Positions 1 to 64,000 of a DNA stretch of 64,000 nucleotides are shown here, in pieces. The stretch is taken from UHGV virus genome UHGV-1579991; one strand, written 5' to 3'. Below the pieces are notes generated by a model. It had not been told where the DNA came from. It worked only from the letters and a program-made list of their open reading frames with translations, and made no database searches. Within the stretch, counting starts at the first letter, position 1. Every line of letters starts with the position of its first letter. This DNA is from a virus. The position numbers and the translations under genes were made by a program.

Positions 1-2068
1 CCATCAATGCTGCAAGTGCACCAGTTACAACTGCAAGTGCTGCACCAGCTTTGCTCATGTCTTCCCAATCAAGCAATTTATATGGCAACATTGCAATGCC
101 AAGAATGCCGACTGCTGCAGCCATGACAACAACACCAGTAGCAATTGACATAACTTGTTTGCTATCTTTTGCAACTCTTGTCATTACTGCGAAAATCGTA
201 GCAAGTACGCCGATGCCAAGCGCAGCTTTACCCATGTCTTCCCACTCGACAATTCGCCAAGCAAATATGCTAAGTGCAAGTACGCCAACCGCTGCAGACA
301 TTGCAAGCACGCCTAAGCCAAGCTTTTGCATATCGCCATCTTTGCCAGCAAGATGATTTGCGCCAGCCATTGCCAATGCAAGTGTAGTGATTGTTATTGC
401 AGGCGCAAATGCATATGTGTAATCAGGGATGAGTTCGTGCCAAGCCCAAATTGACAATGCAAGCACCGCTATTGAACCTGCAATCATCATCATTTGAGCA
501 CCAATGCCACCCTTGAGATTTGAGCCCTCTGTCTGCATTTTGCTGAACGCTTCGGCATTACCTTTGCCAGCAAGCGTCATACCAAGACCTGCGCCTGCAG
601 ATGATATGCCATTTGCAAAGCCGATTGCAAGACCCAATGCAACAATGACACCAAAGATTAAGCCAACAGATTCCCAGCTTGCTTCCATCAATTCACCTGC
701 AGCAACCACTGCAAGCACAAACAGAGCAATTGAACCTGACAGCATCAACATTTCTTTGCCCACTGCATTCTGCTGTCCTTTCTTGCCGCCGCCTGAACCA
801 AACAGCGATTCACCAGACAACGCCTTGCCAAGTACCCAGATTGCTCCGCTAACTGCAAGCAAAGCAACTGAACCCATAACAACACCGCCCCACGACACAT
901 TACTAAACAGCATCATTGACAATGCTACCATGCTAAGTGCGCCTGCAATCATCATGACATTCTTTGCACCAGCTGATGCATCTTTGTCAGTAATTTTGCC
1001 AATTGCCCAATATGCTGCAATGAATGTCAATGTGCCAAGCGTGAACATTCCAAGAGCTTCAAATGTCACAAGTTGACCAAATGACCATATTGTAAGACCC
1101 ACAAGAGCAATTGCTGCAGCAGCTTTCATGACAACCTCTGTCGTTCTATCAAGAGATGCCACAAGTGATTCAACTTGGCTGACCATGTCAGCCACTGCAG
1201 TCATTGACTCTTTATGAGATTTCAGAGTTTCAGCAGCATTCAAATACGAATCGACAAGCTTATTCAAGGCAGCCTCAAATCTTGGAGCAGCCTTTTCAAG
1301 CCTGTCGACAATCAAATCGATAGCTTCAAGACCGCTTTCAAGCTGCAACCGTTTGACAGGCGACATATTTGTCAAAGAGTCAATGATTGTCGCAAAAGCA
1401 GTAGCTATCGTGCCCATTTTTGGGTCAATGTTGGGCGCATTGCTTGCATTGGCCTTGATGTTTGCGATTGAGTCTTTTTCTTGACGTTCTGCAATGACGT
1501 CTGCAAATGTTGTCAGGTCATCAAGTTTTGATGACATCAATGCAAAGATGTTGCGTTGATTTTCCTCGATAACTTCAAGATAGACTCTTACAAGATCGCA
1601 ATGTTGTGTAAATTCAGTATGTTGTGATTCAACATGCTCTGCAATCACATCAAGCAAAACAGAAGCATCTGATATGTTTGTTGCAGCAGCTTTGTTTTCA
1701 ATATGCTCTGCAATGATTTCGAGCAATGCGTTTGTGTCAGACAATAATGCAGATACTGATGTTGCTGAAGATGATTCGTCTGTTTGCAGTTCAGATATGA
1801 TTTGAGCAAGACCTGCAAACATATTTGTTTCTGCACTCGAATCTTTTTCTTTCCATGATTGATACAAAACTGCACCAACAGTTGAGCACAATGACGCAAC
1901 AATAGTGTCATTGCCAACAATTGACATGAAAGTGTTTTCAAGCTTTGTCAGCTCATCATCACTGACATCAGTCGAAGATGCTAACGATGTGTCAGCATCT
2001 TCGAACTCTTGCCAGTTTGTTGGCTTGTCGCCTGTAGAATCATAGACGTTTGTTTTGTCTTCAGCCAT
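1..2068 (-). CDS. Partial CDS (C-terminal part runs off the window start): long protein with acidic helical N-terminal region followed by many hydrophobic segments and internal repeats; putative virion/tail tape-measure-like or membrane-interacting structural protein
   Basis: Minus-strand frame translates without stops from ATG at 2068-2066 (MAEDKTNVYDSTGDK...) to position 1; repeated units such as ...LSIFAWRIVEWEDMGKAALGIGVLATIFAVM... and ...AMLPYKLLDWEDMSKAGAALAVVTGALAALM...; plus-strand ORFs here are antisense artefacts. Confidence 0.45.
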   Translation of the reverse strand, partial: MAEDKTNVYDSTGDKPTNWQEFEDADTSLASSTDVSDDELTKLENTFMSIVGNDTIVASLCSTVGAVLYQSWKEKDSSAETNMFAGLAQIISELQTDESSSATSVSALLSDTNALLEIIAEHIENKAAATNISDASVLLDVIAEHVESQHTEFTQHCDLVRVYLEVIEENQRNIFALMSSKLDDLTTFADVIAERQEKDSIANIKANASNAPNIDPKMGTIATAFATIIDSLTNMSPVKRLQLESGLEAIDLIVDRLEKAAPRFEAALNKLVDSYLNAAETLKSHKESMTAVADMVSQVESLVASLDRTTEVVMKAAAAIALVGLTIWSFGQLVTFEALGMFTLGTLTFIAAYWAIGKITDKDASAGAKNVMMIAGALSMVALSMMLFSNVSWGGVVMGSVALLAVSGAIWVLGKALSGESLFGSGGGKKGQQNAVGKEMLMLSGSIALFVLAVVAAGELMEASWESVGLIFGVIVALGLAIGFANGISSAGAGLGMTLAGKGNAEAFSKMQTEGSNLKGGIGAQMMMIAGSIAVLALSIWAWHELIPDYTYAFAPAITITTLALAMAGANHLAGKDGDMQKLGLGVLAMSAAVGVLALSIFAWRIVEWEDMGKAALGIGVLATIFAVMTRVAKDSKQVMSIATGVVVMAAAVGILGIAMLPYKLLDWEDMSKAGAALAVVTGALAALM

Positions 2069-2077
2069 AGTGTATCA

Positions 2078-2332
2078 TCAGAACTTTGGCAGTTCAAAAT
2101 TGTTGTTGAACTTTGGCATTGGCAGACTTGTTGGCATCATTGACTTTGCTTTGCGCATATATGCGTCTTGCTGAGCCTTGATACTTTTCTGAGTACTGCC
2201 TTGCGAATCGCCATCGCCTTTTCGAGCTTCTTCTTCAGTTTTGATAAGCTCAAGTACATCATCCAACAGCCATTGATATTCATAGTATGGCAATGCGTCC
2301 AATTCAGAAAACTGAAGAGGGCATTTTTGCAT
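2078..2332 (-). CDS. Small hypothetical protein (internal Met start chosen to avoid overlap with upstream gene)
   Basis: ORF 2078-2476; N-terminal portion overlaps 2349-3371 gene, so start placed at MQKCPLQF... Confidence 0.3.
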   Translation of the reverse strand: MQKCPLQFSELDALPYYEYQWLLDDVLELIKTEEEARKGDGDSQGSTQKSIKAQQDAYMRKAKSMMPTSLPMPKFNNNFELPKF

Positions 2333-2348
2333 GATGTATATGCGATTC

Positions 2349-3371
2349 TTACAAAAGTTCCGATTCGAGATTTTGAACTGGTTGAAAAATCTGCTTGATT
2401 CCCTCTGGAAATCGAAACGGGGCTTCACCCTCCATGTGACACTTCGGGCAAGTGAACTTGATATTGTTAGATGCAAGAATCATGCACTTAGACAAAATCT
2501 TCAGTTTAAGCGGCAATTCTTTGAATGCATCCATTGCTTGGAACGACTGACAAATTTGCTCAGCTTTCTTGACATTAAGACCTCGCCAATCAGGTGTAAG
2601 CCACTGAGCTGCAAGAATATATGTCTTTGCATTCATCAATGTGTCTTTGTCAAGTGTTCGCATGTACTCTGCAAAAACTTTGCCAACGCCGATTGTCGAT
2701 GGCTTGAGTACAAGTTCGCCATACGAACGAGTTTGAACTCGATAGCAGCCGGTTTCAGAATCAATGTACTTGTCCATTGACTCATCGGGCTCATCCCAAG
2801 TCATGTTATCAGCAGTCAAGTCAAGCTTAAAATTATGCTTGCAAGTGCCTGATGAAATTTCCAGCGTAATTGGATTTGTCAGCTCAGAGTTCTCAGGGAA
2901 TGTGAGGTCGTGAATCAACATTATTAAGCGCCACTTGTCATGTTCGTATATATCATCAACTGACCAATGATTCATACCAGACTTGCTGACACATCGAACA
3001 CATACCTTGACAATGTCGTTCAAATATGTTGCTGCTTCAGCTGGATTTGCATTGTCATCAAGATTTGACCAGTGACGAATTTCACCTGCTCGGCAAGCTC
3101 GATAGATAATTTGCAAATCACTTGGGTACAGTCGGCCTTGCTTAGCAAGCTTCGTCATGTCAACATTGAACCAGCCAGTATCTGTAACTTCTGATTGACG
3201 CGCTCTTTCTGCAATGCGCTCTTGAGCTACTTCAGTTGCAGCGTCAATTGCGCTGTCATTGATTTTTGTAGCTGCTTCAGCTTCTTCTACTGCAGATGCA
3301 AGTGGATTGTTTCGACCTGCATTCTCACCACCATCTGCTGGAATGCTAAGACGTTTTCTTTCTTGTGGCAT
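2349..3371 (-). CDS. Hypothetical protein, 340 aa, C-terminal Cys/His cluster (FTCPKCH)
   Basis: Long ORF with codon usage typical of the window; no recognisable catalytic motif. Confidence 0.5.
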   Translation of the reverse strand: MPQERKRLSIPADGGENAGRNNPLASAVEEAEAATKINDSAIDAATEVAQERIAERARQSEVTDTGWFNVDMTKLAKQGRLYPSDLQIIYRACRAGEIRHWSNLDDNANPAEAATYLNDIVKVCVRCVSKSGMNHWSVDDIYEHDKWRLIMLIHDLTFPENSELTNPITLEISSGTCKHNFKLDLTADNMTWDEPDESMDKYIDSETGCYRVQTRSYGELVLKPSTIGVGKVFAEYMRTLDKDTLMNAKTYILAAQWLTPDWRGLNVKKAEQICQSFQAMDAFKELPLKLKILSKCMILASNNIKFTCPKCHMEGEAPFRFPEGIKQIFQPVQNLESELL

Positions 3372-3444
3372 ATTGTAATGTATTTGAATGGTTTTGTTTT
3401 GTTTTTGCTATCGCATTTCAAAGACAAATGATATAATCATTTGT

Positions 3445-4719
3445 TTATATATTTGACAGCTGTTTGCGTTGCAAAATTGCATGACCGCAGTCATATACTG
3501 CAACATAACCTGCATCAATCATCTCTTGCTCATTTTGTCCGCAGTCTTCAATATGTTCTTTTGTCTTTAAATGACACCAGTGTTTGCGAATTGTTGACTT
3601 GTCATCTGACAGTTGCGGATTAAGTGCGAAGTTAGTTGAGTCTACTGGTTCACCTGCAAGATGCTTTCGAATGACATCAATGACTTCATTGTCATCCATC
3701 CATTCGAATATTGTAATGCAAGTGTAGCCAAGCTTAAGAGCAAGCTGAGTTTTGTCGAAGTGATAGAATTTGCTAACATGCTTATTGTGTGTAGTACGGC
3801 CAATTAAATATGCAAAACCATATGTTGAATTGTGTGACCAAGTTGGATTGATTTCAATCAATAATTTGCAATGTTCATTACTGTAATTGAGGTCATATGA
3901 CCATCGCTCAAGATTGACATCATCAAGCCCACAATCAATCCCAAGTTCTTGCAGCAATTTGTCATGCCACCAATGGTTTGCTCGTGATTTTACATGACCT
4001 TGAGCATCACGACATTTAGCAGTCATACAAAAATATGGGACACCATAGCGTTGCATGTTAGTTGACGCAATTTTTTGCAAATCGCCTGCAGCAGACCCAT
4101 ATTTTTGTCGTTTTGTTGCAACTGCTACTGCAATATTGCCAAATTTGTTGCCATATCGTTTCTGTTTAGTTTCAAGTGCTTTGTCAATATTTATGATGCC
4201 TCTTGTACCATGTTCTTTTTCACGTTTAGCTAAAATTGTTTGCATGTCGCCAAGTTTGTTGCCATATCGTTGCAATTTAGTTTCATGCATTTTTGCAATA
4301 TTTGTCCAACTATCACCATAATGTTGTCTATGTGTTGCAGCGCAACGTGCTTTGTCACCAAACATGTGTCCAAACTTTGCTAAACGACGCTCAACAAATT
4401 TTTGCATGTCACCCATGCCATTACCATATCGTTTCTGCTTAGTTGCAACAGCCTTTTGCATATTGACACCTCGATAGCCATAACGCATTTCTATTGTTGT
4501 AGTAATTTTATCACTGATGACTTTTGATTGCTGAGCATACTCAAAACCATATTTACGCAAGCAGCCAATTCGCTTATTATATTTCAAACGAATTTTACCA
4601 TGTGATGTCTTCTTTGGGCCATACCATTCATATGGCGTTTCTGCAATCAATTTATCACGTTCAGCTTCAAGTTCTTTTATTCGAGCTTCAAGAGCTTCAC
4701 CTATTAATTGTGTTGCCAT
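3445..4719 (-). CDS. Free-standing homing-endonuclease-like protein (family A): N-terminal coiled coil, tandem YG-repeats, C-terminal PD-(D/E)xK-like nuclease core
   Basis: N-term GEALEARIKELEAERD; repeats KQKRYGNGMGD / LQRYGNKLGD / KQKRYGNKFGN; C-term LLIEINPTWSHN...GYTCITIFEW; paralogs at 16935-18126 and 60966-62027. Confidence 0.5.
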   Translation of the reverse strand: MATQLIGEALEARIKELEAERDKLIAETPYEWYGPKKTSHGKIRLKYNKRIGCLRKYGFEYAQQSKVISDKITTTIEMRYGYRGVNMQKAVATKQKRYGNGMGDMQKFVERRLAKFGHMFGDKARCAATHRQHYGDSWTNIAKMHETKLQRYGNKLGDMQTILAKREKEHGTRGIINIDKALETKQKRYGNKFGNIAVAVATKRQKYGSAAGDLQKIASTNMQRYGVPYFCMTAKCRDAQGHVKSRANHWWHDKLLQELGIDCGLDDVNLERWSYDLNYSNEHCKLLIEINPTWSHNSTYGFAYLIGRTTHNKHVSKFYHFDKTQLALKLGYTCITIFEWMDDNEVIDVIRKHLAGEPVDSTNFALNPQLSDDKSTIRKHWCHLKTKEHIEDCGQNEQEMIDAGYVAVYDCGHAILQRKQLSNI

Positions 4720-4778
4720 TATAAAATATTGAGATATTCAATATATGTACATATAATACGAATATTCAAATTAAACAT

Positions 4779-6770
4779 ATGTCTGAAGTTAAGCATCAAG
4801 TATATGACCCTGTAGCACAATTCAAATCTGCAGAAGAAAAGGAAGCTGCAAGAGTCGTGTGGTGTTCAGAAAGTGTGCGTCGTGCATATGCAGCAGTTGA
4901 CCAAGGCCTGCCATTACGGTCGAATCCCTGGTTCTTTGGCAATATTGCATTGCGTAAGCCAGGACTATTGTATAGATACTCTGACGTAGAGCTACGTGAA
5001 TGGCTTAGATGTGCTTATGATATACTGTACTTTGCCAACACATACGCTACACTCATGACACCTGCAGGTGTGCGAATGCATATTACGTTGCGACCATATC
5101 AGAAAAAAATGCTTCGTGCGTATCAAAAGCAAAAGTACATTATAAGTTTGTGTGGACGACAAATAGGCAAAACTACGACTGCTGCAATTTTCCTCGCTTG
5201 GGCTGTCATTTTCAATCGTGAGCTCAACATAGCAGTACTTGGCGACCGCTTGGCTACATCAAGTGAAAACCTGAACAAAACAAAAGACATCATAAACAAT
5301 CTGCCATTCTTTATGAAGCCTGGTGTGTTTGTTTGGAATGGTGGAATGGTCGCATTTGACAATGGCTGCAAAATTATCACAGGTACTGCTCAAAAGTCAT
5401 CACTTGTCGGTAAAACAATTCACATCTTGTATCTTGATGAGCTCGCAATTCCGCCTGCTCAGCAATCAAAGACTCTTGTAGACTATGCATTGCCCACAAT
5501 TGCATCATTGCCAACTGGCAAAGTTATCGTAACATCTACGCCATCTGGTGATAATGTGTTCAAGACTTTGTGGCTTGGTGCAATTAACAAAACAAATGGA
5601 TTCTTTCCAATTCAAGTAAACTGGTGGGACATTCCAGGTCGTGATGAAAAGTGGAAAGCTGAACAAATTGCAATTCTTGGTGAAGATGCTTTCAATGAGC
5701 AATACAACTGCGTGTTCTTGTCAGGTGCAACGTCAATTTTCAATTCAAGAGCAATTGATGATATTGCAAGACGACAACAAAAGTATGAATTTGTTGCTGA
5801 TGAGCGTCTTGAATCGCTGCTCAGATTTTTCATTGCTGATTCAGATGTTGGCACTGAACCTGAGCCGCATTCATTTATGACTTGGCGTGCAGATATTGAC
5901 CCAGCGACACTCAAAAATGAAACATGTATCATCAACATCGACATCGCTGAAGGCTTATCTGGCGACTTTTCTGTCATACATGTGCATCGTATAGTTGACA
6001 TTGCAAAAGATGCTGAACTTGAACTTGATGCAAGCAATCTGTATGATATGTTTGACGATGACAAAAAATCATTGTTTGCAAAAGCAGTTGAAATGCAACG
6101 TCAAATGTCGGCAACACAAGCTCAAGATGATGACGATGATGACGATGACGACTGGTTTGGCGCAGACGATGATGTTGCTCAAGGAGTCGATGCATATCAA
6201 GATTATGCGAATGCTGCAGTAGAAGAGATTGGCTTGTGGCGCTCAAATGTGACGTCAATTAAAGTCATGGCTCTGTATTTGCAGTTCTTAATGACATATG
6301 TGTTTGACGCAAACAAAACAAAGATTATCTATGAACGCAACAAATATGGTGGAGAGTTTCGTTCATATTGTTTGTCTGAACGTGCACGCAATATTGCAAT
6401 TGATGAAGAGAGCTTCGTAAGCTTCCAACGAACTCTTGGTTCAGAACAACTTGCACCAGGCTGTTCAATTACGCCTGGCACCAAACCAGTGTACGTAAGA
6501 CAGCTCAAAGACCTTATTGAAACTGGCAAGATTCTTGAAAACAATGCAGATACGCAAAGAGAGCTTACATACTTTGGCGGTGTCAAAGGCAAGAATGGTC
6601 ATGTGTCATATCAGGCATCACCAGGCTTCCATGATGACATTGCAATGACTCTTGTATCTCTTGCAGCATTTATGGACACTCGATGCAACGATTGGCTTGA
6701 ACTGCTTGATGTGTTCTACAATGGCAGCAGTCAAACAAGTTCTGATGATGACGATGATGACTGGATTTGA
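4779..6770 (+). CDS. Terminase large subunit (T4 gp17-like)
   Basis: Walker A CGRQIGKTT, Walker B ILYLDELA, overall resemblance to gp17 ATPase region; ATG at 4779; unusual poly-Asp tracts (DDDDDDDDDW and C-terminal DDDDDDWI). Confidence 0.85.
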   Translation: MSEVKHQVYDPVAQFKSAEEKEAARVVWCSESVRRAYAAVDQGLPLRSNPWFFGNIALRKPGLLYRYSDVELREWLRCAYDILYFANTYATLMTPAGVRMHITLRPYQKKMLRAYQKQKYIISLCGRQIGKTTTAAIFLAWAVIFNRELNIAVLGDRLATSSENLNKTKDIINNLPFFMKPGVFVWNGGMVAFDNGCKIITGTAQKSSLVGKTIHILYLDELAIPPAQQSKTLVDYALPTIASLPTGKVIVTSTPSGDNVFKTLWLGAINKTNGFFPIQVNWWDIPGRDEKWKAEQIAILGEDAFNEQYNCVFLSGATSIFNSRAIDDIARRQQKYEFVADERLESLLRFFIADSDVGTEPEPHSFMTWRADIDPATLKNETCIINIDIAEGLSGDFSVIHVHRIVDIAKDAELELDASNLYDMFDDDKKSLFAKAVEMQRQMSATQAQDDDDDDDDDWFGADDDVAQGVDAYQDYANAAVEEIGLWRSNVTSIKVMALYLQFLMTYVFDANKTKIIYERNKYGGEFRSYCLSERARNIAIDEESFVSFQRTLGSEQLAPGCSITPGTKPVYVRQLKDLIETGKILENNADTQRELTYFGGVKGKNGHVSYQASPGFHDDIAMTLVSLAAFMDTRCNDWLELLDVFYNGSSQTSSDDDDDDWI

Positions 6771-6838
6771 TTTGTGGCACATCATCACAAAACAAGCCAG
6801 CAGAATTGTCTGCTGGCTTGTTTTGTGATGATGTGCTG

Positions 6839-7342
6839 TCATCGTTTTCGATGGAAGACTTTGAATTTGTATCGTAACGTTCTGTCATTATCTGTGCATG
6901 TGTATAGTGCAGACTCAGATTTTTTAGTCCACATTCGCCAATTGACTGCAGGAAATCGAACGTCGCCCTCAACATAATTGTCAATCATCGTCAAGTACAT
7001 TCTGTCTGCATAAATCATTGCTTCTTCAAACAACTTAGAACCGCCGATGATAAACATGTTAGACGCAAATGCAGACTTGCAATATGCTATTGCATTGGCT
7101 AGCGTGCTAAATACGAAATAGTCGCTTGTTGGCTGCAATGTAGAGCTTATAACAATGTTAATTCTGTCAGGCAAGGGTTTGCAATTCATCGACTCAAAAG
7201 TCTTACGACCCATGATGACAATGTGATTCTTTGTGAGTTTCTTGAAGTGCTGCAAGTCATATGGAATATGCCAGGGCAAATCACCATTGCGACCTATGAC
7301 ATTGTTATTTGATACTGCTGCTATGATATTGATGTATTGCAT
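6839..7342 (-). CDS. Dihydrofolate reductase
   Basis: MQYINIIAAVSNNNVIGRNGDLPWHIPYDLQHFKKLTKNHIVIMGRKTFESM matches the DHFR N-terminal signature (LPW...D...F...VIMGR.T.ES). Confidence 0.85.
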   Translation of the reverse strand: MQYINIIAAVSNNNVIGRNGDLPWHIPYDLQHFKKLTKNHIVIMGRKTFESMNCKPLPDRINIVISSTLQPTSDYFVFSTLANAIAYCKSAFASNMFIIGGSKLFEEAMIYADRMYLTMIDNYVEGDVRFPAVNWRMWTKKSESALYTCTDNDRTLRYKFKVFHRKR

Positions 7343-7357
7343 TGTTGATGAAGTTGT

Positions 7358-7669
7358 TTATAATGAGTCAGACACTACAGATGCATATTGCAAGACCTGT
7401 TTGCGAATATCACTGCCAATCAGTCGTTCATATTGCAGACGCAGTTCTGTAACTGTCATATTATCTGGCAGCTCTTTGACTTTGATAAAGATGCCTGCAG
7501 TGTCACCTTTAGCAATATAGCCTGTTTTCTCGCACATGTTACGCAAACAGTCAATATATGAATGTCGCTCAGATTTGACTGCACATAGCATTTGCTGCCT
7601 GCTAAATGACTCACCTACTGCAATGCTTGCAATGAATGACTTAAATGCATGCCAACGTGTCATTGTCAT
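7358..7669 (-). CDS. Hypothetical protein, 103 aa
   Basis: ORF in minus-strand gene array. Confidence 0.4.
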   Translation of the reverse strand: MTMTRWHAFKSFIASIAVGESFSRQQMLCAVKSERHSYIDCLRNMCEKTGYIAKGDTAGIFIKVKELPDNMTVTELRLQYERLIGSDIRKQVLQYASVVSDSL

Positions 7670-8124
7670 TACAGATTTGATTTGTATGTTTCACAGCGTT
7701 TCCAATCTGTTGCAGCTTTCAGACCCTTCAAGTATTCTACATACATTGGATGTTCCCATGCAGGGTCATCAGTTACAGCAACATAGCCTTTGCTATGCTT
7801 GTCTTTGTCAATAAGCATCTCTGCATATTTTGGCGCAAGCAGTCGTTTGTTTGCAGCCCAAGCAAAATGACATTTGATAAAGTGTCGCGTAATTCTTGTG
7901 TATGCCGCTTTGACAGACTTTAGCATATCAGGGTCTGCAATAACATCTGCCAAATTCTGTGGCGCTGCTGCAATGAAAACTGCTTCGCAGTCTTTATGCT
8001 TTGCAGCTATTTGCTGCAATAAGTCTTTATGTGAATTGAGATGCAGAATTGTCGAACAAATGACTACAATGTCTGTTGCAGGTTCAATTCGTTTTGCTTG
8101 TTCTTTAAGAGATGGTTGTTCCAT
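7669..8124 (-). CDS. Hypothetical protein, 151 aa
   Basis: ORF in minus-strand gene array. Confidence 0.45.
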   Translation of the reverse strand: MEQPSLKEQAKRIEPATDIVVICSTILHLNSHKDLLQQIAAKHKDCEAVFIAAAPQNLADVIADPDMLKSVKAAYTRITRHFIKCHFAWAANKRLLAPKYAEMLIDKDKHSKGYVAVTDDPAWEHPMYVEYLKGLKAATDWKRCETYKSNL

Positions 8125-8130
8125 GTTGTG

Positions 8131-8385
8131 TCAGATTTTGATATGTCGTAGCAAAATTTTATGCAAATTCAACAATGATTGCGCTGCATATGCTGGATTT
8201 GGTTGAAGCTCTTTGCAGTTGTCGCATTTCAATGACTGCTCAGTTATTTGAGCATCTGTGTCAATGTTAATTGCAGTTTGACAAACTATGCATTGCCATT
8301 TAAGCGTATGCGTATGTAAGTTGTCTACGAACAATGTAGAGCCAAACTTATCTTGCCAGTCTTCTGCGCATTTTGGATGAAACAT
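8131..8385 (-). CDS. Hypothetical small Cys-rich protein (possible zinc ribbon)
   Basis: CxxC pairs: WQCIVCQ ... CDNCKE. Confidence 0.4.
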   Translation of the reverse strand: MFHPKCAEDWQDKFGSTLFVDNLHTHTLKWQCIVCQTAINIDTDAQITEQSLKCDNCKELQPNPAYAAQSLLNLHKILLRHIKI

Positions 8386-8389
8386 ATTG

Positions 8390-9397
8390 TTATGCGTTGT
8401 GAGCCCAGTTCAGCCAAACGTCATCTATTGACTGTGTAGTGTATTCACAATCATACAAGAAATTTACAAGAGCATCATAATTGCGTCTGCCCCACAATTT
8501 GTGCTTCAAACTGCCGATTTCTTCGTCTTTCTTGTAATTGTTGTAGATTCGTTCAAGCATTGCTGAAGAGCCTGCTTTTGTGTCATATTCTGCCTCAAAC
8601 AAACAGCCACAACTTGCTTTCTTTACAATTATGCGGTCATACATTGACACTACTGCTCTCAAAATGCTTTTTGACTGCAATCGTAACACATCAAGTTTAT
8701 TGCATTGAGACTCCCATTTTTTGTACAATGTGTTGAATGATGGATTGTCAAGCAGCTTGTCTGCAATTGCGTATGCAAACGACATTGCATGCCAATCATC
8801 TGTTCTGAAGTCCTCTGTGTTATGCTTATTGTAATATGCGCCAGTCGGTGCACAACCAATAAATGCTTCAAGTTGTCCAGCGTCATTTCGCAATATACGC
8901 AATGAATGCTTATTAAAGAATGACACCCATATGCGATTATGCGCAACTATCACAGAATACTTGTTTTCACATTTTGCTGCAGCATCGCTTATTGAACGAC
9001 AATCAATCTGCTTGCAAATTGATGTTATGAATGCTGCAAACTCTTCATGCTTCTTGAGCTTGTTTTGCGTGACGTCATATAGATGCAACAAACCATTGAC
9101 AACAGAGTCAAGCTTAGCTTCATCAGACTCAAAACTACCAAATGTTTCAAAGACTCGCATCTCTTTGTCAACAAGCATTTCTACGATTGCGTCAATATCT
9201 TTGCTAAGCAGTGTTTTGGGTTCTAACGTTGCATGCATAAATGTCAATTGAAGCAGCGCATTCGCAGTTTGTTCAGACAGCACGTCATTTGCGCGCGCAA
9301 TGTCGATTGCAGCTTTAAGTTCTGTTCGTTTGACTTCAAAATATCGTTGCAGCTGTAGTTTAAGTTGCTGAGAATAGACATTATTTGGTCTGAGCAT
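8390..9397 (-). CDS. Hypothetical protein, 335 aa
   Basis: Long ORF, no recognisable motif. Confidence 0.5.
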   Translation of the reverse strand: MLRPNNVYSQQLKLQLQRYFEVKRTELKAAIDIARANDVLSEQTANALLQLTFMHATLEPKTLLSKDIDAIVEMLVDKEMRVFETFGSFESDEAKLDSVVNGLLHLYDVTQNKLKKHEEFAAFITSICKQIDCRSISDAAAKCENKYSVIVAHNRIWVSFFNKHSLRILRNDAGQLEAFIGCAPTGAYYNKHNTEDFRTDDWHAMSFAYAIADKLLDNPSFNTLYKKWESQCNKLDVLRLQSKSILRAVVSMYDRIIVKKASCGCLFEAEYDTKAGSSAMLERIYNNYKKDEEIGSLKHKLWGRRNYDALVNFLYDCEYTTQSIDDVWLNWAHNA

Positions 9398-9500
9398 ATT
9401 TGGGATGGACTCTTACGTTTATTTAAGAATAAAGTACCACAAGTTGTCAAGTTTTGCTAACTTTGACGACTTGTGGTACGTCTGTTTTATGCATGCACTG

Positions 9501-9869
9501 TTATTTGATTGCGCGTTCAAACATTCTGCAGCACCAGTCTTTATATGCTGGATTGCCCTTAACATCTGCTCGGAATGCACAGTTGATAAGAGTCTTCTCT
9601 TCATCAACAAAGCATGCATAACGACAGTTTGCACAGCAACGAGCATCTTCTTGCTTAGTACAGAATGCTGCACATGTCATGTCATCTTCTGTGTTGCGAA
9701 TTGTTTTTGTTGGCGTGTATTCATAAGTGCACTGACAAATGCCATTATGTTCACGATGAAAGAAGCAATTTTTGCAAACATGCGCAACTTCTTCAACTGG
9801 TGCTGATGCTGCATATGTTTGTTCTTGCTCTACTGCAGACTGTGCAGCAGCTTTAGTCTTTTTTGCCAT
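9501..9869 (-). CDS. Hypothetical Cys-rich protein (start at MAKKTKAAAQ; the longer ORF N-terminus is translation of a tandem repeat)
   Basis: ATG at 9869-9867; many Cys (CKNCFF, CQCTYEY, CCANCRYAC). Confidence 0.45.
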   Translation of the reverse strand: MAKKTKAAAQSAVEQEQTYAASAPVEEVAHVCKNCFFHREHNGICQCTYEYTPTKTIRNTEDDMTCAAFCTKQEDARCCANCRYACFVDEEKTLINCAFRADVKGNPAYKDWCCRMFERAIK

Positions 9870-9894
9870 TGTATCAAATGTTTGTATTTGTAAG

Positions 9895-9970
9895 TTGTTT
9901 TGATGCAAAATGCAAAACAATATAAAATTGTTTTGATGCAAAATGCAAAACAATATAAAATTGTTTTGAT
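9895..9970. repeat. Tandem direct repeat, 33-bp unit x 2.3 copies
   Basis: ttgttttgatgcaaaatgcaaaacaatataaaa at 9895-9927 and identically at 9928-9960, partial third copy 9961-9970; intergenic, immediately downstream of ligase stop. Confidence 0.9.
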
Positions 9971-9972
9971 AT

Positions 9973-11877
9973 CTACAAAGATTTGAACAATTCCTCGTAT
10001 GTTACAATTTTCTTGCCTTTTGCAAGTGCTGCTTTCATTTTGTTCGACAGCTTGTTGACATCATTTGTGACAACATAGTCACATGCATCAATGTTTGCAC
10101 CGACATCTTCAAGCTTACCATTTGCTGCATCAATAAATGCACCTTTTGTTGCCCAAGTAGGCTTAGGCGAGCCTGTCATGACAACCTTGATTGTGTTAGC
10201 ATGCGCAGATGCTTCTTTATGCATTTCATTGAACATCACGAAGCATTGTGGAAAGCGCTTGAGTAATCTTTGTATGACATTCAACTTTATGAGCCTGTCA
10301 ATTGGCTCCATGCTCAAGCCCTTAAAGTCATACTGGCAATTGCTAAAGTACGCAGACAACTGATATGCAGCTTTACCACCGAGACCAGGAATCTGCATGC
10401 ATTCAATGAAATGCGACAAGTGAATGCTACTGAAGCGTTCACGTAAGCCTGCAATGACTGTACGGTCATTTTTGCTGTTTGTGTCAAACTGCAGCAGCTC
10501 AAACAGTCGTTCATTGTCAACTTCTTGCACAATGCAGAACAAGTCTTCAATTGTGGGCGCATCAGAGAATGTCAACATGACATCAAGATTGTCTTGTGCA
10601 ATAAGCAATGCTTCACAAATTTTCGTAGCATAAACCCAGCCAAGCCCATCAATATTAAGCTTGCAAACGCCTTTGATAAACCTCGTGCATCTTGCAAATT
10701 CCTCAGGCATCATCAAGTGAATGCCATCGACATATGCATGTACAGGAATGTCAGCTTTGCTGCTATCACCAGGTTCAATACATTCTTGAATGTCTGGAAT
10801 AATGTCACCGCCCTTTTCAATACGAACAAGAGCGCCTGGCCAAATACCATTTGCATGCAAAAAGCCATAGTGAAATGCTGAAGCTGCTTTTACTGTAGTG
10901 CCATCAAGCTCAACAGGCTCAAGTTCAACTCTCGGAAAAAGCTCACCATTGATTCGCTGACGCCAATCAATTCGAGTCACTCGAGTTACAGCAGACATTG
11001 CGTCAAGCTTCAATGCAACCATGTTTGCATATTCTGCTGCATTTGCAAACTGCTGCTCAATCCACAAGTCATCTGCAAAAGGCTTGACTACAATGCCATC
11101 AATGCGATATTTGAATTCTGAACGCCCATTGGCAATTTTTGTGCAAGTTTCTGCAAACTCATTGTAATCAGTGACTTCAAAGACTTCTGCAATGAATTCT
11201 GCAGGCCAGCCAACTTTAGCAAGAGCATCTGCAGGATTGGTTTGCTCATATGTTTTGCCATCAAGTGTGTCAGTCAGCATGTATGCCATAGGGTCAATGT
11301 CTTCCATGCCACACATGTCTAATGACTTCACAAATGCTGCAGCAGTATTGCGCTCATTTTTGTATTTGACAGAGCCATCAGCATTGAAATGATATTTTTG
11401 TGCAAAAATGTCTTTTGCAATGACAGCCTCAAAGCGAATTTGATATGGCTGTTCTGCTGCAGCAAGCTGCATCGGCACTTTGCCTGCTACAACAAATTTG
11501 CGCGTGACATCATAGCCCGTATAGCCATCACCACGAGTAACAACTTTTAGCAATCTGCCATCAGTGTCGTAATGTGCTTCACAGCCCATGCCATCATACT
11601 TGTGCATAAGCAGCATTTCATGACCAACAATGTTGCACACAGTATCATGCAACGCAGTTGTAAACTGTGACTTTGTATGAATTGCAGCAAGACTCAATGC
11701 AGGTGTAAGATGCTTAACTTCTTGTTTATTTGACTCTTCAAAGCGAATCTTATGTTTAATGTCGCTATTTGCAAGAAGCTGCTGTTCAAGAGCATCAAAT
11801 GCCTCATCAGACATTATCGGATTGCCTGCATAATACGCAGCTATTGCGTCATGGTACATATTGAGTGTATCAGTCAT
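9973..11877 (-). CDS. ligA: NAD-dependent DNA ligase (LigA-like)
   Basis: Adenylation motif KYDGMG (KxDG), TRGDGYTGYDVT motif, C-terminal BRCT-like region; 634 aa. Confidence 0.8.
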   Translation of the reverse strand: MTDTLNMYHDAIAAYYAGNPIMSDEAFDALEQQLLANSDIKHKIRFEESNKQEVKHLTPALSLAAIHTKSQFTTALHDTVCNIVGHEMLLMHKYDGMGCEAHYDTDGRLLKVVTRGDGYTGYDVTRKFVVAGKVPMQLAAAEQPYQIRFEAVIAKDIFAQKYHFNADGSVKYKNERNTAAAFVKSLDMCGMEDIDPMAYMLTDTLDGKTYEQTNPADALAKVGWPAEFIAEVFEVTDYNEFAETCTKIANGRSEFKYRIDGIVVKPFADDLWIEQQFANAAEYANMVALKLDAMSAVTRVTRIDWRQRINGELFPRVELEPVELDGTTVKAASAFHYGFLHANGIWPGALVRIEKGGDIIPDIQECIEPGDSSKADIPVHAYVDGIHLMMPEEFARCTRFIKGVCKLNIDGLGWVYATKICEALLIAQDNLDVMLTFSDAPTIEDLFCIVQEVDNERLFELLQFDTNSKNDRTVIAGLRERFSSIHLSHFIECMQIPGLGGKAAYQLSAYFSNCQYDFKGLSMEPIDRLIKLNVIQRLLKRFPQCFVMFNEMHKEASAHANTIKVVMTGSPKPTWATKGAFIDAANGKLEDVGANIDACDYVVTNDVNKLSNKMKAALAKGKKIVTYEELFKSL

Positions 11878-12109
11878 CGTCTTCTTCTGTTAAATCATTT
11901 TCTTCTACCAATGTGTCAGTTGTGTCAATATCTGGAAATTCGTAGTTGTTAGGTCGTTTTACGCTAATGTCATGCAAATGCTTCATAAGTTCATCACGAG
12001 TCATAAAGAACGTGTTATTATTGTCATTTGCATACATTAAAGACTTTGCTGTAGATTCATATGTAGTTGCCGTGCACATATACAACGGCAAGCCATTCAG
12101 TGTTGGCAT
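11870..12109 (-). CDS. Hypothetical acidic protein, 79 aa
   Basis: ORF overlapping ligase start by 8 nt. Confidence 0.35.
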   Translation of the reverse strand: MPTLNGLPLYMCTATTYESTAKSLMYANDNNNTFFMTRDELMKHLHDISVKRPNNYEFPDIDTTDTLVEENDLTEEDDD

Positions 12110-12110
12110 T

Positions 12111-12554
12111 TCATTGCAATTGTTTTTGATACGCTATCAATTCATTAAGCAGTTCATCTGCATGACATTGAACAAGTAGTTGCCACGTTTTTGAATCAAT
12201 GTCTTCAGTTTGCATGTACAAGTCTACTACTCGTTTGTCAAACTTGTTTATTGCATCTATAGTAGCATTACTTACAGGCTTGTCAACTTTCTTACCGCTG
12301 ATAAAAGACCATTTTGGCTGTCTTGCATTACTAAGTTCTCTATGATAAGCATTCATAACTTGTGTCATGTCCATACCGAGTTTGTTGAATGCTTGAGCAA
12401 TCTGCGGAAAGGCTATGGCAACATTGCGATTTGTCATGAATGCATTGTCTGCTTTTTGTTTTGCAGTCAACTTATCATAATCGCTATCACGAACATACAG
12501 CAACTCCTTAAATTTGAAGAAGTCTACTTTTTGTGTGATGAATTGTTCTGCCAT
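12111..12554 (-). CDS. Hypothetical protein, 147 aa
   Basis: ORF preceded by promoter-like motif. Confidence 0.45.
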   Translation of the reverse strand: MAEQFITQKVDFFKFKELLYVRDSDYDKLTAKQKADNAFMTNRNVAIAFPQIAQAFNKLGMDMTQVMNAYHRELSNARQPKWSFISGKKVDKPVSNATIDAINKFDKRVVDLYMQTEDIDSKTWQLLVQCHADELLNELIAYQKQLQ

Positions 12555-12560
12555 TGAAGT

Positions 12561-12610
12561 TTATTGTTATATAGTGATATAATACAACAAAAATCTCAAA
12601 TTTGCACACT
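12561..12610 (-). promoter_or_regulatory. Promoter-like conserved motif (GTGCAAA box ... TTGTTGTATTATAT -10-like)
   Basis: Minus-strand reading GTGTGCAAATTTGAGATTTTTGTTGTATTATATCACTATATAAC upstream of 12111-12554. Confidence 0.5.
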
Positions 12611-13118
12611 ACGATGGCTTTTTGTCATCAAATTTGAAAATGACTGGCATTGCAGAATCAGGCTTTATGTCGCCTTTGTTAACTGCGTCATTTAAGCATT
12701 CTACAATCTTTTTGCCAAGGTCTTTTACTTCTGCAGGAATTTTCTCGTATGGCACATTTGATGACAGTTGAAGCTCATTTTGCTGATGCTCGTTTTGTTG
12801 AAGCTCTGCTGTTTCAGATAGCTGCTTGTCAATTCGAGTAAACATCAATTCATCACGTGCATCAATAAATTCTTGAATTGCTTGCAGCTGCTCAATGCTG
12901 CATATGACAACACATTGCAATAAGTTTGATGCATCATAGAATGACATGCCAATAATTCGTGTAGTGTCACAATCGAATGCGCAATTGATGTCTTTCAATG
13001 TGTCCATAAATGACATTGATAAGTCTTCAATGCCTGATACATCTGCAATGCTGAACACAAATTGTGTGCTGCCAACGCATTCATGCTCATCTGAAAATAT
13101 GAGCTTATCTACTGTCAT
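12609..13118 (-). CDS. Hypothetical protein, 169 aa
   Basis: ORF. Confidence 0.45.
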   Translation of the reverse strand: MTVDKLIFSDEHECVGSTQFVFSIADVSGIEDLSMSFMDTLKDINCAFDCDTTRIIGMSFYDASNLLQCVVICSIEQLQAIQEFIDARDELMFTRIDKQLSETAELQQNEHQQNELQLSSNVPYEKIPAEVKDLGKKIVECLNDAVNKGDIKPDSAMPVIFKFDDKKPS

Positions 13119-13330
13119 TTCGTAGTTGCTTTTGTGATGATGCCCTTTGCAAGCATCTTTTTGTATGTGTCATAGCCGATAATGTCAATTGTTGTGTCGT
13201 TTACTCGCCGAACAATCAACTCTGCTTTATCTGCAGCAGACATGATGTTATCTGCAGCTTCTTTGTTTGCAGTGATAGCAGACCATTTACCATTACCGAG
13301 CTTAGTTATGTTTGCTTTGATTGATGTCAT
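13115..13330 (-). CDS. Hypothetical protein, 71 aa
   Basis: ORF with 4-nt overlap to neighbours. Confidence 0.35.
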   Translation of the reverse strand: MTSIKANITKLGNGKWSAITANKEAADNIMSAADKAELIVRRVNDTTIDIIGYDTYKKMLAKGIITKATTK

Positions 13331-13335
13331 TGTTG

Positions 13336-14679
13336 TCAGAATTGAAACATGTTATTGATAAATGCGTCGCCAAACTGCGCATCTGCAGCTTTTGACGTTG
13401 TGTCATACGTTGCTGCATTGATGCCAAGTGCAGTTATTGTTGATTGCGCATCTACAAGTTCATACACTTTGCAGCTCGGCTTTGTAATGTCTGTAAACGA
13501 CATTGTGTACATGAAGTTTTCAAAGATATGTCTTGGTACTTCACGTGCATTCAAACATGCAAGTTGTCTATTTTCTGCAAATCGCGCCTTGAGCCATTCA
13601 AAGTCATCTGCAGGTACTGAGTCAACATTCATGAATGTCTTATATGCTGCAGTCAAAAACATTGCAATGACTTCGTCATCATACAAATCTTCACCAAGCA
13701 TATATCGCATGCCAGGTTCCAACTGTTTTGCATTGTTAGTTTCAATACCAAGAGACTTCAATGCATCGTAGATTTGGCCTACAGATAAATGCGACCAATT
13801 GTTGCCACGTTTCTTGAGCTTGCCAAACAATTCTGGGATGTTGTCACCAGCATCACCAAGCACAATCTTGTAAAACAAGAAACTTGGCACATGTTCATGA
13901 ATCTCAGCATCAACATACTCAAGCAATGCTGCATATGGGTTGTCAAGAATACGTGTTTTAACTTGAGCACCAGCAAAGCTGTCGAAGATGCTGCCGCCGA
14001 CATTCTGCGACTTTTCACCAGCAAGTTCTTTGATGTGTTCAAGCACAAACTTGTCGCCCATCAGTACTCGAGACTTCTGCCACCCATTTGCTTTGCAGCC
14101 ATTTTTGATGATTGCATATGCTGAACATGCGCCAGTGTTTGTGTTGACACATACACATTGAGTCAAGTCTTTATCAGTGCCTTGATACAGCACATTGCGG
14201 CCTTTTGATGTTGCATATCTACTAAGCATGAAGATGACATCATCAGCCTCTGCTTCAGAAAGCTTGATGTGACGAATGCCATGTACTTCTTGCATCAACT
14301 TAAGCCATTCAAAATATACACCATAAACTTTGAGCCAGTTGATTGTCTGGTCATACGTTCGAGTGCCTTTGTAACCAGCATCTTCACCTTGTTCAAAGCC
14401 TTCTCTTGTCAAATATTGATGCTTTGAGCGCCACAAATTCGACTTTTTGTCATCGACAGCAATAATGACATCATCAACGACATCTTCAAGTCTACGAAGC
14501 TCATTACAAAGGTCGAGCGTTAACTTGGATATCAAAGACAGTCTTGATGCATTCTCATTCTTTTCGAATGACAAGTCTGTACCTGATTTTGCTAATACTG
14601 GCACTCTGCTCTTAACCCACCAGCTCCCGTCAATTACGTAAATGAACTTGTGATTATGAGTATTGTCAAGCTTTGTCAT
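13336..14679 (-). CDS. 5'-3' exonuclease / flap endonuclease (T4 RNase H-like)
   Basis: FEN-family motifs GTDKDL and KIVLGDAGDNIP. Confidence 0.75.
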   Translation of the reverse strand: MTKLDNTHNHKFIYVIDGSWWVKSRVPVLAKSGTDLSFEKNENASRLSLISKLTLDLCNELRRLEDVVDDVIIAVDDKKSNLWRSKHQYLTREGFEQGEDAGYKGTRTYDQTINWLKVYGVYFEWLKLMQEVHGIRHIKLSEAEADDVIFMLSRYATSKGRNVLYQGTDKDLTQCVCVNTNTGACSAYAIIKNGCKANGWQKSRVLMGDKFVLEHIKELAGEKSQNVGGSIFDSFAGAQVKTRILDNPYAALLEYVDAEIHEHVPSFLFYKIVLGDAGDNIPELFGKLKKRGNNWSHLSVGQIYDALKSLGIETNNAKQLEPGMRYMLGEDLYDDEVIAMFLTAAYKTFMNVDSVPADDFEWLKARFAENRQLACLNAREVPRHIFENFMYTMSFTDITKPSCKVYELVDAQSTITALGINAATYDTTSKAADAQFGDAFINNMFQF

Positions 14680-14928
14680 TGTCTGAATGCTTTTGCAATT
14701 GCTGATGTTGAGAGCATTGGCACACTACCATTTTTGAAGCGAGGCTTTTTGTTTGACAACGACCACTTTTGCTTATGCCACTTTGAACAGCTTGTGCCAC
14801 GATTTGTTACATCTGCGCCGGACCTTGAGCACTTGAGTCGGAAATCTTGTGCAGATGTGCCATGCTTCTTTATTGAATGTTGACAATTATAACAGCATTT
14901 ATCGTGTCGTTCTACTGGATATCTCATG

Positions 14929-15396
14929 TCATTCAATGATAAGTGTATGACCAACTTCTTTCGCAAATGATACAATGCAGCCAAACAATTGCGGGTCGCA
15001 CCAAGGTTTGATGAACTGCTGCCACCAGTGAACATCAGATGACACCATCATTTCTTTGACAAGGTCTTCCTTTTCCCTGTCAAGATATGCAATATCACCC
15101 AACGCAAACATTGACTTCAAGATATTATCATCACTCATGTCAAACTTGCCAAGCCCTTGTTCGTCAACTTTTCGTGCAACTTTGATTGCATCGGGCAGCT
15201 TACATGCGCCATTTGCGCACAAACATGCTGCAAGAATTACAAATGCAGGCTTCTTATCCTGTGCAAGTCTGTATGCCCAATTGCGTGTAGCAGGAAAGTT
15301 TGGCACTCTGATGTCTACACCTTGAGGCAGATTGGATTCTTTAACTGCTTTAAGCTTGGCATCACTGCCAACCATGCCCATCTTTATTTGTGTCAT
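14929..15396 (-). CDS. Hypothetical protein, 155 aa
   Basis: ORF. Confidence 0.4.
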   Translation of the reverse strand: MTQIKMGMVGSDAKLKAVKESNLPQGVDIRVPNFPATRNWAYRLAQDKKPAFVILAACLCANGACKLPDAIKVARKVDEQGLGKFDMSDDNILKSMFALGDIAYLDREKEDLVKEMMVSSDVHWWQQFIKPWCDPQLFGCIVSFAKEVGHTLIIE

Positions 15397-15523
15397 ATAT
15401 CAATCTTGGTCAAGAAATTGTTCTTCGTCATTTGGTTGTTTCTTTGTCGACTCATCGACATTGTCTGCATCAAGCCACTTGTCATCTTGCTCGACTGTTC
15501 CAGTATCTGGTGTGTTCATATTG

Positions 15524-15919
15524 TTATCGGTTCTTTGAAAATGAAACTTGCGTTGATTGCTGTGGTCGAACATCAACAAACACTGAATCTACTGCGTCAA
15601 ACTTAAGCGTAGCAAGTGAATCAATTGTTTGCCTTGCTTTTTGCAAATTGCGTGCTTTGATGCCTGATACTGTTGCAGATTTTTCAAGCAGATATGCATC
15701 ACGAGGCGTCCAGTAGCGAGCCTGCCAACGCATATGCATAGAGTCGACAACCAAATTTTCTGCTGCAGCATCAATAATTGCTGCAGTTGATTGCTGAGTT
15801 GCATCAAGTCGTTGCTGCAATACTGCTAATTGCTTTGTGTGCTGCTGTTGATGTTTGAATACTATGCTGATTGCTCCAAATAAGAGAAACCATGCAATAA
15901 AACGCAAAAATGACTTCAT
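15524..15919 (-). CDS. Membrane-anchored protein (N-terminal TM helix, Gln-rich coiled region); spanin-like topology
   Basis: MKSFLRFIAWFLLFGAISIVF then QQQHTKQLAVLQQRLDATQQ. Confidence 0.4.
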   Translation of the reverse strand: MKSFLRFIAWFLLFGAISIVFKHQQQHTKQLAVLQQRLDATQQSTAAIIDAAAENLVVDSMHMRWQARYWTPRDAYLLEKSATVSGIKARNLQKARQTIDSLATLKFDAVDSVFVDVRPQQSTQVSFSKNR

Positions 15920-16890
15920 GATTGCTGCACGAATTTTGAGAGCTCGAATGACAATGCGAGCATTGTTATGAATTGGTCAATTGACTGTTTAGACTCTACA
16001 CTGTATTTGTGAGCTGCAATGACAATGTCTCCAAGTCGTGCAACAAAACCAGGCGTATTCTTTGAGAGCTTTGCATAGCACCAATTTGCAAAGTCAGTTG
16101 AGAGAGCATTGATGACTTCAGTTTCACGACCTTTGTATTGTGACAATGTTTTGTAAAATTCACGCGGGTCTTTGCATGCGACAATGAAGTCATACAGTTC
16201 TTCAAACTTTGCTGACATGCCCTTTGTGACATGCTCAAGCGTTATATGACGCTCACCTTGATTGAAGACAAAGTAGCAAATGTTCAGAATTTTGCGGAAG
16301 TCTGGATAGTTATCTTGAATTAGCTTGATGAGCGCTTCTTTTTCAATGGTGCATTCATTTTCCTTCAAGATATTGTAGACGCGAACCATGCACTTCTTCA
16401 TCAACTGTTCTGCAATATCATCAGAAAAGTCGAATGACAGCATTTTGAGACGAGATTGAGCAATTGATGCATCAATACGGTCTGGATAATTGCAAGTTGC
16501 AATGAAAAACGCAATGCCTGCAAACTCTTCAATGGTGCCTCGCAAAGCCATCTGGCTTTGTGTCGATAGATAATCCATTTCATCAAGCAGCACAACCTTT
16601 ACGCCACTTGACGACAATGACATATGCTGACAGAATTCTGAAATTGTGTTGCGAACTGTGTCAATGCCAGAATTCTTTGAGCAGTTGATTTGCAGAATTG
16701 AACGTCTATCAGTCCACTTCAATGCCAATGCTCTTGCTGCGGTTGTTTTTCCACTTCCTGGTGCTCCTGCGAACAAATAATTTTGCGGCTGACCATTAAA
16801 TGCCGCAGCATAATCATCAGGCACAATTAACTCTTCGACTTTTGTTGGCCTGTAGCGTTCTAACCAAGTTCTATCTTTAAGGGATGCCAT
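15916..16890 (-). CDS. Clamp loader ATPase subunit (T4 gp44 / RFC-like AAA+)
   Basis: Start at MASLKDRTWLERYRP (ATG 16890-16888); RFC box WLERYRP, Walker A GAPGSGKTT, Walker B LLDEMD, sensor QSRL. Confidence 0.8.
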   Translation of the reverse strand: MASLKDRTWLERYRPTKVEELIVPDDYAAAFNGQPQNYLFAGAPGSGKTTAARALALKWTDRRSILQINCSKNSGIDTVRNTISEFCQHMSLSSSGVKVVLLDEMDYLSTQSQMALRGTIEEFAGIAFFIATCNYPDRIDASIAQSRLKMLSFDFSDDIAEQLMKKCMVRVYNILKENECTIEKEALIKLIQDNYPDFRKILNICYFVFNQGERHITLEHVTKGMSAKFEELYDFIVACKDPREFYKTLSQYKGRETEVINALSTDFANWCYAKLSKNTPGFVARLGDIVIAAHKYSVESKQSIDQFITMLALSFELSKFVQQS

Positions 16891-16904
16891 TTGTTGTTTG
16901 TTGA

Positions 16905-16950
16905 TATATGTAAAAATATTGTACAACAATACTGTCATTTTTGCACAGCA
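16905..16950 (-). promoter_or_regulatory. Promoter-like conserved motif containing TTGTACAA
   Basis: Minus-strand GTGCAAAAATGACAGTATTGTTGTACAATATTTTTAC about 35 nt upstream of clamp-loader ATG. Confidence 0.5.
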
Positions 16951-18126
16951 TGGCCGCAATCGTACACAGGCACATAACCAGCGTCAAGCATTTGTTGTTC
17001 ATCTACTTCTGCAGTATGCGCAGCATACAGTCGCTTCTTGTAATTCCACCAATGTTTTCTAATAGTCAATTTGTCATTGCATATGACAGGATTTTTTGAC
17101 AAGTCTGTGCTATCTACACGTTCATTGCATAAATGCTGTCGTATGATTTCTACAACGTCATCAGGGTTATCCCAATCCCATATTGTAATGCATATGTAGC
17201 CTGCTGTAAGTGCTGCTTGAGTTTTTCTAAAATGTCTATCATTAGGAATTGGCAAATTGCGTTTAGATTTGCCAATTGCATATGCAAAGCCAAATGCAGC
17301 ATTATGTGAAAACGATGGGTTGATTTCTATTAGTAGATGCTTATAATGCAAATCATAAGAAAATCTGCCAATATTGACATCATCAAATGTGCAATCAATG
17401 TTAAGTCGTTGCAGCAAAAAATCATGCCACCAACGATTAACCGTTGTAATGGTGCGCCCATTAGCATGCCGACAACGCTCAGTCATAACAAACCAAGGTA
17501 CACCATAGCGTTCAAGATTTGTTTGCATGCGTTTTGCAGTGCCACCATATTCATCACCGTATCGTAATCTGCGTGTATGAACTGCTTTTAATGGGTTGCC
17601 AGCAGAATTGCCATATCGTAGCATCTTTGTTTGCTGCGCTTTAGCAGTAATTACACCATGGTCAGGATAGTGTTCGCGTATTGTTTGCTGCACTTTAGTA
17701 GCATTCCATGTGCGATAGCCGTACTTGTGTAATTTTGTTTGCTGGGCTTTTTGCATGTTGTTATAATATGGGTCGCCATAGCGTTCTTCTTTAATTTTGC
17801 ACATTAACTGTTGGTCGCCAAATGCATTGCCATATTTTGCAAGTTTTGTTGCCTTAAATTTAGTCATGTCGCCAAGCCCATTGCCATATCTTTCTCGTTT
17901 TGTTGCGACACCTTTGTTTGTAAATTCTTTTTAATTGCGCAGTGTTTTCAACACCATATTTACGCAAATTGCTTATACGACTGTTATATGTACGTTTGCA
18001 AATTGTGTATTGTGAGTAGCGTTTATGCTGAGGTCGTTCTTTAGACGCAGTTTGCAATATCACATCTCTTTCCTCTTCAAGTTCTTTTATGCGAGCTTCA
18101 AGAGCTTCTCCAGTTAATGGTTCCAT
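16935..18126 (-). pseudogene. Homing-endonuclease-like gene (family A paralog) split by a frameshift
   Basis: N-terminal ORF 17860-18126 (LTGEALEARIKELEEERD...ISNLRKYGVEN) and C-terminal ORF 16935-17867 (YG repeats, LLIEINPSFSHN, GYICITIWDWD) lie in different frames overlapping by 8 nt; T-run near 17925-17945. Confidence 0.5.
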
Positions 18127-18362
18127 ATGTCATTTGTGTAAATGTCAACAAAAATAGCGCAGCAGTGTAATCTCACGACTAACTGCTGCGCTTGAACATT
18201 GTGCTATGAAAGAATGACCATCCCAAACACCCAAACAAGCACAAATGTTCCGACACAAGAAAACGGAAGAACCCGAAAGAAGCGAGGAGCACGCTTTGTT
18301 TGTGACTGGATTATGTTATCAATGTATGTACTTATAGGGTGTTTGTTCGTGGGTTCTTGTCA

Positions 18363-21300
18363 TCAAAAGCCTCGATTCATCAGTTCATCAGCAAGTCGTT
18401 CAAGTTCAGTAGCAGCTTTTTGTCGCTTGGCTTCTCTTTCTGCTTCAACATCTGCTTTGCTTACTGGCGATTCCAAGTCTTTTGCAGGTGCATCTTCAAT
18501 AACAGTCAAATTGTTGTCATCAAACTTGTTGTCAATGTCAACTCGTTTGAATGATATGATGCCTGATGACACCTGAGCTTCTACTTGTTGTTTGTCAAAT
18601 ACAAGACTACTAATCGTTGATTGCAGTTTTGTAGATGCCAGCAATCGTTCTGTGTTATCTGCAAAAATGTCATCAGTAAACAATACATGCAGCATTTGAG
18701 CAATCGAATCACGACTTCTGCTGTAGCCACTGTCAAATGCAGGCAACTGCTTAATTGCATAGATGTCGCCATCATGTACAGTAATTGCATTGAACATGCG
18801 TCTTGCAATTGATGCCACCGAATCAAGTACATCTGGTGATTGCGGCGTGTAGCCTCGTGAATCAAAGTATATGAGTGCAGAGTTCTTAACAATTTGATCG
18901 ACTACTTCTGATGCAATTGAGACTGCATCTTTGCTGTTATTGAAGACATCATTTAGCATATATGACACAATCTTGATGTTCGACTCATGCATTGTGCCAC
19001 TTGAGCCAGCATCAAATATTGACACTGCGTCTTTGATTGATTTGAGTCTTGCAAGTCGATACATGTCTTTGTTATCAATGACATACATATCGATAGTCTT
19101 CATAATTGTGTCGAACAAGTAATGATGCGATAGTGTTCGCAATGCATGTCGCCAATCATCAAATACTCGTCTGTCTTCTACAAGATATGCAAGCTTGCCA
19201 TTTTTCTTGACAAGTTCAAATCTGTCTGATTCTTGAATTTGCTCTGCCGGCAAATTCATGATGACTTCGAATGTAGCCTGATTGACAAATGATGCAAACA
19301 TTTTGCCAATCTTGCTGTTCTTTTCTTGACGGTACTCTGCTCGAGCTTCTTTTGCAGCATTGAGAACTTGAGCAATCATCATGTCATCTGCAACAACATC
19401 TTGCACGACTTTGCATTCATAGCCATACGATGACAATGTGTTCTGAATGATGACAAGCTGAGTAGCCCATTGTCGCCATTTCTGCTCAAACATATTGAGC
19501 TTATACGCAGTCAAGTGAATCTTGATTTCACCTGTGTACGGGTCACGATAAAAGTACGGTGCATTGAATGCCCATTCAAAGAAATCAAAGAGACTTCTTG
19601 AGTCATTGCGCTTTGTCTGCATTTGCAAAATGTCCCAGAATGTCAACTTTTCAACATTTGTTAATGTCAAGTCAAGCTCATCATATGCAGTGATGTTTCG
19701 TGGGTCACCATTCGCTTTTGTCATACTGAAATACACATATGACTGAATGGATATTTTGCGAAGTCGTGAGTTGAACTGCTCAATTTCTTGACCAGTGAAT
19801 GCCTCGTCATAAATGACATCGAATTCGTAGCTGTCATTGATATCAATGCCAACTGACAAGTAATTTGTGCAGAATAGCAGTTCAATATCACCGATTGTGC
19901 CAGATTCATTGATTGATTGAACAAAGTCATGCATTGCATTGTCACGCTTGTAGTACTTGACTTTTGGATTTCTGCCAAGCATCATTCGAACTGCACCAAC
20001 AATTGCATGAGTAAATGCATCGCCTTTGTTTGTTGGGAACAGAATTCGTTTGCCTGCTTTAATTGCTGTTGAGATATGTGATGCAAGTTTTGTAATCTTG
20101 TCGCCGTCATGTTTGCAGCAGACAAATCTGACACCTTTGTTGTAATTAAGTGGCTTATCGCAGAATACGACAGTATCAAAATGACAGAACATGTGTTCAG
20201 CTACAGGTGTGCCTGTCATCAAAATGACTTTTGTCTGTAACTTTGTTAAGTTGTCAATCACATTTGCAGGTACAACATCACGATATGCAGACATTGTCAA
20301 CAAGTGCGACTCGTCGACGACGACGTAGTCATATAAAATTGACACTTCCTCTGGGTCAGCTAATGTAAATTTATCGAATGTCAAAGCTACATTGACATGC
20401 TTAGACAATTCAAGACCACGCTGACCAAATGAGCAATACATGCCAAGGTCTGACATCTCAATCTTTGATTGCAAGATTGATGTGTATGGTTCAATCAGCA
20501 TGACTCGTTTTCCATCACGAGTAAGCTGTTTGATGAATTCTGTCTTGCCTGAACCTGGTCGTGCAATCAAATAGTTGATGCCAGTTACAAATGCTTCTTC
20601 AAGTTCATGCTTGTATGTCGACAAATACTCATTTTCTGCAAGTTTGAAGACATGCGTATGTCGAAGTTCAAAGTCTTTTTGCTGTGCAACTTTCGACATA
20701 ATGTATTGACTGATTGCGTCTTCTGTATTGTGTTCAGCAATCAGTTCATTGACAGTTACAGACGACTTGTTAGCAAACTTGAATTTGAAGCCATGTTTTT
20801 CACGAAGTTCTTTGACAGATGACCATACACATGGACAAGTGCCTGCTGCATTACGTTCAACTGCAGACCTGAATGAGTTTGCCCAGCTGTTATGCTCTGC
20901 ATTGAACTTTGGATTGCCCGAACACATTTGCAAGAACATTTGCAACACATGTTGATATTGTGCAGAAGTCGTTGATTGCAAATCATATAAAAATGCTAAA
21001 GTATATGCAAGTCTGTATCTACCAGTGTTATCGTAGTTTTGTGGAGTGATTGTGAGCATTGTGCCCTCTTCAATCATTGTGATGTCGTCACGTTGAGTAA
21101 AGACTTGCTCGCCGTCAGTCATTGCAGTCATATGAGACTTCGGTGCATAATCAAAACGACCACGAAGTCTATCAAACATTGTCTTCAGTTTGTCGATGCA
21201 GAATTTTGCATCAACTGAAGCATAAATGCTAACATCAAACTCTGGTTGCTCAATGAATTGCGCGTTTTGATTGATGATGACATCTTTATCTCGTGCAACA

Positions 21301-21962
21301 AATAGTGGCTGACTAATTTTGCAAACAGACGCATCAACTACTCGAGATTCAGACATTTGACCTGACTTTTCAAGTCGTCTTGACAATGTATTGTTGACAG
21401 GATGCACTTCTCGAGCCATGTCATGATTGCCCTCTGATTCAAGCTGGTCACTCAGCAACACAAGGCATTTCCAAATGACATACAGTTTTGCCTCATATGC
21501 ATCAAGATATACTTTCTTTGCTGCAGAAGCATTTTCAGATGACACAAATACAGCATCTTCAGTTTGAATTGACAGAGGCTTTGAGATTGTATAGACGTGC
21601 AAGCCTGAACCAGAAGTCGACTTAAGCACAGCAACACACCACGGATATTTGCAAAGCATTGCAGCCAAACGTGGTTTAATGACTTCTACAAGTTCTTTTG
21701 AGTGAAAGTCCAAATCGACTGGCTGTAAGCCTGACCAAGTCAAGTAGTCATGAACTTGTTGTTTTGGTCGAGCAAACATTGTCGATTGCGACACAAAGGG
21801 ACGATGCGCTTTATCTACTGTGTCAAGTGACTCATCATTTGCAACTTTCATGATGAGGTCATACAATGAAATTTGTTGCTTATTGACAGTGTCTTCTGTT
21901 TTACGAACACTGTCGCCCATCATGAACTTTATGCCACTGAGCAAATCTTTGACGTTTGACAT
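18363..21962 (-). CDS. PrimPol-like (archaeo-eukaryotic primase) domain fused to DExH P-loop helicase; putative replicative primase-helicase
   Basis: Start at MSNVKDLL (ATG 21962-21960); AEP-like motifs VDLDFH and SGSGLHVY; Walker A LIARPGSGKTEF; Walker B VVVDESHLL; about 1199 aa. Confidence 0.5.
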   Translation of the reverse strand: MSNVKDLLSGIKFMMGDSVRKTEDTVNKQQISLYDLIMKVANDESLDTVDKAHRPFVSQSTMFARPKQQVHDYLTWSGLQPVDLDFHSKELVEVIKPRLAAMLCKYPWCVAVLKSTSGSGLHVYTISKPLSIQTEDAVFVSSENASAAKKVYLDAYEAKLYVIWKCLVLLSDQLESEGNHDMAREVHPVNNTLSRRLEKSGQMSESRVVDASVCKISQPLFVARDKDVIINQNAQFIEQPEFDVSIYASVDAKFCIDKLKTMFDRLRGRFDYAPKSHMTAMTDGEQVFTQRDDITMIEEGTMLTITPQNYDNTGRYRLAYTLAFLYDLQSTTSAQYQHVLQMFLQMCSGNPKFNAEHNSWANSFRSAVERNAAGTCPCVWSSVKELREKHGFKFKFANKSSVTVNELIAEHNTEDAISQYIMSKVAQQKDFELRHTHVFKLAENEYLSTYKHELEEAFVTGINYLIARPGSGKTEFIKQLTRDGKRVMLIEPYTSILQSKIEMSDLGMYCSFGQRGLELSKHVNVALTFDKFTLADPEEVSILYDYVVVDESHLLTMSAYRDVVPANVIDNLTKLQTKVILMTGTPVAEHMFCHFDTVVFCDKPLNYNKGVRFVCCKHDGDKITKLASHISTAIKAGKRILFPTNKGDAFTHAIVGAVRMMLGRNPKVKYYKRDNAMHDFVQSINESGTIGDIELLFCTNYLSVGIDINDSYEFDVIYDEAFTGQEIEQFNSRLRKISIQSYVYFSMTKANGDPRNITAYDELDLTLTNVEKLTFWDILQMQTKRNDSRSLFDFFEWAFNAPYFYRDPYTGEIKIHLTAYKLNMFEQKWRQWATQLVIIQNTLSSYGYECKVVQDVVADDMMIAQVLNAAKEARAEYRQEKNSKIGKMFASFVNQATFEVIMNLPAEQIQESDRFELVKKNGKLAYLVEDRRVFDDWRHALRTLSHHYLFDTIMKTIDMYVIDNKDMYRLARLKSIKDAVSIFDAGSSGTMHESNIKIVSYMLNDVFNNSKDAVSIASEVVDQIVKNSALIYFDSRGYTPQSPDVLDSVASIARRMFNAITVHDGDIYAIKQLPAFDSGYSRSRDSIAQMLHVLFTDDIFADNTERLLASTKLQSTISSLVFDKQQVEAQVSSGIISFKRVDIDNKFDDNNLTVIEDAPAKDLESPVSKADVEAEREAKRQKAATELERLADELMNRGF

Positions 21963-21974
21963 ATTTTGTTGATG

Positions 21975-22030
21975 CTTTTGTTTGGTCAAAATTATATTGA
22001 ATATGATACAACACTTGTGACATTTTTGCT
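21975..22030 (-). promoter_or_regulatory. Promoter-like motif variant upstream of primase-helicase
   Basis: Minus-strand GCAAAAATGTCACAAGTGTTGTATCATATTCAATATAAT. Confidence 0.4.
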
Positions 22031-22671
22031 TAGAATGCGACACCGACATGTGCGCCAATCATAGCAGCTTTTGAGTCAACTTGCTTCATGCAGCCAGCAT
22101 CAATACCGACACGCCATTGTAAACTACCTTTGCCAAATTGACGAGTGTATGACAGCCAATACATGTCAATTGATTGCTTGTCAAATGTGCCAAATGCATA
22201 ATGAAAGTCTACATTATTTCGTGGCGCATCATGGTCAATGACTTTAATTGTCGTAGTTTGCACTTCACGAATGACTGTGTCTGCTTTGAACATCAAAACG
22301 TCCCAATCACGTTGCTTAATTGCGTTTTGTGTGACATAGTCTTTTATTGCTATTTGCAGTTTGTCTGACTTCAATGTGTCTGCGTACTCATATTGTGCAA
22401 AGTAGTCATTAACATAATGCATAAGCTTTGTTGTGTCAATGTCAACTACAAGAGTCGTGTCACAATACACTGGCACTGGTATTGTCTTGCCAGGTATATG
22501 AACTGTGTCGTGTTTAATGAATGTGTCAACTTTGACAATTGGCTCTGCATTTATAGCATCTTGATATGTTTGCCAGTCTTTTGGGCTGACAAAATGCCAA
22601 TCTTTGAAAATCATGACAGCAGTCAATACAATGACTGCTGTCATGACTATGATTTTGAGTGTCTTCAACAT
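22030..22671 (-). CDS. Signal-peptide protein with C-terminal aromatic beta-strand; possible outer-membrane beta-barrel (Lom/OmpX/Ail-like)
   Basis: N-term MLKTLKIIVMTAVIVLTAVMIF; C-term ...WRVGIDAG...AMIGAHVGVAF ending in Phe. Confidence 0.4.
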   Translation of the reverse strand: MLKTLKIIVMTAVIVLTAVMIFKDWHFVSPKDWQTYQDAINAEPIVKVDTFIKHDTVHIPGKTIPVPVYCDTTLVVDIDTTKLMHYVNDYFAQYEYADTLKSDKLQIAIKDYVTQNAIKQRDWDVLMFKADTVIREVQTTTIKVIDHDAPRNNVDFHYAFGTFDKQSIDMYWLSYTRQFGKGSLQWRVGIDAGCMKQVDSKAAMIGAHVGVAF

Positions 22672-22677
22672 GGTTGC

Positions 22678-24273
22678 TTATGCTTTTGCAGTTACAGATG
22701 ATAAGACAATTCGCTGTAGGAAATTGCCCGTAGTGTCCATGATGTCCCAAGTAGTACTTGAGCCCTCATTGTTTGACAATGTAAATCTGATGTAATTCGA
22801 TGTTCTTGTCAATTCATCGCGAATGATATTGTTGCCTGAACGTGCAATGTAACTACCAAATTTCTGCAATGCAATTTGAGCATTGTCTGTGTCAAGCAAT
22901 GCAATTGATATGTCTACAGAAGAGCCTTTTGGACAGTTAATTGTCTTGACAACGAACAATGATTGAGCATCATCATTTATCACAAGCTTGCTGATAAGCG
23001 TAGGCACTGGTCTGTCAATCTGCAAGACTCTATCTACGCCTGCTTTAGCATTGCCAATGACAGTCTTTTGATTGATAACTTTATGCACAATGTCATATGA
23101 TTCAAATTTGACTTGAGGCTTACGATGCCAGCAAAGCATTGCAATGTCGTCTTCAGACAGAATCAATTGCATTGAACGACTTATACGCACTTGTCCAAGA
23201 GTCGACACGTAATCAAGTACAGCAGTAACATACACAAGAGCCATTTTTGGCTTGTTATCTGGATTGTCATTATCTACAATGATGGGTGACCATTCAACTG
23301 CTTGTGTCGCATTGTCAACATTTGCAAATTGCATATGTCGTATGCTTGAGTCTATGAGAGAGCCTTCTGCATTGTATGCTTGCAAGATGACGTCATATGT
23401 TACATTCGCATCATCAATCAACTCAAGTCTTGAAATCCAATCTGACAATTGCATTGTGCGATGCTTCATCTGCATTTCAATACATGCAGGCGCGTATTCG
23501 GATTCTTGTCTAAGTACTACATCTGCATACAAAGTCTCATCTTCATTGCCGGTCAACAGCAATGCTTGTTTGATTTCTCGAAGAGCAAACTGAGTAAACG
23601 TTCTGACTGCACCAGATACAAGTGACTGCTCAAATGAATAGACTTTGTCATCATATACAAGGCCAATTTCTACATTGATATTTGATTGCAGTGCTCGTCT
23701 TGTAGATGTACCAAACACGAACTCACGAACTTTAGACATTTCGTCACTGTTCATTGAACACAAAAAGTCAATATCAACAATTTTGAATTCAATTTCAGTA
23801 GTGAATTGCTCATTGTCAATGACAACAATTTTGTTCTTGACAGGTGCAAACAATGAACGTGCTTTGATGTCAAGCAATGACATCAAACTGTATTTGACAT
23901 CATCAATGTCAATTGACAGTCTAAGCCAAACGCCAATGACATTTGATGCATAACGAAATCCGCTGACTGCGTATAATCTGCATGTTAGATATTGCAGTTT
24001 GTCAAGCGATGTCGTTTTATATGCTGAATCTGCAAAATTTGCAACAATTGTGTCTGTGTATGAGTCTGGTGTCAGATATGTCGGCACCTGATATGTAGTG
24101 TTTTGTGCAACTGAACTATATTCACGAACATTGTGTGTTTCTGCACCATCGGCATTCAATAAATGCACAACACCACCACTTGCAATCTTATGCAAGGGCA
24201 CATCTGTCATATCATAGACACTTGAATCACCAATCTCAAGGGCAAAATCTTCAGTCAGTCTCAGTCGTTGCAT
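22678..24273 (-). CDS. Hypothetical protein, 531 aa
   Basis: Long ORF; no recognisable motif. Confidence 0.5.
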   Translation of the reverse strand: MQRLRLTEDFALEIGDSSVYDMTDVPLHKIASGGVVHLLNADGAETHNVREYSSVAQNTTYQVPTYLTPDSYTDTIVANFADSAYKTTSLDKLQYLTCRLYAVSGFRYASNVIGVWLRLSIDIDDVKYSLMSLLDIKARSLFAPVKNKIVVIDNEQFTTEIEFKIVDIDFLCSMNSDEMSKVREFVFGTSTRRALQSNINVEIGLVYDDKVYSFEQSLVSGAVRTFTQFALREIKQALLLTGNEDETLYADVVLRQESEYAPACIEMQMKHRTMQLSDWISRLELIDDANVTYDVILQAYNAEGSLIDSSIRHMQFANVDNATQAVEWSPIIVDNDNPDNKPKMALVYVTAVLDYVSTLGQVRISRSMQLILSEDDIAMLCWHRKPQVKFESYDIVHKVINQKTVIGNAKAGVDRVLQIDRPVPTLISKLVINDDAQSLFVVKTINCPKGSSVDISIALLDTDNAQIALQKFGSYIARSGNNIIRDELTRTSNYIRFTLSNNEGSSTTWDIMDTTGNFLQRIVLSSVTAKA

Positions 24274-24339
24274 ATTGTCGAAATCTTGTTTGTGTTATAT
24301 GTACACAAAACTGCACCAGCAAAATTGCTGGTGCAGTCG

Positions 24340-24597
24340 TTAATTGTTGAGATACTGCTGAAGCTCGGCTTCTGTTGCAAGTCTACATTGCTTAATATTG
24401 AACACTGTCATAATATGACAACTCTTGCATTTATGCCAAATTTCAGCAACAGCAGTTTGTGTGTTCTTTGGCAATGAGTGTCTGTACTTGACAATGTCTG
24501 TAGTACCGCAGCATTTACATGTGCCAAGCACTACATACAATTTTGAGTTAGTCGCGCTCAATTGTGACATGTCTAACTTCTGCTTCTTCATAGCCAT
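24340..24597 (-). CDS. Hypothetical small zinc-ribbon-like protein
   Basis: CKCCG ... CKSCH. Confidence 0.35.
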   Translation of the reverse strand: MAMKKQKLDMSQLSATNSKLYVVLGTCKCCGTTDIVKYRHSLPKNTQTAVAEIWHKCKSCHIMTVFNIKQCRLATEAELQQYLNN

Positions 24598-25969
24598 GCT
24601 CTCTTAGCTTTTCAATGAGCGCTTCAACATCTGCTCGATAAGTATCGCGATTGTCGGAACGTTCAACTATTTTGTACTCTTTCTTAAGTTCTACAATCTT
24701 TGCTTTAAGCTTTTTCTGTTCATCTTGAGTCAATCTGCTGACTGCAATTTCAAGAACTTTGTGATTGATTGAATGCTCATCAAGAATAGACTTGACTTGC
24801 TTAGTCGTCATTTTGTGCAGCACAATGACTTCGTCAAGCACAAGTTGAATGAACTTCATGATGTCTTCATACCACTGAATTGTAGTACGAATGTCTTCAA
24901 GTCGTTTTTGCTTGCGAATTTCATAGAATTGCAAACGCCACTCGACAAATCGCATAATGAGTGAACCGACTGTTTTGTATCGACGAATCTTGTCATCGAA
25001 GTCAATGACAGTCAAGTTGTCACGTTCAATTCTGCAGAACATTGCAAGAGTCCAGTATAATGAATCTTTTGCAAGCAACTCAGCAAGTTTTGCTTTCGTA
25101 AACTTTATCTCATACAGAATCTTGTCTTTGTGAGAGTAATTTGTCCATGCTTCAATAATGTCACGGTCAAGCAGCATATTGAGATGGTTTTCATAGCCAT
25201 CGAATGTGTTGTTGTATGGGATTGCAGTTACATTGACTGTAGTGTCATCAACAACTTCCATTCGACCATGATGCTCATATACACCATTGACAAGTCGCCA
25301 TTCTCCTTGCAAGCCTTTGACATATGGCGTAATTTTACGTTCAGAAATATCTTCGCCATCAAGAGCATCAATAACAGCATTGCAAACTTCAATTGGATTA
25401 CGATTGATAATTGTGCTTGAGTAGCCAACCGCAATGCCCATAATTGAATTTAGCAAAATTGTGGGCACAATTGGCAGATAAAATTGCGGCTCAACTTCAA
25501 TGCCCTCTTGCCAACGATTTGTAAGCAACTCATTGTCTTTCATAAGCAACTCAAATGCATCTGACAATCGAACAAAGATGTATCGAGGCGCACCTGCATA
25601 TGGGCTATAGAACGTACCAAACTGGCCTTCACCAATAAAATATGGAATGTTCTGCTTAAAGTCCTGAGACATGATTGTGATATTGCCCTCAAGACTTGTC
25701 TGGCCGTGTTCGTAACCACCCTCTGCTTTTACATAGCCTGCAAATGCACCTACAGTTTGCTTAACGCCACCTTTAAGACGCTTGAGTGCAACATACATGA
25801 TTTTTCGTGCAGTAGGCTTAAAGCCATCACGAACATCAGGTATCGCACGTTCAAATGCTGTGTGTAATGCGTACTCTTTATATCGAGTATTCAAAAATTC
25901 CGCAATGGAAATTTGAATATCTTGTTCTGTCAATGGTTCTGTGTAAACTTCTTGTTTTCGTCGTGCCAT
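24548..25969 (-). CDS. DNA topoisomerase II subunit (GyrA-like, T4 gp52-like)
   Basis: Start at MARRKQEV (ATG 25969-25967); AIPDVRDGFKPTARKIMYVAL resembles GyrA N-terminal box. Confidence 0.75.
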   Translation of the reverse strand: MARRKQEVYTEPLTEQDIQISIAEFLNTRYKEYALHTAFERAIPDVRDGFKPTARKIMYVALKRLKGGVKQTVGAFAGYVKAEGGYEHGQTSLEGNITIMSQDFKQNIPYFIGEGQFGTFYSPYAGAPRYIFVRLSDAFELLMKDNELLTNRWQEGIEVEPQFYLPIVPTILLNSIMGIAVGYSSTIINRNPIEVCNAVIDALDGEDISERKITPYVKGLQGEWRLVNGVYEHHGRMEVVDDTTVNVTAIPYNNTFDGYENHLNMLLDRDIIEAWTNYSHKDKILYEIKFTKAKLAELLAKDSLYWTLAMFCRIERDNLTVIDFDDKIRRYKTVGSLIMRFVEWRLQFYEIRKQKRLEDIRTTIQWYEDIMKFIQLVLDEVIVLHKMTTKQVKSILDEHSINHKVLEIAVSRLTQDEQKKLKAKIVELKKEYKIVERSDNRDTYRADVEALIEKLREHGYEEAEVRHVTIERD

Positions 25970-25989
25970 TGTAGCTAATTTGATTTTAT

Positions 25990-26035
25990 TTCCTATATTA
26001 TTGTACAACGATGTTGTTAGATTTGCATCATTTGA
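25990..26035 (-). promoter_or_regulatory. Promoter-like conserved motif containing TTGTACAA
   Basis: Minus-strand GATGCAAATCTAACAACATCGTTGTACAATAATATAGG, 30 nt before topoisomerase ATG. Confidence 0.5.
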
Positions 26036-26205
26036 ATATCTTCAAATCTGCAAAGCTGCGCAGTAGACTGAATACGGAATACTAAGAATACACCGCAATC
26101 AGTGACACGTTTAACAAGTGCATCTTCATTTGTAGGCGTATACAGTACAACATCCCAAGGTTCGAGTTGTTTTGCTTCTTCTGCTGTCATATTTGTAGTA
26201 ATGTT

Positions 26206-27174
26206 TTAGTCGAGCCAATGCAGCATATTCTCGTCATCAAAACGAGATTCAAGCTCTGCTGTCGTAATGAATGCAAGTTTGTTCAGCATATACTGCTGCA
26301 ATTCACGTTTGCGAATTGATTCAAATCTGACAAATGTTTCAGGCACTTCAAGCTCACCATCAGCATCATATGTTGCAACAGAAGTGTCAACATTGATGTT
26401 GTGAATCTTTTCGCATGACACTCTGTACTTTGTCAAGTCAAAGCCTGGTTTGCCATCATTACGAGGCAACAAACTCCACATAGCAAAGTTTTCTACAGCT
26501 TCAGCAACAAATGCAAGAGCTTCATGCATGTCAACACTGTAGTCTTCTATAAGATTTGCGTATAGTGTAGCTACAATGTTTTGATGTGTCGCAAGGTCAA
26601 GCTTATTGCTAATTGCATGCTCAAAAATGTCTTTGAAGTTCTCATACATAGTAAAGTTCTTCAAGACAAGTCGCTGTAATGCTGTGCGGTCTTCAAGAGC
26701 TGCATATGCAGTGTCATCATGCATTGCAGAAGCCGCTGCTTGCTGAGCATTCAGTACAACTGATACGTCATGAATGACAAATTTTGAGTCAATCAGCACT
26801 GACACTGCAATAAACGGTGCAACAGACTTTGAGTCTTTTTGAGCAAAGTCAATCTCAATGTGAAATGAATTGCCTTGTCGCGATTGCACCGAATGATAAA
26901 TTTCATAGTCATTGACGTACAGCTTAAAGTGCTGCTTAATTGCGTCATTGACTGCATTGATGCCCGCATCATAAATGTTGCCAATCACTTCAAGTGCACG
27001 AGTGTTAAGTGTATGTGCAAGAAATGCTACATTTTGATAGTTGACGAGTTTGTGAGACAAATCAGTCGTGTTGTTAAGTTGTCTCATCAAATCATGCAGT
27101 GCATCATATGACAGTTTGATGTCATCTAACGTGTTGCACTCATGTATTGCGTTAATTTGCTGTGTCAGAGTCAT
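26206..27174 (-). CDS. Hypothetical protein, 322 aa
   Basis: ORF. Confidence 0.5.
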   Translation of the reverse strand: MTLTQQINAIHECNTLDDIKLSYDALHDLMRQLNNTTDLSHKLVNYQNVAFLAHTLNTRALEVIGNIYDAGINAVNDAIKQHFKLYVNDYEIYHSVQSRQGNSFHIEIDFAQKDSKSVAPFIAVSVLIDSKFVIHDVSVVLNAQQAAASAMHDDTAYAALEDRTALQRLVLKNFTMYENFKDIFEHAISNKLDLATHQNIVATLYANLIEDYSVDMHEALAFVAEAVENFAMWSLLPRNDGKPGFDLTKYRVSCEKIHNINVDTSVATYDADGELEVPETFVRFESIRKRELQQYMLNKLAFITTAELESRFDDENMLHWLD

Positions 27175-27418
27175 TTTGTGTATGTTCTTGATTTGCTTGT
27201 TCTGCTAAGTTGTTTATGAATGCTTTGAGCAATTCAATGATTGTTGTTAGTAACTGAATTTGAAACAATACAATGCTAAACATGACAATTGCTACAATGC
27301 AAATTGAAATGAAGAGCATATTGATGTCAAATTTGTTTGCTATCAATGTTTGCAGCCAAGTTATGACTGCAAACATTGAAATCAGTATGAATACTTTGTG
27401 CTGTGATAACGATTTCAT
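27152..27418 (-). CDS. Small membrane protein (two predicted TM helices)
   Basis: FILISMFAVITWL and ISICIVAIVMFSIVLF. Confidence 0.4.
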   Translation of the reverse strand: MKSLSQHKVFILISMFAVITWLQTLIANKFDINMLFISICIVAIVMFSIVLFQIQLLTTIIELLKAFINNLAEQANQEHTQNDSDTAN

Positions 27419-28134
27419 TTGAAATGTGCGGATGTCGGATTAGTGTCGGTCATTCTAATGTGCCAGTCATAAATGAACCATCTTGCGAGGTCATCATTTT
27501 TGATGTTATGAGTTTTGACATACTGTTCAGGGCCTAATGCCTCGCCGGTTTCAGGATTGACTGCGAAGTGGGATTCATCTACATTAGTAGACTTGTTTTT
27601 GATGTTTGAGATTCGGAGCTTTGTATGCAGTTCAGTGCCATCAGATTGCAGTGTTTTGACATAGAATGCAGTTTTTGTCGTTGCTTCATTGTCAAGCCAT
27701 ACACCGAACTTAACTCCGTGCGATTTCCAGTATGCATTGTCAGCATCCCTGATTGCTTTGAAGTTCGGGTCATCAAGCCAAGGCTTGAAGACATATACAG
27801 CATGTTGTTCCTTTCGAGTGATTTCGCCTTTGCCTTCACAAACTGTATGATACAGCCGCATTGCAGTTTCTTCATCGAAATAATAAGTCAGATTGCCTGG
27901 CTTATCGAATGTGCCAAACTGCTGACCATCGATTACGAGAATGAATGTGTAACGTGAATCCTTGAAGAACTCTACTCGTACAGGCTGTTTGTGCTGTCTG
28001 CTGTTAAGCAGTCTGTCAATTGTAATGACTGCCCAGTTGGTGCCTGTCTTTGTTTTGTTGCCGTGAAACAGTTCAGGATATGAAACTGTGTAAGGCAATG
28101 CTTTGTACTTCCAATGTTCATTAAAACTTTTCAT
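27415..28134 (-). CDS. Hypothetical protein, 239 aa
   Basis: ORF preceded by promoter motif. Confidence 0.5.
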   Translation of the reverse strand: MKSFNEHWKYKALPYTVSYPELFHGNKTKTGTNWAVITIDRLLNSRQHKQPVRVEFFKDSRYTFILVIDGQQFGTFDKPGNLTYYFDEETAMRLYHTVCEGKGEITRKEQHAVYVFKPWLDDPNFKAIRDADNAYWKSHGVKFGVWLDNEATTKTAFYVKTLQSDGTELHTKLRISNIKNKSTNVDESHFAVNPETGEALGPEQYVKTHNIKNDDLARWFIYDWHIRMTDTNPTSAHFK

Positions 28135-28202
28135 ATGTAGAGATTTTTGTAGTTTGTATCAATTGCATTCTATATCAATTGCATCTTGTATCAAATACAT
28201 TA

Positions 28203-28250
28203 TATTGATATATGATAATTGTACTACAAAAATCCCAAATTTGCACACTT
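28203..28250 (-). promoter_or_regulatory. Promoter-like conserved motif
   Basis: Minus-strand GTGTGCAAATTTGGGATTTTTGTAGTACAATTATCATATATC. Confidence 0.55.
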
Positions 28251-28291
28251 TGATAATCAAAAGTGCAAACAAAATTCAAAGTTATATTGTA

Positions 28292-28323
28292 CATCATAAA
28301 GTGCAAATTTGCACTTTATGATG
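28292..28323. promoter_or_regulatory. Perfect 32-bp palindrome (putative operator)
   Basis: CATCATAAAGTGCAAATTTGCACTTTATGATG, no spacer, centred on the GTGCAAA/TTTGCAC box. Confidence 0.5.
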
Positions 28324-28349
28324 CTGCAAAATGTTTGCATAAAAAAATA

Positions 28350-28373
28350 AGCAGCTTAGATTGCTAAGCTGCT
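28350..28373 (-). terminator. Rho-independent terminator
   Basis: Stem agcagcttag/ctaagctgct, loop attg, followed on minus strand by T-run. Confidence 0.6.
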
Positions 28374-28397
28374 GTCATTGTATGTATGCAGTCACTG

Positions 28398-28883
28398 TCA
28401 TTTGTAGTGTTCAGTTATGTATGCAGAGCATAGCAAAACAACTGATACACAAATGACAATGTATGTTGGCGTAATCAGTGTCACATTGAATAACAATGCA
28501 GTCAATGCGCATACTGTTACTGATATGAGTGTTGAAATGAATGCAGCATATGCACTAAACTTGCTTTTTAACAAACGTTCGATGATATATGTTGTCGCAA
28601 CAGACAGTAAGACTACACATGCAAATAACAACAGCCAAGTTGAGTTTGACGTTGTCGGCTCTTCAATAAACTGCAATGTTGCTGATGGCACTTCAATATT
28701 GTTTGATGCTTGTAATGTGCCACTTGCAGCATCTGCGTACATCACAGTTAAGTAGTGTCGTTGAATTTCTGCTGCGTCTACTTTATAGATTCTATGCCAT
28801 GCAACATCTGATATGATGTATGTTGCAGCCATAAATGCAGCAATGCATAGCATATAAGAGCCAAACTTTGCAATCGGTTTCAT
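28398..28883 (-). CDS. Integral membrane protein (about 4 TM helices)
   Basis: Start at MKPIAKF (ATG 28883-28881); hydrophobic stretches throughout. Confidence 0.45.
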   Translation of the reverse strand: MKPIAKFGSYMLCIAAFMAATYIISDVAWHRIYKVDAAEIQRHYLTVMYADAASGTLQASNNIEVPSATLQFIEEPTTSNSTWLLLFACVVLLSVATTYIIERLLKSKFSAYAAFISTLISVTVCALTALLFNVTLITPTYIVICVSVVLLCSAYITEHYK

Positions 28884-29260
28884 GCAAATATATTTTTGTT
28901 TGTATATGTACATAAAAGAGCAAGTTCTCCACATTGAGAACTTGCTCAGCTGACCTGTTACCAGGTGAAAGCGTGGTGCAGCACCTTGTGCTGCAATGGC
29001 TATGCTGCCATCGCCATAACGGGCTGAGCATTGCCCAGCATCATTACACGACCAGCTGCATTAAGCGTACGCTTTGCTTTGTTGAAAAATTTGCCAGTTA
29101 TCTGGTATCTGCACATCTATTCAAGCGACCTACTATGCAATCAAATGCCTGTCGAGCCCAATGTTTGAGCAGTTGTTTGTCAGATGCTCAGCTGACTGCA
29201 GTCTTTCTGAGTGTATCAAGTTCAGCGATTCTGCATCTTTGCTAAATGGCAATGGTTCAG

Positions 29261-29341
29261 GTGGACTCGCCGAGAATCGAACTCGGGTCTTACATAGCGC
29301 ATCCTTGACTTGGTCCTGTAAACAGGGTTGTCAACATGCAT
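29261..29341 (-). other. tRNA-like element: clean T-arm and 3' acceptor strand, no matching 5' acceptor strand found
   Basis: Minus-strand ccgag-TTCGATT-ctcgg then cgagtcc-a; upstream sequence does not supply GGACTCG-type partner. Confidence 0.25.
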
Positions 29342-29412
29342 TGCAATACGACAGGACTCGAACCTGCGACCTCGGATTGGACGTCCGCGCTCTTACCGCT
29401 GAGCTACGTATT
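29342..29412 (-). tRNA. tRNA, isotype ambiguous (anticodon region reads CGTCCAAT: UCC/Gly with G33, or CCA/Trp with poor stem)
   Basis: Acceptor GAATACG/CGTATTG (1:72 mismatch), D-arm GCTC-AGCGGTAA-GAGC, T-arm GCAGG-TTCGAGT-CCTGT. Confidence 0.55.
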
Positions 29413-29506
29413 CTTATCAATTGACTGCACTGCAATGCAATCAATCGTGCCAATGATATTTGACACGCATAATTGCAGTTATGCGTAACAATTCAAATGT
29501 CATTTG

Positions 29507-29579
29507 AGCCAACTGCAGGAATCGAACCTGTAACCTGCTGAGTACAAATCAGCTGCTCTACCAATTGAGCTAAGTTGGC
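29507..29579 (-). tRNA. tRNA-Thr (anticodon TGT)
   Basis: Acceptor GCCAACT/AGTTGGC, D-arm GCTC-AATTGGTA-GAGC, anticodon stem GCTGA/TCAGC, loop TTTGTAC, T-loop TTCGATT. Confidence 0.75.
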
Positions 29580-29661
29580 ATAAAGTCGTTGGGCCATTGC
29601 AACCCAAACCTATCATCTTTGCCTAACCAAAGATGCAAGCGCTCTCTTACACCACGACTTG

Positions 29662-29733
29662 TAGCCGAACTTGGAGTCGAACCAAGCTTTCGAGAATGAA
29701 AATCTCGCGTCCTAACCGATAGACGAAACGGCC
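29662..29733 (-). tRNA. tRNA-Glu-like (anticodon TTC), acceptor stem irregular
   Basis: Anticodon stem CGAGA/TCTCG, loop TTTTCAT, T-arm CTTGG-TTCGACT-CCAAG; acceptor GGCCGTT vs TTCGGCT has mismatches at 6:67 and 7:66. Confidence 0.5.
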
Positions 29734-29916
29734 AAGAGCAGTTCAAGTCTGCAGCATTGAACTGCGGAAACAATGCCTGTACGGGCAACCAATTGTGCAG
29801 ATACAGCGACATTGCAAAATCACACCGAACCAAGTTTGTGGCTCTTCTGTCTCATAAAAACAAGTAATCATTACACTTGGCACCAATGATTTTGATGTAA
29901 AAATCGGTGTGTTACG

Positions 29917-30001
29917 CGGAGAGTAAGGGATTCGAACCCCTGGTACGTTGCCGTACAGTGGTTTTCAAGACCACCGCCATCGACCGCTCGGCCAACTCTC
30001 C
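29917..30001 (-). tRNA. tRNA-Ser (anticodon TGA), long variable arm
   Basis: Acceptor GGAGAGT/ACTCTCC, anticodon stem GTGGT/ACCAC, loop CTTGAAA, variable arm GTACG-GCAA-CGTAC, T-loop TTCGAAT. Confidence 0.75.
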
Positions 30002-30194
30002 ATAAAACATTGCATAAGCATTCTTATCTCTTGATGAGGCCAAGTAGCTAATTTGGCAAGTTTGTTATATCTATCGTGACTGTTGCAGTTTGTTGTCACT
30101 CAATACACAAAACTTTCGAACATTCATTGACAACACTGCAATATCGCTTTTTAAGCTCAGCCATCAATGTATTTATGCAATGTATAACAATTCG

Positions 30195-30276
30195 TAGCCA
30201 AACCGGGACTTGAACCCAGACTCCTAATGGAACAACATTTTGAGTGTTGCGTGTCTACCAATTCCACCATTTGGCC
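30195..30276 (-). tRNA. tRNA-Leu (anticodon CAA), long variable arm
   Basis: Acceptor GGCCAAA/TTTGGCT, anticodon stem CAACA/TGTTG, loop CTCAAAA, T-loop TTCAAGT. Confidence 0.7.
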
Positions 30277-30373
30277 ATTTGCAAATGCAAGCTGTTTCAC
30301 AACTGTTTGCATTTGCATTTGCATTGTTTAACACACTAAAATATGATTCATCTAATCAAAAACCAGAGAATTG

Positions 30374-30446
30374 TCGAGAATGTGCGATTTGAACGCCAAT
30401 TATACGTCCCAAACGTATCGTGTTACCGGATTACACTACATTCTCG
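30374..30446 (-). tRNA. tRNA-Pro (anticodon TGG)
   Basis: Acceptor CGAGAAT/ATTCTCG, anticodon stem ATACG/CGTAT, loop TTTGGGA, T-loop TTCAAAT (T-stem imperfect). Confidence 0.65.
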
Positions 30447-30453
30447 TTAATTG

Positions 30454-30524
30454 TTGAACTGTCTGGACTCGAACCAGAAATATATCATCCAAAGTGATAT
30501 GTGTTACCATTACACCACAGCTCA
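30454..30524 (-). tRNA. tRNA-Gln (anticodon TTG)
   Basis: Acceptor TGAGCTG/CAGTTCA, D-stem GTGT/ACAC, anticodon stem TATCA/TGATA, loop CTTTGGA, T-arm TCTGG-TTCGAGT-CCAGA. Confidence 0.75.
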
Positions 30525-30568
30525 GTATATAATGTATGCTTGTGTTATTATGTATATTTGTTAGTAAT

Positions 30569-30607
30569 TATATGAATAATATACTACATTTATTTATGAT
30601 TTGCACC
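30569..30607 (-). promoter_or_regulatory. Promoter-like conserved motif upstream of tRNA cluster
   Basis: Minus-strand GGTGCAAATCATAAATAAATGTAGTATATTATTCATATA. Confidence 0.5.
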
Positions 30608-30629
30608 ATATACTGCAACTTTGTATCAC

Positions 30630-30992
30630 TTAATTGCACAATGTGACTCTGTCTTTAAGTTTATGCATGTGTAGCACGTTTGCAATATCTACTGGCAACT
30701 TATATGACCCATCAGATATTGCAAATGCTGCAAGTTGCATAATCAAATCTGCATTGTCTGTAAGAACTTCTGCAAATTTACTGGCATCACAACATGCGTA
30801 ATACTTGCGAATTGTTGCTGCTTGCTTTTGTATGATGACACGCACATATACAGTTTGAGCAATGACTGCGCGTCGTAAATCAACTTTGACAATACACATA
30901 GTGTCATCGTCGTCTTTCACGACATGTCGCCATACGCCGTCATTGCAAATGCCATGCTGTGCTATAAGTGTTTTAGTGATATCAGACATCAT
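30630..30992 (-). CDS. Hypothetical protein, 120 aa
   Basis: ORF. Confidence 0.4.
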   Translation of the reverse strand: MMSDITKTLIAQHGICNDGVWRHVVKDDDDTMCIVKVDLRRAVIAQTVYVRVIIQKQAATIRKYYACCDASKFAEVLTDNADLIMQLAAFAISDGSYKLPVDIANVLHMHKLKDRVTLCN

Positions 30993-31037
30993 CTCTACTC
31001 AAATATAATTTTTTGATAATAAAATTCCATACAAATA

Positions 31038-31535
31038 TCATTCGATGTTACCAGATAATATCCGAATGGCATCCAATGCATTTTCTCGTATCAAGCCAAA
31101 CTTACCTATAACTTGAACAAAATGTTTGTCATTTTCAAATGTTGAGTCATCAAGAATGACATATTGTTTGATGTTATGTTTCTCAACAAGCGCAGGCACT
31201 GCAGCAAATCTGTCATGAAAGCCCTCAGCATAAATTGATGGCAACAAATAGCCTGGCATATTGCGCTTAAGCCACATTATCTTGCAGTCATCAAGAATAG
31301 CCCAACTGCTTATTAAGCATATTGCACCAACATCTGACATTTGACAAATGTATCTCAACCAGCCAACACAACGTTCATCGAACAATTGGCCAAACTCATC
31401 TTTTGACTGCACATCCATGTTTGCACGATGCTTTGACATGTGCAACATATTGAGATTATCTTGGCTATTCAGAACACCATCAATGTCCAAGAATATCACT
31501 TTGTCAGGCCAAATCACTTTGTTTGTTGTGTTCAT
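31038..31535 (-). CDS. HAD-superfamily hydrolase-like protein
   Basis: Motif I FLDIDGVL near N-terminus. Confidence 0.45.
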   Translation of the reverse strand: MNTTNKVIWPDKVIFLDIDGVLNSQDNLNMLHMSKHRANMDVQSKDEFGQLFDERCVGWLRYICQMSDVGAICLISSWAILDDCKIMWLKRNMPGYLLPSIYAEGFHDRFAAVPALVEKHNIKQYVILDDSTFENDKHFVQVIGKFGLIRENALDAIRILSGNIE

Positions 31536-32403
31536 GACGATGTTTTGTTATGTCTTCTACTGTTAGCTTGAGTTCAGGCCAAGTGTCAAACACTTTCTGC
31601 AGCTGCTCATCTGACTTGTTAAGAAGCTTCTTGTATATTGTGTGTATTGATTGATAATGAGCATCAAGAGCTTTGCCGATGTGCACAAACGGTATTTGCA
31701 AATGCACAATGCAATGCAGTATGAATGCTTGTTTACGAAGTCTTTGAACACCGCCATCCAAACGCCAAATTTGTAGTACACCTGCATTCAGTGCATCTTC
31801 ATACAATGACTGTACAACTTGTATGTTATGTTCTGCTGTAGCACGTTTGTTATCGCGCTTTGCTGCTGCAAGCGACCTACGTGAATCTGGCATTGCTCTT
31901 GTGTGCTTAGTAGTCTGTACTGTGACATCATTGATATGACTATGAATGTTCTCAACATCAATGAATTCAGTACGATGTTCTTTTGCTGCAGTTTTTCGTC
32001 TGCCAAGTATATGTTTATCATACACTTGTTCTTGCAGTCGTTCAGACAACTCTGCTTGCAAATCTGCAACTTGTTTGCGTAATACAACATTCTGCGCAGA
32101 TTGCTGTGCTGCAATATCTGCAACAGACATAATGTCAAAGACTGTGTTGAGCTGCAGCCATACATTATATGCGCATTCTACAATATGACGTTTGGCTGCA
32201 TCAATTGTGGCAAATTGCTCACGAGTCTTAAATGCATCAAGCATTGTGCTTATGACATACACATGCTCACGTTGAATTATGGTGACATTGATGCTGCCAA
32301 TGGTTGCAGTCCATTGCATTGGTGCAGATAACTGCACATTGACAGATGCATCGATAGACTTGCGCAATGAATCAAACATGGTTGCTTGGGGGTGGGTGGT
32401 CAT
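31504..32403 (-). CDS. Hypothetical protein, 299 aa
   Basis: ORF. Confidence 0.45.
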   Translation of the reverse strand: MTTHPQATMFDSLRKSIDASVNVQLSAPMQWTATIGSINVTIIQREHVYVISTMLDAFKTREQFATIDAAKRHIVECAYNVWLQLNTVFDIMSVADIAAQQSAQNVVLRKQVADLQAELSERLQEQVYDKHILGRRKTAAKEHRTEFIDVENIHSHINDVTVQTTKHTRAMPDSRRSLAAAKRDNKRATAEHNIQVVQSLYEDALNAGVLQIWRLDGGVQRLRKQAFILHCIVHLQIPFVHIGKALDAHYQSIHTIYKKLLNKSDEQLQKVFDTWPELKLTVEDITKHRHEHNKQSDLA

Positions 32404-32912
32404 TATAACATTACGAGTTGTTGACGTGCCTGCATCTGTTCAATGCAATCATCGCCTATTATGCACAAATACTGAGGCAGCTTATCAAGTGAAATGAGCG
32501 TGCAAATGTATGGGTCAAAGAACTTATTTGTTGATGCAAGCAAATCGTAAAATAGACATGCTTGTTCTGCGTCAAGTCGAGTAACAACAAGTCTATTGTA
32601 TCCAGGCGCATCAAACCCGCATTTGAGCAAATGTCTACCGACATGTATGTCATTGCCCATTGTCAATGTGGCTGCAAGCATGCTGTCGCATTCTACTGCA
32701 GGTTCTGAGTAATGCCAGTTAATTGATGCATATGCAGTTAGCACATACATGCCAGCAGTCACATCCCATTCAGACTCTGCAATAATTGCCCATGTGCGCT
32801 TGCCATTATGTTCAATTTCGACAAAGTCACCTCTTGTGAATGAATCTACAAGCTTTGCAGTTATCAGATATTGCAGTTGTTCTGTGCTATTGTATTTGAT
32901 GCAAGTTTTCAT
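32403..32912 (-). CDS. Hypothetical protein, 169 aa
   Basis: ORF. Confidence 0.45.
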   Translation of the reverse strand: MKTCIKYNSTEQLQYLITAKLVDSFTRGDFVEIEHNGKRTWAIIAESEWDVTAGMYVLTAYASINWHYSEPAVECDSMLAATLTMGNDIHVGRHLLKCGFDAPGYNRLVVTRLDAEQACLFYDLLASTNKFFDPYICTLISLDKLPQYLCIIGDDCIEQMQARQQLVML

Positions 32913-33207
32913 AATCTGTCAATATAAAACATCTAACAAGTTTTGAAACAAGTCGTCTATGACCCGTCTCAACTCGTATCATATGCTTGGTGAATAGTGG
33001 ACCTGCTGCTGTAACACAATGTCTGTCAAGGGCATTTAGTACTTTGTTCATTGCAATCAATGGGTGCAAATGACTATTCGGCCAGCATTCTTCTGCAATG
33101 TCTGTCAGAATGTCATCACCATATGACACAACTGAACATTTGTCTGCAATAAGATGCTTCTTAGCAATCTCTGCAACTTTTTGTGTAGAACAACGCATAA
33201 CAATCAA
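32887..33207 (-). CDS. Hypothetical protein, 106 aa
   Basis: ORF. Confidence 0.35.
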   Translation of the reverse strand: MIVMRCSTQKVAEIAKKHLIADKCSVVSYGDDILTDIAEECWPNSHLHPLIAMNKVLNALDRHCVTAAGPLFTKHMIRVETGHRRLVSKLVRCFILTDYENLHQIQ

Positions 33208-35198
33208 TCATCTGCAGCGTCACCATCGAAGCCCATGAGCACTTTGCGTACATGCGCATTGCCGCCGAGCCATGCATTGATTGCATCCCATGAGTCTTCT
33301 TTAGCGACTACTTGTTCGAGTACAGGTGCAGACATAATGTCTTCAAACTCTGTAGAAGTCAATGATGCAAGACCCTTCTTATGATTAACTTCCCAATCTT
33401 TGCTGCCATTGAATTTGTCTGCGACTTTATTGTAGTCATCATAGAAGTAGAACTTTCGTTCTTCACCAGTTTTGCGATTGTTGCAGATGATGATTGGCGT
33501 GACTACATTATACACAAGACCCATGTCAAACAACTCAGGCCAGAACTTGTAGAAGAACAGCTGCAGCAATGATGAAATGCTGTAGCCATCAACATCTGCA
33601 TCAGTCAAAATGCAAATCTTGCCATAGCGTAATTTGCGTGGGTCTGCTTTTTCATTGAATCGCAAACCAAGTGACTGCATCAAACCTGCAATTTCAGGCT
33701 TTTCTATGAGTTTCTTTGGATTGTCATAGTAGCAATTGCCAATTGACTTACCACGAATACAGTAGAAGCCTTGGGTCAATGCATTTCGATTGACTCGAAT
33801 ACCTTGTGATGCAGAATCACCTTCTACAATGAACAACATGCATTCATTACGATTTGTCTTTTGTGCAGCATCTACAAGCTTATTGACATGAAACTGCTTT
33901 GTCTTGACTTCAAGTTTCTTATTGAGCTCCTTGGCTTCTTTGGCTTTCTCTTTCTCTTCTTCAATCTGTTTCTTGATTTTGCAGTCCATCAAGATGCGGT
34001 CAAGAATTTCAGTTTTTGTCAAGTACTTCTTGAGCTTATCTGAAATGAGAATTGGGAAGCCGAACTTTTGCGTCTTTGTAGCCAATTTGTCTTTGACCTG
34101 CGCATCGAATTCAGGATTAGGAATTTTCCACATTGACAAGATTGACATGTGCTTGAACACGTCTTTCTTTGCGGGTTCAAATCCATATTTGTTTTTGATG
34201 TGGTCAATCAAAAAGTCTGCGCATACATTCGCGATGAAGTCCATATGCGTGCCATAGTCACATCGAATTGAATTGACTATTGCAAAGCTTTCAAAGAAGC
34301 CTGCTCTACTTGGGCCAATCTCGAAACTATAGTTCTCGTTTTCATCACCACGAAATTCTTTGGTGTGTTCCCACAAGTCTTTGTACTCCCAAAAGTGCTT
34401 GAACTTGAATTCATAGTTTTCGCCAGTAGCTTCATTGTGCCATTCAACTACAAGTGGATTGTTTACATCGCAGCCCATAACTGCGACTTCGATTGCTCGT
34501 GACAGCCACTTGTCTACAGTGTCATCTGGAATGTGGTCAAGCGGAGCTGCGTTAATCCACTCCCATCTGCCAAGGTCAAGATGAGCTTCGATGTATGTAA
34601 AATGTTCAGACTTACGGCATTTGCTGACTTTTGCCTCATCATGTCGCCCCATGTTGTCATACCAGCAAATTTCAAGTTTTTTGCCATCTTTTGCTGTAAT
34701 GACTTTGAATGACTTAGACATCACATTGACAAGTGACGCGCCAAGACCATTTGTGCCAGACAATGCGCCGCGGTCAGCAACAAAATTTGAACCAGACCTC
34801 AATGAGCCAAATACCATCTGCGGTATGTACTCATTGTACTCTGGATGCATCACTACAGGAATGCCACCGTTGTCCCATACTGCAAGCTTGCCTGTTTTTG
34901 GGTTGACTGTGACTGATATGCGATTGACGATGCTACTGTCATGTCGTTGTATGCTACGTTCATGTTCATCAAATGAGTTTGAAATTAACTCATTAAACAT
35001 AGTATTCAATGCAAGTGATTGATATGTTGTATAAACACGTCGAATTGGTCTTTCAGCGTCCTCATATGGACGATACAGCTCACATTCTTGTTCTGCAAGA
35101 AATTCAAGCGACCCTATGTACATACCAGGCTTCAGTAGACAATGTTCGCGCGTTGAAAGTTTTTTGAACTTTTCTGTCAGATTGTTTATGTCAGACAT
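33204..35198 (-). CDS. DNA topoisomerase II large subunit (GHKL ATPase + TOPRIM; GyrB-like, T4 gp39-like)
   Basis: Start at MSDINNLTEKF (ATG 35198-35196); LLKPGMYIGS, TOPRIM EGDSA in IVEGDSASQG, and a ParE/GyrB-like Gly-rich segment. Confidence 0.85.
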   Translation of the reverse strand: MSDINNLTEKFKKLSTREHCLLKPGMYIGSLEFLAEQECELYRPYEDAERPIRRVYTTYQSLALNTMFNELISNSFDEHERSIQRHDSSIVNRISVTVNPKTGKLAVWDNGGIPVVMHPEYNEYIPQMVFGSLRSGSNFVADRGALSGTNGLGASLVNVMSKSFKVITAKDGKKLEICWYDNMGRHDEAKVSKCRKSEHFTYIEAHLDLGRWEWINAAPLDHIPDDTVDKWLSRAIEVAVMGCDVNNPLVVEWHNEATGENYEFKFKHFWEYKDLWEHTKEFRGDENENYSFEIGPSRAGFFESFAIVNSIRCDYGTHMDFIANVCADFLIDHIKNKYGFEPAKKDVFKHMSILSMWKIPNPEFDAQVKDKLATKTQKFGFPILISDKLKKYLTKTEILDRILMDCKIKKQIEEEKEKAKEAKELNKKLEVKTKQFHVNKLVDAAQKTNRNECMLFIVEGDSASQGIRVNRNALTQGFYCIRGKSIGNCYYDNPKKLIEKPEIAGLMQSLGLRFNEKADPRKLRYGKICILTDADVDGYSISSLLQLFFYKFWPELFDMGLVYNVVTPIIICNNRKTGEERKFYFYDDYNKVADKFNGSKDWEVNHKKGLASLTSTEFEDIMSAPVLEQVVAKEDSWDAINAWLGGNAHVRKVLMGFDGDAADD

Positions 35199-35225
35199 GT
35201 CTGTAAATTGAGATGTTTGTATATG

Positions 35226-35259
35226 TATATTGTACAACAAGAATGCAAAACTTGCACTG
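35226..35259 (-). promoter_or_regulatory. Promoter-like conserved motif containing TTGTACAA
   Basis: Minus-strand CAGTGCAAGTTTTGCATTCTTGTTGTACAATATAC. Confidence 0.5.
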
Positions 35260-35385
35260 AAAATATACACATTTTCACATAGCTGCAAGCATAATGCCAA
35301 GCACTACTGCAAGACATATCAAACCTATGCCAAGAACAATAAAGTCCAGCATAGAATAAGTGTCATTAGACTGTTTCATAAGTAA

Positions 35386-36312
35386 TTATCGCAATTGATT
35401 CTTTGCAATGAATGCATTGATGTGCTCTGGCTTGCATACAGCACGATAGTAGAGTTCAAATACTCGTTTAGCAGATGGCAATTTGCATGCAGTCAAATCT
35501 TTATCTTGCATTACAACACCAGTAATGTACTTAATGTCATGCAGCTCAATGTCTGAACAATGATGCTTTGCTGCAAACTCAAATGCTTGCTTAACAATTT
35601 TTGAGCATTCTGCTGTAGTACATTGCTGAAATGCTGCACAAAACTCTGCATAAGTGCTGCAGTCATTTTGCAGATGTAATGCAACAGATGATTTCAACAT
35701 TGCTTCTGTTAAGTACTTTGGCAGCTTGCACAAAATTTTGACGTACTTGCACTTGTCATCTGTCACATGCACGTAGCCAGACACTGCAAGCATTCTAACA
35801 TATCGAACAAGTTCTCTATGCTGTAGTGCTGTGCGCAGTATGACATTGTTTTGCAGCAAAATCTCATTGTCAACTGTGCAGTTAAGTGGCAATGTGTTGT
35901 ATGCTACTTTAAGATACGATAGCTTCGTTAATTGTTGTAAGCCATCATAGCCAACAAAATCTGCTGGCACAATCAGTGGCAGACTGCAAACGACTTGTCG
36001 ATTATTTCTGTCAACAATTGTGATTGCTGGGTTTTGCAAGTCAAGCACAGATTTTGAACAAAACACTTGCATTGTGTCTTGAACTGTAACAAATCCGAAG
36101 TTCTTGCACAATTGCATATTGCATGTACGAGCTTCTGCTGCGCTAATTGTTGCAATGGGCAACTGTTTGTCGCTACACACATGCATCGGAGTTGGCCATA
36201 TTGGGTCAGCTCTCAATACAAGCACATGTTTGTTGCAGTCATATATTGCAGCAAAATCTGCAAGATTGCTGATGTATCTTAAAGTAGTGTTACAAATCCC
36301 ATTCATATGCAT
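35386..36312 (-). CDS. Hypothetical protein (start approximate)
   Basis: ORF 35386-36504; internal Met chosen to limit overlap with upstream gene. Confidence 0.4.
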   Translation of the reverse strand: MHMNGICNTTLRYISNLADFAAIYDCNKHVLVLRADPIWPTPMHVCSDKQLPIATISAAEARTCNMQLCKNFGFVTVQDTMQVFCSKSVLDLQNPAITIVDRNNRQVVCSLPLIVPADFVGYDGLQQLTKLSYLKVAYNTLPLNCTVDNEILLQNNVILRTALQHRELVRYVRMLAVSGYVHVTDDKCKYVKILCKLPKYLTEAMLKSSVALHLQNDCSTYAEFCAAFQQCTTAECSKIVKQAFEFAAKHHCSDIELHDIKYITGVVMQDKDLTACKLPSAKRVFELYYRAVCKPEHINAFIAKNQLR

Positions 36313-37123
36313 TGTCTTGTACAGGTCCGCTAATTTGAACATCGAGGCCAAAGCGCTCAAGATAGCCATCGCAGAAATCAAGCCCATATTTGTTGCACTG
36401 TCTGAATGCATACTGGAACTTATCCAAGATTGCCCATAGATAAGGCTTCGAGCCCTCGGTGGGATATCCACCCTTTCTGTAATGCCACCAGCGCATGATA
36501 TCATGAAACTCCCAATCTTCTGCTTCGCATTCTACTGTAAAGCAGTCATGATATTTTGTCATCTGAGGCCAGAGCTCAGTGTTGATGCGCTGACGAGTTG
36601 CTGCACAGTCATCAAGCAACTCAAGAAACTCTTCAGGCGCATCAATCATGGGCAGATTTGCTTCATTGACATCGATTTCTGCATCATTCGACAGCAGCTT
36701 TGTGATACGACCATTGTGCTCTGCAATGTCTTCATAGACTTTTTTGCGCGTAGCATCCATAGTCGCAGTCCACTTCGTGCCCTCTTCAATTTTCGGAAGT
36801 TGCTTGTCTTTGTTTTCATTCCATTCAGGTGACTGGTCGAATATTGCCTTGCGACGAATATCGACAAGCTCCAAAAAGAAGGGCTTCGTCAACATAACAG
36901 TATCACCCAGAATTTCTTTTGCTTGTTCAAAGCCCTCAATTTTGATTGAGTCTGCTGCAGCACAAATCTGCTCCTGAATTTTGTCTGCAGCTTCAAGAAT
37001 GATGCGAGCTTTTGTTTTGATGTCGTAAGATGCAGAATGTAAGCCAAGCTGCTCTGCAATTTCTACGGAATTTTGAAGACGAGCCTGCATGGCTTCTTCA
37101 TTGTTCTTCTTTCCTCGTGCCAT
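36290..37123 (-). CDS. Hypothetical protein, 277 aa
   Basis: ORF. Confidence 0.5.
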   Translation of the reverse strand: MARGKKNNEEAMQARLQNSVEIAEQLGLHSASYDIKTKARIILEAADKIQEQICAAADSIKIEGFEQAKEILGDTVMLTKPFFLELVDIRRKAIFDQSPEWNENKDKQLPKIEEGTKWTATMDATRKKVYEDIAEHNGRITKLLSNDAEIDVNEANLPMIDAPEEFLELLDDCAATRQRINTELWPQMTKYHDCFTVECEAEDWEFHDIMRWWHYRKGGYPTEGSKPYLWAILDKFQYAFRQCNKYGLDFCDGYLERFGLDVQISGPVQDNAYEWDL

Positions 37124-37138
37124 AATGTTATTGTTTTG

Positions 37139-37387
37139 CTATATGAGACTTGTTATGACTTCAAGCACATGTTCTTTTGAATAGCACTTATCAAACTTAT
37201 GCTTGAAGTCAATTAGTGACTCAAGCTTTGTTAAGTACCATTGATTGTCATACTTGAACCAGACTCGAGCATTTGCCGAACATATTGCATGCATTGCAGC
37301 ATTCTGGTCTTCTTCAGGATTACGCCACATAGACCCAAAGTGATATTGCAATGTAATGCCGCATTTATGAATTTCGTGCAATTTCAT
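37139..37387 (-). CDS. Hypothetical protein, 82 aa
   Basis: ORF. Confidence 0.35.
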   Translation of the reverse strand: MKLHEIHKCGITLQYHFGSMWRNPEEDQNAAMHAICSANARVWFKYDNQWYLTKLESLIDFKHKFDKCYSKEHVLEVITSLI

Positions 37388-37396
37388 GTGTACTTG

Positions 37397-37651
37397 CTAA
37401 AATGTTAACTGTAATGACTTGATATTGACGCATTCAATTTTTAACATGACAAGCTTATCATGTGCAGCCATTGCGTCATATTTGATGTTTGCAATTTCGA
37501 GCTTTTGTGCAATTTTGTATGCAGTGGCGCCATCAGTAGATATGCAGATGCAATTGCCAATGACAATATTTGCTGCATCTGTTATATTAACTTTGCATGC
37601 ATTATCATTGTTATCAATGACTTCTATGCATTTGATTGAGTTAAAGTCCAT
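37397..37651 (-). CDS. Hypothetical protein, 84 aa
   Basis: ORF preceded by promoter motif. Confidence 0.4.
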   Translation of the reverse strand: MDFNSIKCIEVIDNNDNACKVNITDAANIVIGNCICISTDGATAYKIAQKLEIANIKYDAMAAHDKLVMLKIECVNIKSLQLTF

Positions 37652-37680
37652 ATTGCAGAGGTTTAGTATATTTGACAGTA

Positions 37681-37725
37681 TATTATTTATAGATATATAA
37701 TACTACATACTTGCAGATTTTGCAC
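37681..37725 (-). promoter_or_regulatory. Promoter-like conserved motif
   Basis: Minus-strand AAGTGCAAAATCTGCAAGTATGTAGTATTATATATCTATAAATAATA. Confidence 0.55.
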
Positions 37726-37858
37726 TTAGTTGATAAATAATTTATAAACATTTTCACAAACTTTTAACAGCTCTTTCGCTTATGAAAACTACTCAACTCT
37801 GGTTTGAACGCCAGCAGTCAATCGCGGGGGGGCTCTTCGTGCTCCTGATTACATAGAT

Positions 37859-38551
37859 GTGCGGTTTACACTCGTAGATGATATGAGCATACCTTGTGCA
37901 TATATGCCAAACATATATGTGTTTGCTGATGGCAATGAGTATGCAATATCTCCAATAGGTTCACAATCACTTGATTATGACGGCTCATGTATTGTACGTA
38001 TTACCAAGTCAGACTGGATTGAAATGTTTGGCGCTGGTGTTACACAAGGCAGACTTAAATTTGGCTATGGCACAAATGAGCTTGAATTTTGTGAATTGAT
38101 AAGCGCTGCAACTGCTGAAGTCAAATTCGTTATTGGTTATGAACAAAGCCAGTCTGTCACTGCAACATTTAGTGATTTGCTGCATAATCCACTTGTCGCA
38201 ACAAACAACAATTCTGCACAAGCAACAATTACATATACATTTAGTCATGCGACATTTAGAACAGCAGCATTTAAGATTATCGGTAATGTGACATTATTAC
38301 CAGGCGGTGATGTAAGTAACACAGCTACAATTCTTGCGCCTAATTATAGTACAACAATTAAGTACACTACGTCATCAACGCCAAAACTATTTGAGCATTC
38401 AATGACATTTGAGCGTAACAATGAAATGCTTGAGTATGTTGGCACTGAAGTAGACAGACATGCGTATTGTCAAATGAGACGTAGAACTACGGGCTTAACT
38501 GTATATTGTCATGTGTATATTGATGATAGCATGCTTAATATGATGAATTGA
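37859..38551 (+). CDS. Hypothetical beta-rich protein on the plus strand; GTG start at 37859 or ATG at 37883
   Basis: Only plus-strand gene in a long minus-strand array; preceded by a G7 tract (37826-37832) and followed by a strong hairpin terminator. Confidence 0.45.
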   Translation: MRFTLVDDMSIPCAYMPNIYVFADGNEYAISPIGSQSLDYDGSCIVRITKSDWIEMFGAGVTQGRLKFGYGTNELEFCELISAATAEVKFVIGYEQSQSVTATFSDLLHNPLVATNNNSAQATITYTFSHATFRTAAFKIIGNVTLLPGGDVSNTATILAPNYSTTIKYTTSSTPKLFEHSMTFERNNEMLEYVGTEVDRHAYCQMRRRTTGLTVYCHVYIDDSMLNMMN

Positions 38552-38576
38552 TAGTTGTGTAACATTGCGCAAAAAG

Positions 38577-38604
38577 AAAGCCGAACTGAAATTCAGTTCG
38601 GCTT
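38577..38604. terminator. Bidirectional rho-independent terminator between convergent genes
   Basis: Stem aagccgaactga/tcagttcggctt with AAATT loop, flanked by A-run upstream and T-run downstream. Confidence 0.7.
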
Positions 38605-38629
38605 TCTTTTTGCATACGCTTATGCTATG

Positions 38630-41600
38630 TTAGAACAGAGCAATGATGTTGTCGACAAACATAAAGCATGCATGCAGCAATTCAGCTGTCGGCGTCATCT
38701 CATATGCTTTGCCATCATACATGAATCGCACAGTGACAATTGGTGATACTTCGTCTTTGAATGCAAGCACTGGAATGTCTACGCCTGCAGTCAATTGCAC
38801 TTCAACGTCCTTGTCAGCTGCTGCATCTTTAGCAATCACTGCGATATCTCGACAACGACCAGCAGCTACTGCATACCGAACATTTGTCAATGCTGCAGAC
38901 ATATCAACAAGAGCTTGCATAATTTGCTGTTGAGTAAATTGCTCGACTGACTTCTTTGCAGCCTTGACTGCTTCGATATCTTGCGTATTTGCAAGAATCA
39001 ATGCTACCACTGCAGGGTCAGAAGTAGTCCACCAACGGCCATCAATTGCAAGCCACAGTCGATTGCCATTGACGTCAATTGCATATGCATATTGAGTGTT
39101 TGGTGCCAATGTGACTTTTCGAGTGTTCTTTAAGAACTCTGCTGCATCAGGAGCTGCAACAATGTTCTTGACAAATGACGGCAGCATTTCAGCTTCAAAT
39201 GTTTGTGTAGCTTCAAAGACACCGCCACGTGCATCGTCATCAATTCTGCCTGCAAAGCGTTTGCAGATTTGAATGATTGTAGCCATGCCTACTGTTGGAA
39301 CGACTTGACGTTTCATTGCAGGCATTTGCAGAGGCATTGTATCTTGTGCAATGTACAATGATGCAACATCAACTGTGTCAAGTACTCGTACAATGTCAGC
39401 AGCGTCAACAATTACAAACCAGTCACCATCATGACAAACAATCAGTTGCTTGCTATCATTTGCGAATGTTAACAGCACTGCAACGTCATTTTTGATTGAT
39501 ATTGCAGGAATCCATGCTTGTTGCAGAGGTAAGTCAAGATTTGGTGTGCCGCATGGATAAAGCGCAGATGGCTGCATAATTGAGCGGCAATCAAAACCTA
39601 TTGAACTTACAAGCTGCAGAACTTCGCCACGAATGCAAGCATTACTTTGATTCTGTGTCATATCATATGCAAGCCAACTGCAAATTGCTTTGATTGATGA
39701 CACTGGAAATGCTATGCCAATTGTGCTGTATGCAATCTTGCCGTCTGCTGACAATGACTCATCAACTGCAATGCCAGCATCATTGAACAATGACATATCA
39801 ATTGAACAATGGAATTCGCCACCAGGCATTGGACCTGCAGCAATACCATAGCCAGGACCAAGTGACAGCCATTCTTTCATTGCATCTGAATTGTATGACG
39901 AGAACTTGTACAACACATATGACTTATGCGGGTCACTAACTGACTTGCGAATCTCCATCTTGGCGCCTGCTTTCTTTGCAATTGCTTTGATGTTGTCAGC
40001 ATGCTTCTTTGCCTCAGACTTGTCAAATTTGCCTTCATCAAGTTGAGCAATCTTGCCAAGCGCATAAGCAGTCCATGCAATTGACAATTGATTCAGTGCA
40101 CCAACTTCTGACCACGACTTTTCTGCAAACCATGAGCCAAGACCAGATTTGTCAAGAGTTGCTTTGCGTTCAGCTTTTGTTGCAGCATCCCACCACTTGC
40201 CTGTTGCAGGCAACACAATGTCTTTGATTTGCTCCTTGCGAAGCTCATTGACGCCAATTTTGCCCTCATGAATATGCGCATTTGCATGATATGCTCTAAG
40301 AGCAGCCAATGCAGCATCATATGAGTCATAGTCTTGCGGCCAGAATTCCCCATTCTTGCCAATGATGCCCCATACGCCCTTTGACTTTTCTTGGATGACA
40401 GAGTCTTTGTCACCAGCAGCTTCATTGACAAATGCAGTGTTAAGATATGCAATGACATGCTGAAGCTCTTTGTCGTCTGCAGACTCATTGACGTTCTTAG
40501 CGTAATCACCAAGAATTGATTCAACTTTGCCACGTAAATTGCTTGGCATATCATCAAGGTCAAGATTGCCATACTTCGTGACTTCTGGTTGAGACAATCC
40601 AAGCAATTTCAACACCTTATCACGGTACTTGTTTGCGAGCTTCTTCCAAATCCAGCGGAATGTTACAGCGCCAATCAAGAATTTGATGAGGCCCTCATCA
40701 AGTACATGTTGTTCACGCAAATATGCTGTAATGCATGAACGTTGACCATCAGTTAAGTCAACCCACATTTTATCAAGCAGTATTGAATCTGGGTTGCTTG
40801 CAATGCCAGCGCCACTGCGGTTGTACACATTCATTCTGTCAATTGCTGGTGTTGCGTCATTGTCCCACCAAGCTTGCGCATATGAACATCCAGCAGGATT
40901 TGAGATTGCCTCATCAATGTACATGACATTGAAAATTTCGCAAAGACGCTTGCGACATTCAGGTGACATAACTTGCCATTGTGTTGCAATTTTGTCTTCT
41001 GACCACTGCAACAGCATGTCTGCAAATTCTTTACCTGCACATTGCTCAACTGCGCCATGTTTCGAACGCCAATAATTGTCAGGCTCAATCTGCGCAATTG
41101 CATGAACAAATGAAGTCAGATTGTATGACGCAGATTCGCAAATGCAATGCTGTTCAATGTAGCTACGAACAGCAAGTGCAGTGTCTTCCGGCAAGTTGCT
41201 ATATGGTGACTCATAGATGTTTGCTTGCTGATTGAGCATATGTGGAGCGACTTCTGCAATGATTTGTTTGCGAACATTCAATGGCCATGCATTCCACGAA
41301 GATTCCACAGATTCATCAAGATGCATACCAATTGCATCCATAACTGCATCAGCATCTTTGCCCGACAGTTCGTCAAACAATTTGTCTACTACTGCAGCGT
41401 CATATCGCAAATTTGGCTGAGCTTTTGCAAGAGCATCCATCATTGCTTTGCGTTCTTGTTTTGACGCATTGTTCCATGTGCCAGCATACAATTCTGCTGT
41501 CGCGCTTTCACAAACAATATCTGCAGTAGCATATGCTTGCTTCATAATGTCCATGAAGATTGACTTCATTTTTGGATGCATCACATGATACTTTTCATTG

Positions 41601-41836
41601 TAAATGTCAAGTGTGCCATAGACATCTTTCAATGGTCTAATGCTTTCTGATGAGCCGAATGATGGCTTCAAAATTGAATTGCATACACGTTCAACGGTGC
41701 CACGCATAAACTTGACATCACTTCGCTTGTCACTGATAGACATAAATGCATCAATGACAGACTTGATGGTGTCATCTGCGGCTTCATTAACAAAGCCTAC
41801 TGGTCGACCGCCAAACTTGTTTGTTTGTGTTGTCAT
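38630..41836 (-). CDS. Large hypothetical protein, 1068 aa
   Basis: Uninterrupted ORF; no polymerase, helicase or nuclease motif recognised. Confidence 0.55.
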   Translation of the reverse strand: MTTQTNKFGGRPVGFVNEAADDTIKSVIDAFMSISDKRSDVKFMRGTVERVCNSILKPSFGSSESIRPLKDVYGTLDIYNEKYHVMHPKMKSIFMDIMKQAYATADIVCESATAELYAGTWNNASKQERKAMMDALAKAQPNLRYDAAVVDKLFDELSGKDADAVMDAIGMHLDESVESSWNAWPLNVRKQIIAEVAPHMLNQQANIYESPYSNLPEDTALAVRSYIEQHCICESASYNLTSFVHAIAQIEPDNYWRSKHGAVEQCAGKEFADMLLQWSEDKIATQWQVMSPECRKRLCEIFNVMYIDEAISNPAGCSYAQAWWDNDATPAIDRMNVYNRSGAGIASNPDSILLDKMWVDLTDGQRSCITAYLREQHVLDEGLIKFLIGAVTFRWIWKKLANKYRDKVLKLLGLSQPEVTKYGNLDLDDMPSNLRGKVESILGDYAKNVNESADDKELQHVIAYLNTAFVNEAAGDKDSVIQEKSKGVWGIIGKNGEFWPQDYDSYDAALAALRAYHANAHIHEGKIGVNELRKEQIKDIVLPATGKWWDAATKAERKATLDKSGLGSWFAEKSWSEVGALNQLSIAWTAYALGKIAQLDEGKFDKSEAKKHADNIKAIAKKAGAKMEIRKSVSDPHKSYVLYKFSSYNSDAMKEWLSLGPGYGIAAGPMPGGEFHCSIDMSLFNDAGIAVDESLSADGKIAYSTIGIAFPVSSIKAICSWLAYDMTQNQSNACIRGEVLQLVSSIGFDCRSIMQPSALYPCGTPNLDLPLQQAWIPAISIKNDVAVLLTFANDSKQLIVCHDGDWFVIVDAADIVRVLDTVDVASLYIAQDTMPLQMPAMKRQVVPTVGMATIIQICKRFAGRIDDDARGGVFEATQTFEAEMLPSFVKNIVAAPDAAEFLKNTRKVTLAPNTQYAYAIDVNGNRLWLAIDGRWWTTSDPAVVALILANTQDIEAVKAAKKSVEQFTQQQIMQALVDMSAALTNVRYAVAAGRCRDIAVIAKDAAADKDVEVQLTAGVDIPVLAFKDEVSPIVTVRFMYDGKAYEMTPTAELLHACFMFVDNIIALF

Positions 41837-41900
41837 ATATCAACTATTTTGATTGTCAATCAATTGATTTGTTTGTTATATGTATGCAACAATGCAAAAT

Positions 41901-41926
41901 GAACCTGCAAATTTCTTCGCAGGTTC
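41901..41926 (-). terminator. Hairpin terminator downstream of RNR gene
   Basis: Stem gaacctgc/gcaggttc with T-run on plus side. Confidence 0.45.
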
Positions 41927-41949
41927 ATTTTTGTATGCATCATGCAGCA

Positions 41950-44900
41950 TCAATTACATGCTGAATGTCCGCAGTTGGTGCATCGAACACAGCCGTCAAA
42001 CTTGACCATGTCACCACCGCATTCAGGACACTTTGCATACATCTTTGAGCCATCTTGAATGTGTAGTTTCAATGCGCGACCAATTGCTTTGCAGAATGTG
42101 CCAACAGATGCAAAGCTTTTTGCAGTTTGGTCGACAATTTCACCAAGGTCGATGCCATTGCGAAGCATCGTTGAGTACAGTCGAGTAATTGTTTGCTGCT
42201 CATCTGAACCAAGACGTTCTGAGATATTGTCATAGTGTTGCAAGAATGACAAATTATCACCAAGCTTGTAGTGCTTCTTATCAGTCTTTGTGATTGTCGT
42301 TTGTTCAATGCCTTGCAACTTGTCAAATTCGTCTTTGTCAAGTTCAAATGCAAAGATTTCATAGGGTCGACCATCATCACAACCTACAAGAATACACCAC
42401 TTACGCTTATACACTGATACACAATACACTGCAGCAGGCAATACAGGTTTTCGTTTTGAGCGATGACCAGACTGCAAGACATGCGACTTATCCTTAGACT
42501 GCTTATCATCTTTTACGAGAACACCTGCACGTGAGCCATCTCGATAAATTGTGCAACCCTTGCAGCCAGATTTCCATGCAGTCAGATAAATTTCACGAAC
42601 AAGCTCTTTTGTTGCAGAGTTTGGAATATTGACTGTTACAGAAATTGATGAGTCAATGTACTTTTGCAACGCGCCTTGCAGTTTAACCTTGCCAATCCAG
42701 TCAACATCTTCAGTAGTTGCCTTATAGTATGGTGATTGAACAAGCAATTCATCAATGACTGCTTGCGAAGCATTTGACAACCAAGCTTTGATACGAGACA
42801 TTTCTGCTTCTGACCATTCAATGCCAGTATCTTTGACAAGGGTGAATTTGTCATCACCAAGCTGCACTCGTTTGCAAATCCACTGCATCAATGGGTAGTG
42901 AACTACAGCGTATTCAATGAACTTGTCACCAGTAGTCTCATCAATGAAGTTGATGTCTGCTTCATTATCAACTGCAGTAGGCTTTCGACGACGTTTGTGC
43001 AGTGGCATAAAAACAGGTTCAATGCCAGAAGTTGTCTGAGTCATCAAAGCTGTGGTGCCAGTTGGCGCAATTGTTGTTGTGTTGATGTTTCGACGACCAA
43101 ATTGTTGATAAGTTGTGATGTGCTCATCATCAATCAGTTCAGATAACATACGCTGAATGAACTTTGACTGCACATCTGTGTCATAGTCGAATATTGCAAA
43201 TGAGCCACGAATCTCTGCCAAGTCAATTGACGCTTCATAAGTCGCCTTTACAAGCCATTGTTGCATAGTGACTGCGAAGTCAATTGACTCTTGTGAACCA
43301 TAGCGCAAGCCAAGCATTGCCATTGCATCGCCAAGTGCAAGAAAGCCCATGCCATATCGACGAGTATTTGTCAATTTGTCATAGACTTTATGCCACAAGT
43401 CAAGCTCAGTTTTCTTAATGTCAAATGATTCTTTGTCTGATTCAACCTTTGCAATGATTCGTTGAACTGCTTCAATTTCAAGCTGCACAAGGTCATCCAT
43501 GATGACTGCACAGTCATATGTATCTTTGTAGAATGCTTCAAAGTCAAATGATGCATCAGCAGTCCAAGGATTAAGCACATATGCAGTCAAATTGCGATGT
43601 GATAAAATGCAGCTTGCATATGCTGCAAGAGGCTGTTCACCGCACTGCCTGTTGTTTACAAATACTTGCATATGTCTGTCATTTGTATCATTGACAGCGT
43701 CAAATGACCCTACAAAAAAGTTGTGATAATCATCTACAGTGCCATTATACACATCTTCTACACCATCAAGTTCAACAGTGTGTACCCTATGATTGTAGTA
43801 ATCTGCAAACTGCTTAAACTTTCTGTATGACGCATGAATAGCAGCGTCAACATTGTTAGATTTGCATTCATTTGCAAATTCTTCATAATTTGGTCGTTTG
43901 CCAAGTTTTTGCTTTGCTGCAGTATATACAAGCACTTGTTCTTTAGACCATTTTGCTTGCTGAGCTGCGTGGCCGCATTCGGCAGAACAATATGCAACTT
44001 CTCTATAAAACCAGTGCGCCCAAAATTCAGAGCCGCAATGTTCGCAAATACGTTTAACATACACTTGTTTGTCAACAAATTTAGTGTCATAGCCCATATT
44101 GCGAACTTTAATTGCTGTTGCTATGCATCTGCTATCAATGCCAACTAAATCAGGATATTTAACATTAGCGCGCGTTGCACAATGACTTAAAAATGCATCA
44201 ATAGAGCCAAATGTTTCTACTAATTTATTGTACCTGTAGCCAGACCATGCAACAGTATTATTGCCTGGCGCATAGCGCATATAGTATTCTAATTCTTTGC
44301 GACTAAGGCCTCTTCCAACTTTTGCAGTGCATTGCGTAACATAGTCTACAATTGATTGCACAGTTGTATCAATATCATATCTGCCATTACGTTCACCAGA
44401 AGTAGATGCACTCATTTTAGCAGAATACTGTGCAAAACGTTCTGCATTTGCTTTAATTTTGTATATTGGATTGTTAGTGCCTCTACGTTCAAGTGCATGT
44501 AATGCATCATGCTCTTTTTTGCTTAGTACTTGTAAGTTATTTGGGTCATTGTTTAATGAATTGCCATCGATATGATGCACTACTGTGTGTGTAGCATCAA
44601 ACTGTTCAGCATGACAGTATTCTGCTATTAAACGATGCTCAAACTTATATACACCATTATTCAACACTGCATAATATGGTGCAGATTTGCTATTTGTTTG
44701 ATAGCTAAGCACTTCATCAAATGAACATTGTTGTCTTGCAATAATTGCTAAGCTATCACCATGCTGTAATTGTCGTGCTTCTTTGTATGTGCCATCTGTT
44801 AACTTAAACTTGTGATTACCTGTGCAACGAATAACATCACCAGAATCAAGTGTAACTTTGTATATTTGCACATTTGAGCCTGTTTTGCGTGGATGCCGCA

Positions 44901-45936
44901 TTTTGCGTACAACTACATTATTGTTGTCATCATAGCAATACACATTAACATCATCGCCAATATCTGCAAGTTCACGTATTGTCATTGTTTGTCTGCCATC
45001 AGCAAGCATAACTTTAGTGCTGCCAACAATGCATGGATTTGTTGAGCGCTCTTCATACATTTTACCGTATGCTTTCGAGTTCGACTCTTCCATAATGCGG
45101 TCCCAAAAGAACACGCCGGGTTCTGCAGATGCCCATACATTGTCAACAATTTTGTCAAATAATGCTTTTGCATCTGATGTCTTATGCAGCTCTTGGCCAT
45201 CAGAGCCACGCCAAATATGTTCAAACTGCTGTTCTGCAAGCACTGCACGCATAAATGCATCAGTAAGCTTGATGGAAATGTTTGCACCTGTGATTTTTGT
45301 CAAGTCTTTTTTTGCGTCAATGAACTTATCTGCATCAGGATGCTCAATTGACAATGACAACATCAATGCGCCACGCCTGCCATTTTGTGCAACTTCTTTT
45401 GTCGATGTTGAAAAGCGTTCCATAAATGACACGACACCAGACGTCGTAATAGCACTGTTATGTACTTCTACGCCTTCTGGGCGAATATGCGACAAATCAT
45501 GGCCAACACCACCACGACGTTTCATCAACTGAACTTGCTCTTCATCTGTTTTGAAGATGCCGCCATATGAATCTGCATCATTGCCTATTACATAGCAATT
45601 TGACATTGATGTGTAACCGCCAAGACCGATACCAGCCATTGGAGAACCACCAAGTACAAATCGCTTAAATGGCTCAAGCAAATATGCAAGTCGCTCTTTT
45701 GACAATACACGTTTGCCTGTCTGTTCTTCAAATTGTGATTCTATACGGTCAAATTCATTGACCCAGCGCTCATGCATATCAGACAATGAGTGTTCATACA
45801 AATTGTCTTTGTCATGATGCAAGTATTTTGACATGCATATGTCAGCAGCCATTGAGTCGCCCGTAAATTCATGCGTCAGTGTAGTGTGCACTTCAGCATA
45901 TTCAGGCGACCCAATTTGAATGGGACGTTTTGTCAT
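41950..45936 (-). CDS. nrdJ: Ribonucleotide reductase, class II (adenosylcobalamin-dependent, NrdJ-like), interrupted in-frame by an intein
   Basis: Start at MTKRP (ATG 45936-45934); extein motifs STNP...CGEQPL (reconstitutes NPCGE), TIYRDGSR, C-terminal CPECGG...CTNCG zinc ribbon; total ORF 1328 aa is far longer than a typical RNR. Confidence 0.75.
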   Translation of the reverse strand: MTKRPIQIGSPEYAEVHTTLTHEFTGDSMAADICMSKYLHHDKDNLYEHSLSDMHERWVNEFDRIESQFEEQTGKRVLSKERLAYLLEPFKRFVLGGSPMAGIGLGGYTSMSNCYVIGNDADSYGGIFKTDEEQVQLMKRRGGVGHDLSHIRPEGVEVHNSAITTSGVVSFMERFSTSTKEVAQNGRRGALMLSLSIEHPDADKFIDAKKDLTKITGANISIKLTDAFMRAVLAEQQFEHIWRGSDGQELHKTSDAKALFDKIVDNVWASAEPGVFFWDRIMEESNSKAYGKMYEERSTNPCIVGSTKVMLADGRQTMTIRELADIGDDVNVYCYDDNNNVVVRKMRHPRKTGSNVQIYKVTLDSGDVIRCTGNHKFKLTDGTYKEARQLQHGDSLAIIARQQCSFDEVLSYQTNSKSAPYYAVLNNGVYKFEHRLIAEYCHAEQFDATHTVVHHIDGNSLNNDPNNLQVLSKKEHDALHALERRGTNNPIYKIKANAERFAQYSAKMSASTSGERNGRYDIDTTVQSIVDYVTQCTAKVGRGLSRKELEYYMRYAPGNNTVAWSGYRYNKLVETFGSIDAFLSHCATRANVKYPDLVGIDSRCIATAIKVRNMGYDTKFVDKQVYVKRICEHCGSEFWAHWFYREVAYCSAECGHAAQQAKWSKEQVLVYTAAKQKLGKRPNYEEFANECKSNNVDAAIHASYRKFKQFADYYNHRVHTVELDGVEDVYNGTVDDYHNFFVGSFDAVNDTNDRHMQVFVNNRQCGEQPLAAYASCILSHRNLTAYVLNPWTADASFDFEAFYKDTYDCAVIMDDLVQLEIEAVQRIIAKVESDKESFDIKKTELDLWHKVYDKLTNTRRYGMGFLALGDAMAMLGLRYGSQESIDFAVTMQQWLVKATYEASIDLAEIRGSFAIFDYDTDVQSKFIQRMLSELIDDEHITTYQQFGRRNINTTTIAPTGTTALMTQTTSGIEPVFMPLHKRRRKPTAVDNEADINFIDETTGDKFIEYAVVHYPLMQWICKRVQLGDDKFTLVKDTGIEWSEAEMSRIKAWLSNASQAVIDELLVQSPYYKATTEDVDWIGKVKLQGALQKYIDSSISVTVNIPNSATKELVREIYLTAWKSGCKGCTIYRDGSRAGVLVKDDKQSKDKSHVLQSGHRSKRKPVLPAAVYCVSVYKRKWCILVGCDDGRPYEIFAFELDKDEFDKLQGIEQTTITKTDKKHYKLGDNLSFLQHYDNISERLGSDEQQTITRLYSTMLRNGIDLGEIVDQTAKSFASVGTFCKAIGRALKLHIQDGSKMYAKCPECGGDMVKFDGCVRCTNCGHSACN
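43645..45033 (-). mobile_element. Intein (about 463 aa) with Hint blocks and an HNH endonuclease domain, apparently ending in Gln
   Basis: Begins at Cys after STNP (CIVGSTKVMLADGRQTMTIRELADIGDD, block A); block B GNHKFKLTDG; HNH motif VVHHIDGNSLNNDPNNLQVLSKKEHDALH; zinc-finger-like CEHCGSEF...CSAECGH; block F VYNGTVDDYHNFFVG; ends ...VFVNNRQ immediately before CGEQ. Confidence 0.65.
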
Positions 45937-45973
45937 TGTAACAGTGCATTTAAGTGTTTTAACAGTTTTATGT

Positions 45974-46007
45974 ATAAATTGTACAACAATGGGCAAAATT
46001 TTGCATC
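45974..46007 (-). promoter_or_regulatory. Promoter-like conserved motif containing TTGTACAA upstream of RNR
   Basis: Minus-strand GATGCAAAATTTTGCCCATTGTTGTACAATTTATAC. Confidence 0.5.
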
Positions 46008-46061
46008 AACTCAAAACAGCCAAGCAATTCATTGCTTGGCTGTTTTGAGTTGATGCTGCGC

Positions 46062-46367
46062 TTAGTATTGCTTGTATTGTATCTGCATTGCATCATACAA
46101 AAGCAGTCGAACATCTTTGTTCATTGTAAGCTTTGACATTGTAGTTTCATGTTTGTCTTTGCCAATGTTAAAATTTACAATGGTGCTACCTACTGCAGAC
46201 ATCAATTGCAGAAAATTCAACTTTGTCATTGCTTTGCCATTATAACGTATCTGCTGTTGTTTGATAAGTTCGTCCATGTAGTCAAACAGCTGCCAATTTT
46301 CTACATTGTTAGCTTTGACCGCTAATTCAAGTGTTTGACGATACTTGCTAAGCTTGTTTGTTGCCAT
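46062..46367 (-). CDS. Hypothetical protein, 101 aa
   Basis: ORF. Confidence 0.4.
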   Translation of the reverse strand: MATNKLSKYRQTLELAVKANNVENWQLFDYMDELIKQQQIRYNGKAMTKLNFLQLMSAVGSTIVNFNIGKDKHETTMSKLTMNKDVRLLLYDAMQIQYKQY

Positions 46368-46383
46368 AGTGCATAGTATTTAG

Positions 46384-46845
46384 TTATTGTGCTTTTGCTT
46401 GTGCAGTGTAATAAGTGATTGCATCAATGTAAGGTAGTTCTTTAGACATTAGCCAATCAATGCCAAATACTGTATCTTGGCGAAATCTTCGTTGTGCAAT
46501 CATTTGAACTTCGATTGGCATATCTACGTCCTTGCCAAATCTGATTGTATTTGCAAGTTCTGTGATTGCATATCTGAGAATTTTATCGGTACTCATTGTT
46601 AAGGTGCTTTCCGGCAATTGCCAATAACGTTCTTGGAATGCTCGATTTGCTGAGTAAGTCCAAAGTTCAAGTCTTGCATTTCTGCAATCATATGAAACAA
46701 TCAGACTTAATCCTTTTGTCCAGCAATGTGCTATCTTAATGATTGGCTTGTCATCATTGATAGATGACATTGCTTGCAGTTTTTCGAAATCTTTAACATA
46801 TCTGTTATCATTCGAAAGCTGTTCCATTATTTCACCGTAAGTCAT
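46384..46845 (-). CDS. Hypothetical protein (start at MTYGEIMEQ)
   Basis: ATG 46845-46843 downstream of promoter motif 46866-46910. Confidence 0.45.
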   Translation of the reverse strand: MTYGEIMEQLSNDNRYVKDFEKLQAMSSINDDKPIIKIAHCWTKGLSLIVSYDCRNARLELWTYSANRAFQERYWQLPESTLTMSTDKILRYAITELANTIRFGKDVDMPIEVQMIAQRRFRQDTVFGIDWLMSKELPYIDAITYYTAQAKAQ

Positions 46846-46865
46846 TGTAGTAGAGGTTAAAATAT

Positions 46866-46910
46866 ATTGATATATAATAATTATACTACAAAGTTGCCAG
46901 ATTTGCACCA
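46866..46910 (-). promoter_or_regulatory. Promoter-like conserved motif
   Basis: Minus-strand GGTGCAAATCTGGCAACTTTGTAGTATAATTATTATATATC. Confidence 0.55.
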
Positions 46911-46964
46911 GAATGTATAACAAGTTTGCATAAAAAAGTTTTTACATAAAATGGCAAACAAAAA

Positions 46965-46996
46965 ACAAGCAGACTGCAATTGCAGCCTGCTTGCGC
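46965..46996 (-). terminator. Rho-independent terminator
   Basis: Stem caagcagactgcaa/ttgcagcctgcttg followed on minus strand by TTTTTGTTTG. Confidence 0.6.
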
Positions 46997-47037
46997 CAAA
47001 ACAGAAAAAGATGATAACTTAACCCAAAAACCTAACT

Positions 47038-48579
47038 TTATCTACTTGCAGAATCTCGCATTGAAATCATAACTTGCTCTTGAATTGATATAGGTATGAT
47101 GTTGAAGTCTGACACTTCAGCAACGTCATCAACATCAAGAGCTCTCAATGTATCTGTGTCACAGCAAGTCACAATGATTGACTTGCGAACATACTCATCA
47201 GCAACATTCCACAGCAGCTGACAAATTGCCCTATTATCAAGACAAATTTCATTGACTGTGCGAACAAGACTATACCATGCAGTCACATTATTGCGCTTCA
47301 GAGTTTCAAGCATATATCGTGCAAGCCCAAAACCTGCTACATATGACCCAGTCTGCTTATTGAATGACTCAATTGCGTATGCATCAAACAATGCTTCTGT
47401 CATCAAAGGCATTGCTGCAGTCATTCTGTAGTATCGATAGTCAACACATACAATCAACCAGTTAACATATGAATTGACTGCATATGCATGTGCCTTGAAG
47501 CCAAGGTCATTCAAGATTGTGCAGATGGCATTGTAAGTCGATTCATCAGCATTGCCAAAGTTTGCAAGCAGCTTAACTTTAAGAATGTCTTCGCCAATTG
47601 CATTTCTTGTAGCAGTGAATGATGGCATGCATGCAAAGCTTCTTTTGCAGATGTCTGTGATAAGTTGCTGTGCGTCATTTACAAGCTGTCTTGCAGCTTC
47701 AGCACGTTTTTCAGACTGTGCTTGATATTTTGGCCGCAACTGTGATGAGCCAGTTGCAGCGCCATATCGCATAGCAGCTTGCCAGTCCTTGAGATTATTT
47801 TGCAATTCACGAACATAGTCTGCAGCAACAATTGCAGATGGAGTTCTTTGTTGCTCGATTAGTTTGTTGATGTTTGCAAGCACATCTGATGCAAACATAT
47901 CTTTTGGCTTGACTCTTGCAATTTCAGCAAGCACTGCCGGTACACGAGCAATACCGCGAGGTTCATTTGAAACTACTACTGCATAGTCTACAAGCGCCTC
48001 ACATACAAGCTGCTCATCAACAAAGTACTCAGGATTCTGCACAGCATCTTCAACAACTGCAATCAATGTTGCTCTACGATTGCTGTCAGGTTTGTTGCCA
48101 AACAGCTCAATGTACAGCATGTCTGCTTGCTGATCTGTCATTGAACCTGCGATGTCAATTGTCTTTGCAAGTTTGTTAAGCAGTTCAGCTTGCTTACTTG
48201 ACAATCTGACTTTGTATGACGACTCTACGGCTTCTTTGACTGCTTTGAGTTTTCTGTCAATGTCAAGGCTGCTTTCATTGACATTCATGCCGACAATGCC
48301 TGCAGCATCAGTATTAAATTGCTCAACAGTTTCTGCTGCAGTTATTGGCAATGACACAATAGATTGTTTTGCATTTGCTGCAAGCTGATTGAGTCGAGTG
48401 ACTGCTTCAGAATCTTGCGCAACTGCAAGATATCTTACGCACAGCTCATCAATCTGTGAAAGATAACTTTGGGTCATGTTTATTGAAAAATTGTTGTTTC
48501 TTGACGAATAGCTGTTGGATGCAATTTGCGGAAACACTTCGACATTTCTAAGTTCCGATGATGACAACAATGTTTCCAT
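47038..48579 (-). CDS. Hypothetical protein, 513 aa
   Basis: Long ORF. Confidence 0.5.
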   Translation of the reverse strand: METLLSSSELRNVEVFPQIASNSYSSRNNNFSINMTQSYLSQIDELCVRYLAVAQDSEAVTRLNQLAANAKQSIVSLPITAAETVEQFNTDAAGIVGMNVNESSLDIDRKLKAVKEAVESSYKVRLSSKQAELLNKLAKTIDIAGSMTDQQADMLYIELFGNKPDSNRRATLIAVVEDAVQNPEYFVDEQLVCEALVDYAVVVSNEPRGIARVPAVLAEIARVKPKDMFASDVLANINKLIEQQRTPSAIVAADYVRELQNNLKDWQAAMRYGAATGSSQLRPKYQAQSEKRAEAARQLVNDAQQLITDICKRSFACMPSFTATRNAIGEDILKVKLLANFGNADESTYNAICTILNDLGFKAHAYAVNSYVNWLIVCVDYRYYRMTAAMPLMTEALFDAYAIESFNKQTGSYVAGFGLARYMLETLKRNNVTAWYSLVRTVNEICLDNRAICQLLWNVADEYVRKSIIVTCCDTDTLRALDVDDVAEVSDFNIIPISIQEQVMISMRDSASR

Positions 48580-48591
48580 GTGATATGTATT

Positions 48592-49137
48592 TTAGCCTGC
48601 AAACTCATTGATTTTTAGGTCATTTGTCGTAACTGCAAAGCAATCAATGTGCAGCCATGTGACGTCTTTTTCTATACGACAACGATGCGGCAATTCATCT
48701 GCATGTTCTTTAATGAGCTTTCGCATTTCTGCAGCAGTCATATCTGCAGACTGACAATCAATTGCTGCACCATTACAATGAGCACTCAAATAAAGCTTGT
48801 TTGCAAGTGTCTTGTCTTTTGGGATTTGACAGATATTGCATCGTAAGCCCCGTTGACTCATTGTGCCACCTTTAGCCCAATTATTGACACACAACGGAAC
48901 TTTCAGCACAAACTTGCGTAATGCAAGCAGCAAGTCAAGCAGTTCTCTGTCAAGAAACTGCCAAGAATTATCGCCAAACTTGTCATAGCAATGTTTGCAT
49001 ACAAGTTCTTTTATGCTGAAGTACTGCTTAAGCTCTGCAATAACAGAGTCTCTTGAAGCACTTGCAATATCTGCAATGTTAGTTATGCTGTTGTTGCTGT
49101 TCATGTTGTCTGTCAAGTTCTTTGCATTTGCACTCAT
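48592..49137 (-). CDS. Putative endolysin, peptidase M15 / LAS-type zinc peptidase-like
   Basis: Motifs LSAHCNGAAIDC and WLHIDC; ATG at 49137-49135 (ORF-track start at 49197 is TTG). Confidence 0.5.
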   Translation of the reverse strand: MSANAKNLTDNMNSNNSITNIADIASASRDSVIAELKQYFSIKELVCKHCYDKFGDNSWQFLDRELLDLLLALRKFVLKVPLCVNNWAKGGTMSQRGLRCNICQIPKDKTLANKLYLSAHCNGAAIDCQSADMTAAEMRKLIKEHADELPHRCRIEKDVTWLHIDCFAVTTNDLKINEFAG

Positions 49138-49387
49138 TTCGTTCACCCATGACTTTTGTAATGCCTGCAGTTGCAAACATGCCTGCGACTGCACCAATTA
49201 TGCCTGCAACTGCGCCAAGCTGTTCAGTTGTTTTACCAGTTGCTACGACTTCCCATATGATAGCAAAACAAACAACGAGCAATATAAAGATGCCTATAAA
49301 AGTCACAGCTACAACAAAAAATGATTTGACTGACACACCTGTGTCATTCGTCACTAAGTTGCGCATTGTAAATTTGTTGTTATTCAT
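49079..49387 (-). CDS. Holin-like small membrane protein
   Basis: Two hydrophobic helices (FFVVAVTFIGIFILLVVCFAIIW; AVAGIIGAVAGMFATAGI), charged C-terminus, immediately upstream of the peptidase gene. Confidence 0.45.
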   Translation of the reverse strand: MNNNKFTMRNLVTNDTGVSVKSFFVVAVTFIGIFILLVVCFAIIWEVVATGKTTEQLGAVAGIIGAVAGMFATAGITKVMGERNECKCKELDRQHEQQQQHN

Positions 49388-49400
49388 AGGGATGGCGAAC

Positions 49401-49427
49401 TGTACACATTGTACACATTGTACACAC
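49401..49427. repeat. Tandem 9-bp repeat x3
   Basis: tgtacacat tgtacacat tgtacacac directly upstream of holin-like gene start. Confidence 0.85.
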
Positions 49428-49547
49428 TTATATTGTATGTGTTTGTATATGTATTTTAACAGGCATTAGCAAACAATACAAAAATGCAAAATGAAAGTGG
49501 CTCAGATGTATATCTGGGCCACTTTCATTTGTCATATACGTTGTCTA

Positions 49548-51203
49548 TTATGCAAGCAATGTTTGCAGCATGTAGCAGCCTTTTGCATATGCGACAATTG
49601 CTTTTGCAGGGTTGTTCTTGATGTATGCAGGCAACTTGAGCCAAATCAATGCCACAAGCACTTTCTGTCGCAGCGTCAAATCAAGTTCATCAATGTTGTA
49701 GCCAATGACTTTTGCTCTGACGTCGCCATCAACATAATCGAATTGCTGATATGCTGACTGATTGAATACATCATAGCCAGACAAACCATATGCAAACTTT
49801 GCAATGTCATAATCGATGTCACCTGTCATCTTAACGTCACCAAAGTAGCCTCTGGGGTCAATGAACATGCATTTTGATGAATCTGCACTGAACATTGTAT
49901 TTGACGTATTCGGGTCACCATGAATGAATGACCAATTTTCGCATGCATAGTCAATTGAATCTTCTTGTGACAAGAAGAATCTTAACTTGCTCATCAGTTC
50001 ATCGAATGGCATCAATGCAATACCATTGAATGATTCGATGCCTGCTACAAGTGACTTGACTTCAGCATATCTTGCAATAGTAGTCTCAATGTACTCTTTG
50101 CGCATTGCGTCAATCATTTGCTGTCTGCTAACTGGCCAAATCTCGTCATTGTCAAGATTGCTTGCATGCAATTCATTGATTGACTGCTTGAATGTCGTCA
50201 TGCAGCCACGTGCAATTGTAGCATATCTACGCTCAATATCAACTTTGTTGAGGAACTGATGTACAGTCACTCCGTTAATTTTCGACATTTTGATGAAGTC
50301 TTCACCAGTTTCAAATATCGATGGAATGACTGTCGATTCTGCATTCATAGCATGACGATACCATTCTTGTTCTTTCTGAATGAGTGCCAAACCACGAGCA
50401 TTTGTAGCAGATTTCGTAACAATATCGCCATCAATGCTAATGCTATTGAAATACCGTACTTCATTATCACGTGCAGCCTTGACTGCTTCACTGACAAATG
50501 CTCCGCGTTCGCCATATGAATGACAGCCAGCAATTTCATATCTGTCTACAAATGTAACGTTGGTCATTAAATCAGCAAAATCAGCATTGTTATCATTATG
50601 CTGCATATCAATGACATTGTTATGAAACGCTGCAGGTACATAATATGCGCCAACAATGCCACTATGATATGTAGACTCATACAAATGGTCGAGCACATAT
50701 GCTTCTGCATCTGCATAAGACCCTACTTTGTAGAATGCATCAGTAGGAATGAGATGCAGTCTGCAATCAATGTCATTTGACGTGCAGCAAGTTATGCAGC
50801 CAGTTTTGAATTTGTCAAGTGGCAATTTAATGTCACCAAGCCATACGTCAGACCAGTGATAGAATACATTGCAGCCACCAATGTTGTTAGCAACATACAG
50901 TGCTACATCTGCGCATGCTTTTGCTGAGCCATCAGCTTTGTCATGCACAATAGTTGACAATTTGATATCTGGTGCAAATGCTGCAGCATGTTCATGAATC
51001 ATTGCTGCATGAGTGTCATTTGCACATGCAACAATGACTTCATCAAACTGTCGAGCATAGGATGTCAAAATTTTTGCGAGCACGGTTTGTTTGCCCGCAT
51101 TTACAAGAGTTTTAGGGATGTAATTGTTGCCAGTCATTGTTGACATGCGAGTGCCCAAACCACATGCAATGATTGCTAACACATTTGGATATTGATGAGA
51201 CAT
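49548..51203 (-). CDS. Bifunctional sugar-phosphate nucleotidyltransferase (N-terminal) and APH/choline-kinase-family kinase (C-terminal)
   Basis: Start at MSHQYPNV (ATG 51203-51201); NTP-transferase signature LAIIACGLGTRM...IPKTL; kinase motifs FIHGDPNTSNTMF and FIDPRGYFGD. Confidence 0.6.
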   Translation of the reverse strand: MSHQYPNVLAIIACGLGTRMSTMTGNNYIPKTLVNAGKQTVLAKILTSYARQFDEVIVACANDTHAAMIHEHAAAFAPDIKLSTIVHDKADGSAKACADVALYVANNIGGCNVFYHWSDVWLGDIKLPLDKFKTGCITCCTSNDIDCRLHLIPTDAFYKVGSYADAEAYVLDHLYESTYHSGIVGAYYVPAAFHNNVIDMQHNDNNADFADLMTNVTFVDRYEIAGCHSYGERGAFVSEAVKAARDNEVRYFNSISIDGDIVTKSATNARGLALIQKEQEWYRHAMNAESTVIPSIFETGEDFIKMSKINGVTVHQFLNKVDIERRYATIARGCMTTFKQSINELHASNLDNDEIWPVSRQQMIDAMRKEYIETTIARYAEVKSLVAGIESFNGIALMPFDELMSKLRFFLSQEDSIDYACENWSFIHGDPNTSNTMFSADSSKCMFIDPRGYFGDVKMTGDIDYDIAKFAYGLSGYDVFNQSAYQQFDYVDGDVRAKVIGYNIDELDLTLRQKVLVALIWLKLPAYIKNNPAKAIVAYAKGCYMLQTLLA

Positions 51204-51224
51204 TGTGTAGTGTTGTTTATATGA

Positions 51225-51258
51225 GAATATTGTACAATATGCATTGCTATTTTGCAAG
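51225..51258 (-). promoter_or_regulatory. Promoter-like conserved motif containing TTGTACAA
   Basis: Minus-strand CTTGCAAAATAGCAATGCATATTGTACAATATTC. Confidence 0.5.
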
Positions 51259-51504
51259 ATGACAATGCTTACGCCATACTGCAATTTCAACATCTGTAGC
51301 AAAATCAAAGTGCAAGCCATGCAATTGTTTCATGCCATATTGACGTCTTGCAATATACTTATTGCCAACTCGCTCAACAACGGAACCAATTTCTACTACA
51401 TTTTTAGAATGTCGTGGCTCATGTAATGGCACTCTGAATATGTATCTGCCATCTAATGTTGACATTATGTCACCATTATCAATTATGCCTGTTTGCCTGC
51501 TCAT
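51247..51504 (-). CDS. Hypothetical protein, 85 aa
   Basis: ORF. Confidence 0.35.
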   Translation of the reverse strand: MSRQTGIIDNGDIMSTLDGRYIFRVPLHEPRHSKNVVEIGSVVERVGNKYIARRQYGMKQLHGLHFDFATDVEIAVWRKHCHLAK

Positions 51505-51519
51505 TGTTAAAGCATCAAG

Positions 51520-52194
51520 TCATTTTTGAATGCCTACAAGTTCTGCAACAATTCTATTGTATGCTAATAAGTGCTTAGTTGCGTCATCAAGCAGCTTGTT
51601 AAATTCAAGATACTGCTGCAGCACTTTGTCATTATGCAATGACTGCTCAAGCGCAGCATAATCACCTGCAAACGGGCGATTCATTGACAGGCCAAAGTTC
51701 TTCGCACATTTAGCATAAAATGCATTGTACTCTGCAGCATCAATTGGTGTCGCGTCATGCGCATTAAGCGCACTTTTACTGAGCAATGGAATGCTGAGTT
51801 TTCTGCAACGAGTAAACTCATCTTTGTCGACATACAGCACAGAACAACGAACCACATGGTCTTCTGCATTCATGCCACCTGTCAACAAATCCATTTCCCA
51901 ATCGAAGCAAATGTTGTAGATGTACAGCATCACAGTTCGATGCTTGTTATCAACAAACTTCCAATATCGAGACTTTTTGCAGATAGCTTTGATATGCTGC
52001 AAGTCATGCATAAACTTATCATGCGATATCGCATCAAAGCGAGGCAATGATTTGTTGTCAATGAATGCGTTTGCTGCATCTGCACAACGTTTGAATTCTG
52101 CTTGATGCATATTCAGCTCTTCTATGCGCTTTGCTACAAGCGCTTCATATTCTGCTTTTGCAAGAGCAAGTCTTGCTTCATACAAACTTTGCAT
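51520..52194 (-). CDS. Hypothetical protein, 224 aa
   Basis: ORF. Confidence 0.45.
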   Translation of the reverse strand: MQSLYEARLALAKAEYEALVAKRIEELNMHQAEFKRCADAANAFIDNKSLPRFDAISHDKFMHDLQHIKAICKKSRYWKFVDNKHRTVMLYIYNICFDWEMDLLTGGMNAEDHVVRCSVLYVDKDEFTRCRKLSIPLLSKSALNAHDATPIDAAEYNAFYAKCAKNFGLSMNRPFAGDYAALEQSLHNDKVLQQYLEFNKLLDDATKHLLAYNRIVAELVGIQK

Positions 52195-52219
52195 ATTTGT
52201 GTATGTTTATGAGTTTCTG

Positions 52220-52675
52220 TTAAAATTTGCCATCTGCTACTTGAAAGCATCGATAGCCAAGCTCTCGCCATTTAGCGACCATGGAATCGCGGTCTTCAAG
52301 CACAAATGCAATTTGTTGCAGTTCGTCTTCAGACAATGCTTCTACAAGCAATTCAGGTTTGACAAGCGTATCATGACGTTTATCACCATCTTTTCGCATA
52401 AGAATTTGCGGATTAACGATTCTGTAATCTGTATGCTGTGCAAGCCAAACTTCTGTCATTTGTCTGCAGCTTTCACGACGGCCTGTGCAGAATATGATTC
52501 TATAGCCAACTTGCTGCAAATCGCAAAGCAAGTCAAGCACAGTCATAATAGGCTTGTCTTCATAACAGTGTGCATAAAATGCATCCCAATCTTTGTTTTG
52601 CTGTTGAAGATATTTTAGACGGTCGCCAACTTTTGAAATTGTTCCGTCAATGTCGCATATGATGATATTTGCCAT
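52220..52675 (-). CDS. HAD-superfamily phosphatase
   Basis: Motif I IICDIDGT, motif II FCTGRR, acidic motif DGDKRHD / EDRD. Confidence 0.6.
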   Translation of the reverse strand: MANIIICDIDGTISKVGDRLKYLQQQNKDWDAFYAHCYEDKPIMTVLDLLCDLQQVGYRIIFCTGRRESCRQMTEVWLAQHTDYRIVNPQILMRKDGDKRHDTLVKPELLVEALSEDELQQIAFVLEDRDSMVAKWRELGYRCFQVADGKF

Positions 52676-52693
52676 GATGTGTATGCTTATGAA

Positions 52694-52719
52694 AGGAAGA
52701 GCTCAATTGAGCTCTTCCT
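52694..52719 (-). terminator. Perfect hairpin downstream of 52750-53622
   Basis: aggaagagctc-AATT-gagctcttcct; core AGCTCAATTGAGCT shared with hairpin at 57019-57046. Confidence 0.45.
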
Positions 52720-52749
52720 GATAGTCAACTTGATAAACCTCTACGAAAA

Positions 52750-53622
52750 TCAAGCTTGACTACTTTTGTTGATTACGAGATACTTGTATCGTTCTTTGAT
52801 TGTGATGTTCTTTGATTTTGCCGCCTCGATTTCTTTGCGTTCCTTGGAGGAATAGTTGAACTTAATGTAGTCGGAGAACAATTCGGGCTTATCTGCTACT
52901 TCATTGTTCTTGACTTCTTTTACAAGAGTTTGCTGAAACTCATTGATTGTAGTGAAACCAAGGAATGACTGGAACTTGTTAAGCGGAAACAGCTTATCTG
53001 TGTTGTCCTCGAATGTCGGGAATTCGTCGGAATACGTAATTTCGATTTGGTCTACGAAATATCTAAGTTTTTCCCAAGGTTCCTTGCCAATGAGGAGAAT
53101 GTTCTGATGGTCAAGTTTTTCCTCGAACATTTCCAGGAGACATTCGTATGATTTTACGAGACGAACTCCAGGATATGTAATTGATGCAATTGAACGAGGT
53201 TTGTGAGTCGTCTTGACTTCTTTATTGTATGTTTCCTCGTCGATGCAATAGATGTATCGCTTGACCTTGTCGTATTCTTTCGGAAGATAGTTGTTGTCAA
53301 GGAATTGCTTGTCAACTACAATGAAACTGAAAGGATAGAGTTCATTGAATCGTTGACGAAGCTGTTCTGTTGCAAGGAAGAAATGCGAGCCATCTTTTGC
53401 TGCAAATTCCATATTTGAATTGCATCCTGCATATGCAATGTATCTGTTTCGCTTCCATTTGAGGAATCGACTTACCAGGTTCTTTTCGAAGATGTCCTTG
53501 TATTTGAAGTAGGTGTCCCAGTACTCCTTAACAATTCCATCTTGCATTTTTCTTGACAATTTTGAATTGTCTACCGGCCTATCAGTAAAAACTGATGGTT
53601 TGTTTGCGTTGTATAATCCCAT
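52750..53622 (-). CDS. Hypothetical Lys/Glu-rich protein with codon usage unlike neighbouring genes; candidate transferase of the sugar module (function unassigned)
   Basis: 290-aa ORF; visibly different codon choice (frequent GAG, AAG, TTC, AGG-containing context) compared with the GCA/CAA-rich flanking genes. Confidence 0.5.
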   Translation of the reverse strand: MGLYNANKPSVFTDRPVDNSKLSRKMQDGIVKEYWDTYFKYKDIFEKNLVSRFLKWKRNRYIAYAGCNSNMEFAAKDGSHFFLATEQLRQRFNELYPFSFIVVDKQFLDNNYLPKEYDKVKRYIYCIDEETYNKEVKTTHKPRSIASITYPGVRLVKSYECLLEMFEEKLDHQNILLIGKEPWEKLRYFVDQIEITYSDEFPTFEDNTDKLFPLNKFQSFLGFTTINEFQQTLVKEVKNNEVADKPELFSDYIKFNYSSKERKEIEAAKSKNITIKERYKYLVINKSSQA

Positions 53623-53643
53623 TGTAGTAGAGGTTTGTTAATT

Positions 53644-53691
53644 TATTATTTATAGATATATAATACTACGACAATGCAAATTTTGCACTGT
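53644..53691 (-). promoter_or_regulatory. Promoter-like conserved motif
   Basis: Minus-strand CAGTGCAAAATTTGCATTGTCGTAGTATTATATATCTATAAATAAT. Confidence 0.55.
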
Positions 53692-53717
53692 CGTAGCATA
53701 AAAGTTTACACATTTTT

Positions 53718-54056
53718 TTACAAATGCGAGAACAACTTATTCGTAACTCGTTCAATTGCAAATTCAACACCATATTGCAACAACTGTTCAGTGCTAAATG
53801 CTTTTGCTGCATGCGCAGGCGCAATATGCTTTGTCTGTGCATACAAAGTCCAAGTATCAGTTGGCCTGTCATAAGTAACTGTCAGTCTGTATGTTTGCAA
53901 CACAAACTCTTGACTAAAGTATTCTCTTCGCCAAAACTCTGGTTCTGCAATATGCAAATCAAGCCAAGCAAACTCAAACAGAATTTGTTTAAGTTGACGT
54001 TGATGCTTACGTTCAGCACGATATGTGCCACTAAACAGATACTTGATGATGTTCAT
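53718..54056 (-). CDS. Hypothetical protein, 112 aa
   Basis: ORF. Confidence 0.4.
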   Translation of the reverse strand: MNIIKYLFSGTYRAERKHQRQLKQILFEFAWLDLHIAEPEFWRREYFSQEFVLQTYRLTVTYDRPTDTWTLYAQTKHIAPAHAAKAFSTEQLLQYGVEFAIERVTNKLFSHL

Positions 54057-54075
54057 TTATTTAAGTTTTGTGTTA

Positions 54076-55062
54076 TTATACTACAGCAGACAATTGTTGC
54101 AATGTTGACTGCATAACGTCATCAGTTACAAATAATTCGTTTTCAGTGAACACATAAAATTTTAAGCCATGTTGTTTTGCATATTGCACTGCTGCAGTAG
54201 ATTTTTTACGTACTGCATCACAAAATGCATATGCACATGGCTTAATTTCTATTAGCAATCCATATGTAGGCAAATAGAAATCTACAATGTATTTATGATG
54301 CCCATTGTATGGCACTGCAACAGTTTCATATTCATATTGAATGCCAAGACGTTCTAATGTCAATACAAAATGAGTTTCATAACTACTGCGTGTATGCAAT
54401 TGCGTTGGCATTGCAATAGAATGACATTTTACACACTGCTGAACAAGTACTAATGCGCGTTTGCCCTTACCACAGTTTTGCATTTTGCCATTTTGCATTG
54501 CTCGTGCAACACCTGCAGCAACGTGCATAGCAAATGATGGGTCTTCTTTATATTTTCGTCGTAACCCTGCAGATACACGAGACTTAAAGTCTGGGTCTTC
54601 TGCATAGCGTCTGTTCAAACCAGCAGTTACTCGTTGGCTAAATGTCGGGTCATTCACTACAGCAACCATTGCTTTTCGCGTGCCAATTGACACATTTTTA
54701 CATCGAGTTTCATCTCGCCATACTTTAGACATAGATGCTGTCCAGCGTTTAACATATTCAGGGTCATCAAACGCATGTTTTGCGCGACAGCATTTACAAA
54801 CATTATTAAAGTAGCCATATCTAATGCCTATGTATGCTATAGCAGCCCCACAATATTTGCAATGTTTTGCTGCGTCATCATACAATAGATATTTGTCATA
54901 GTAGTCTTGTTCATGCATATTAACAGATTGTAATGCTCTGCGTATTGTGCATGATGTACACCATTTGTTAAGCTCTGGTACATAATACTCATAACGTTGC
55001 TGCCCCTTTGGTGTTATTCGTGCAAGTCTTTTATATTCCGGATGATATGTAGGATTTTTCAT
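54076..55062 (-). CDS. Free-standing homing-endonuclease-like protein (family B): Cys-rich N-terminus, NUMOD3-like repeats, C-terminal PD-(D/E)xK core
   Basis: Repeats PTFSQRVTAGLNRRY / PDFKSRVSAGLRRKY / PSFAMHVAAGVARAM; nuclease core YIVDFYLPTYGLLIEIKP. Confidence 0.5.
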   Translation of the reverse strand: MKNPTYHPEYKRLARITPKGQQRYEYYVPELNKWCTSCTIRRALQSVNMHEQDYYDKYLLYDDAAKHCKYCGAAIAYIGIRYGYFNNVCKCCRAKHAFDDPEYVKRWTASMSKVWRDETRCKNVSIGTRKAMVAVVNDPTFSQRVTAGLNRRYAEDPDFKSRVSAGLRRKYKEDPSFAMHVAAGVARAMQNGKMQNCGKGKRALVLVQQCVKCHSIAMPTQLHTRSSYETHFVLTLERLGIQYEYETVAVPYNGHHKYIVDFYLPTYGLLIEIKPCAYAFCDAVRKKSTAAVQYAKQHGLKFYVFTENELFVTDDVMQSTLQQLSAVV

Positions 55063-55156
55063 AGAATATGTATATGCACGTTATGCACCAGGATGCACAA
55101 ACAAAAACTCACAGTAACTATGTATAGTTACTGTGAGTTATCACAACATGCTTTAA

Positions 55157-55879
55157 TTAGTTATCATGCACAGCAGCTATATAACGGCCTTGCGAATCCA
55201 AATGAATCGCAGTTTGCATTGTAATTTCTGGCTGCGCTTTGTTGTGTTGTTGCTCTGCATCATATTCACGTCGCAACCCACCATTCGGATGACATAGGTA
55301 AAACCTATCAAAATCTGTACCCAACTGTTCAGCGACAGACAGCATAATATTGTCGCCTACAAGCTGAGATGCTAGCAGAGAATTTGTTGGGATTCGTGGA
55401 TTGCGTGAGTCCTCGTCAATTGCTGGCAATGATACAAGCAAGTCTGCCCAAGCATTCATATCAGTGACCTTGCCACCGGCAAAGTTGATGCCAATGATTT
55501 GACAATTCGGTGCAAGCAATTCACGATGTTCACGAAGATATGTCATTGCAGTTGCAAGTTCAGATGTGTTGCCAGTTTTGCTGAATGCTACAATAACATC
55601 GTTGTTTCGAATCATGCCAAAGTCACCATGCATTGCATGCACTGCATCAAAGAATGATGCGTTCAATGACAAGCAATAACATGTTGCAGCAAGTTTTTCA
55701 CAGCAATGCACATTTTTGCCGATGCCAGTGAACAACACTTTGCCATCAGACTTCAATGCATTTGCAATGATATCTGCTGCAATGCCAAGAACATCATATT
55801 GCGCATCTGAAATGTTGTTGTGCCATGCTACAAGCGATTCAACTGATGCAGCAATGCCTTTGTGTACAAGTGTTTTCAT
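55157..55879 (-). CDS. SIS-domain sugar-phosphate isomerase, arabinose-5-phosphate isomerase (KdsD/KpsF)-like
   Basis: VLFTGIGKN, FFDAVHAMHGDFGMIRNNDVIVAFSKTGNTSEL, PTNSLLASQLVGDNI, FYLCHPNGGL follow the KdsD-type SIS pattern. Confidence 0.6.
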   Translation of the reverse strand: MKTLVHKGIAASVESLVAWHNNISDAQYDVLGIAADIIANALKSDGKVLFTGIGKNVHCCEKLAATCYCLSLNASFFDAVHAMHGDFGMIRNNDVIVAFSKTGNTSELATAMTYLREHRELLAPNCQIIGINFAGGKVTDMNAWADLLVSLPAIDEDSRNPRIPTNSLLASQLVGDNIMLSVAEQLGTDFDRFYLCHPNGGLRREYDAEQQHNKAQPEITMQTAIHLDSQGRYIAAVHDN

Positions 55880-55897
55880 TTTGTGATGTTTGAAGGT

Positions 55898-56578
55898 TCA
55901 AAAAAACTTAAGTTTTGATAGCATTTCAGTGTCTTGTTCTGTGTTGATGCCAAGCTCTTGCATGACATCAAGCAATGCAGACCATAATTGCTCATATGAT
56001 TTGCCGCTGTTCATAACAACAGCGTCAACAAACAACTCGTCGATATATTGTTCACTTGAATGATTGATGCTTTGCTTGACATCGTCATTGATAATTTTAA
56101 TGAGTTTGAAGCCTCTTGAACGCAATGCGGTCGCTTCATTTGGATATCGACAATCGCCAACACAAATAAGAGCTTCATTATGACAATTGTCAAGTCGATA
56201 CAGCAAACTGTTTACAAAGAAGTCTTCACCATACAGTTTCTTGAGCGCATCTGAAACATCAAGATGCACATTGCGAATCGATGAACCTGCAAACTCTACA
56301 AAGTGTTTCTGTTTGAATGCATTGTTATGCAAGTCTTGCAAATTGTAGCCCAGTGTACTTGCAATAAATGCTTTCAGTGGCTTTGCAAAGCACTCATATG
56401 CAAGATTGCAGCCACATGACCAGTATGGATTCGCTTCAATTTGCTGTAAAGTTGATGTGTAAATGCCATCAACTACAGTGAACTTGCATTTAGTCATGAC
56501 TCGAATCATCGCCCAAGCCAAATCTTTGCCTACGCCTGCATGACCAACAAGCGCAATTTTTGTTATGTCATCATTCAT
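55898..56578 (-). CDS. P-loop kinase, dNMP kinase-like (T4 gp1-like)
   Basis: Walker A KIALVGHAGVGKD and overall arrangement resembling T4 deoxynucleotide monophosphate kinase. Confidence 0.5.
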   Translation of the reverse strand: MNDDITKIALVGHAGVGKDLAWAMIRVMTKCKFTVVDGIYTSTLQQIEANPYWSCGCNLAYECFAKPLKAFIASTLGYNLQDLHNNAFKQKHFVEFAGSSIRNVHLDVSDALKKLYGEDFFVNSLLYRLDNCHNEALICVGDCRYPNEATALRSRGFKLIKIINDDVKQSINHSSEQYIDELFVDAVVMNSGKSYEQLWSALLDVMQELGINTEQDTEMLSKLKFF

Positions 56579-56960
56579 TGCACCACTGTTTAAGAGTCAC
56601 AAAATTGTTGAAGTCTGCATAAAAGTCATCGCCACCGTTAAGCATTGCGACATTCTCAAGTTCATTGAGAATGATTTGCTTATCAATGACTATTGCAAGA
56701 GCGTCAAAGTCTTCTTTTGATTGCAAGTCAAGTAGCACAGGATGACCTTTGAGTCTTGTAGTTAATGTTGCTGGCAGTCTATGCACAGACTTCTTTTTCT
56801 TTGACTGCGTAGGATGTTTTGAGCGCTTTCTTGTAGCAGTCAGCTGAATATCATAATCAATTTCAAGCAAACCTGCATCTTGCATTACAAAATTGAGATT
56901 AACATGCACAGGATGCTTTTGCTGAATGTCTATGAATTCTTGTAATTTGTCGTTTATCAT
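56571..56960 (-). CDS. Hypothetical protein (start at MINDKLQEF)
   Basis: ATG 56960-56958 just downstream of promoter motif. Confidence 0.4.
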   Translation of the reverse strand: MINDKLQEFIDIQQKHPVHVNLNFVMQDAGLLEIDYDIQLTATRKRSKHPTQSKKKKSVHRLPATLTTRLKGHPVLLDLQSKEDFDALAIVIDKQIILNELENVAMLNGGDDFYADFNNFVTLKQWCNE

Positions 56961-56973
56961 TTGAAATGCATTT

Positions 56974-57014
56974 GTATATGATAATTGTACCACGCATGCA
57001 TCAACTTTGCACAC
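56974..57014 (-). promoter_or_regulatory. Promoter-like conserved motif
   Basis: Minus-strand GTGTGCAAAGTTGATGCATGCGTGGTACAATTATCATAT. Confidence 0.55.
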
Positions 57015-57018
57015 AAAA

Positions 57019-57046
57019 CAAGACCAGCTCAATTGAGCTGGTCTTG
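57019..57046 (-). terminator. Rho-independent terminator
   Basis: caagaccagctc-AATT-gagctggtcttg followed on minus strand by TTTTGTGTG. Confidence 0.6.
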
Positions 57047-57064
57047 CGGTCATATGTAGACTTC

Positions 57065-57637
57065 TTAAAATTTGGATAGACTCGTAGTATCAAGCGATGC
57101 AATTGAATCAATGCGCAAAGAATCTGCTATAGGTGCGCAATCATCAATTGGGTGACTTGCAGGCTTAACTTTGAGCATATACATTCTGCAATTGCCAATA
57201 TCTATAAGGGAACCAGAACGTGTCATATAATCACAGCCCAAAATGCCAACGACTTCATGACCAAGTGCTTTGCTAAGCTGAACTAAAATAGGTGAAATAT
57301 CATCAATAAACATATCCAACTGTACAGAGCCATTTGCGATAGTAATATCTGCGTCTATTGCATGAGATACTTGAAGAGCCCCTGTAACATATGATAATCG
57401 CTTAACTGAACGCTCTTTGCCAACCATGTCATGAGTAGCAACAAATGTGCTATCAATCAATGACAATGACGCGCCAGTATCAAGCAAAAGCCATGCATCG
57501 ACACCATTGACATTTGCATGCACAAATGGCAGGCTCTTCAAAACAATTGGTGACTGTGATTGCTGCAATGCTTCATTGCACATTGTCAGCGTCATAATCG
57601 CAAGTAGCGATATGAGAAACAATTTGAATGCTTTCAT
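57065..57637 (-). CDS. Retropepsin-like aspartic protease with N-terminal signal peptide
   Basis: MKAFKLFLISLLAIMTLTMC hydrophobic leader; active-site LLLDTGAS; downstream VVGILGCDYM. Confidence 0.55.
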   Translation of the reverse strand: MKAFKLFLISLLAIMTLTMCNEALQQSQSPIVLKSLPFVHANVNGVDAWLLLDTGASLSLIDSTFVATHDMVGKERSVKRLSYVTGALQVSHAIDADITIANGSVQLDMFIDDISPILVQLSKALGHEVVGILGCDYMTRSGSLIDIGNCRMYMLKVKPASHPIDDCAPIADSLRIDSIASLDTTSLSKF

Positions 57638-57651
57638 AAGGCTACTCTGCT

Positions 57652-59601
57652 TTAGTCATTTGCTTTAGTTGCTTGCATCAGTTCAGCAAAGCTTACAGTG
57701 TAAGCGTCTTCGCCAACGGTCACGTATGCAGCATTGACATTTGAGTCATTGCCTGTGTATGTAACCAAGGTGCCTGCAGGAATTTCCACACCGTCAATGG
57801 TTCGCATCGAATTGACAAGCTTGTATGTCTTGTTATCTTCGAAGTTCTCATTGACATATGCAGCAGCAATCATTGTTGAACGCTTACGAGATTCATTGAT
57901 GAAACTTGCGCCAACAAGTTCTGACAACTTCTTCTTTGTTACAGCAGAGCATTTGTCATATGCAATGTCAATTGCGAGGTCTACATCACCAAGTTCCTTT
58001 GCAATGAGTTCATCAATCTGAGACAGCTTCTTGTCATCTTTGACAGCGACAAAATTCATTGCAAACTTGCGAGCGTTGTCTGACAATGATTCATCAATGT
58101 TCCACTGTTTCATCAATGTCTGCTTCAGTACCTTGTCAAGTTCCGACCAGTCCTTATCTGCAAGAGTAGTTGCATCAAAGTCTTCATTGCTGAACTGCTT
58201 CAGCACTTTGACTTTGTCATCATGTGACAATGCAGCCCACTTGTTTGCAGCCTCTTCAGCAGATTCAAGCAAAGGCTTGATTGCATCTTTGAGTTCTTGC
58301 GGCCAAGTTTCAGGCGCTTTGAGCAGCATCTCAGATGAGTTGTACTCAAGCATGTCAGTCATGATTGCAAGCTTAACATTGTTAGCTTTCTCCTCGGGTG
58401 ACAGAGCTTTGAACTTTTCAGCCCAGTCTTCAGATTCAGTTACAATTGACACTGGTTTTGCAAAACCAGCAACAAAGACAAGCTTATACATGATATTCGT
58501 CATGAATGAGCAAACTGCATCAATGTCTGACTGTGTTGCTGCAGATTGAGCATCACGAATGTTGAGCAATGCCTGACGAAGAGACATAATGCCTACAACA
58601 GGGTCAGACCATGTCAACACAACAGAGCTGTCAATTGTGATACCCTTGTCGAATCGCATATTTTCTGCAATACGGTCAGCAAGTTCAGGCAGTTCAGTGT
58701 AGTACTGCTCAAGTGCTGCATGTGTAGCAGGAATCGAAACTTTTGCAGCATCAAATGGGTTGTTGATGTGCATAACATGTGCAGTTTGAATTGACTGCAT
58801 CAGCATCGACACTACTGCAGATTCTATTGCAACATCATCTGCAGCAGCTTCATCAAGATTTGCAAGTTTTAGCAATGTCTTTTTGTCTGCATCTGACAAT
58901 CGCAGCCAAATGTATTCCCATTGACTGTTTGCATCATAGCCACGGTCAGTAGCAAACTTGGTGAGTTCTGCAGATTTCTTTGCTGCGTCATCGTCATCAA
59001 GCCAATCCAAGAATGCTTTCAGTTTGTCGTCAAATGCTTCATTAACAAATGACGCCATTGCATTTTGCAGCAAATATTGATGGTCTCGTACTGGCGACTC
59101 AACAATTTCAAAGCCTTCAAGAGACTTTGGCGAGTCAGTTGCTGAACCAGCTTCAAGACACTTCTTTGATGCATTGTCAATGACAAACCACATCTTTTGT
59201 GCTTTGAGTGCAATGTAAGTCTTGTCTTTTGATTGCTGAACAGTCATGTTGTCAAGAGCCAATGCACTGATTGGCAAATTCTTGACTGCTGACTTGTCAA
59301 GTGCTTCATTGACTGCTACATTGTCATCACTCATTAACTGAGTATTTGCAGCAAATGTTGCAGAATCAATGTTAAGCTCTTTGCCATCAGGCATAGAGAA
59401 CTTAACTGCATCTGCAACATCAAGCACTTGTACCATGGTACCTGCTTCGACTTTGTCATCACCAACAGCGAACTCAGTTACAACCTGATATGCCTTGTTA
59501 GCTTCAACAGTTTCAACAGACTCCATAATGAACTTTGCTGTACTGCAAGAGATTTTGTGCTTTTTCATGTTCATGTATGAATTTGAGTGTTTGTTGTTCA
59601 T
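57652..59601 (-). CDS. Hypothetical acidic helical protein, about 649 aa (start uncertain); possible scaffold or virion protein
   Basis: Long ORF located between capsid-gene region and the protease gene. Confidence 0.45.
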   Translation of the reverse strand: MNNKHSNSYMNMKKHKISCSTAKFIMESVETVEANKAYQVVTEFAVGDDKVEAGTMVQVLDVADAVKFSMPDGKELNIDSATFAANTQLMSDDNVAVNEALDKSAVKNLPISALALDNMTVQQSKDKTYIALKAQKMWFVIDNASKKCLEAGSATDSPKSLEGFEIVESPVRDHQYLLQNAMASFVNEAFDDKLKAFLDWLDDDDAAKKSAELTKFATDRGYDANSQWEYIWLRLSDADKKTLLKLANLDEAAADDVAIESAVVSMLMQSIQTAHVMHINNPFDAAKVSIPATHAALEQYYTELPELADRIAENMRFDKGITIDSSVVLTWSDPVVGIMSLRQALLNIRDAQSAATQSDIDAVCSFMTNIMYKLVFVAGFAKPVSIVTESEDWAEKFKALSPEEKANNVKLAIMTDMLEYNSSEMLLKAPETWPQELKDAIKPLLESAEEAANKWAALSHDDKVKVLKQFSNEDFDATTLADKDWSELDKVLKQTLMKQWNIDESLSDNARKFAMNFVAVKDDKKLSQIDELIAKELGDVDLAIDIAYDKCSAVTKKKLSELVGASFINESRKRSTMIAAAYVNENFEDNKTYKLVNSMRTIDGVEIPAGTLVTYTGNDSNVNAAYVTVGEDAYTVSFAELMQATKAND

Positions 59602-59650
59602 ATGATATGATATATATCAAGTGCAGCAATTGAACAGATTGCAAAAACAA

Positions 59651-59674
59651 TGCTCAGACTTTACAGTCTGAGCA
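59651..59674 (-). terminator. Rho-independent terminator
   Basis: tgctcagact-TTAC-agtctgagca followed on minus strand by TTGTTTTTG. Confidence 0.6.
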
Positions 59675-59851
59675 TTGAACGACTAAATTGTACATCTTCC
59701 ACAATGATATAGAATCATTGTTAATATTGTATTGATATTGTACAACATGCATTGCATATTTGCAATGATACAACATGCAAAATGCACTTGCACTTTGATG
59801 CAAAGTACTGCGTACACAACATGCATTGCATATTTGCATTTTGACGCAATG

Positions 59852-60874
59852 TCATTGTTGTTTATGCCAGCCATATGATGCCTGACCAGCATCATACACT
59901 TCTACAAAACCATGGTCGTACATAAAATCTTCATTACGAGTGCCCTTGCCACCATTAGTGCCAAGAATACGGTCTGCACCATGCATAAGTAGCATGTTAT
60001 TTGTGACATGTTGCTTTGTCAGCATATTGAACCAGTGTTTGCTATATGACAAACCAAGACCATCAAAGCCCAGCTTTGTGTACACACCACCGTCAAACTT
60101 GCTTAAATCACAATATGATAACACAGATTCAGGGTCATATGTCTTGATAAAGTGCTTAAAGATTCGTTCAGCACCACCAACAACTTTGGTTGCTGCACAA
60201 AGACGTAGCAATTCATATTGATAGCGCTTATTGTATCGTGGACGACCAAATGTCATAAGTTGATGAATGACATAACCACCAAGCAACTCAAGTGGATGAC
60301 CTTCAATCAACGCAAGATTGATAAAATTGCCTGAGCACTTGCCTTGCAAATGATGTTCAATCAAAAATTGATTTGCAGTATACTTGTCAATTTCAACAAC
60401 TTTAAGCTTGCGAGCATATACAATCTTTGATTTGTCTACGATTTGATGCTTGATGTGATTGATAACTTTCTTGGCGTCATCCCAATCCCACACATGAATA
60501 CAATGAAAGCCTGCAGCTTTTGCAATGTCTGTTTTCTTTGCATGAACATCACAAGGCAAATGTGCATCTTTTGCATCATGCATAAACAAGTGCTCAAATG
60601 AATGCGTACTGTTATGCGAAAATGCAGGATTGATGTTAATGACAATATTGTCATGTCGAAAATCGAAGACTTCATCACCAATGACAAAGTTGCGCTCAAA
60701 ATCTATACCGACATGTTTGAGCAACACTTGATGCCACACGTCTTTATAGGCTGATTCAAGCTTGCTTAGCTCATCACAGTTTGCAATGTTTTTGTAACGT
60801 TGAATAGCAGCATCAAAGTCAAGATTGACTTCAGCGTAGTCTGCATTTTTATCATAGTGAAATTTTGAGCTCAT
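59852..60874 (-). CDS. Homing-endonuclease-like protein with N-terminal PD-(D/E)xK-like domain related to the C-terminal domain of family A
   Basis: Start at MSSKFHYDK (ATG 60874-60872); IVININPAFSHNSTH...GFHCIHVWDWDD. Confidence 0.45.
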   Translation of the reverse strand: MSSKFHYDKNADYAEVNLDFDAAIQRYKNIANCDELSKLESAYKDVWHQVLLKHVGIDFERNFVIGDEVFDFRHDNIVININPAFSHNSTHSFEHLFMHDAKDAHLPCDVHAKKTDIAKAAGFHCIHVWDWDDAKKVINHIKHQIVDKSKIVYARKLKVVEIDKYTANQFLIEHHLQGKCSGNFINLALIEGHPLELLGGYVIHQLMTFGRPRYNKRYQYELLRLCAATKVVGGAERIFKHFIKTYDPESVLSYCDLSKFDGGVYTKLGFDGLGLSYSKHWFNMLTKQHVTNNMLLMHGADRILGTNGGKGTRNEDFMYDHGFVEVYDAGQASYGWHKQQ

Positions 60875-60890
60875 GCGTATAATTTTGTGT

Positions 60891-60935
60891 ATATAATTAT
60901 TGTACAACATGCAAATGCACATTGCATTTGATACA
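60891..60935 (-). promoter_or_regulatory. Promoter/operator element shared by homing-endonuclease genes
   Basis: Minus-strand GCAATGTGCATTTGCATGTTGTACAATAATTATATAC; near-identical element at 62041-62085. Confidence 0.5.
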
Positions 60936-60965
60936 ACATACAGTATAAGTTTGCTTTTGACAGAC

Positions 60966-62027
60966 TTATTTTGTATTGCTACGCGTCATTGTTAAATGAC
61001 CGCAATCATACACATCAACTTCTGTTTTGCCAAGCATACATGTATGACAATTTATTTTGAAATCTGCTGCAGTGTAATCAGGATAGTTTAGCGGAGATTC
61101 TTTTGACAAATCAATTTCAATTGTGTCAGTAGTTTTAAGTTGTTCAGTGCCTGCAATGATATCTGCAATAAGATTGATAACTTCTTCTTGTGAATCCCAA
61201 TCAAACACAGTTATGCAACGATAGCCTGCATCAAGTGCAAGTTTTGTTTTGTTGTAATGGTATTGAGCACCAATAACATTGTTGTCTTTTGCTCGACCAG
61301 TTAAATATGCAAAACTAACAGTGCAGTTGTGCGTAACTGTTGGACAAATTTCTATAAGTAACTTTGCAGGCTCATACTGCAAATCATATGTTTGATTATT
61401 GATGTTAAACTCGTACTGTGTATCAATTGCCAACTGTCGTAATAACGCATCATGCCACATCATATTACATTTAGAAATTGTTTTGGATGACAATCTGCAT
61501 TGCGGCAATTGACATGGCCAATCTACGCCGTACATTTGTTGTGTTGTTTGACGCATTTTGTTAACATCACCAAAATGATTGCCATATCGATGCTCTTTGG
61601 TTTTAAGCGACTGCTCAATATTGACATTGCCTACACAACCATAACGTTCAAGTTTTGTTGCAGCAGTTTTGCTAACATCACCATGCCCATTGCCAAATTT
61701 GGCGACTTTAGTTGCAAGTATTTTATGACTTGGGCCAAATGCATTGCCATACAATTCTTGTTTAGTCGCAAGCATTTTGTCGATATTACAACCAGCGCCA
61801 TAAGTGTTATGCATAGTTTGCATACGTTGTCGAATAAATTTTGGCACAGATAAAGGACTTTCTACACCATATTTGCGTAAGCAACTGATTTTGCATGCGT
61901 ACTTTTGCTTGATGACAGAATGTGCATTTCGACGTCCTATGTAAGTGTTTTCTGATGTAGCAGCAAGCTCTGCATCTCTAAGAACTTCAAGTGCAGCAAT
62001 TCGTGCTTCAATTTCTTCAGATGTCAT
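60966..62027 (-). CDS. Free-standing homing-endonuclease-like protein (family A paralog)
   Basis: N-term EEIEARIAALEVLRD, YG repeats (ELYGNAFG, ERYGCVGN, HRYGNHFGD), C-term LLIEICPTVTHN...GYRCITVFDWD. Confidence 0.5.
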   Translation of the reverse strand: MTSEEIEARIAALEVLRDAELAATSENTYIGRRNAHSVIKQKYACKISCLRKYGVESPLSVPKFIRQRMQTMHNTYGAGCNIDKMLATKQELYGNAFGPSHKILATKVAKFGNGHGDVSKTAATKLERYGCVGNVNIEQSLKTKEHRYGNHFGDVNKMRQTTQQMYGVDWPCQLPQCRLSSKTISKCNMMWHDALLRQLAIDTQYEFNINNQTYDLQYEPAKLLIEICPTVTHNCTVSFAYLTGRAKDNNVIGAQYHYNKTKLALDAGYRCITVFDWDSQEEVINLIADIIAGTEQLKTTDTIEIDLSKESPLNYPDYTAADFKINCHTCMLGKTEVDVYDCGHLTMTRSNTK

Positions 62028-62040
62028 TTTTTATCATATT

Positions 62041-62085
62041 GATAATTGTACAACATGCAAATGGCGTTTGCATTTGATGCAACAA
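62041..62085 (-). promoter_or_regulatory. Promoter/operator element shared by homing-endonuclease genes
   Basis: Minus-strand GCAAACGCCATTTGCATGTTGTACAATTATCAATATG. Confidence 0.5.
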
Positions 62086-62113
62086 TGACTTAGCTTGTAC
62101 AGTTTGCAAAAAA

Positions 62114-62144
62114 GAACCGCTTGCAATCTAATTGCAAGCGGTTC
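62114..62144 (-). terminator. Rho-independent terminator downstream of capsid gene
   Basis: 14-bp stem gaaccgcttgcaat/attgcaagcggttc followed on minus strand by TTTTTT. Confidence 0.7.
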
Positions 62145-62373
62145 AATGAATACGTTTGTCAGAAACTGTCAATGGTGCAATCGCTTGAAGAGTTAGCTGA
62201 ACAACTTGTTGATGCGATTGCTGCATTGGTGACTACCAAGCAGCCCATTGAACATTGGATTCGACATCAACGTCTTTGTGGTTGTTGTTAAACTCCCCAA
62301 GCCAGCAAGTATCATTTAGCAAGTTTCCAAACTTAACGTACTTGTCGTTCCCCGGCTTGGGTGGCGCAGGTTG

Positions 62374-63957
62374 TCAAATCCAGCCGTAGTCGCTGTGGAT
62401 AGCGAAGGTGAGGTAAGCCAACTCGGGATACATACCCGTCTCCGCGAGAGCGTAATCCGACTCAATCAGCAACTTAGGCGCTGCTGTACCTTCGGCTGTT
62501 AATTCCACACTTGATGCAAGGTCATATGGCATGAATACGCATCCCTGGTTGACATTCTCTACGTCAACGCCGTCAGCAGTTTTGTTCGTACGAAGAACGA
62601 GAACAGTGTTATCGTTCAGCGGCTGCTTAGGATTGCAATAGATTTTAATGCCAGCAAGGTCACCTGCATAATACAGGTTCTTGTTGTCCTGTACCAGCGT
62701 ATTGTCAAGAGCTGCAACAAAGTTCTTCTGAGCCTTAATTGCAACCAAGGCAATCGTATTGACCACGGCAGCATCACCGGCACCGAAACGCGACAGGTTG
62801 CCAATGATTGCCGAAGCAGCCAGGATACGAGTTGCGATACGAGCCTGACGGGTAATCTGGTTCTCAGCCGAGCTGTTCGATTCAGCGTTCGGAACCATAC
62901 CGAATTCAGCCGTACGGTCTACACCCATCTTGTCGACAAATGCAGGAGCCTGGAATTCTGAGAATGCCTTGGCGGTTGAACCAGCGTAGCCAATGTACAA
63001 GTTCAGGTTGTAGCCCTGAGCAGCCAACAGCTGAGCATGTGTCGTAACACCAAGTGCACGCATGCGCTTCAGACCATTGTCGTTAATTGACTGCGTGATT
63101 TCATTCTGCATTGCATTCTTGATGATTGCAACTGCATCCAAACCGCGAGCACGGAGGTCCTTAACCTGTCGACGAGTCAGAGCACCCCAAGTCTGGTACG
63201 TCTTAACTTCGATAGCCTTTGAGAAGGTGCGGAGCTCCAGCATGTTCGGGTTGCCAGCCTCAGCCTCAGAACGAGACATTGGGTTGCCGTCAATGTCATC
63301 CATTGCAGCGAAGCCGTGGATGTGTTCGTCACCAGCCGAAACCAGGTCGAACATAACCTCAGTCATGCCAGTCAGCATGTCAGTTACAGCACCTGCAGCG
63401 TCAACCGAGTAGATTTTCGATGCAGCCATTGCAACATCAGCCAACGACTTGTCAGGAGCAACTGTCATTGCGCCACCTGCGCCTACAGTGTACACGCCCT
63501 CATTGCGAACTACGAGGTAGCCTGCAACACGCGATACCTGTACAAACGTTACCTTGGCAGCAAGCTCACCGGCAGCTGAACCGCCGATGTACAGAACTTG
63601 ACCCTTCTTGAGGCCATGAACCATTGTCTGCGAAGCAACATTGTACAACTCCTTCCACTTGATGAGGAAGTAACGAGGACCCTTGGCTGCATTCAACTTG
63701 CCACCGCCATATACGTAGTCTACATAGTCCAGCTGAACCAGCGGGCTGTAAACAGGAATGGTCGGGAGCAGGTCGAACAGAATCGTGTTGGCTGCGATGT
63801 TCATGTTCAGAGCCAGAACATTGGCAGCTACATCTATTGAACCACGCTTACGCGACGGGTCATGGAACTGTGCTTGCGTACCTGGGTCAGCAGGGAAAGC
63901 GACCGGACCTACGCCATTGAGATTCTGCGAATACGTCGACTCAAACGACTCGTTCAT
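62374..63957 (-). CDS. Major capsid protein (T4 gp23-like)
   Basis: 527 aa; central region NMLELRTFSKAIEVKTYQTWGALTRRQVKDLRARGLDAVAIIKNAMQNEITQSINDNGLKRM parallels the gp23 segment around IDKQVIEAKSRQLKAAYSIELAQDLRAVHGMDADAELSGILATEIMLEINREVVDWI; markedly G/C-ending codon usage unlike the rest of the window. Confidence 0.65.
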   Translation of the reverse strand: MNESFESTYSQNLNGVGPVAFPADPGTQAQFHDPSRKRGSIDVAANVLALNMNIAANTILFDLLPTIPVYSPLVQLDYVDYVYGGGKLNAAKGPRYFLIKWKELYNVASQTMVHGLKKGQVLYIGGSAAGELAAKVTFVQVSRVAGYLVVRNEGVYTVGAGGAMTVAPDKSLADVAMAASKIYSVDAAGAVTDMLTGMTEVMFDLVSAGDEHIHGFAAMDDIDGNPMSRSEAEAGNPNMLELRTFSKAIEVKTYQTWGALTRRQVKDLRARGLDAVAIIKNAMQNEITQSINDNGLKRMRALGVTTHAQLLAAQGYNLNLYIGYAGSTAKAFSEFQAPAFVDKMGVDRTAEFGMVPNAESNSSAENQITRQARIATRILAASAIIGNLSRFGAGDAAVVNTIALVAIKAQKNFVAALDNTLVQDNKNLYYAGDLAGIKIYCNPKQPLNDNTVLVLRTNKTADGVDVENVNQGCVFMPYDLASSVELTAEGTAAPKLLIESDYALAETGMYPELAYLTFAIHSDYGWI

Positions 63958-64000
63958 ATACTGAACGTTCTGAGCGATTGATGCGAGCAGATACTTCTTA

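Follow-up and report, generated by a model that had tools for sequence, protein, structure and literature searches.

Results

A separate transcription unit flanked by the RNR and topoisomerase II genes

The window analysed here is a 64,000-nucleotide stretch of the virus genome UHGV-1579991. At 38630..41836 on the minus strand lies an open reading frame (ORF) with an ATG start that encodes a 1068-aa protein (118 kDa, pI 5.2), hereafter the target. An earlier note on this DNA, made from the letters alone, had placed the gene among the largest of the window, and it is indeed the third largest ORF, behind 41950..45996 and 18363..22058. Comparison with an ortholog of 97% identity (L001) revealed 100 synonymous and 28 non-synonymous codon differences, and the target is therefore a genuine coding gene under purifying selection.

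The same note had reported terminators on both sides, and RNA folding revealed two strong hairpins with T-runs, both of which a simple consensus scan had missed. The downstream hairpin (38570..38614; 22 bp, perfect; dG -36.9 kcal/mol, z -10.0) is a bidirectional terminator common to the target and the convergent gene 37859..38551. The upstream hairpin (41897..41930, minus strand; 15 bp; dG -30.1, z -5.7) lies past the RNR gene and is its terminator; the target is therefore a separate transcription unit. Its neighbours, the RNR and topoisomerase II genes, place it in replication and nucleotide-metabolism surroundings outside the head module, and this synteny is conserved among positional orthologs. 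Comparison of promoter and late-gene motifs between the target and the head genes gave no more than chance similarity and placed the promoter in no temporal class.

A protein without whole-length relatives but with recognisable motifs

Searches with the target gave sub-threshold noise only in Pfam (no domain passed threshold), no match in PHROGs or PDB sequences, and no match by tblastn in 50,697 phage records (INPHARED); within the scope of that tblastn search, no cultured phage with proteomics carries a homolog. A word-indexed 5.8-billion search retrieved the one 97% ortholog and nothing further. Polymerase, helicase, nuclease and structural signatures, none of which the earlier note had seen by eye, were thus not detected in any of these searches, and clear homology to a structural protein was not found at the whole-protein level. 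The claim that the protein has no recognisable motifs did not hold: a cleavage motif of the T4 head-protease type occurs in it 12-13 times, its N-terminal peptide is conserved (N[KR]FGG.P ... VNE↓A, where the arrow marks the predicted scissile bond), and it has five Trp-repeat units in common with a protease-scaffold protein and a module of about 50 aa that is also present in other phages.

The N-terminal peptide (residues 1-18, 41783..41836, minus strand), MTTQTNKFGGRPVGFVNE↓A, is a candidate capsid-targeting propeptide that ends in the first cleavage motif. Like the propeptides of gp21-type substrates it is short and presents hydrophobic-x-Glu followed by a small residue. The N-terminus M..N[KR]FGG.P and the first site, at residues 18-27, are kept in all positional orthologs, and the peptide is shared by no other ORF seen.

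The W-repeat is a helical unit, W-x2-h-x4-[RK]-x2-[ILM], found by HMM at residues 118-143 (41408..41485), 179-203 (41228-41302), 284-309 (40910-40987), 355-379 (40700-40774) and 547-571 (40124-40198), all on the minus strand, with domain scores of 23-28 bits. Between the last two units, a basic module (pI 9.5; residues 382-451, 40484..40693, minus strand) is the best conserved among orthologs; it opens with the hydrophobic helix LIKFLIGAVTFRWIWKKL and contains a folded island in the AlphaFold2 (AF2) model (393-442, pLDDT 65-73). A beta-hairpin and helix module (KGVWGIIGKNGEFWPQDYDSYDAALAALRAYHAN; residues 473-524, 40265..40420, minus strand; AF2 island 479-515) sits between VNE↓A and IHE↓G and recurs at 38-55% identity in the otherwise unrelated phage proteins P0010-P0015. 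Searched by tblastn against cultured phages, this 50-aa module and P0010 gave matches confined to the DUF5856 part, and the genomic contexts of P0010 and P0012 are too short or unannotated to inform.

Cleavage motifs mark the module junctions

The motif [LIV].E[ASG] occurs 13 times in the target against 2.8 expected, a count reached in 0/5000 shuffles, and its strict form 11 times against 0.61 expected (Poisson 6e-11); it was first defined post hoc on the target, a concern that replicate tests elsewhere reduce but do not remove. Control motifs (D, Q or K at P1, and the reversed motif) showed no enrichment, and [LI].E, the simpler motif given for T4 in the literature, taken alone shows no significant enrichment (12 versus 7.8). 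Only 2/63 ORFs of the window are motif-enriched, the target and a 649-aa ORF near the capsid gene. In the relative L010 (75% identity), for which the motif was fixed beforehand, 2/21 ORFs were enriched, both of them head-module polyproteins.

Nearly all 13 copies fall in residues 1-693, with 11 in the N-half against 2.8 expected. Motif enrichment, site conservation and AF2 together delimit a putative processed region (residues 19-693, 39758..41782, minus strand) with predicted cuts after E110 (41507-09), E175 (41312-14), E209 (41210-12), E234 (41135-37), E309 (40910-12), E381 (40694-96), E451 (40484-86), E472 (40421-23), E524 (40265-67), E601 (40034-36) and E693 (39758-60). The predicted fragments are 2-10 kDa; most are acidic, and a single one, of 8 kDa, is basic. 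Every site lies in an AF2 segment of pLDDT <50 between folded islands, and each island falls within one predicted fragment.

The modules flanked by the motif are non-homologous (helical repeats, the beta-hairpin module and an alpha+beta C-terminal module). All positional orthologs are motif-enriched. Their module content varies freely, and P0004 and P0007 are without the C-terminal module; site columns sit at the module junctions and are conserved in distant orthologs even where the flanking modules differ.

The same motif in the head machinery

A gp23-type major capsid protein (MCP) gene (62374..64000, minus strand) is cut by the window end, its visible propeptide ending ...VQYMNE↓SFES. The 47-aa propeptide carries ..VLDE↓SFDS.. 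and ..YMNE↓SFES.., and these are conserved: L010 has IDE↓S and INE↓G at the corresponding sites, and PAU has LNE↓S. The motif of the target is thus the one that stands at the MCP maturation site and ends the N-terminal propeptide there. The protease gene falls outside the window and was found only in relatives 97-99% identical to it (L009, from a 175-kb contig), where an ORF of 1284 aa that lies upstream of the head genes (L009:1-3939) is a gp21-type protease-scaffold fusion. Its protease domain (residues about 1-170) matches Pfam S77 (PF03420; E 3.9e-6, 26.9 bits, 0.1 below the GA of 27) and the PAU capsid maturation protease at 34% identity (E 2e-26). Judged from these relatives, the phage itself would encode a gp21-family protease. 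The cleavage motif stands immediately after the protease domain of the fusion, and the tail has 23 loose and 15 strict sites.

When built solely from the target family, the W-repeat HMM matched nothing but the tail of this fusion (E 3e-6, against 0.35 for the next best), with a score of 21.3 against a shuffle maximum of 5.3 (shuffle control 0/500). This repeat is the only homology link between the target and the head. The 649-aa polyprotein (57652..59601, minus strand; 10 loose and 5 strict sites, DUF5856/Dps-like domain), whose L010 homolog is motif-enriched too, is likely a co-substrate of the head protease. In the cultured relative PAU, the scaffold and the annotated internal capsid proteins begin MKT[LI]xxL[YF]E↓[AS], and the MCP has KKWGAKLNE↓SFES, a pattern in keeping with capsid targeting and gp21 processing in T4 (PMC9026906, PMC5694885).

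The source is best explained as a Bacteroidota phage of about 175 kb with a T4-like head, within the PAU/PTm1/MA9V/Lak capsid clade. The earlier description of a T4-like phage applies to the head (gp23-type MCP, gp21-type protease) and to topoisomerase II.

An acidic, site-poor C-terminal module

Residues 694-1068 (375 aa; 38633..39757, minus strand) form an acidic module of 40.9 kDa and pI 4.7 with three alpha+beta domains in AF2, here regarded as putative mature cargo. It contains one motif against 0.84 expected. In its homologs (P0002, P0003, P0009) the sequence [IV][ND]E[SA]LS.DG always precedes it, and the module is kept as a unit in three lineages, in one of them as a near-standalone ORF. 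Repeats within it are weakly related at best (R1-R2 duplication, hhalign E 5.9e-4; R3 without sequence relation), and a profile search with the module alignment found nothing new. Structure prediction, which the earlier note had recommended as a check, delivered folded islands, but at a mean pLDDT (52.8 for the module, 47.8 for the full length) too weak for fold assignment, and with the models as queries, two Foldseek searches of PDB and one of BFVD found no match with E <0.01.

Discussion

A probable capsid-interior polyprotein

Taken together, the motif statistics, module junctions and shared repeat favour a virion-internal placement, one of two possibilities that the earlier note had raised for large orphan proteins. 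We consider it probable that the target is a prohead-core or capsid-interior polyprotein cut by the gp21-type head protease of the phage; its cleavage, its location in the head and the fate of its fragments are inferred from these features. The target would join the assembling prohead core via its 18-residue N-terminal peptide, its Trp-repeat modules or both. The gp21-family serine protease would then cut after Glu, at hydrophobic-x-Glu↓Ser/Ala/Gly, at about 12 sites, dicing residues 1-693 into about 12 small peptides of 2-10 kDa that either exit the head or remain as internal peptides. These cuts would also release the uncut, acidic C-terminal protein (375 residues, 41 kDa, starting SLSADGK), which probably remains inside the capsid and may accompany the DNA on ejection. 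Arguing the other way are the place of the gene among replication and nucleotide-metabolism genes, the confinement of its N-terminal peptide to the target among the ORFs seen, and the lack of significant enrichment of [LI].E alone.

Less likely readings

An alternative is that the target is an accessory scaffold only, a prohead-core paralog that is wholly degraded or expelled, C-terminal module included, so that the host receives nothing. The W-repeats in common with the scaffold-like protease tail fit such a role, as do the small, acidic fragments, which resemble the debris of T4 gp22/gp67/gp68 (PMC5694885), and the freely variable module content of orthologs, two of which lack the C-terminal module. 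This reading is nevertheless unlikely: sites are scarcer in the 375-aa module than in the N-half (1 versus 11), and three lineages have kept the module as a unit, one of them in a near-standalone ORF; both properties are expected of a product that is meant to survive proteolysis.

Less likely again is a cytoplasmic, non-virion multi-module protein, a replication-associated or host-takeover hub, in which x-E-S/A would be an uncleaved helix-cap or linker feature. Its own transcription unit, in a conserved synteny with RNR on one side and topoisomerase II on the other, would suit such a protein, and so would the lack of homology to known virion proteins in Pfam, PHROG, PDB and tblastn searches. 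Against this, the motif brackets non-homologous modules, and it recurs in the MCP propeptide and right after the protease domain, where an explanation by structural repeats fails. A location outside the head cluster is also known for the T4 ip and alt genes.

It is very improbable that the three-domain C-terminal module is a divergent sliding clamp (beta/PCNA/gp45-like) serving the adjacent replication genes. With about 375 aa in three alpha+beta domains, it is close in size to the clamp beta of bacteria, each of the three Foldseek lists contains clamps, and the neighbours are replication genes. We rejected this identity: none of the clamp matches is significant (E >= 0.05, prob <= 0.10, TM <= 0.14; best E 0.046), they come from low-confidence models (pLDDT 48-53), profile searches of Pfam and PDB sequences contain no clamp even at E = 10, and the fusion to a 693-aa protease-punctuated region would be left unexplained.

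That the processing enzyme is instead the retropepsin-like aspartyl protease of the phage (57065..57637), which is above the Pfam Asp_protease_2 threshold, carries DTGA and GILGxD motifs and is encoded immediately downstream of the 649-aa polyprotein, is scarcely credible and was rejected, because a signal peptide of the lipoprotein type with its lipobox (LTM↓C) stands at the start of this ORF, which is thus predicted to be exported, and because P1 = Glu with a small P1' is the known specificity of the gp21 family (PMC9026906, PMC5694885), not of retropepsins.

Comparison with known head and ejected proteins

A capsid-interior target would work like the T4 internal and core proteins rather than being their homolog, since Pfam, PHROG and phage tblastn searches gave no match to T4 IPs, Alt, gp22, gp67 or gp68. 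T4 IPI/IPII/IPIII and Alt have a short N-terminal targeting propeptide that gp21 removes by a cut after Glu at hydrophobic-x-Glu, they are encoded by fast-evolving genes away from the head cluster, and the head stores their mature part until its ejection along with the DNA (PMC9026906). The target has a candidate propeptide of this design and the same gene placement and fast evolution, and its putative cargo would be handled alike; whereas those proteins are 8-76 kDa with a single N-terminal cut (Alt also with a C-terminal one), it has about 12 predicted cuts over 693 residues. Its N-terminal peptide is analogous to the T4 capsid-targeting sequence (CTS) and the PAU MKTLxxLYE↓A peptides (PMC9026906, PMC5694885) but unrelated to T4 MKTYQEFIAE, and whereas several T4 and PAU proteins share one CTS, this one was seen on the target only. 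In the T4 CTS, exchange of the P1 Glu for Asp blocks processing.

Like the prediction for the target, the T4 core proteins gp22/gp67/gp68 carry many cut sites that yield small peptides. Protease-scaffold fusions (lambda gpC/Nu3, P2 gpO, herpesvirus UL26) are paralleled here by the scaffold-like tail of the phage protease, with its repeat in common with the target. The target differs from both groups in that it is without a protease domain, its gene is distant from those of the head, and it has a large, site-free globular end. The inner-body and ejection proteins of phiKZ and SPN3US have propeptides of >100 aa with several S/A-x-E motifs before the mature ejected fragment, and their paralogs have conserved N-termini in common (PMC5694885, PMC10052503); theirs is a single pro-region, in contrast to the roughly 700 aa of exchangeable folded mini-modules in the target, which matched neither Pfam phiKZ_IP, even at E <= 1, nor SPN3US proteins. 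The polyvalent proteins of phages and conjugative elements (PMC7824862, citing Iyer et al. 2017) are likewise large, modular, rapidly shuffled and thought to be delivered with DNA, but the modules of the target are divided by head-protease sites, and Pfam found none of the diagnostic enzymatic, effector or LPD domains.

Implications

If the capsid-interior reading is correct, enrichment of hydrophobic-x-Glu followed by a small residue over shuffles picks out head-protease substrates in an almost uncharacterised clade, the large Bacteroidota phages of gut and environmental metagenomes. Three large ORFans (the target, the 649-aa protein and the protease tail) would become a testable capsid-core proteome, and the 41-kDa protein and several conserved peptides would be candidate injected factors. 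T4 capsid targeting is already in use for packaging foreign proteins, and the paradigm would be extended to a far more elaborate multi-module format.

A more specific and rather doubtful proposal is that the target is a capsid-packaged 'cassette array' of exchangeable, independently folding mini-proteins and a larger cargo, with head-protease sites between them, and that other lineages build equivalents around the same module of about 50 aa with punctuation of their own. A single gene would in that case supply the host with a mixture of about a dozen peptides and effectors that enter along with the DNA, and tailed phages would have a polyprotein strategy much as RNA viruses do. An example of such separate punctuation would be K-x-F-S-[DEN] in P0010, present at 9 sites against 0.4 expected.

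A separate transcription unit encoding a large orphan protein

The open reading frame at 38630..41836 (minus strand, ATG start, 1068 aa) lies exactly where an earlier note had placed it, and it ranks third by ORF size, consistent with the description there as one of the largest genes of the window. A consensus terminator scan at its ends returned no terminator. Reading and folding of the intergenic DNA revealed two strong hairpins, each then followed by a T-run, bearing out the claim that terminators flank the gene on both sides. By folding, the downstream hairpin (~38570-38614; dG -36.9 kcal/mol, z = -10) is common to the convergent gene 37859..38551, and the upstream hairpin (~41897-41930; dG -30.1, z = -5.7) is situated 3′ of the ribonucleotide reductase (RNR) gene. 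Because such structures are found at both ends, the gene is its own transcription unit. Comparison with a 97%-identical ortholog on an 87.7-kb metagenomic contig identified 100 synonymous and 28 non-synonymous codon differences, an excess that indicates a real coding gene. Promoter comparison assigned no temporal class. One upstream sequence type (TTTTGC..TTGTACAATATA) precedes the RNR, topoisomerase II and 1068-aa genes; a different, near-identical long element (TGCAAAaTyTGCA..GTAGTATtATATAT..AACCTCTaCtACAATG) is located upstream of three minus-strand genes (52640-52760, 37650-37730 and 46845-46930) and probably represents one promoter/leader class.

A modular protein punctuated by a recurrent motif

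Searches with the whole protein against Pfam, PHROG, PDB sequences and cultured phages gave no significant match. When 1.84 billion representatives were scanned exhaustively with HMMER, 15 matching proteins emerged, revealing a modular architecture. The C-terminal module (residues ~687-1064) is also present in P0002 (837 aa), P0003 (406 aa) and P0009 (434 aa), and the module at 358-478 in P0004-P0008; P0004 and P0007 are without the C-terminal module. On related contigs as long as 179 kb, P0002 and P0004 are found in the genomic slot of the 1068-aa gene (RNR, the gene, then further on a gyrB-like topoisomerase subunit) and are positional orthologs with shuffled module content. A ~50-aa module (KGVWGIIGKNGEFWPQDYDSYDAALAALRAYHAN, residues 476-526) recurs at 38-55% identity in the otherwise unrelated phage proteins P0010-P0015.

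Throughout the protein and all orthologs we observed a motif consisting of a hydrophobic residue, a second residue that is usually Asn or Asp, then Glu, and finally Ser, Ala or Gly (FVNE↓A, VCE↓S, LDE↓S, ICE↓S, IDE↓A, LDE↓G, VNE↓S, VNE↓A, IHE↓G, LDE↓G and VDE↓S; arrows mark predicted cuts by a head protease). The strict form is present in 11 copies (0.6 expected; 0/5000 shuffles; Poisson 6e-11) and the loose form [LIV].E[ASG] in 13 (2.8 expected), with control motifs (Asp, Gln or Lys replacing Glu, or the motif reversed) at expectation. Taken alone, the short [LI].E motif of the T4 literature falls short of significance (12 vs 7.8). Eleven sites fall within residues 1-693, and the 375-residue C-terminal module contains one loose site (0.84 expected). 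Every ortholog is motif-enriched and opens with a conserved N-terminus (M..N[KR]FGG.P), behind which the first site lies at residue 18-27; in the multiple alignment the motif columns form conserved punctuation between modules, retained where the flanking modules differ.

In other phage lineages, P0010/P0013 (contig L012) and P0012 (contig L013) carry the ~50-aa module (KPNGKWGII...AYHAN) with a different recurrent punctuation motif. P0010 contains K-x-F-S-[D/E/N], a motif defined post hoc, 9 times (0.4 expected), one copy directly following the shared module; these may be polyproteins cut by proteases with other specificity.

Motif sites in head maturation proteins

The reading best supported by the sequence, which we consider reasonably probable, is that the 1068-aa protein is a prohead-core or internal polyprotein processed by a gp21-type protease. 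Against it stand the location of the gene amid replication genes, the promoter comparison, which assigned no temporal class, the N-terminal peptide, which when sought in the other visible ORFs was confined to this gene family, and the motif itself, first defined post hoc on this protein. Independent tests were therefore sought in other ORFs, the major capsid protein (MCP), the protease, a distant relative and the cultured phage PAU.

Of the 63 ORFs in the window, just one more is enriched, a 649-aa ORF (57652-59601, minus strand; 5 strict and 10 loose sites) that follows two genes downstream from the MCP gene. It contains W..Ls...K..ll repeats, small beta modules and a DUF5856/Dps-like domain (phrog_858), and is probably a second head-core polyprotein. 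Phages of Cronobacter, Aeromonas, Serratia, Escherichia and further enterobacteria encode DUF5856 as a small ORF of its own. An HNH homing-endonuclease ORF (59852..60922) also lies downstream of the MCP gene.

The gp23-type MCP gene (62374..window end, minus strand) runs off the end of the window; in L009 (IMGVR_UViG_3300045988_149023), a 99%-identical contig, it starts 44 codons earlier, and the apparent start MNES is therefore the end of a 47-residue propeptide. This propeptide, directly before the gp23 fold, holds two motif copies (MNAKRTQIDALLKKWGPVLDE↓SFDSKLSPAKKYLLASIAQNVQYMNE↓SFESTY). Just upstream of the L009 MCP gene is a DUF7487 (Pfam) ORF (8491..9780), and between a sheath-like gene and the MCP gene is a 249-aa ORF (6995-7744, plus strand) whose N-terminal segments are hydrophobic and may span the membrane, and which has a long (Pro-Glu)n repeat of ~40 dipeptides.

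In the part of L009 that lies past the right end of the window, a 1284-aa protein (1-3939) encoded upstream of the head genes has as its N-terminus a gp21-type prohead protease domain (Pfam Peptidase_S77, E 3.9e-6, 26.9 bits, 0.1 bit below threshold; 34% identical to the annotated PAU capsid maturation protease, E 2e-26). Its scaffold-like tail of ~1100 aa contains 23 loose and 15 strict sites (6.3 and 1.1 expected), with a cluster immediately after the protease domain, and at least 8 Trp repeats. In PAU, by contrast, the 246-aa protease and the 277-aa scaffold are encoded by separate genes. Five Trp-initiated units lie in the N-terminal half of the 1068-aa protein (W-x2-h-x4-[R/K]-x2-[I/L/M]). 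When an HMM built solely from units of this family was searched against 375 ORFs (the window plus the L009 head region), the protease-scaffold tail was the sole significant match (E 3e-6; next best 0.35), scoring 21.3 against a maximum of 5.3 over 500 shuffles. The 1068-aa protein and the scaffold-like part of the head protease thus have a common repeat module.

The more distant contig L010 (MCP 75% identical) was examined as a replicate once the motif was fixed. Its MCP propeptide retains the sites (IDE↓S, INE↓G), and only two of its 21 ORFs are enriched: a 1381-aa ORF adjoining the MCP gene (25 vs 7.4) and a 689-aa ORF downstream (11 vs 3.9). In PAU, the scaffold gp152 together with gp142, gp154 (both annotated 'internal capsid protein'), gp149, gp150 and gp153 have N-termini of the form MKT[LI]xxL[YF]E↓[A/S/D], and the MCP sequence KKWGAKLNE↓SFES aligns to the motif of the window phage. 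T4 gp21 cleaves after Glu at L/I-x-E motifs (PMC9026906, PMC5694885), a scheme with which motif use here and in PAU agrees.

A retropepsin-like aspartyl protease ORF (57065-57637, minus strand, 190 aa; PF13650, 29 bits, above threshold) is implausible as the processing enzyme because of its lipoprotein signal peptide. The signal peptide and lipobox (..LAIMTLTM↓C) precede the catalytic motifs LLLDTGAS and GILGCDYM; for a phage, a retropepsin-like lipoprotein that is exported seems unusual.

Predicted products and structure models

Cleavage at the motif would free the N-terminal 18 residues as a peptide, together with eleven fragments of 2.4-10.4 kDa, most of them acidic, and an acidic 40.9-kDa C-terminal product beginning SLSADGK. 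A basic 8-kDa piece (residues 382-451, pI 9.5) would comprise the best conserved module, with a hydrophobic helix at its start, and a 5.7-kDa piece a widely shared beta-hairpin/helix module.

AlphaFold2 models from shallow alignments were of low confidence (pLDDT 47.8 for the full length, 52.8 for the C-terminal module, residues 694-1068). Folded islands in the full-length model comprised residues 118-169, 393-442, 479-515 and parts of the C-terminal module; each N-terminal island falls inside one predicted fragment, and 12/12 sites are in stretches with pLDDT <50 (chance ~3%, a rough estimate). The C-terminal module was predicted, at low confidence, as three alpha+beta domains, of which only the first two show sequence kinship (hhalign E 5.9e-4). 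Foldseek searches of PDB and BFVD with these low-confidence models gave no significant match, and a sliding clamp was rejected for the C-terminal module (Foldseek clamps E >= 0.05, TM <= 0.14; profile searches yielded no clamp even at E = 10). The whole molecule could be a disposable scaffold; we favour a C-terminal protein that would be retained or ejected as cargo, because this module is depleted of sites and conserved as a unit.

T4 already provides known examples of head-core proteins processed at many sites and of packaging directed by a capsid-targeting peptide; long multi-site propeptides are known in phiKZ and SPN3US (PMC5694885, PMC10052503). What would be new is the format, ~700 residues of exchangeable folded mini-modules with a dozen predicted protease sites ahead of a putative cargo domain, together with its setting, a gene that lies apart from the head cluster, in a phage clade yet to be characterised. 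The literature searched contained no description of such a module-array-plus-cargo format.

Phage genome and clade

A nucleotide-level search of the window against phage records gave no match. MCPs with 26-39% identity to the one encoded here occur in Chryseobacterium phage MA9V, 'Sphingomonas' phage PAU, Tenacibaculum phages PTm1/pT24, a Flavobacterium phage and Prevotella Lak megaphages, and near-identical IMG/VR contigs are ~175 kb long, which together indicate a large phage with a T4-like head in a PAU-related clade. We infer a Bacteroidota host, as the hosts named in these records are mostly Bacteroidota genera. The window also encodes a large terminase, T4-type topoisomerase II subunits, NAD ligase, exonuclease, polynucleotide kinase/phosphatase and several homing endonucleases. 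The class II (B12-dependent) RNR (41950-45996, minus strand) is interrupted by an intein with, by eye, an HNH-type endonuclease; gene calling on the related contigs L006 and L007 splits the RNR into two ORFs, one of 1125 or 937 aa and another of 430 aa. A second giant orphan (18363-22058, minus strand, 1231 aa), without a match in PHROG, is mildly motif-enriched (3 strict sites vs 0.63 expected, p ~0.02).

What the first reader, a model, noticed from the sequence alone, without database searches (positions are those of the whole stretch)
43645..45033. Large HNH-containing intein in class II RNR, inserted at the catalytic NPCGE motif and ending in Gln
The RNR ORF is about 1328 aa. The N-extein ends STNP and the C-extein starts CGEQPL, so excision would rebuild the class II active-site motif NPCGE. 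The insert begins with Cys and block A (CIVGSTKVMLADGRQ...), has block B (GNHKFKLTDG), an HNH motif (VVHHIDGNSLNNDPNNLQVLSKKEHDALH), a zinc-finger-like CxxC...CxxC and block F (VYNGTVDDYHNFFVG). The only boundary consistent with a Cys +1 nucleophile puts Gln (…VFVNNRQ|C) at the intein C-terminus instead of the canonical Asn. Terminal Gln is a rare, previously documented variant, and HNH rather than LAGLIDADG endonuclease domains are also uncommon in inteins.
Basis: partly seen in the sequence, partly recalled or inferred. Interest (0 to 1): 0.7.

Follow-up and report, generated by a model that had tools for sequence, protein, structure and literature searches.

The report
HNH intein ending in Gln in phage NrdJ
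A phage vitamin-B12-dependent ribonucleotide reductase gene is interrupted, exactly in front of its catalytic cysteine, by a real 463-residue self-splicing intein that carries an HNH homing nuclease and ends in glutamine instead of asparagine; each feature is already known, but the intein belongs to a large, mostly unannotated family in which the "rare" glutamine is the commoner ending.

Summary
The minus-strand ORF 41950-45936 encodes 1328 aa. Residues 302-764 (window 43645-45033) are an in-frame insert between STNP and CGEQPL. All 117 uninterrupted homologues retrieved read [V/I]STNPCGEIPL. The spliced extein passes NCBIfam's NrdJ cut-off.

The exteins are under strong purifying selection against a sister phage (dN/dS 0.039). 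The reductase is therefore in use and the intein must splice. This is inferred, not shown.

The insertion point is described as the most frequent intein site in RNRs. HNH inteins and Gln-terminal inteins (CIV RNR, Pab/Pho PolII) are documented.

One result goes beyond the finding. The intein belongs to a big metagenomic family (378 representatives at E ≤ 1e-30). Of 127 scored members, 76 end in Gln and 51 in Asn. None has the penultimate His, and 122 have Asn at block F position 4.

Verdict: a new member of a known kind, of moderate interest.

The parts
41950..45936 (-). nrdJ precursor gene (1328 aa including the intein; stop codon 41950-41952)
   Evidence: An identical protein (P0015) is on 4 other metagenomic contigs.
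45034..45936 (-). N-extein coding part (301 aa, ends ...ERSTNP)
   Evidence: It aligns with the N-terminal half of uninterrupted NrdJ.
43645..45033 (-). Intein, 463 aa, from Cys1 to Gln463
44995..45033 (-). Block A (CIVGSTKVMLADG); Cys1 is the first nucleophile
   Evidence: Cys1 and Thr6 are invariant in 107/107 family members.
44791..44835 (-). Block B (VIRCTGNHKFKLTDG), with the TxxH motif Thr71/His74
   Evidence: His74 is invariant in 107/107. The Thr is at least 90% conserved.
44497..44637 (-). HNH nuclease domain (Pfam HNH_3, intein aa 133-176; motif VVHHIDGNSLNNDPNNLQVLSKKEHDALH, aa 151-179)
   Evidence: 34.3 bits, cut-off 24.8. The HH...N...NL...H residues are intact. A regex for this motif matches 85 of 106 full-length family members.
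43789..44496 (-). Central, mostly helical region, presumed DNA-binding. It holds two 'LGRxP..EW'-like helical repeats (44266-44319 and 43849-43905).
43975..44046 (-). Zinc-ribbon-like CxxC...CxxxC motif (CEHCGSEFWAHWFYREVAYCSAEC)
   Evidence: Present in 91 of 106 full-length family members. Retained in the 208-aa mini-intein of the sister phage. Modelled as beta-hairpins with block pLDDT of about 86-91.
43708..43755 (-). Block F (DVYNGTVDDYHNFFVG); position F:4 is Asn430 rather than the usual Asp; F:13 is His437
   Evidence: His437 is invariant 107/107 and Asn430 is present in 102/107.
43666..43707 (-). Extra loop or hairpin of 14 aa between blocks F and G (SFDAVNDTNDRHMQ)
   Evidence: Present, usually basic, in most family members. 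Absent from canonical relatives P0012 and P0013. Low to medium pLDDT.
43645..43665 (-). Block G (VFVNNRQ): penultimate Arg462, terminal Gln463 (CAG at 43645-43647)
43642..43644 (-). +1 Cys codon (TGC): second splicing nucleophile and the future thiyl-radical Cys of NPCGE
   Evidence: PMC2677866 identifies the site.
41950..43644 (-). C-extein coding part (564 aa plus stop; starts CGEQPL; C-terminal TSCPD/zinc-ribbon tail)

Best explanation
This is a splicing-competent class 1 intein with a nested HNH homing endonuclease. It sits in the nrdJ (adenosylcobalamin-dependent RNR) gene of a T4-like phage, directly in front of the thiyl-radical cysteine of the NPCGE motif.

Proposed protein-level mechanism:
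1. Cys1 makes a thioester with Pro-1.
2. The N-extein is passed to Cys+1, the future radical Cys.
3. The C-terminal Gln463 cyclises to an aminoglutarimide and releases the intein. The invariant block F His437 probably assists, because the usual penultimate His is replaced by Arg.
4. An S-to-N shift restores STNP-CGEQPL and gives active NrdJ.

Proposed DNA-level mechanism: the HNH nuclease, guided by the zinc ribbon and helical modules, cuts intein-free nrdJ alleles of co-infecting phages. Repair then copies the intein in (homing).

Shown here: reading-frame continuity, both junctions, the motifs, the predicted Hint fold, selection on the exteins, and family-wide use of Gln or Asn at the last position.

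Inferred: splicing itself, Gln cyclisation, and nuclease activity.
For: - Junctions: all 117 uninterrupted NrdJ homologues read STNPCGEIPL. The spliced extein passes NrdJ_Z.
- Splicing apparatus: Cys1, Thr71/His74, His437 and Cys+1 are present, and Cys1, His74 and His437 are invariant in 107 family members.
- The host gene is functional: against the sister phage L001 the exteins have dS 0.25, dN 0.0097 and dN/dS 0.039, with 18 of 865 aa differing. An insert at the catalytic Cys must therefore be removed.
- Gln is a maintained state: 76 of 127 non-redundant family members end in Gln and 51 in Asn. No other residue occurs there.
- Gln-terminal members also occur in cellular MAGs, for example Chitinophagales HMV01682.1.
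- Precedent: Gln cyclisation supports splicing in the CIV RNR and Pab/Pho PolII inteins (PMC4031507, PMC8175363).
- Mobility: three related phages (98% and 80% extein aa identity) carry three different inteins at the same codon. The intein GC content is lower than that of the exteins. The HNH motif is intact.
Against: - No experiment was done; splicing and nuclease activity are inferred.
- Three positions depart from the textbook active site: F:4 is Asn not Asp, G:6 is Arg not His, and G:7 is Gln not Asn.
- Pfam's intein model aligns only to position 148 of 155. NCBIfam reports the N-terminal intein model but no C-terminal one.
- In the Pab PolII intein, Gln makes splicing slower than Asn (PMC4031507).
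- No intein-free allele was found among close relatives, so current homing cannot be demonstrated.
- Coordinates of the AF2 model were not available, so the geometry around Gln463 could not be inspected.
Confidence: 0.85

Rival explanations
1. The intein is decaying and no longer splices. Gln and Arg in block G are inactivating mutations, the phage nrdJ is effectively a pseudogene, and the host RNR supplies deoxynucleotides.
For: Block G is non-canonical (Arg-Gln), and the Pfam and NCBIfam C-terminal intein models do not cover it. Phage RNRs are auxiliary genes, and degenerating intein-containing nrdA genes have been reported in Campylobacter phages (PMC3653736).
Against: The extein dN/dS is 0.039 against a sister phage at dS 0.25. 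The 1328-codon frame is intact. The same Gln state occurs in 76 of 127 non-redundant relatives, with all other catalytic residues invariant. An identical protein was recovered from several samples.
Confidence: 0.06
2. The intein splices, but its HNH domain is no longer an active homing nuclease. It would be a fixed, vertically inherited passenger that may only bind DNA.
For: No intein-free allele was seen among close relatives. The sister phage holds a mini-intein of the same family that has already lost its HNH domain. No PDB sequence homologue was found for the HNH region, so the catalytic geometry is unchecked.
Against: The HNH_3 match is above Pfam's cut-off, with the His, Asn and His residues intact. 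About 80% of the family retain the motif. Three different inteins occupy one site in phages only 5-20% diverged, which argues for recent turnover.
Confidence: 0.3
3. The boundary is misplaced. The ancestral terminus would be the conserved Asn-Asn (VFVNN), with 'RQ' as extra residues that stay in the extein or are removed by another route.
For: MAFFT aligns canonical relatives ending ...VVKN or ...LVHN with VFVNN, leaving RQ as a two-residue overhang. Asn at G:4 is present in 83 of 127 members.
Against: Arg is not a nucleophile, so no splicing chemistry works at NN|R. All uninterrupted homologues have NP directly joined to CGE, with no room for two extra residues in the active-site motif. The last residue is always Gln or Asn, whereas position -3 varies (N, T, S, V).
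Confidence: 0.02

Closest known systems
Chilo iridescent virus (CIV) RNR large-subunit intein (Amitai, Dassa & Pietrokovski 2004, as summarised in PMC4031507)
   Same: A viral ribonucleotide reductase host, a native C-terminal Gln, and class 1 chemistry. It is reported to splice better with Gln than with Asn, so Gln can be an adapted state.
   Different: Its host is a class I RNR of a eukaryotic virus. Sequence relatedness to the present family, and its insertion point, could not be checked because the sequence and paper were not available.
Pyrococcus abyssi / P. horikoshii DNA PolII mini-inteins (PDB 2LCJ, 5BKH; PMC8175363, PMC8229266)
   Same: C-terminal Gln followed by Cys+1, together with Cys1. 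The block F His is proposed to activate Gln cyclisation. Cys1-Cys+1 can form a regulatory disulfide.
   Different: These are archaeal, thermophilic mini-inteins without a nuclease. Gln there slows splicing. They match only at fold level (ranks 36 and 38).
NrdJ-1 split intein from ocean metagenomes (Dassa et al. 2009, PMC2677866; PDB 8UBS)
   Different: It is inserted one residue further downstream. It is naturally split by a free-standing nuclease gene. It has no in-frame HNH domain. Identity is 21%.
HNH-containing inteins at the same RNR site in deposited phage genomes (Synechococcus phage S-CBWM1 gp151; huge phage LR756501)
   Same: An in-frame HNH domain inside a Hint domain, inserted directly before the radical Cys (SNL|C...|CTEI and SATNP|C...|CGEQ).
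   Different: They end in canonical or near-canonical Asn (VLVHN, ICVKN). S-CBWM1 is a class I RNR. They cover only 47-58% of the query at 29-32% identity. No record in the 50,697-genome phage collection covers at least 80% of this intein.
In-frame HNH inteins in general (Dalgaard et al. 1997; surveyed in bioRxiv 10.1101/2025.01.02.630785)
   Same: The architecture is a splicing domain with a nested HNH nuclease instead of LAGLIDADG. It is regarded as rare and mostly phage-borne.
   Different: The actinophage examples in that survey occur in DNA polymerase, minor capsid, terminase and thymidylate synthase proteins, not RNR. Their terminal residues are not discussed there.

Membership tests
Intein (class 1 protein-splicing Hint domain) | In-frame insertion at a conserved host-protein site that is absent from homologues | tested here: met
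   All 117 uninterrupted NrdJ homologues read STNPCGEIPL. The RNR barrel Pfam model aligns across the insert.
Intein (class 1 protein-splicing Hint domain) | Cys/Ser at position 1 and Cys/Ser/Thr at +1 | tested here: met
   Cys1 (TGC at 45031-45033) and Cys+1 (TGC at 43642-43644). Cys1 is invariant in 107/107 relatives.
Intein (class 1 protein-splicing Hint domain) | Block B TxxH | tested here: met
   Thr71-Gly-Asn-His74. The His is invariant and the Thr at least 90% conserved.
Intein (class 1 protein-splicing Hint domain) | Block F with Asp at F:4 and His at F:13 | tested here: inconclusive
   The F:13 His437 is present and invariant. F:4 is Asn430, as in 102 of 107 relatives, not Asp. F:4 varies among functional inteins; for example it is Ser in Pab PolII (PMC8175363).
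Intein (class 1 protein-splicing Hint domain) | Block G ending His-Asn | tested here: not met
   It ends Arg462-Gln463. Both substitutions are documented in active inteins: about 5% lack the G:6 His, and Gln or Asp can replace Asn (PMC4031507). This lowers typicality, not membership.
Intein (class 1 protein-splicing Hint domain) | Hint (horseshoe beta) fold | tested here: met
Intein (class 1 protein-splicing Hint domain) | Autocatalytic excision with extein ligation | not testable with these tools
   Only indirect support: extein dN/dS of 0.039 implies a working RNR.
Class 3 inteins (WCT motif) | No N-terminal nucleophile; Trp at B:12, Cys at F:4, Thr at G:5 | tested here: not met
   Cys1 is present, F:4 is Asn and G:5 is Asn. 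This is not a class 3 intein.
HNH homing endonuclease (Pfam HNH_3, PF13392) | Profile match above the curated cut-off, with His...Asn...His catalytic residues | tested here: met
   32.5-34.3 bits against a cut-off of 24.8. The motif is VVHHIDGNSLNNDPNNLQVLSKKEHDALH.
HNH homing endonuclease (Pfam HNH_3, PF13392) | Site-specific cleavage of the intein-free allele, and homing | not testable with these tools
   Indirect support only: three different inteins at the same codon in related phages.
Inteins with C-terminal Gln (CIV RNR, Pab/Pho/Mma PolII) | Gln as the last intein residue, directly before the +1 nucleophile | tested here: met
   CAG at 43645-43647 followed by TGC. Gln or Asn is at the same aligned position in all 127 scored relatives.
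Inteins with C-terminal Gln (CIV RNR, Pab/Pho/Mma PolII) | Common descent with those inteins | not tested
The PolII inteins match only at fold level. This group is a functional grouping, not a clade.
Class II ribonucleotide reductase NrdJ (host protein) | Spliced sequence passes the equivalog model and has the NPCGE radical-Cys motif | tested here: met
   TIGR02504 NrdJ_Z scores 468.7 bits against a cut-off of 399.95. The nearest named homologues are 'adenosylcobalamin-dependent ribonucleoside-diphosphate reductase' from Alistipes and Rikenellaceae at 44% identity.

The most novel reading that the evidence does not exclude
The window's intein may represent an abundant, essentially unannotated lineage of RNR inteins with its own active-site solution. 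Its features are Asn at F:4, never His at G:6, Asn-Asn or Asn-Thr at G:4-5, an extra basic hairpin between blocks F and G, and Gln preferred over Asn as the cyclising residue. Under this reading, glutarimide formation is the normal and efficient branch-resolution step at mesophilic temperature, and it may be tuned to the redox state of the Cys1/Cys+1 pair that includes the RNR radical cysteine.
Probability: 0.25. Interest if true: 0.55.

Novelty: new member of a known kind. Interest (0 to 1): 0.35.

Why it matters
For genome annotation, the gene should be called as one nrdJ with an intein. A relative in NCBI is simply labelled 'HNH endonuclease'.

For intein biology, this single copy adds little. 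The family behind it is more interesting. It gives hundreds of natural sequences in which Gln and Asn alternate at the cyclising position on a shared, non-canonical active-site background. Characterised Gln inteins are few: CIV RNR and the archaeal PolII inteins.

That contrast is a ready-made comparative set. It can be used to ask what makes Gln cyclisation efficient, and it is a source of new HNH-type homing nucleases aimed at the RNR active-site codons.

It also illustrates fast intein turnover at one hotspot in closely related phages.

Tried and rejected
- Megablast of the gene against 50,697 phage genomes found no match. The phage itself is not in that collection.
- The word-indexed protein search with the intein found only 14 relatives. 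The exhaustive HMMER search was needed to see the family.
- Pfam on the central 229 aa at E <= 10 returned only a noise hit, DUF2256. The helical repeats remain unassigned.
- phmmer of the HNH region against PDB found nothing.
- phmmer of the block F/G tail against PDB returned only chance hits to designed beta-trefoils. Neither PDB search helped place Gln463 against a solved block G.
- A neighbour-joining tree of 107 family members with Fitch parsimony gave 31 Gln/Asn changes, against 33.5 ± 2.3 for shuffled labels. I do not read this as free interconversion. The sequences are representatives of 50%-identity clusters, so the tree is poorly resolved. Strong covariation of the terminal residue with a distant position (Ser115, z 7.9) and with G:5 (z 8.2) shows lineage structure.
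- I looked for a co-conversion tract in the exteins next to the junctions, comparing window and L001. Mismatch density within 100 nt is 9 in 200, the same as the gene-wide 5.4%. No signal.
- The paper on the CIV Gln intein (Amitai 2004) is not held.
- Class 3 intein and a misplaced boundary at NN|RQ were both considered and rejected (see the membership test and rival explanations).
Full report
**1. What is in the sequence**

The minus strand carries an ORF at 41950-45996. From the first ATG (45936) it encodes 1328 aa. The stretch named in the finding, 43645-45033, translates to 463 aa. It begins CIVGSTKVMLADGRQ and ends VFVNNRQ. The flanking sequence reads ...ERSTNP upstream and CGEQPL... downstream. 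The last intein codon is CAG (Gln) and the next codon is TGC (Cys).

Pfam finds the RNR barrel domain aligned across the insert (E = 1.6e-73). It also finds Intein_splicing (E about 1e-18, 67.9 bits, cut-off 35.8) and HNH_3 (34.3 bits, cut-off 24.8). The intein profile is matched only to position 148 of 155. NCBIfam reports the N-terminal intein model but no C-terminal one. Both results fit the non-canonical tail.

The one correction is that the cysteine motif is CxxC...CxxxC.

**2. Junctions and host protein**

With the insert removed, the 865-aa protein scores 468.7 bits on TIGR02504 NrdJ_Z (cut-off 399.95). Its closest uninterrupted relatives are ~850-aa adenosylcobalamin-dependent RNRs of Alistipes and Rikenellaceae at 44% identity.

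All 117 such homologues retrieved read [V/I]STNPCGEIPL. None contains VFVNN or NNRQ.

Dassa et al. [quoted passage not shown] The location is classical.

**3. Is it a working intein?**

The catalytic set is present: Cys1, Thr71/His74 (block B), His437 (block F) and Cys+1. Three positions are atypical: Asn430 at F:4, Arg462 at G:6 and Gln463 at G:7.

Function of the host gene can be judged against a sister phage contig, L001 (protein P0016).
- The exteins are 94.6% identical in DNA, the same as the neighbouring gene (94.4%).
- Only 18 of 865 residues differ.
- dS is 0.25, dN is 0.0097 and dN/dS is 0.039.

A reductase under such selection must be active. With an insert at the radical cysteine, that requires excision. 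This is the main, indirect, argument for splicing.

**4. The Gln is a family trait**

The exhaustive HMMER search found 5485 representatives at E <= 1e-3 and 378 at E <= 1e-30. In the best 150 plus the earlier hits I scored 127 inteins that have the block F signature (typically VYNGTV..HNF) followed by C[G/S/C]E.
- 76 end in Gln and 51 in Asn. No other residue occurs at the last position.
- The penultimate residue is never His (Leu 46, Arg 31, Lys 18).
- G:4 is Asn in 83.
- F:4 is Asn in 122.
- The commonest tails are NNLQ (26) and NNRQ (8). The window's tail is NNRQ.

In 106 members both junctions could be located as NP|C...[Q/N]|CGE. Their median length is 474 aa. An HNH motif is present in 85 and the zinc ribbon in 91. 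Other inteins within the same multi-intein proteins end in the usual HN or SN, so Gln is specific to this lineage.

The terminal residue covaries with G:5 (Asn with Gln, Thr with Asn; z 8.2) and with a distant position, Ser115 (z 7.9). This points to sub-lineages and perhaps a local structural coupling.

A crude neighbour-joining tree could not resolve how often the state changed. I draw no conclusion from it.

Asn (AAY) and Gln (CAR) codons differ at two positions. The intermediates would be Lys or His, so each switch is not trivial.

Members are almost all unnamed metagenomic proteins. One Gln-terminal member in NCBI is annotated only as 'HNH endonuclease [Chitinophagales bacterium]'.

**5. 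Mobility**

Three related phages carry three different inteins at the same codon.
- This window: 463 aa, HNH domain, tail ...NNRQ.
- P0016 (98% extein aa identity): a 208-aa mini-intein of the same family. It has lost the HNH and helical modules, keeps the zinc ribbon, and ends ...NTMN.
- P0017 (80% identity): a 183-aa intein ending ...LVHN.

The two inteins of the 94.6%-identical phages share only a 46-nt block F match at DNA level. The site has therefore been re-invaded or exchanged, not merely inherited. The intein GC content is 37.5% against 42.2% for the exteins. I saw no co-conversion signature in the flanks.

**6. Comparison with what is known**

C-terminal Gln inteins are documented and characterised. 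The CIV RNR intein splices better with Gln than with Asn. In the Pab and Mma PolII inteins, splicing is slow with the native Gln and improves with Asn. The Pho PolII intein also has a native C-terminal Gln (PMC4031507, PMC8175363, PMC8229266). About 5% of active inteins lack the penultimate His (PMC4031507).

In-frame HNH inteins have been known since 1997. They are regarded as rare and phage-associated (bioRxiv 10.1101/2025.01.02.630785).

HNH inteins at this very RNR site exist in deposited phages: S-CBWM1 (VLVHN|CTEI) and LR756501 (ICVKN|CGEQ). No record in the 50,697-genome phage collection covers more than 58% of this intein.

The element is therefore a new, divergent member of known kinds, at most 42% identical to any full-length relative listed in the exhaustive search. 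It is not a new kind.

**7. Verdict**

'Rare' should be replaced by 'rare among studied inteins, but the majority state in this large uncharacterised RNR-intein family'. Interest is moderate. The single locus is ordinary for an intein specialist. The family-level Gln/Asn alternation on a His-less block G is a useful, testable lead.

**8. Context**

The window is from a T4-like phage. It encodes a Gp23-type capsid protein, a T4-type large terminase, an NAD-dependent ligase and topoisomerase II subunits. The host is probably in the Bacteroidota, judging only from the nearest cellular NrdJ.

Noticed in passing
P0008 (metagenomic protein): A member of the same intein family sits one residue further downstream (GVNPC|CFAGDT...GIFLYQ|SEQTL). 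By the description in PMC2677866, this corresponds to the insertion point reported for the NrdJ-1 split intein. It also ends in Gln, but with Ser at +1.
   Followed up: partly
L001 40-3261 (P0016) and L006 706-3921 (P0017): Sister phages with 98% and 80% identical NrdJ exteins carry different inteins at the same codon. One is a 208-aa HNH-less mini-intein that keeps the zinc ribbon and ends NTMN. The other is a 183-aa intein ending VHN. This shows intein turnover at one hotspot.
   Followed up: partly
P0009 and P0011: The same intein family, with its HNH domain, is also found in NifU_N/Fer2_BFD iron-sulfur scaffold proteins at GSPA|C...N|CGDMM. This suggests a jump to a different host protein with a similar Cys-Gly-acidic +1 context (CGD against CGE here).
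   Followed up: no
P0018 and P0019: Two bacterial NrdJ homologues of 969 and 979 aa contain an internal tandem duplication of more than 100 aa of the RNR sequence. This may be an assembly artefact or a real duplication.
   Followed up: no
window 18363-22058 (-) and 38630-41836 (-): Two very large ORFs (1231 and 1068 aa) have no Pfam or PHROG match. The 1068-aa gene lies directly downstream of nrdJ and is conserved at 94.4% nt identity in the sister phage.
   Followed up: partly
window 4779-6770 (+): The T4-type large terminase gene is one of very few long ORFs on the plus strand in a window that is otherwise almost entirely minus-strand.
   Followed up: no
Family-wide: e.g. P0169, P0180, P0205, P0208: Several hits are 2000-2800-aa proteins with up to 7 separate intein-like stretches. 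In one search some RNRs show a second intein site before the [S/T]RRGANMG motif; those inteins end in canonical Ser-Asn.
   Followed up: no
NCBI HMV01682.1 / HNG25966.1 (P0140): An intein-containing NrdJ from a Chitinophagales MAG, whose intein ends NNLQ|CGE, is annotated in NCBI only as 'HNH endonuclease'. This is an annotation error typical for this family.
   Followed up: no

What the first reader, a model, noticed from the sequence alone, without database searches (positions are those of the whole stretch)
49548..56578. Candidate NDP-sugar biosynthesis / DNA hypermodification module
Within 7 kb lie a KdsD-type SIS isomerase (55157-55879), a HAD phosphatase (52220-52675), a fused nucleotidyltransferase plus APH-type kinase (49548-51203), a compositionally atypical Lys-rich protein (52750-53622) and a dNMP kinase (55898-56578). 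Together these could make a pentose phosphate, dephosphorylate it, phosphorylate the anomeric carbon and activate it to an NDP-sugar. In a T4-like phage that also encodes DHFR and dNMP kinase, the most economical reading is sugar decoration of hydroxymethylated DNA bases (T4 glucosyl-hmC is the precedent; arabinosylated hmC has been reported in some T4-like phages), with the Lys-rich protein or 51520-52194 as the untested transferase. The fused nucleotidyltransferase-kinase architecture and the SIS isomerase in a phage are unusual either way.
Basis: partly seen in the sequence, partly recalled or inferred. Interest (0 to 1): 0.85.

Follow-up and report, generated by a model that had tools for sequence, protein, structure and literature searches.

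The report
Phage UDP-arabinose pathway for DNA decoration
A large human-gut phage carries two clear homologues of the enzymes that RB69-type phages use to make UDP-arabinose for sugar-coating their DNA cytosines, so the module is a distant new copy of a recently solved pathway, but its sugar-attaching enzyme and modified base were not found.

Summary
The genes exist exactly where the finding places them, all on the minus strand and tightly packed. Two are homologues of the phage UDP-D-arabinofuranose pathway described in 2025-26 for RB69, DLP3 and HY126. The first is a fused nucleotidyltransferase plus kinase (AfhE / RB69 gp53:52 type) at 49548-51203. The second is a SIS-only arabinose-5-phosphate isomerase at 55157-55879.

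Three points in the finding need correcting.
- The HAD phosphatase (52220-52675) is of the polynucleotide-kinase 3'-phosphatase type. It is not a homologue of AfhF/RB69 gp51.
- The Lys-rich protein (52750-53622) is predicted to have a dihydrofolate-reductase fold, not a glycosyltransferase fold.
- 54076-55062 is a mobile endonuclease insertion.

The phage is not a Straboviridae member. It is a roughly 175-kb gut phage whose nearest cultured relatives are Chryseobacterium phages MA9V-1/2.

I found no ThyA-family base-modifying enzyme, no glycosyltransferase and no dCTPase in the 88 kb of this genome I could read. About 87 kb stayed out of reach. MA9V-1, whose genome is complete, pairs the same sugar genes with a hydroxymethylase-type ThyA homologue.

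Verdict: a known kind of system in a new lineage with one swapped part. DNA as the acceptor is inferred, not shown. Interest is moderate.

The parts
49548..51203 (-). Fused sugar-1-phosphate nucleotidyltransferase (N-terminal) plus sugar kinase (C-terminal). Homologue of AfhE / RB69 gp53:52 / Thanatos TH1_060.
   Evidence: phrog_4098 E 1.5e-76 over residues 49-589 of the longer ORF. Pfam NTP_transferase E 4.9e-5. phmmer to RB69 gp52 E 1.5e-29 and gp53 E 1.7e-7. tblastn finds 372 phage records, mostly Straboviridae, best hit Chryseobacterium phage MA9V-1 at 30%. Motifs GxGTR (RB69: GLATR), IPK, VTK, HGDxxxxN and IDPRGxFG are shared with RB69 gp53:52.
51247..51504 (-). 85-aa ORF of unknown function
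   Evidence: Called as a gene on metagenome contigs. Found only in near-identical relatives.
51520..52194 (-). 224-aa orphan protein with predicted long terminal helices. Function unknown.
   Evidence: No Pfam, PHROG or NCBIfam hit. Only 3 homologues at 89-92% identity in 5.8 billion proteins. AF2 pLDDT 51.
52220..52675 (-). Stand-alone HAD phosphatase of the polynucleotide-kinase 3'-phosphatase type. Candidate, by position only, for the Ara-1,5-P2 to Ara-1-P step.
   Evidence: Pfam HAD_PNKP E 9.5e-31, profile positions 2-143 of 143. PDB 4xrp Pnkp1 E 3.8e-15 and T4 Pnk 1ltq E 2.2e-8. No alignment to RB69 gp51; only a weak partial phrog_1238 hit, E 4.5e-4.
52750..53622 (-). Lys-rich 290-aa protein with a predicted dihydrofolate-reductase-like fold. 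Belongs to a tiny family restricted to this phage clade. Role unknown.
53718..54056 (-). 112-aa ORF of unknown function
   Evidence: No family hit. Conserved in near-identical contigs.
54076..55062 (-). 328-aa endonuclease-like protein. A mobile insertion, not part of the pathway.
   Evidence: phrog_22215 E 1e-19; weaker PHROG hits to Holliday junction resolvase (E 1.2e-10) and endonuclease (E 2.4e-8) families and sub-threshold Pfam hits to Phage_endo_I and TnsA-like endonuclease, all on the C-terminal part. The gene is absent from the 96-98%-identical IMG/VR contigs L011 and L012, where the isomerase gene abuts the 112-aa ORF.
55106..55139 (-). 15-bp-stem hairpin followed by a T run, between the isomerase gene and the inserted endonuclease gene
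   Evidence: Consensus scan only. The number of such sites is not above the shuffled expectation.
55157..55879 (-). SIS-domain-only arabinose-5-phosphate isomerase (KdsD/GutQ type without CBS domains), as in RB69 gp55
   Evidence: Pfam SIS E 5.3e-8. TIGR00393 E 2.5e-19 and KdsD/GutQ models about 1e-18, all below the equivalog cut-offs. phrog_5670 E 5.3e-26. RB69 gp55 E 7.2e-15. PDB 5uqi, 2xhz, 3etn. MA9V1_175 at 38% identity.
55898..56578 (-). T4 gp1-like dNMP kinase
   Evidence: phrog_139 E 5.5e-27. Pfam DNMK partial, E 2.1e-5, below cut-off. P-loop GHAGVGKD visible in the translation. No PDB sequence hit.
56571..57053 (-). 160-aa ORF of unknown function, overlapping the kinase gene start by 8 nt
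   Evidence: no credible family hit.

Best explanation
The module makes an activated pentose, most likely UDP-D-arabinofuranose, by the route worked out for coliphage HY126 and assigned by homology to RB69 and DLP3.
1. The isomerase (55157-55879) converts host ribulose-5-phosphate to arabinose-5-phosphate.
2. The C-terminal kinase half of the fused enzyme (49548-51203) phosphorylates C1, giving arabinose-1,5-bisphosphate.
3. A phosphatase removes the 5-phosphate.
4. The N-terminal nucleotidyltransferase half couples arabinose-1-phosphate to UTP.

Shown here: homology of the isomerase and of both halves of the fused enzyme, with catalytic motifs intact.

Inferred:
- The substrates.
- That the neighbouring PNKP-type HAD (52220-52675) performs the phosphatase step in place of the unrelated AfhF.
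- That the sugar ends up on a modified cytosine in phage DNA.
- That the gp1-like dNMP kinase (55898-56578) helps feed a modified dCMP into the dNTP pool.

The base-modifying ThyA homologue and the transferase are not in the 88 kb read. If they exist, they must lie in the unseen half of the genome.
For: - Full-length match of the fused enzyme to phrog_4098 and to both RB69 gp52 and gp53.
- Nucleotidyltransferase and kinase motifs conserved across the window, two gut relatives, MA9V-1 and RB69.
- The isomerase is homologous to RB69 gp55 and to solved arabinose-5-phosphate isomerases.
- Isomerase-then-fused-enzyme gene order recurs in RB69, MA9V-1 and this window.
- The biochemistry of AfhE and AfhF and the arabinosyl-5-hydroxycytosine product are reported in PMC13326640, citing He et al. 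2026 and Mahler et al. 2025.
- The complete genome of the nearest cultured relative, MA9V-1, combines these sugar genes with a cytosine-type ThyA homologue (N177D) next to a thymidylate-kinase-like gene.
- In gut relative L018, a nucleotide pyrophosphatase (phrog_9236, E 2.1e-29) follows the fused enzyme directly.
- The genes are tightly packed on one strand among nucleotide-metabolism genes.
Against: - No ThyA homologue, glycosyltransferase or dCTPase was found from window-equivalent -8 kb to +80.6 kb.
- Six of the eight IMG/VR scans (five targeted at ThyA or its expected neighbours, one walking step) never found one on the two near-identical 175-kb contigs.
- The HAD is unrelated to AfhF and looks like a nucleic-acid 3'-phosphatase.
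- Close relatives L018 and L020 have the fused enzyme without an isomerase or HAD within 10 kb.
- Identity to RB69 gp53:52 is only 28%, so sugar specificity could differ.
Confidence: 0.6

Rival explanations
1. The module does make an NDP-pentose, but the acceptor is not DNA. The sugar would decorate virion proteins or alter host surface polysaccharide during infection.
For: No base-modifying enzyme or DNA glycosyltransferase was found in 88 kb of the genome. The module lies between structural genes (capsid at 62374-63957) and lysis-like genes (48592-49197, phrog_894).
Against: Every characterised homologue of the fused enzyme serves DNA arabinosylation (PMC13326640; Thanatos). Neighbours include a dNMP kinase and ribonucleotide reductase. 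MA9V-1 has a cytosine-type ThyA homologue. No glycosyltransferase of any kind was found nearby either.
Confidence: 0.15
2. The genes are neighbours without a shared pathway. The HAD would be a polynucleotide 3'-phosphatase for nucleic-acid end repair. The isomerase would be an auxiliary metabolic gene. The fused enzyme would activate some other substrate.
For: The HAD matches the full PNKP phosphatase profile and the T4 Pnk phosphatase domain. A second RNA-repair-type HAD and a tRNA cluster lie in the window. Relatives L018 and L020 lack the isomerase and HAD near the fused enzyme.
Against: Isomerase and fused enzyme are adjacent in three distant lineages. Catalytic motifs are conserved with RB69 gp53:52. 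No kinase or ligase partner for a repair function sits beside the HAD.
Confidence: 0.15
3. The module is a Kdo / LPS-capsule pathway (KdsD, KdsC-like phosphatase, cytidylyltransferase).
For: The isomerase belongs to the KdsD/GutQ subfamily, and a HAD is present.
Against: No KdsA or KdsB homologue was found among the window ORFs of 120 aa or more scanned against Pfam. The HAD is PNKP-type, not KdsC-type. The nucleotidyltransferase is fused to a kinase, exactly as in AfhE.
Confidence: 0.03

Closest known systems
Afh-type arabinosyl-5-hydroxycytosine system of Straboviridae (RB69 gp45-55, Acinetobacter phage DLP3 gp76-83, coliphage HY126 AfhE/AfhF)
   Same: The fused nucleotidyltransferase-kinase and the SIS-only arabinose-5-phosphate isomerase are homologous and lie in the same order. 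A HAD phosphatase and a dNMP kinase are also encoded.
   Different: The HAD belongs to another HAD subfamily (PNKP-type) with no detectable similarity to gp51/AfhF. No D169N ThyA homologue, GT-B arabinosyltransferase, Tmk-like kinase or dCTPase was seen in the region read. The host phage belongs to a different, non-Straboviridae lineage.
Chryseobacterium phage MA9V-1 (OR050627): genes 172-178 plus 087-088
   Same: Nearest cultured relative (capsid 39%, fused enzyme 30%, isomerase 38% identity). It carries the same DHFR-fold family member, the isomerase and the fused enzyme in one neighbourhood.
   Different: MA9V-1 has no PNKP-type HAD there. Its ThyA homologue (N177D, D169 retained) is of the hydroxymethylase type rather than the RB69 hydroxylase type. 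Nothing about its DNA chemistry was found in the literature searched.
Shewanella phage Thanatos pentosyl-cytosine system (TH1_060, TH1_062, TH1_063)
   Same: TH1_060 is a 561-aa protein with the same two-domain layout. Knocking it out nearly abolishes propagation.
   Different: Thanatos is a Straboviridae relative. Its ThyA homologue and glycosyltransferase candidate lie next to the fused enzyme, unlike here.
T4 glucosyl-hydroxymethylcytosine system (gp42, gp1, gp56, alpha- and beta-glucosyltransferases)
   Same: A gp1-like dNMP kinase is present, and the logic is the same: a modified dCMP followed by sugar transfer.
   Different: T4 uses host UDP-glucose and encodes no sugar-activation enzymes.

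Membership tests
Phage UDP-arabinose / arabinosyl-cytosine (Afh, RB69-type) system | Bifunctional arabinose-5-phosphate 1-kinase / arabinose-1-phosphate uridylyltransferase (AfhE; RB69 gp53:52) | tested here: met
   phrog_4098 E 1.5e-76. RB69 gp52 E 1.5e-29 and gp53 E 1.7e-7. Catalytic motifs conserved. Homology only; enzyme activity was not tested.
Phage UDP-arabinose / arabinosyl-cytosine (Afh, RB69-type) system | Phage-encoded SIS-only arabinose-5-phosphate isomerase near the fused enzyme | tested here: met
   phrog_5670 E 5.3e-26. RB69 gp55 E 7.2e-15. PDB isomerases 5uqi, 2xhz, 3etn. It lies 4 kb upstream on the same strand; about 1 kb of that gap is a mobile insertion.
Phage UDP-arabinose / arabinosyl-cytosine (Afh, RB69-type) system | AfhF / RB69 gp51-type HAD phosphatase | tested here: not met
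   BLASTP finds no alignment between the window HAD and RB69 gp51, and phmmer with gp51 finds nothing in the window. A different, PNKP-type HAD is present. Whether it substitutes functionally is untested.
Phage UDP-arabinose / arabinosyl-cytosine (Afh, RB69-type) system | ThyA-family 5-hydroxy-dCMP synthase (D169N and N177D signature) | tested here: inconclusive
   Absent from the window and from flanking loci L006, L010 and L108. Not hit on the 175-kb IMG/VR contigs by motif scans. About 87 kb of the genome could not be read.
Phage UDP-arabinose / arabinosyl-cytosine (Afh, RB69-type) system | GT-B DNA arabinosyltransferase(s) | tested here: inconclusive
   No Pfam glycosyltransferase hit in the window ORFs of 120 aa or more that were scanned, and none in the subset also scanned against PHROGs. 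No phmmer hit to RB69 gp3, gp46 or gp47 in the window or in complete MA9V-1. The rest of the genome is unseen.
Phage UDP-arabinose / arabinosyl-cytosine (Afh, RB69-type) system | Arabinosylated cytosine replacing C in virion DNA | not testable with these tools
   Requires LC-MS or NMR of virion DNA.
Glycosyltransferase (GT-A or GT-B), as proposed for 52750-53622 | GT-A or GT-B fold | tested here: not met
Glycosyltransferase (GT-A or GT-B), as proposed for 51520-52194 | GT-A or GT-B fold | tested here: inconclusive
   AF2 mean pLDDT 51 with a 4-sequence alignment, too poor to search. No family hit.
Dihydrofolate reductase (PF00186), for 52750-53622 | Sequence membership and the NADPH/folate-binding motifs | tested here: not met
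   The fold matches. However, there is no Pfam hit in 15 family members and hhalign against the window's own DHFR gives 0.4% probability. By my reading of alignment A1 against the model's secondary structure, the GG motif before helix F reads G-[KR]-x-x-W and no conserved acid sits in helix B (inference).
Kdo biosynthesis (KdsD-KdsA-KdsC-KdsB) | KdsA synthase and KdsB cytidylyltransferase alongside the isomerase | tested here: not met
   No such Pfam hit in any scanned window ORF.
Polynucleotide kinase-phosphatase (T4 PseT / Pnkp), for 52220-52675 | HAD 3'-phosphatase domain joined to a P-loop 5'-kinase domain | tested here: inconclusive
   The phosphatase domain is met (HAD_PNKP E 9.5e-31; PDB 4xrp and 1ltq). 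The 151-aa protein has no kinase domain.

The most novel reading that the evidence does not exclude
This clade of gut and Bacteroidota-associated large phages (window phage, MA9V-1 and relatives) may attach arabinose, or another pentose, to 5-hydroxymethylcytosine rather than 5-hydroxycytosine. The base would come from the hydroxymethylase-type ThyA homologue seen in MA9V-1. The transferase would be unrelated to the RB69 GT-B enzymes, and a PNKP-type HAD would have been recruited as the sugar-bisphosphate phosphatase. The clade-restricted DHFR-fold protein could be a new accessory enzyme of the pathway.
Probability: 0.15. Interest if true: 0.7.

Novelty: new variant of a known kind. Interest (0 to 1): 0.45.

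Why it matters
If the inference holds, DNA arabinosylation extends beyond Straboviridae into an uncultured human-gut phage lineage that is only distantly T4-like. Such DNA would resist many restriction and CRISPR nucleases and could be base-called poorly by nanopore sequencing. That bears on gut-virome surveys, host-range prediction and phage engineering.

The swapped phosphatase, and the missing RB69-type transferase even in the complete MA9V-1 genome, suggest the pathway was assembled more than once from different parts. MA9V-1 is cultured, so it offers an immediate experimental handle on whether a true pentosyl-hydroxymethylcytosine exists.

Tried and rejected
**Hunt for a ThyA homologue in this phage's genome**
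- phmmer with RB69 gp48 and MA9V1_088 against all six-frame ORFs of the window and of flanking loci L006, L010, L011, L012 and L108 found nothing.
- An IMG/VR peptide-pattern scan with a three-sequence ThyA alignment returned 80 loci, none on the window phage's contigs.
- A hand-made degenerate DNA motif gave 0 hits.
- Attempts to jump via conserved neighbours missed the target contigs: helicase, SbcCD-like protein and a baseplate-like protein.
- A profile search of 5.8 billion proteins listed the best 120 of 466 ThyA-like proteins. The five I looked up (P0065, P0078, P0054, P0116, P0104) all sit in other phages.

**Other dead ends**
- One walking step to the right reached only the portal, protease and lysozyme genes.
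- GATC is almost absent from the window (3 observed against 171 expected), which I first read as evidence against DNA modification. I rejected this because arabinosylated RB69 avoids GATC too (23 against 163).
- The DHFR-fold protein sits next to the fused enzyme in L018 and near it in L020 and MA9V-1. I considered this functional evidence but discounted it, because all four are one clade with conserved gene order.
- The 1068-aa protein at 38630-41836 was checked as a possible transferase carrier and dropped: it has only weak, partial similarity to unannotated proteins.
- The afdb50 fold library was unavailable.


Full report
**What is there.** Window 49.5-57.1 kb holds eleven minus-strand genes separated by -8 to 95 nt. 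Independent gene calls on several human-gut metagenome contigs give the same boundaries, including the 551-aa start at 51203. The finding's coordinates and domain guesses are therefore correct.

**The fused enzyme (49548-51203).**
- It has a Pfam NTP_transferase N-terminus (E 4.9e-5).
- It matches phrog_4098 over its whole length (E 1.5e-76).
- phmmer links its two halves to RB69 gp53 (E 1.7e-7) and gp52 (E 1.5e-29).
- tblastn finds homologues in 372 phage records, mostly RB69/JS98-type coliphages and their Acinetobacter, Klebsiella and Vibrio relatives. The best hit is Chryseobacterium phage MA9V-1 at 30%.
- In an alignment with RB69 gp53:52, MA9V1_178 and two gut relatives, five motifs are conserved in all five sequences, apart from GLATR for GxGTR in RB69. 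These are the nucleotidyltransferase G-x-G-T-R and IPK motifs, the kinase VTK lysine, the HGDxxxxN catalytic loop and the IDPRGxFG metal loop.

**The other enzymes.**
- 55157-55879 is a single-SIS-domain KdsD/GutQ-type isomerase. It is homologous to RB69 gp55 (E 7.2e-15) and to solved arabinose-5-phosphate isomerases.
- 55898-56578 is a gp1-like dNMP kinase (phrog_139, E 5.5e-27).

**What is known.** Lee et al. (NAR 2026, PMC13326640) show that RB69 and DLP3 replace cytosine with mono- to tri-arabinosylated 5-hydroxycytosine. The earlier arabinosyl-hydroxymethylcytosine assignment for RB69 is thereby revised. The 5-hydroxy-dCMP is made by a ThyA homologue recognisable by D169N.

Citing He et al. 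2026 and Mahler et al. 2025, they describe UDP-arabinofuranose synthesis in three enzyme steps:
1. An arabinose-5-phosphate isomerase.
2. A bifunctional kinase/pyrophosphorylase, AfhE (RB69 gp52:53), which first makes arabinose-1,5-bisphosphate.
3. A HAD phosphatase, AfhF (RB69 gp51), which removes the 5-phosphate.

GT-B enzymes then transfer the sugar. Shewanella phage Thanatos has the same fused protein, TH1_060.

Two of the window's genes are thus clear homologues of this pathway. The isomerase-then-fused-enzyme order recurs in RB69, MA9V-1 and here. Because these are very distant lineages, I take this as good evidence that the two genes work together.

**Corrections to the finding.**
1. 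*The HAD.* It matches the whole Pfam HAD_PNKP profile (E 9.5e-31) and the phosphatase domains of Pnkp1 and T4 Pnk. It has no detectable similarity to RB69 gp51. Its role as the sugar-bisphosphate phosphatase rests on position alone, and a nucleic-acid 3'-phosphatase role is a live alternative.
3. *The 224-aa ORF.* It is an orphan and its model is unusable.
4. *The 328-aa endonuclease.* It is missing from the 96-98%-identical IMG/VR contigs, so it is a mobile insertion that splits the module.

**Which phage.**
- The capsid protein's best matches are Chryseobacterium phages MA9V-1/2 (39%), Sphingomonas phage PAU and Tenacibaculum phages, with Lak phages more distant.
- The window also holds a T4-type terminase, DHFR, NAD ligase, clamp loader, type II topoisomerase, an intein-bearing ribonucleotide reductase and seven tRNAs.
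- It maps onto contigs of 175-181 kb from human-gut samples.
- Gene order is largely colinear with MA9V-1.
- It is therefore only remotely T4-like, and it is not a Straboviridae member.

**The missing half.**
- No ThyA homologue, glycosyltransferase or dCTPase is detectable from window-equivalent -8 kb to +80.6 kb.
- I spent all remaining collection scans trying to reach the other ~87 kb and failed (look-ups). The key refutation test stays open.
- Indirect support comes from relatives:
  - The complete MA9V-1 genome has a canonical ThyA. It also has a second, 447-aa ThyA homologue beside a thymidylate-kinase-like gene. This homologue has Asp at the N177 position, which indicates cytosine specificity, but keeps D169.
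  - The same signature is found in all MA9V-like long homologues examined. This points to a hydroxymethylase rather than the RB69-type hydroxylase.
  - In gut relative L018, a nucleotide pyrophosphatase follows the fused enzyme directly.
  - MA9V-1 has no RB69-type GT-B detectable by phmmer, so the transferase of this clade is unidentified.

**Judgement.**
- Most likely (0.6): the module supplies UDP-arabinose, or a close pentose analogue, for cytosine glycosylation of phage DNA. The PNKP-type HAD would stand in for AfhF.
- Rivals: a non-DNA acceptor (0.15); unlinked functions for the HAD, the isomerase and the fused enzyme (0.15); and a Kdo pathway (0.03, excluded for the window by the lack of KdsA/KdsB).
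- Novelty: this is a known kind of system found in a new lineage with at least one non-orthologous part. I rate it a new variant of a known kind, of moderate interest.
- The most novel reading still open is a genuine pentosyl-hydroxymethylcytosine made with a new transferase (probability about 0.15).

Noticed in passing
whole window; also loci L006, L018, L020, L108: GATC (3 observed against 171 expected) and CTAG (2 against 62) are almost absent. TGCA occurs 1149 times against 232 expected from base composition, about one per 56 bp. Close relatives show the same pattern. RB69 also avoids GATC, so this says nothing about DNA modification.
   Followed up: partly
window 54076-55062: The 328-aa endonuclease-like gene is present here and in L010 but absent from near-identical IMG/VR contigs L011 and L012. 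It is probably a homing endonuclease inserted between the isomerase gene and the 112-aa ORF. A strong hairpin with a T run (55139-55106) lies just upstream.
   Followed up: partly
window 3445-4719, 16935-17867, 59852-60922, 60966-62027: Four paralogous ORFs, three with weak DUF7487 matches. All are hit by the same ORFs of relative L018 (E 1e-27 to 1e-57). This is a multi-copy, possibly mobile, gene family.
   Followed up: no
window 41950-45996: The ribonucleotide reductase is interrupted by an intein that carries an HNH endonuclease domain.
   Followed up: no
window 28909-30524: A cluster of seven tRNA genes (Gly, Thr, Glu, Ser, Leu, Pro, Gln). ARAGORN also makes a starred tmRNA call (28909-29351) that overlaps a 178-aa ORF and may be spurious.
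   Followed up: no
window 31038-31535: A second HAD-family gene, matching the 'Swiss Army Knife' RNA-repair HAD domain (E 2.1e-14). Together with the PNKP-type HAD, it hints at a nucleic-acid repair capacity.
   Followed up: no
L018 12722-13126 (gut relative, ENA ERZ14235894 NODE_91): A 134-aa nucleotide pyrophosphatase (phrog_9236, E 2.1e-29) lies directly after the fused nucleotidyltransferase-kinase. This relative has no isomerase or HAD within 10 kb.
   Followed up: partly
L022 2740-3681 and 5021-6172 (MT837767, human faecal contig); L024 and L025 are 98-99% identical to it: A different, smaller gut phage (contigs of 45-64 kb). It carries a hydroxymethylase-type ThyA homologue near a 383-aa protein whose N-terminus is an RB69 gp51/AfhF-type HAD (phrog_1238, E 2.7e-28). 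It may be another sugar-modifying phage.
   Followed up: no
MA9V-1 (OR050627) 72188-78161; L104 8179-11257: A conserved trio lies upstream of a helicase: an unannotated 365-456-aa protein (labelled KDO-8-P phosphatase in GenBank but with no Pfam or PHROG hit), a thymidylate-kinase-like gene, and a long ThyA homologue. The first protein is a candidate for the clade's missing transferase or phosphatase.
   Followed up: partly
window 62001-64000: GC content rises to 0.49 over the capsid gene, against about 0.40 elsewhere in the window.
   Followed up: no
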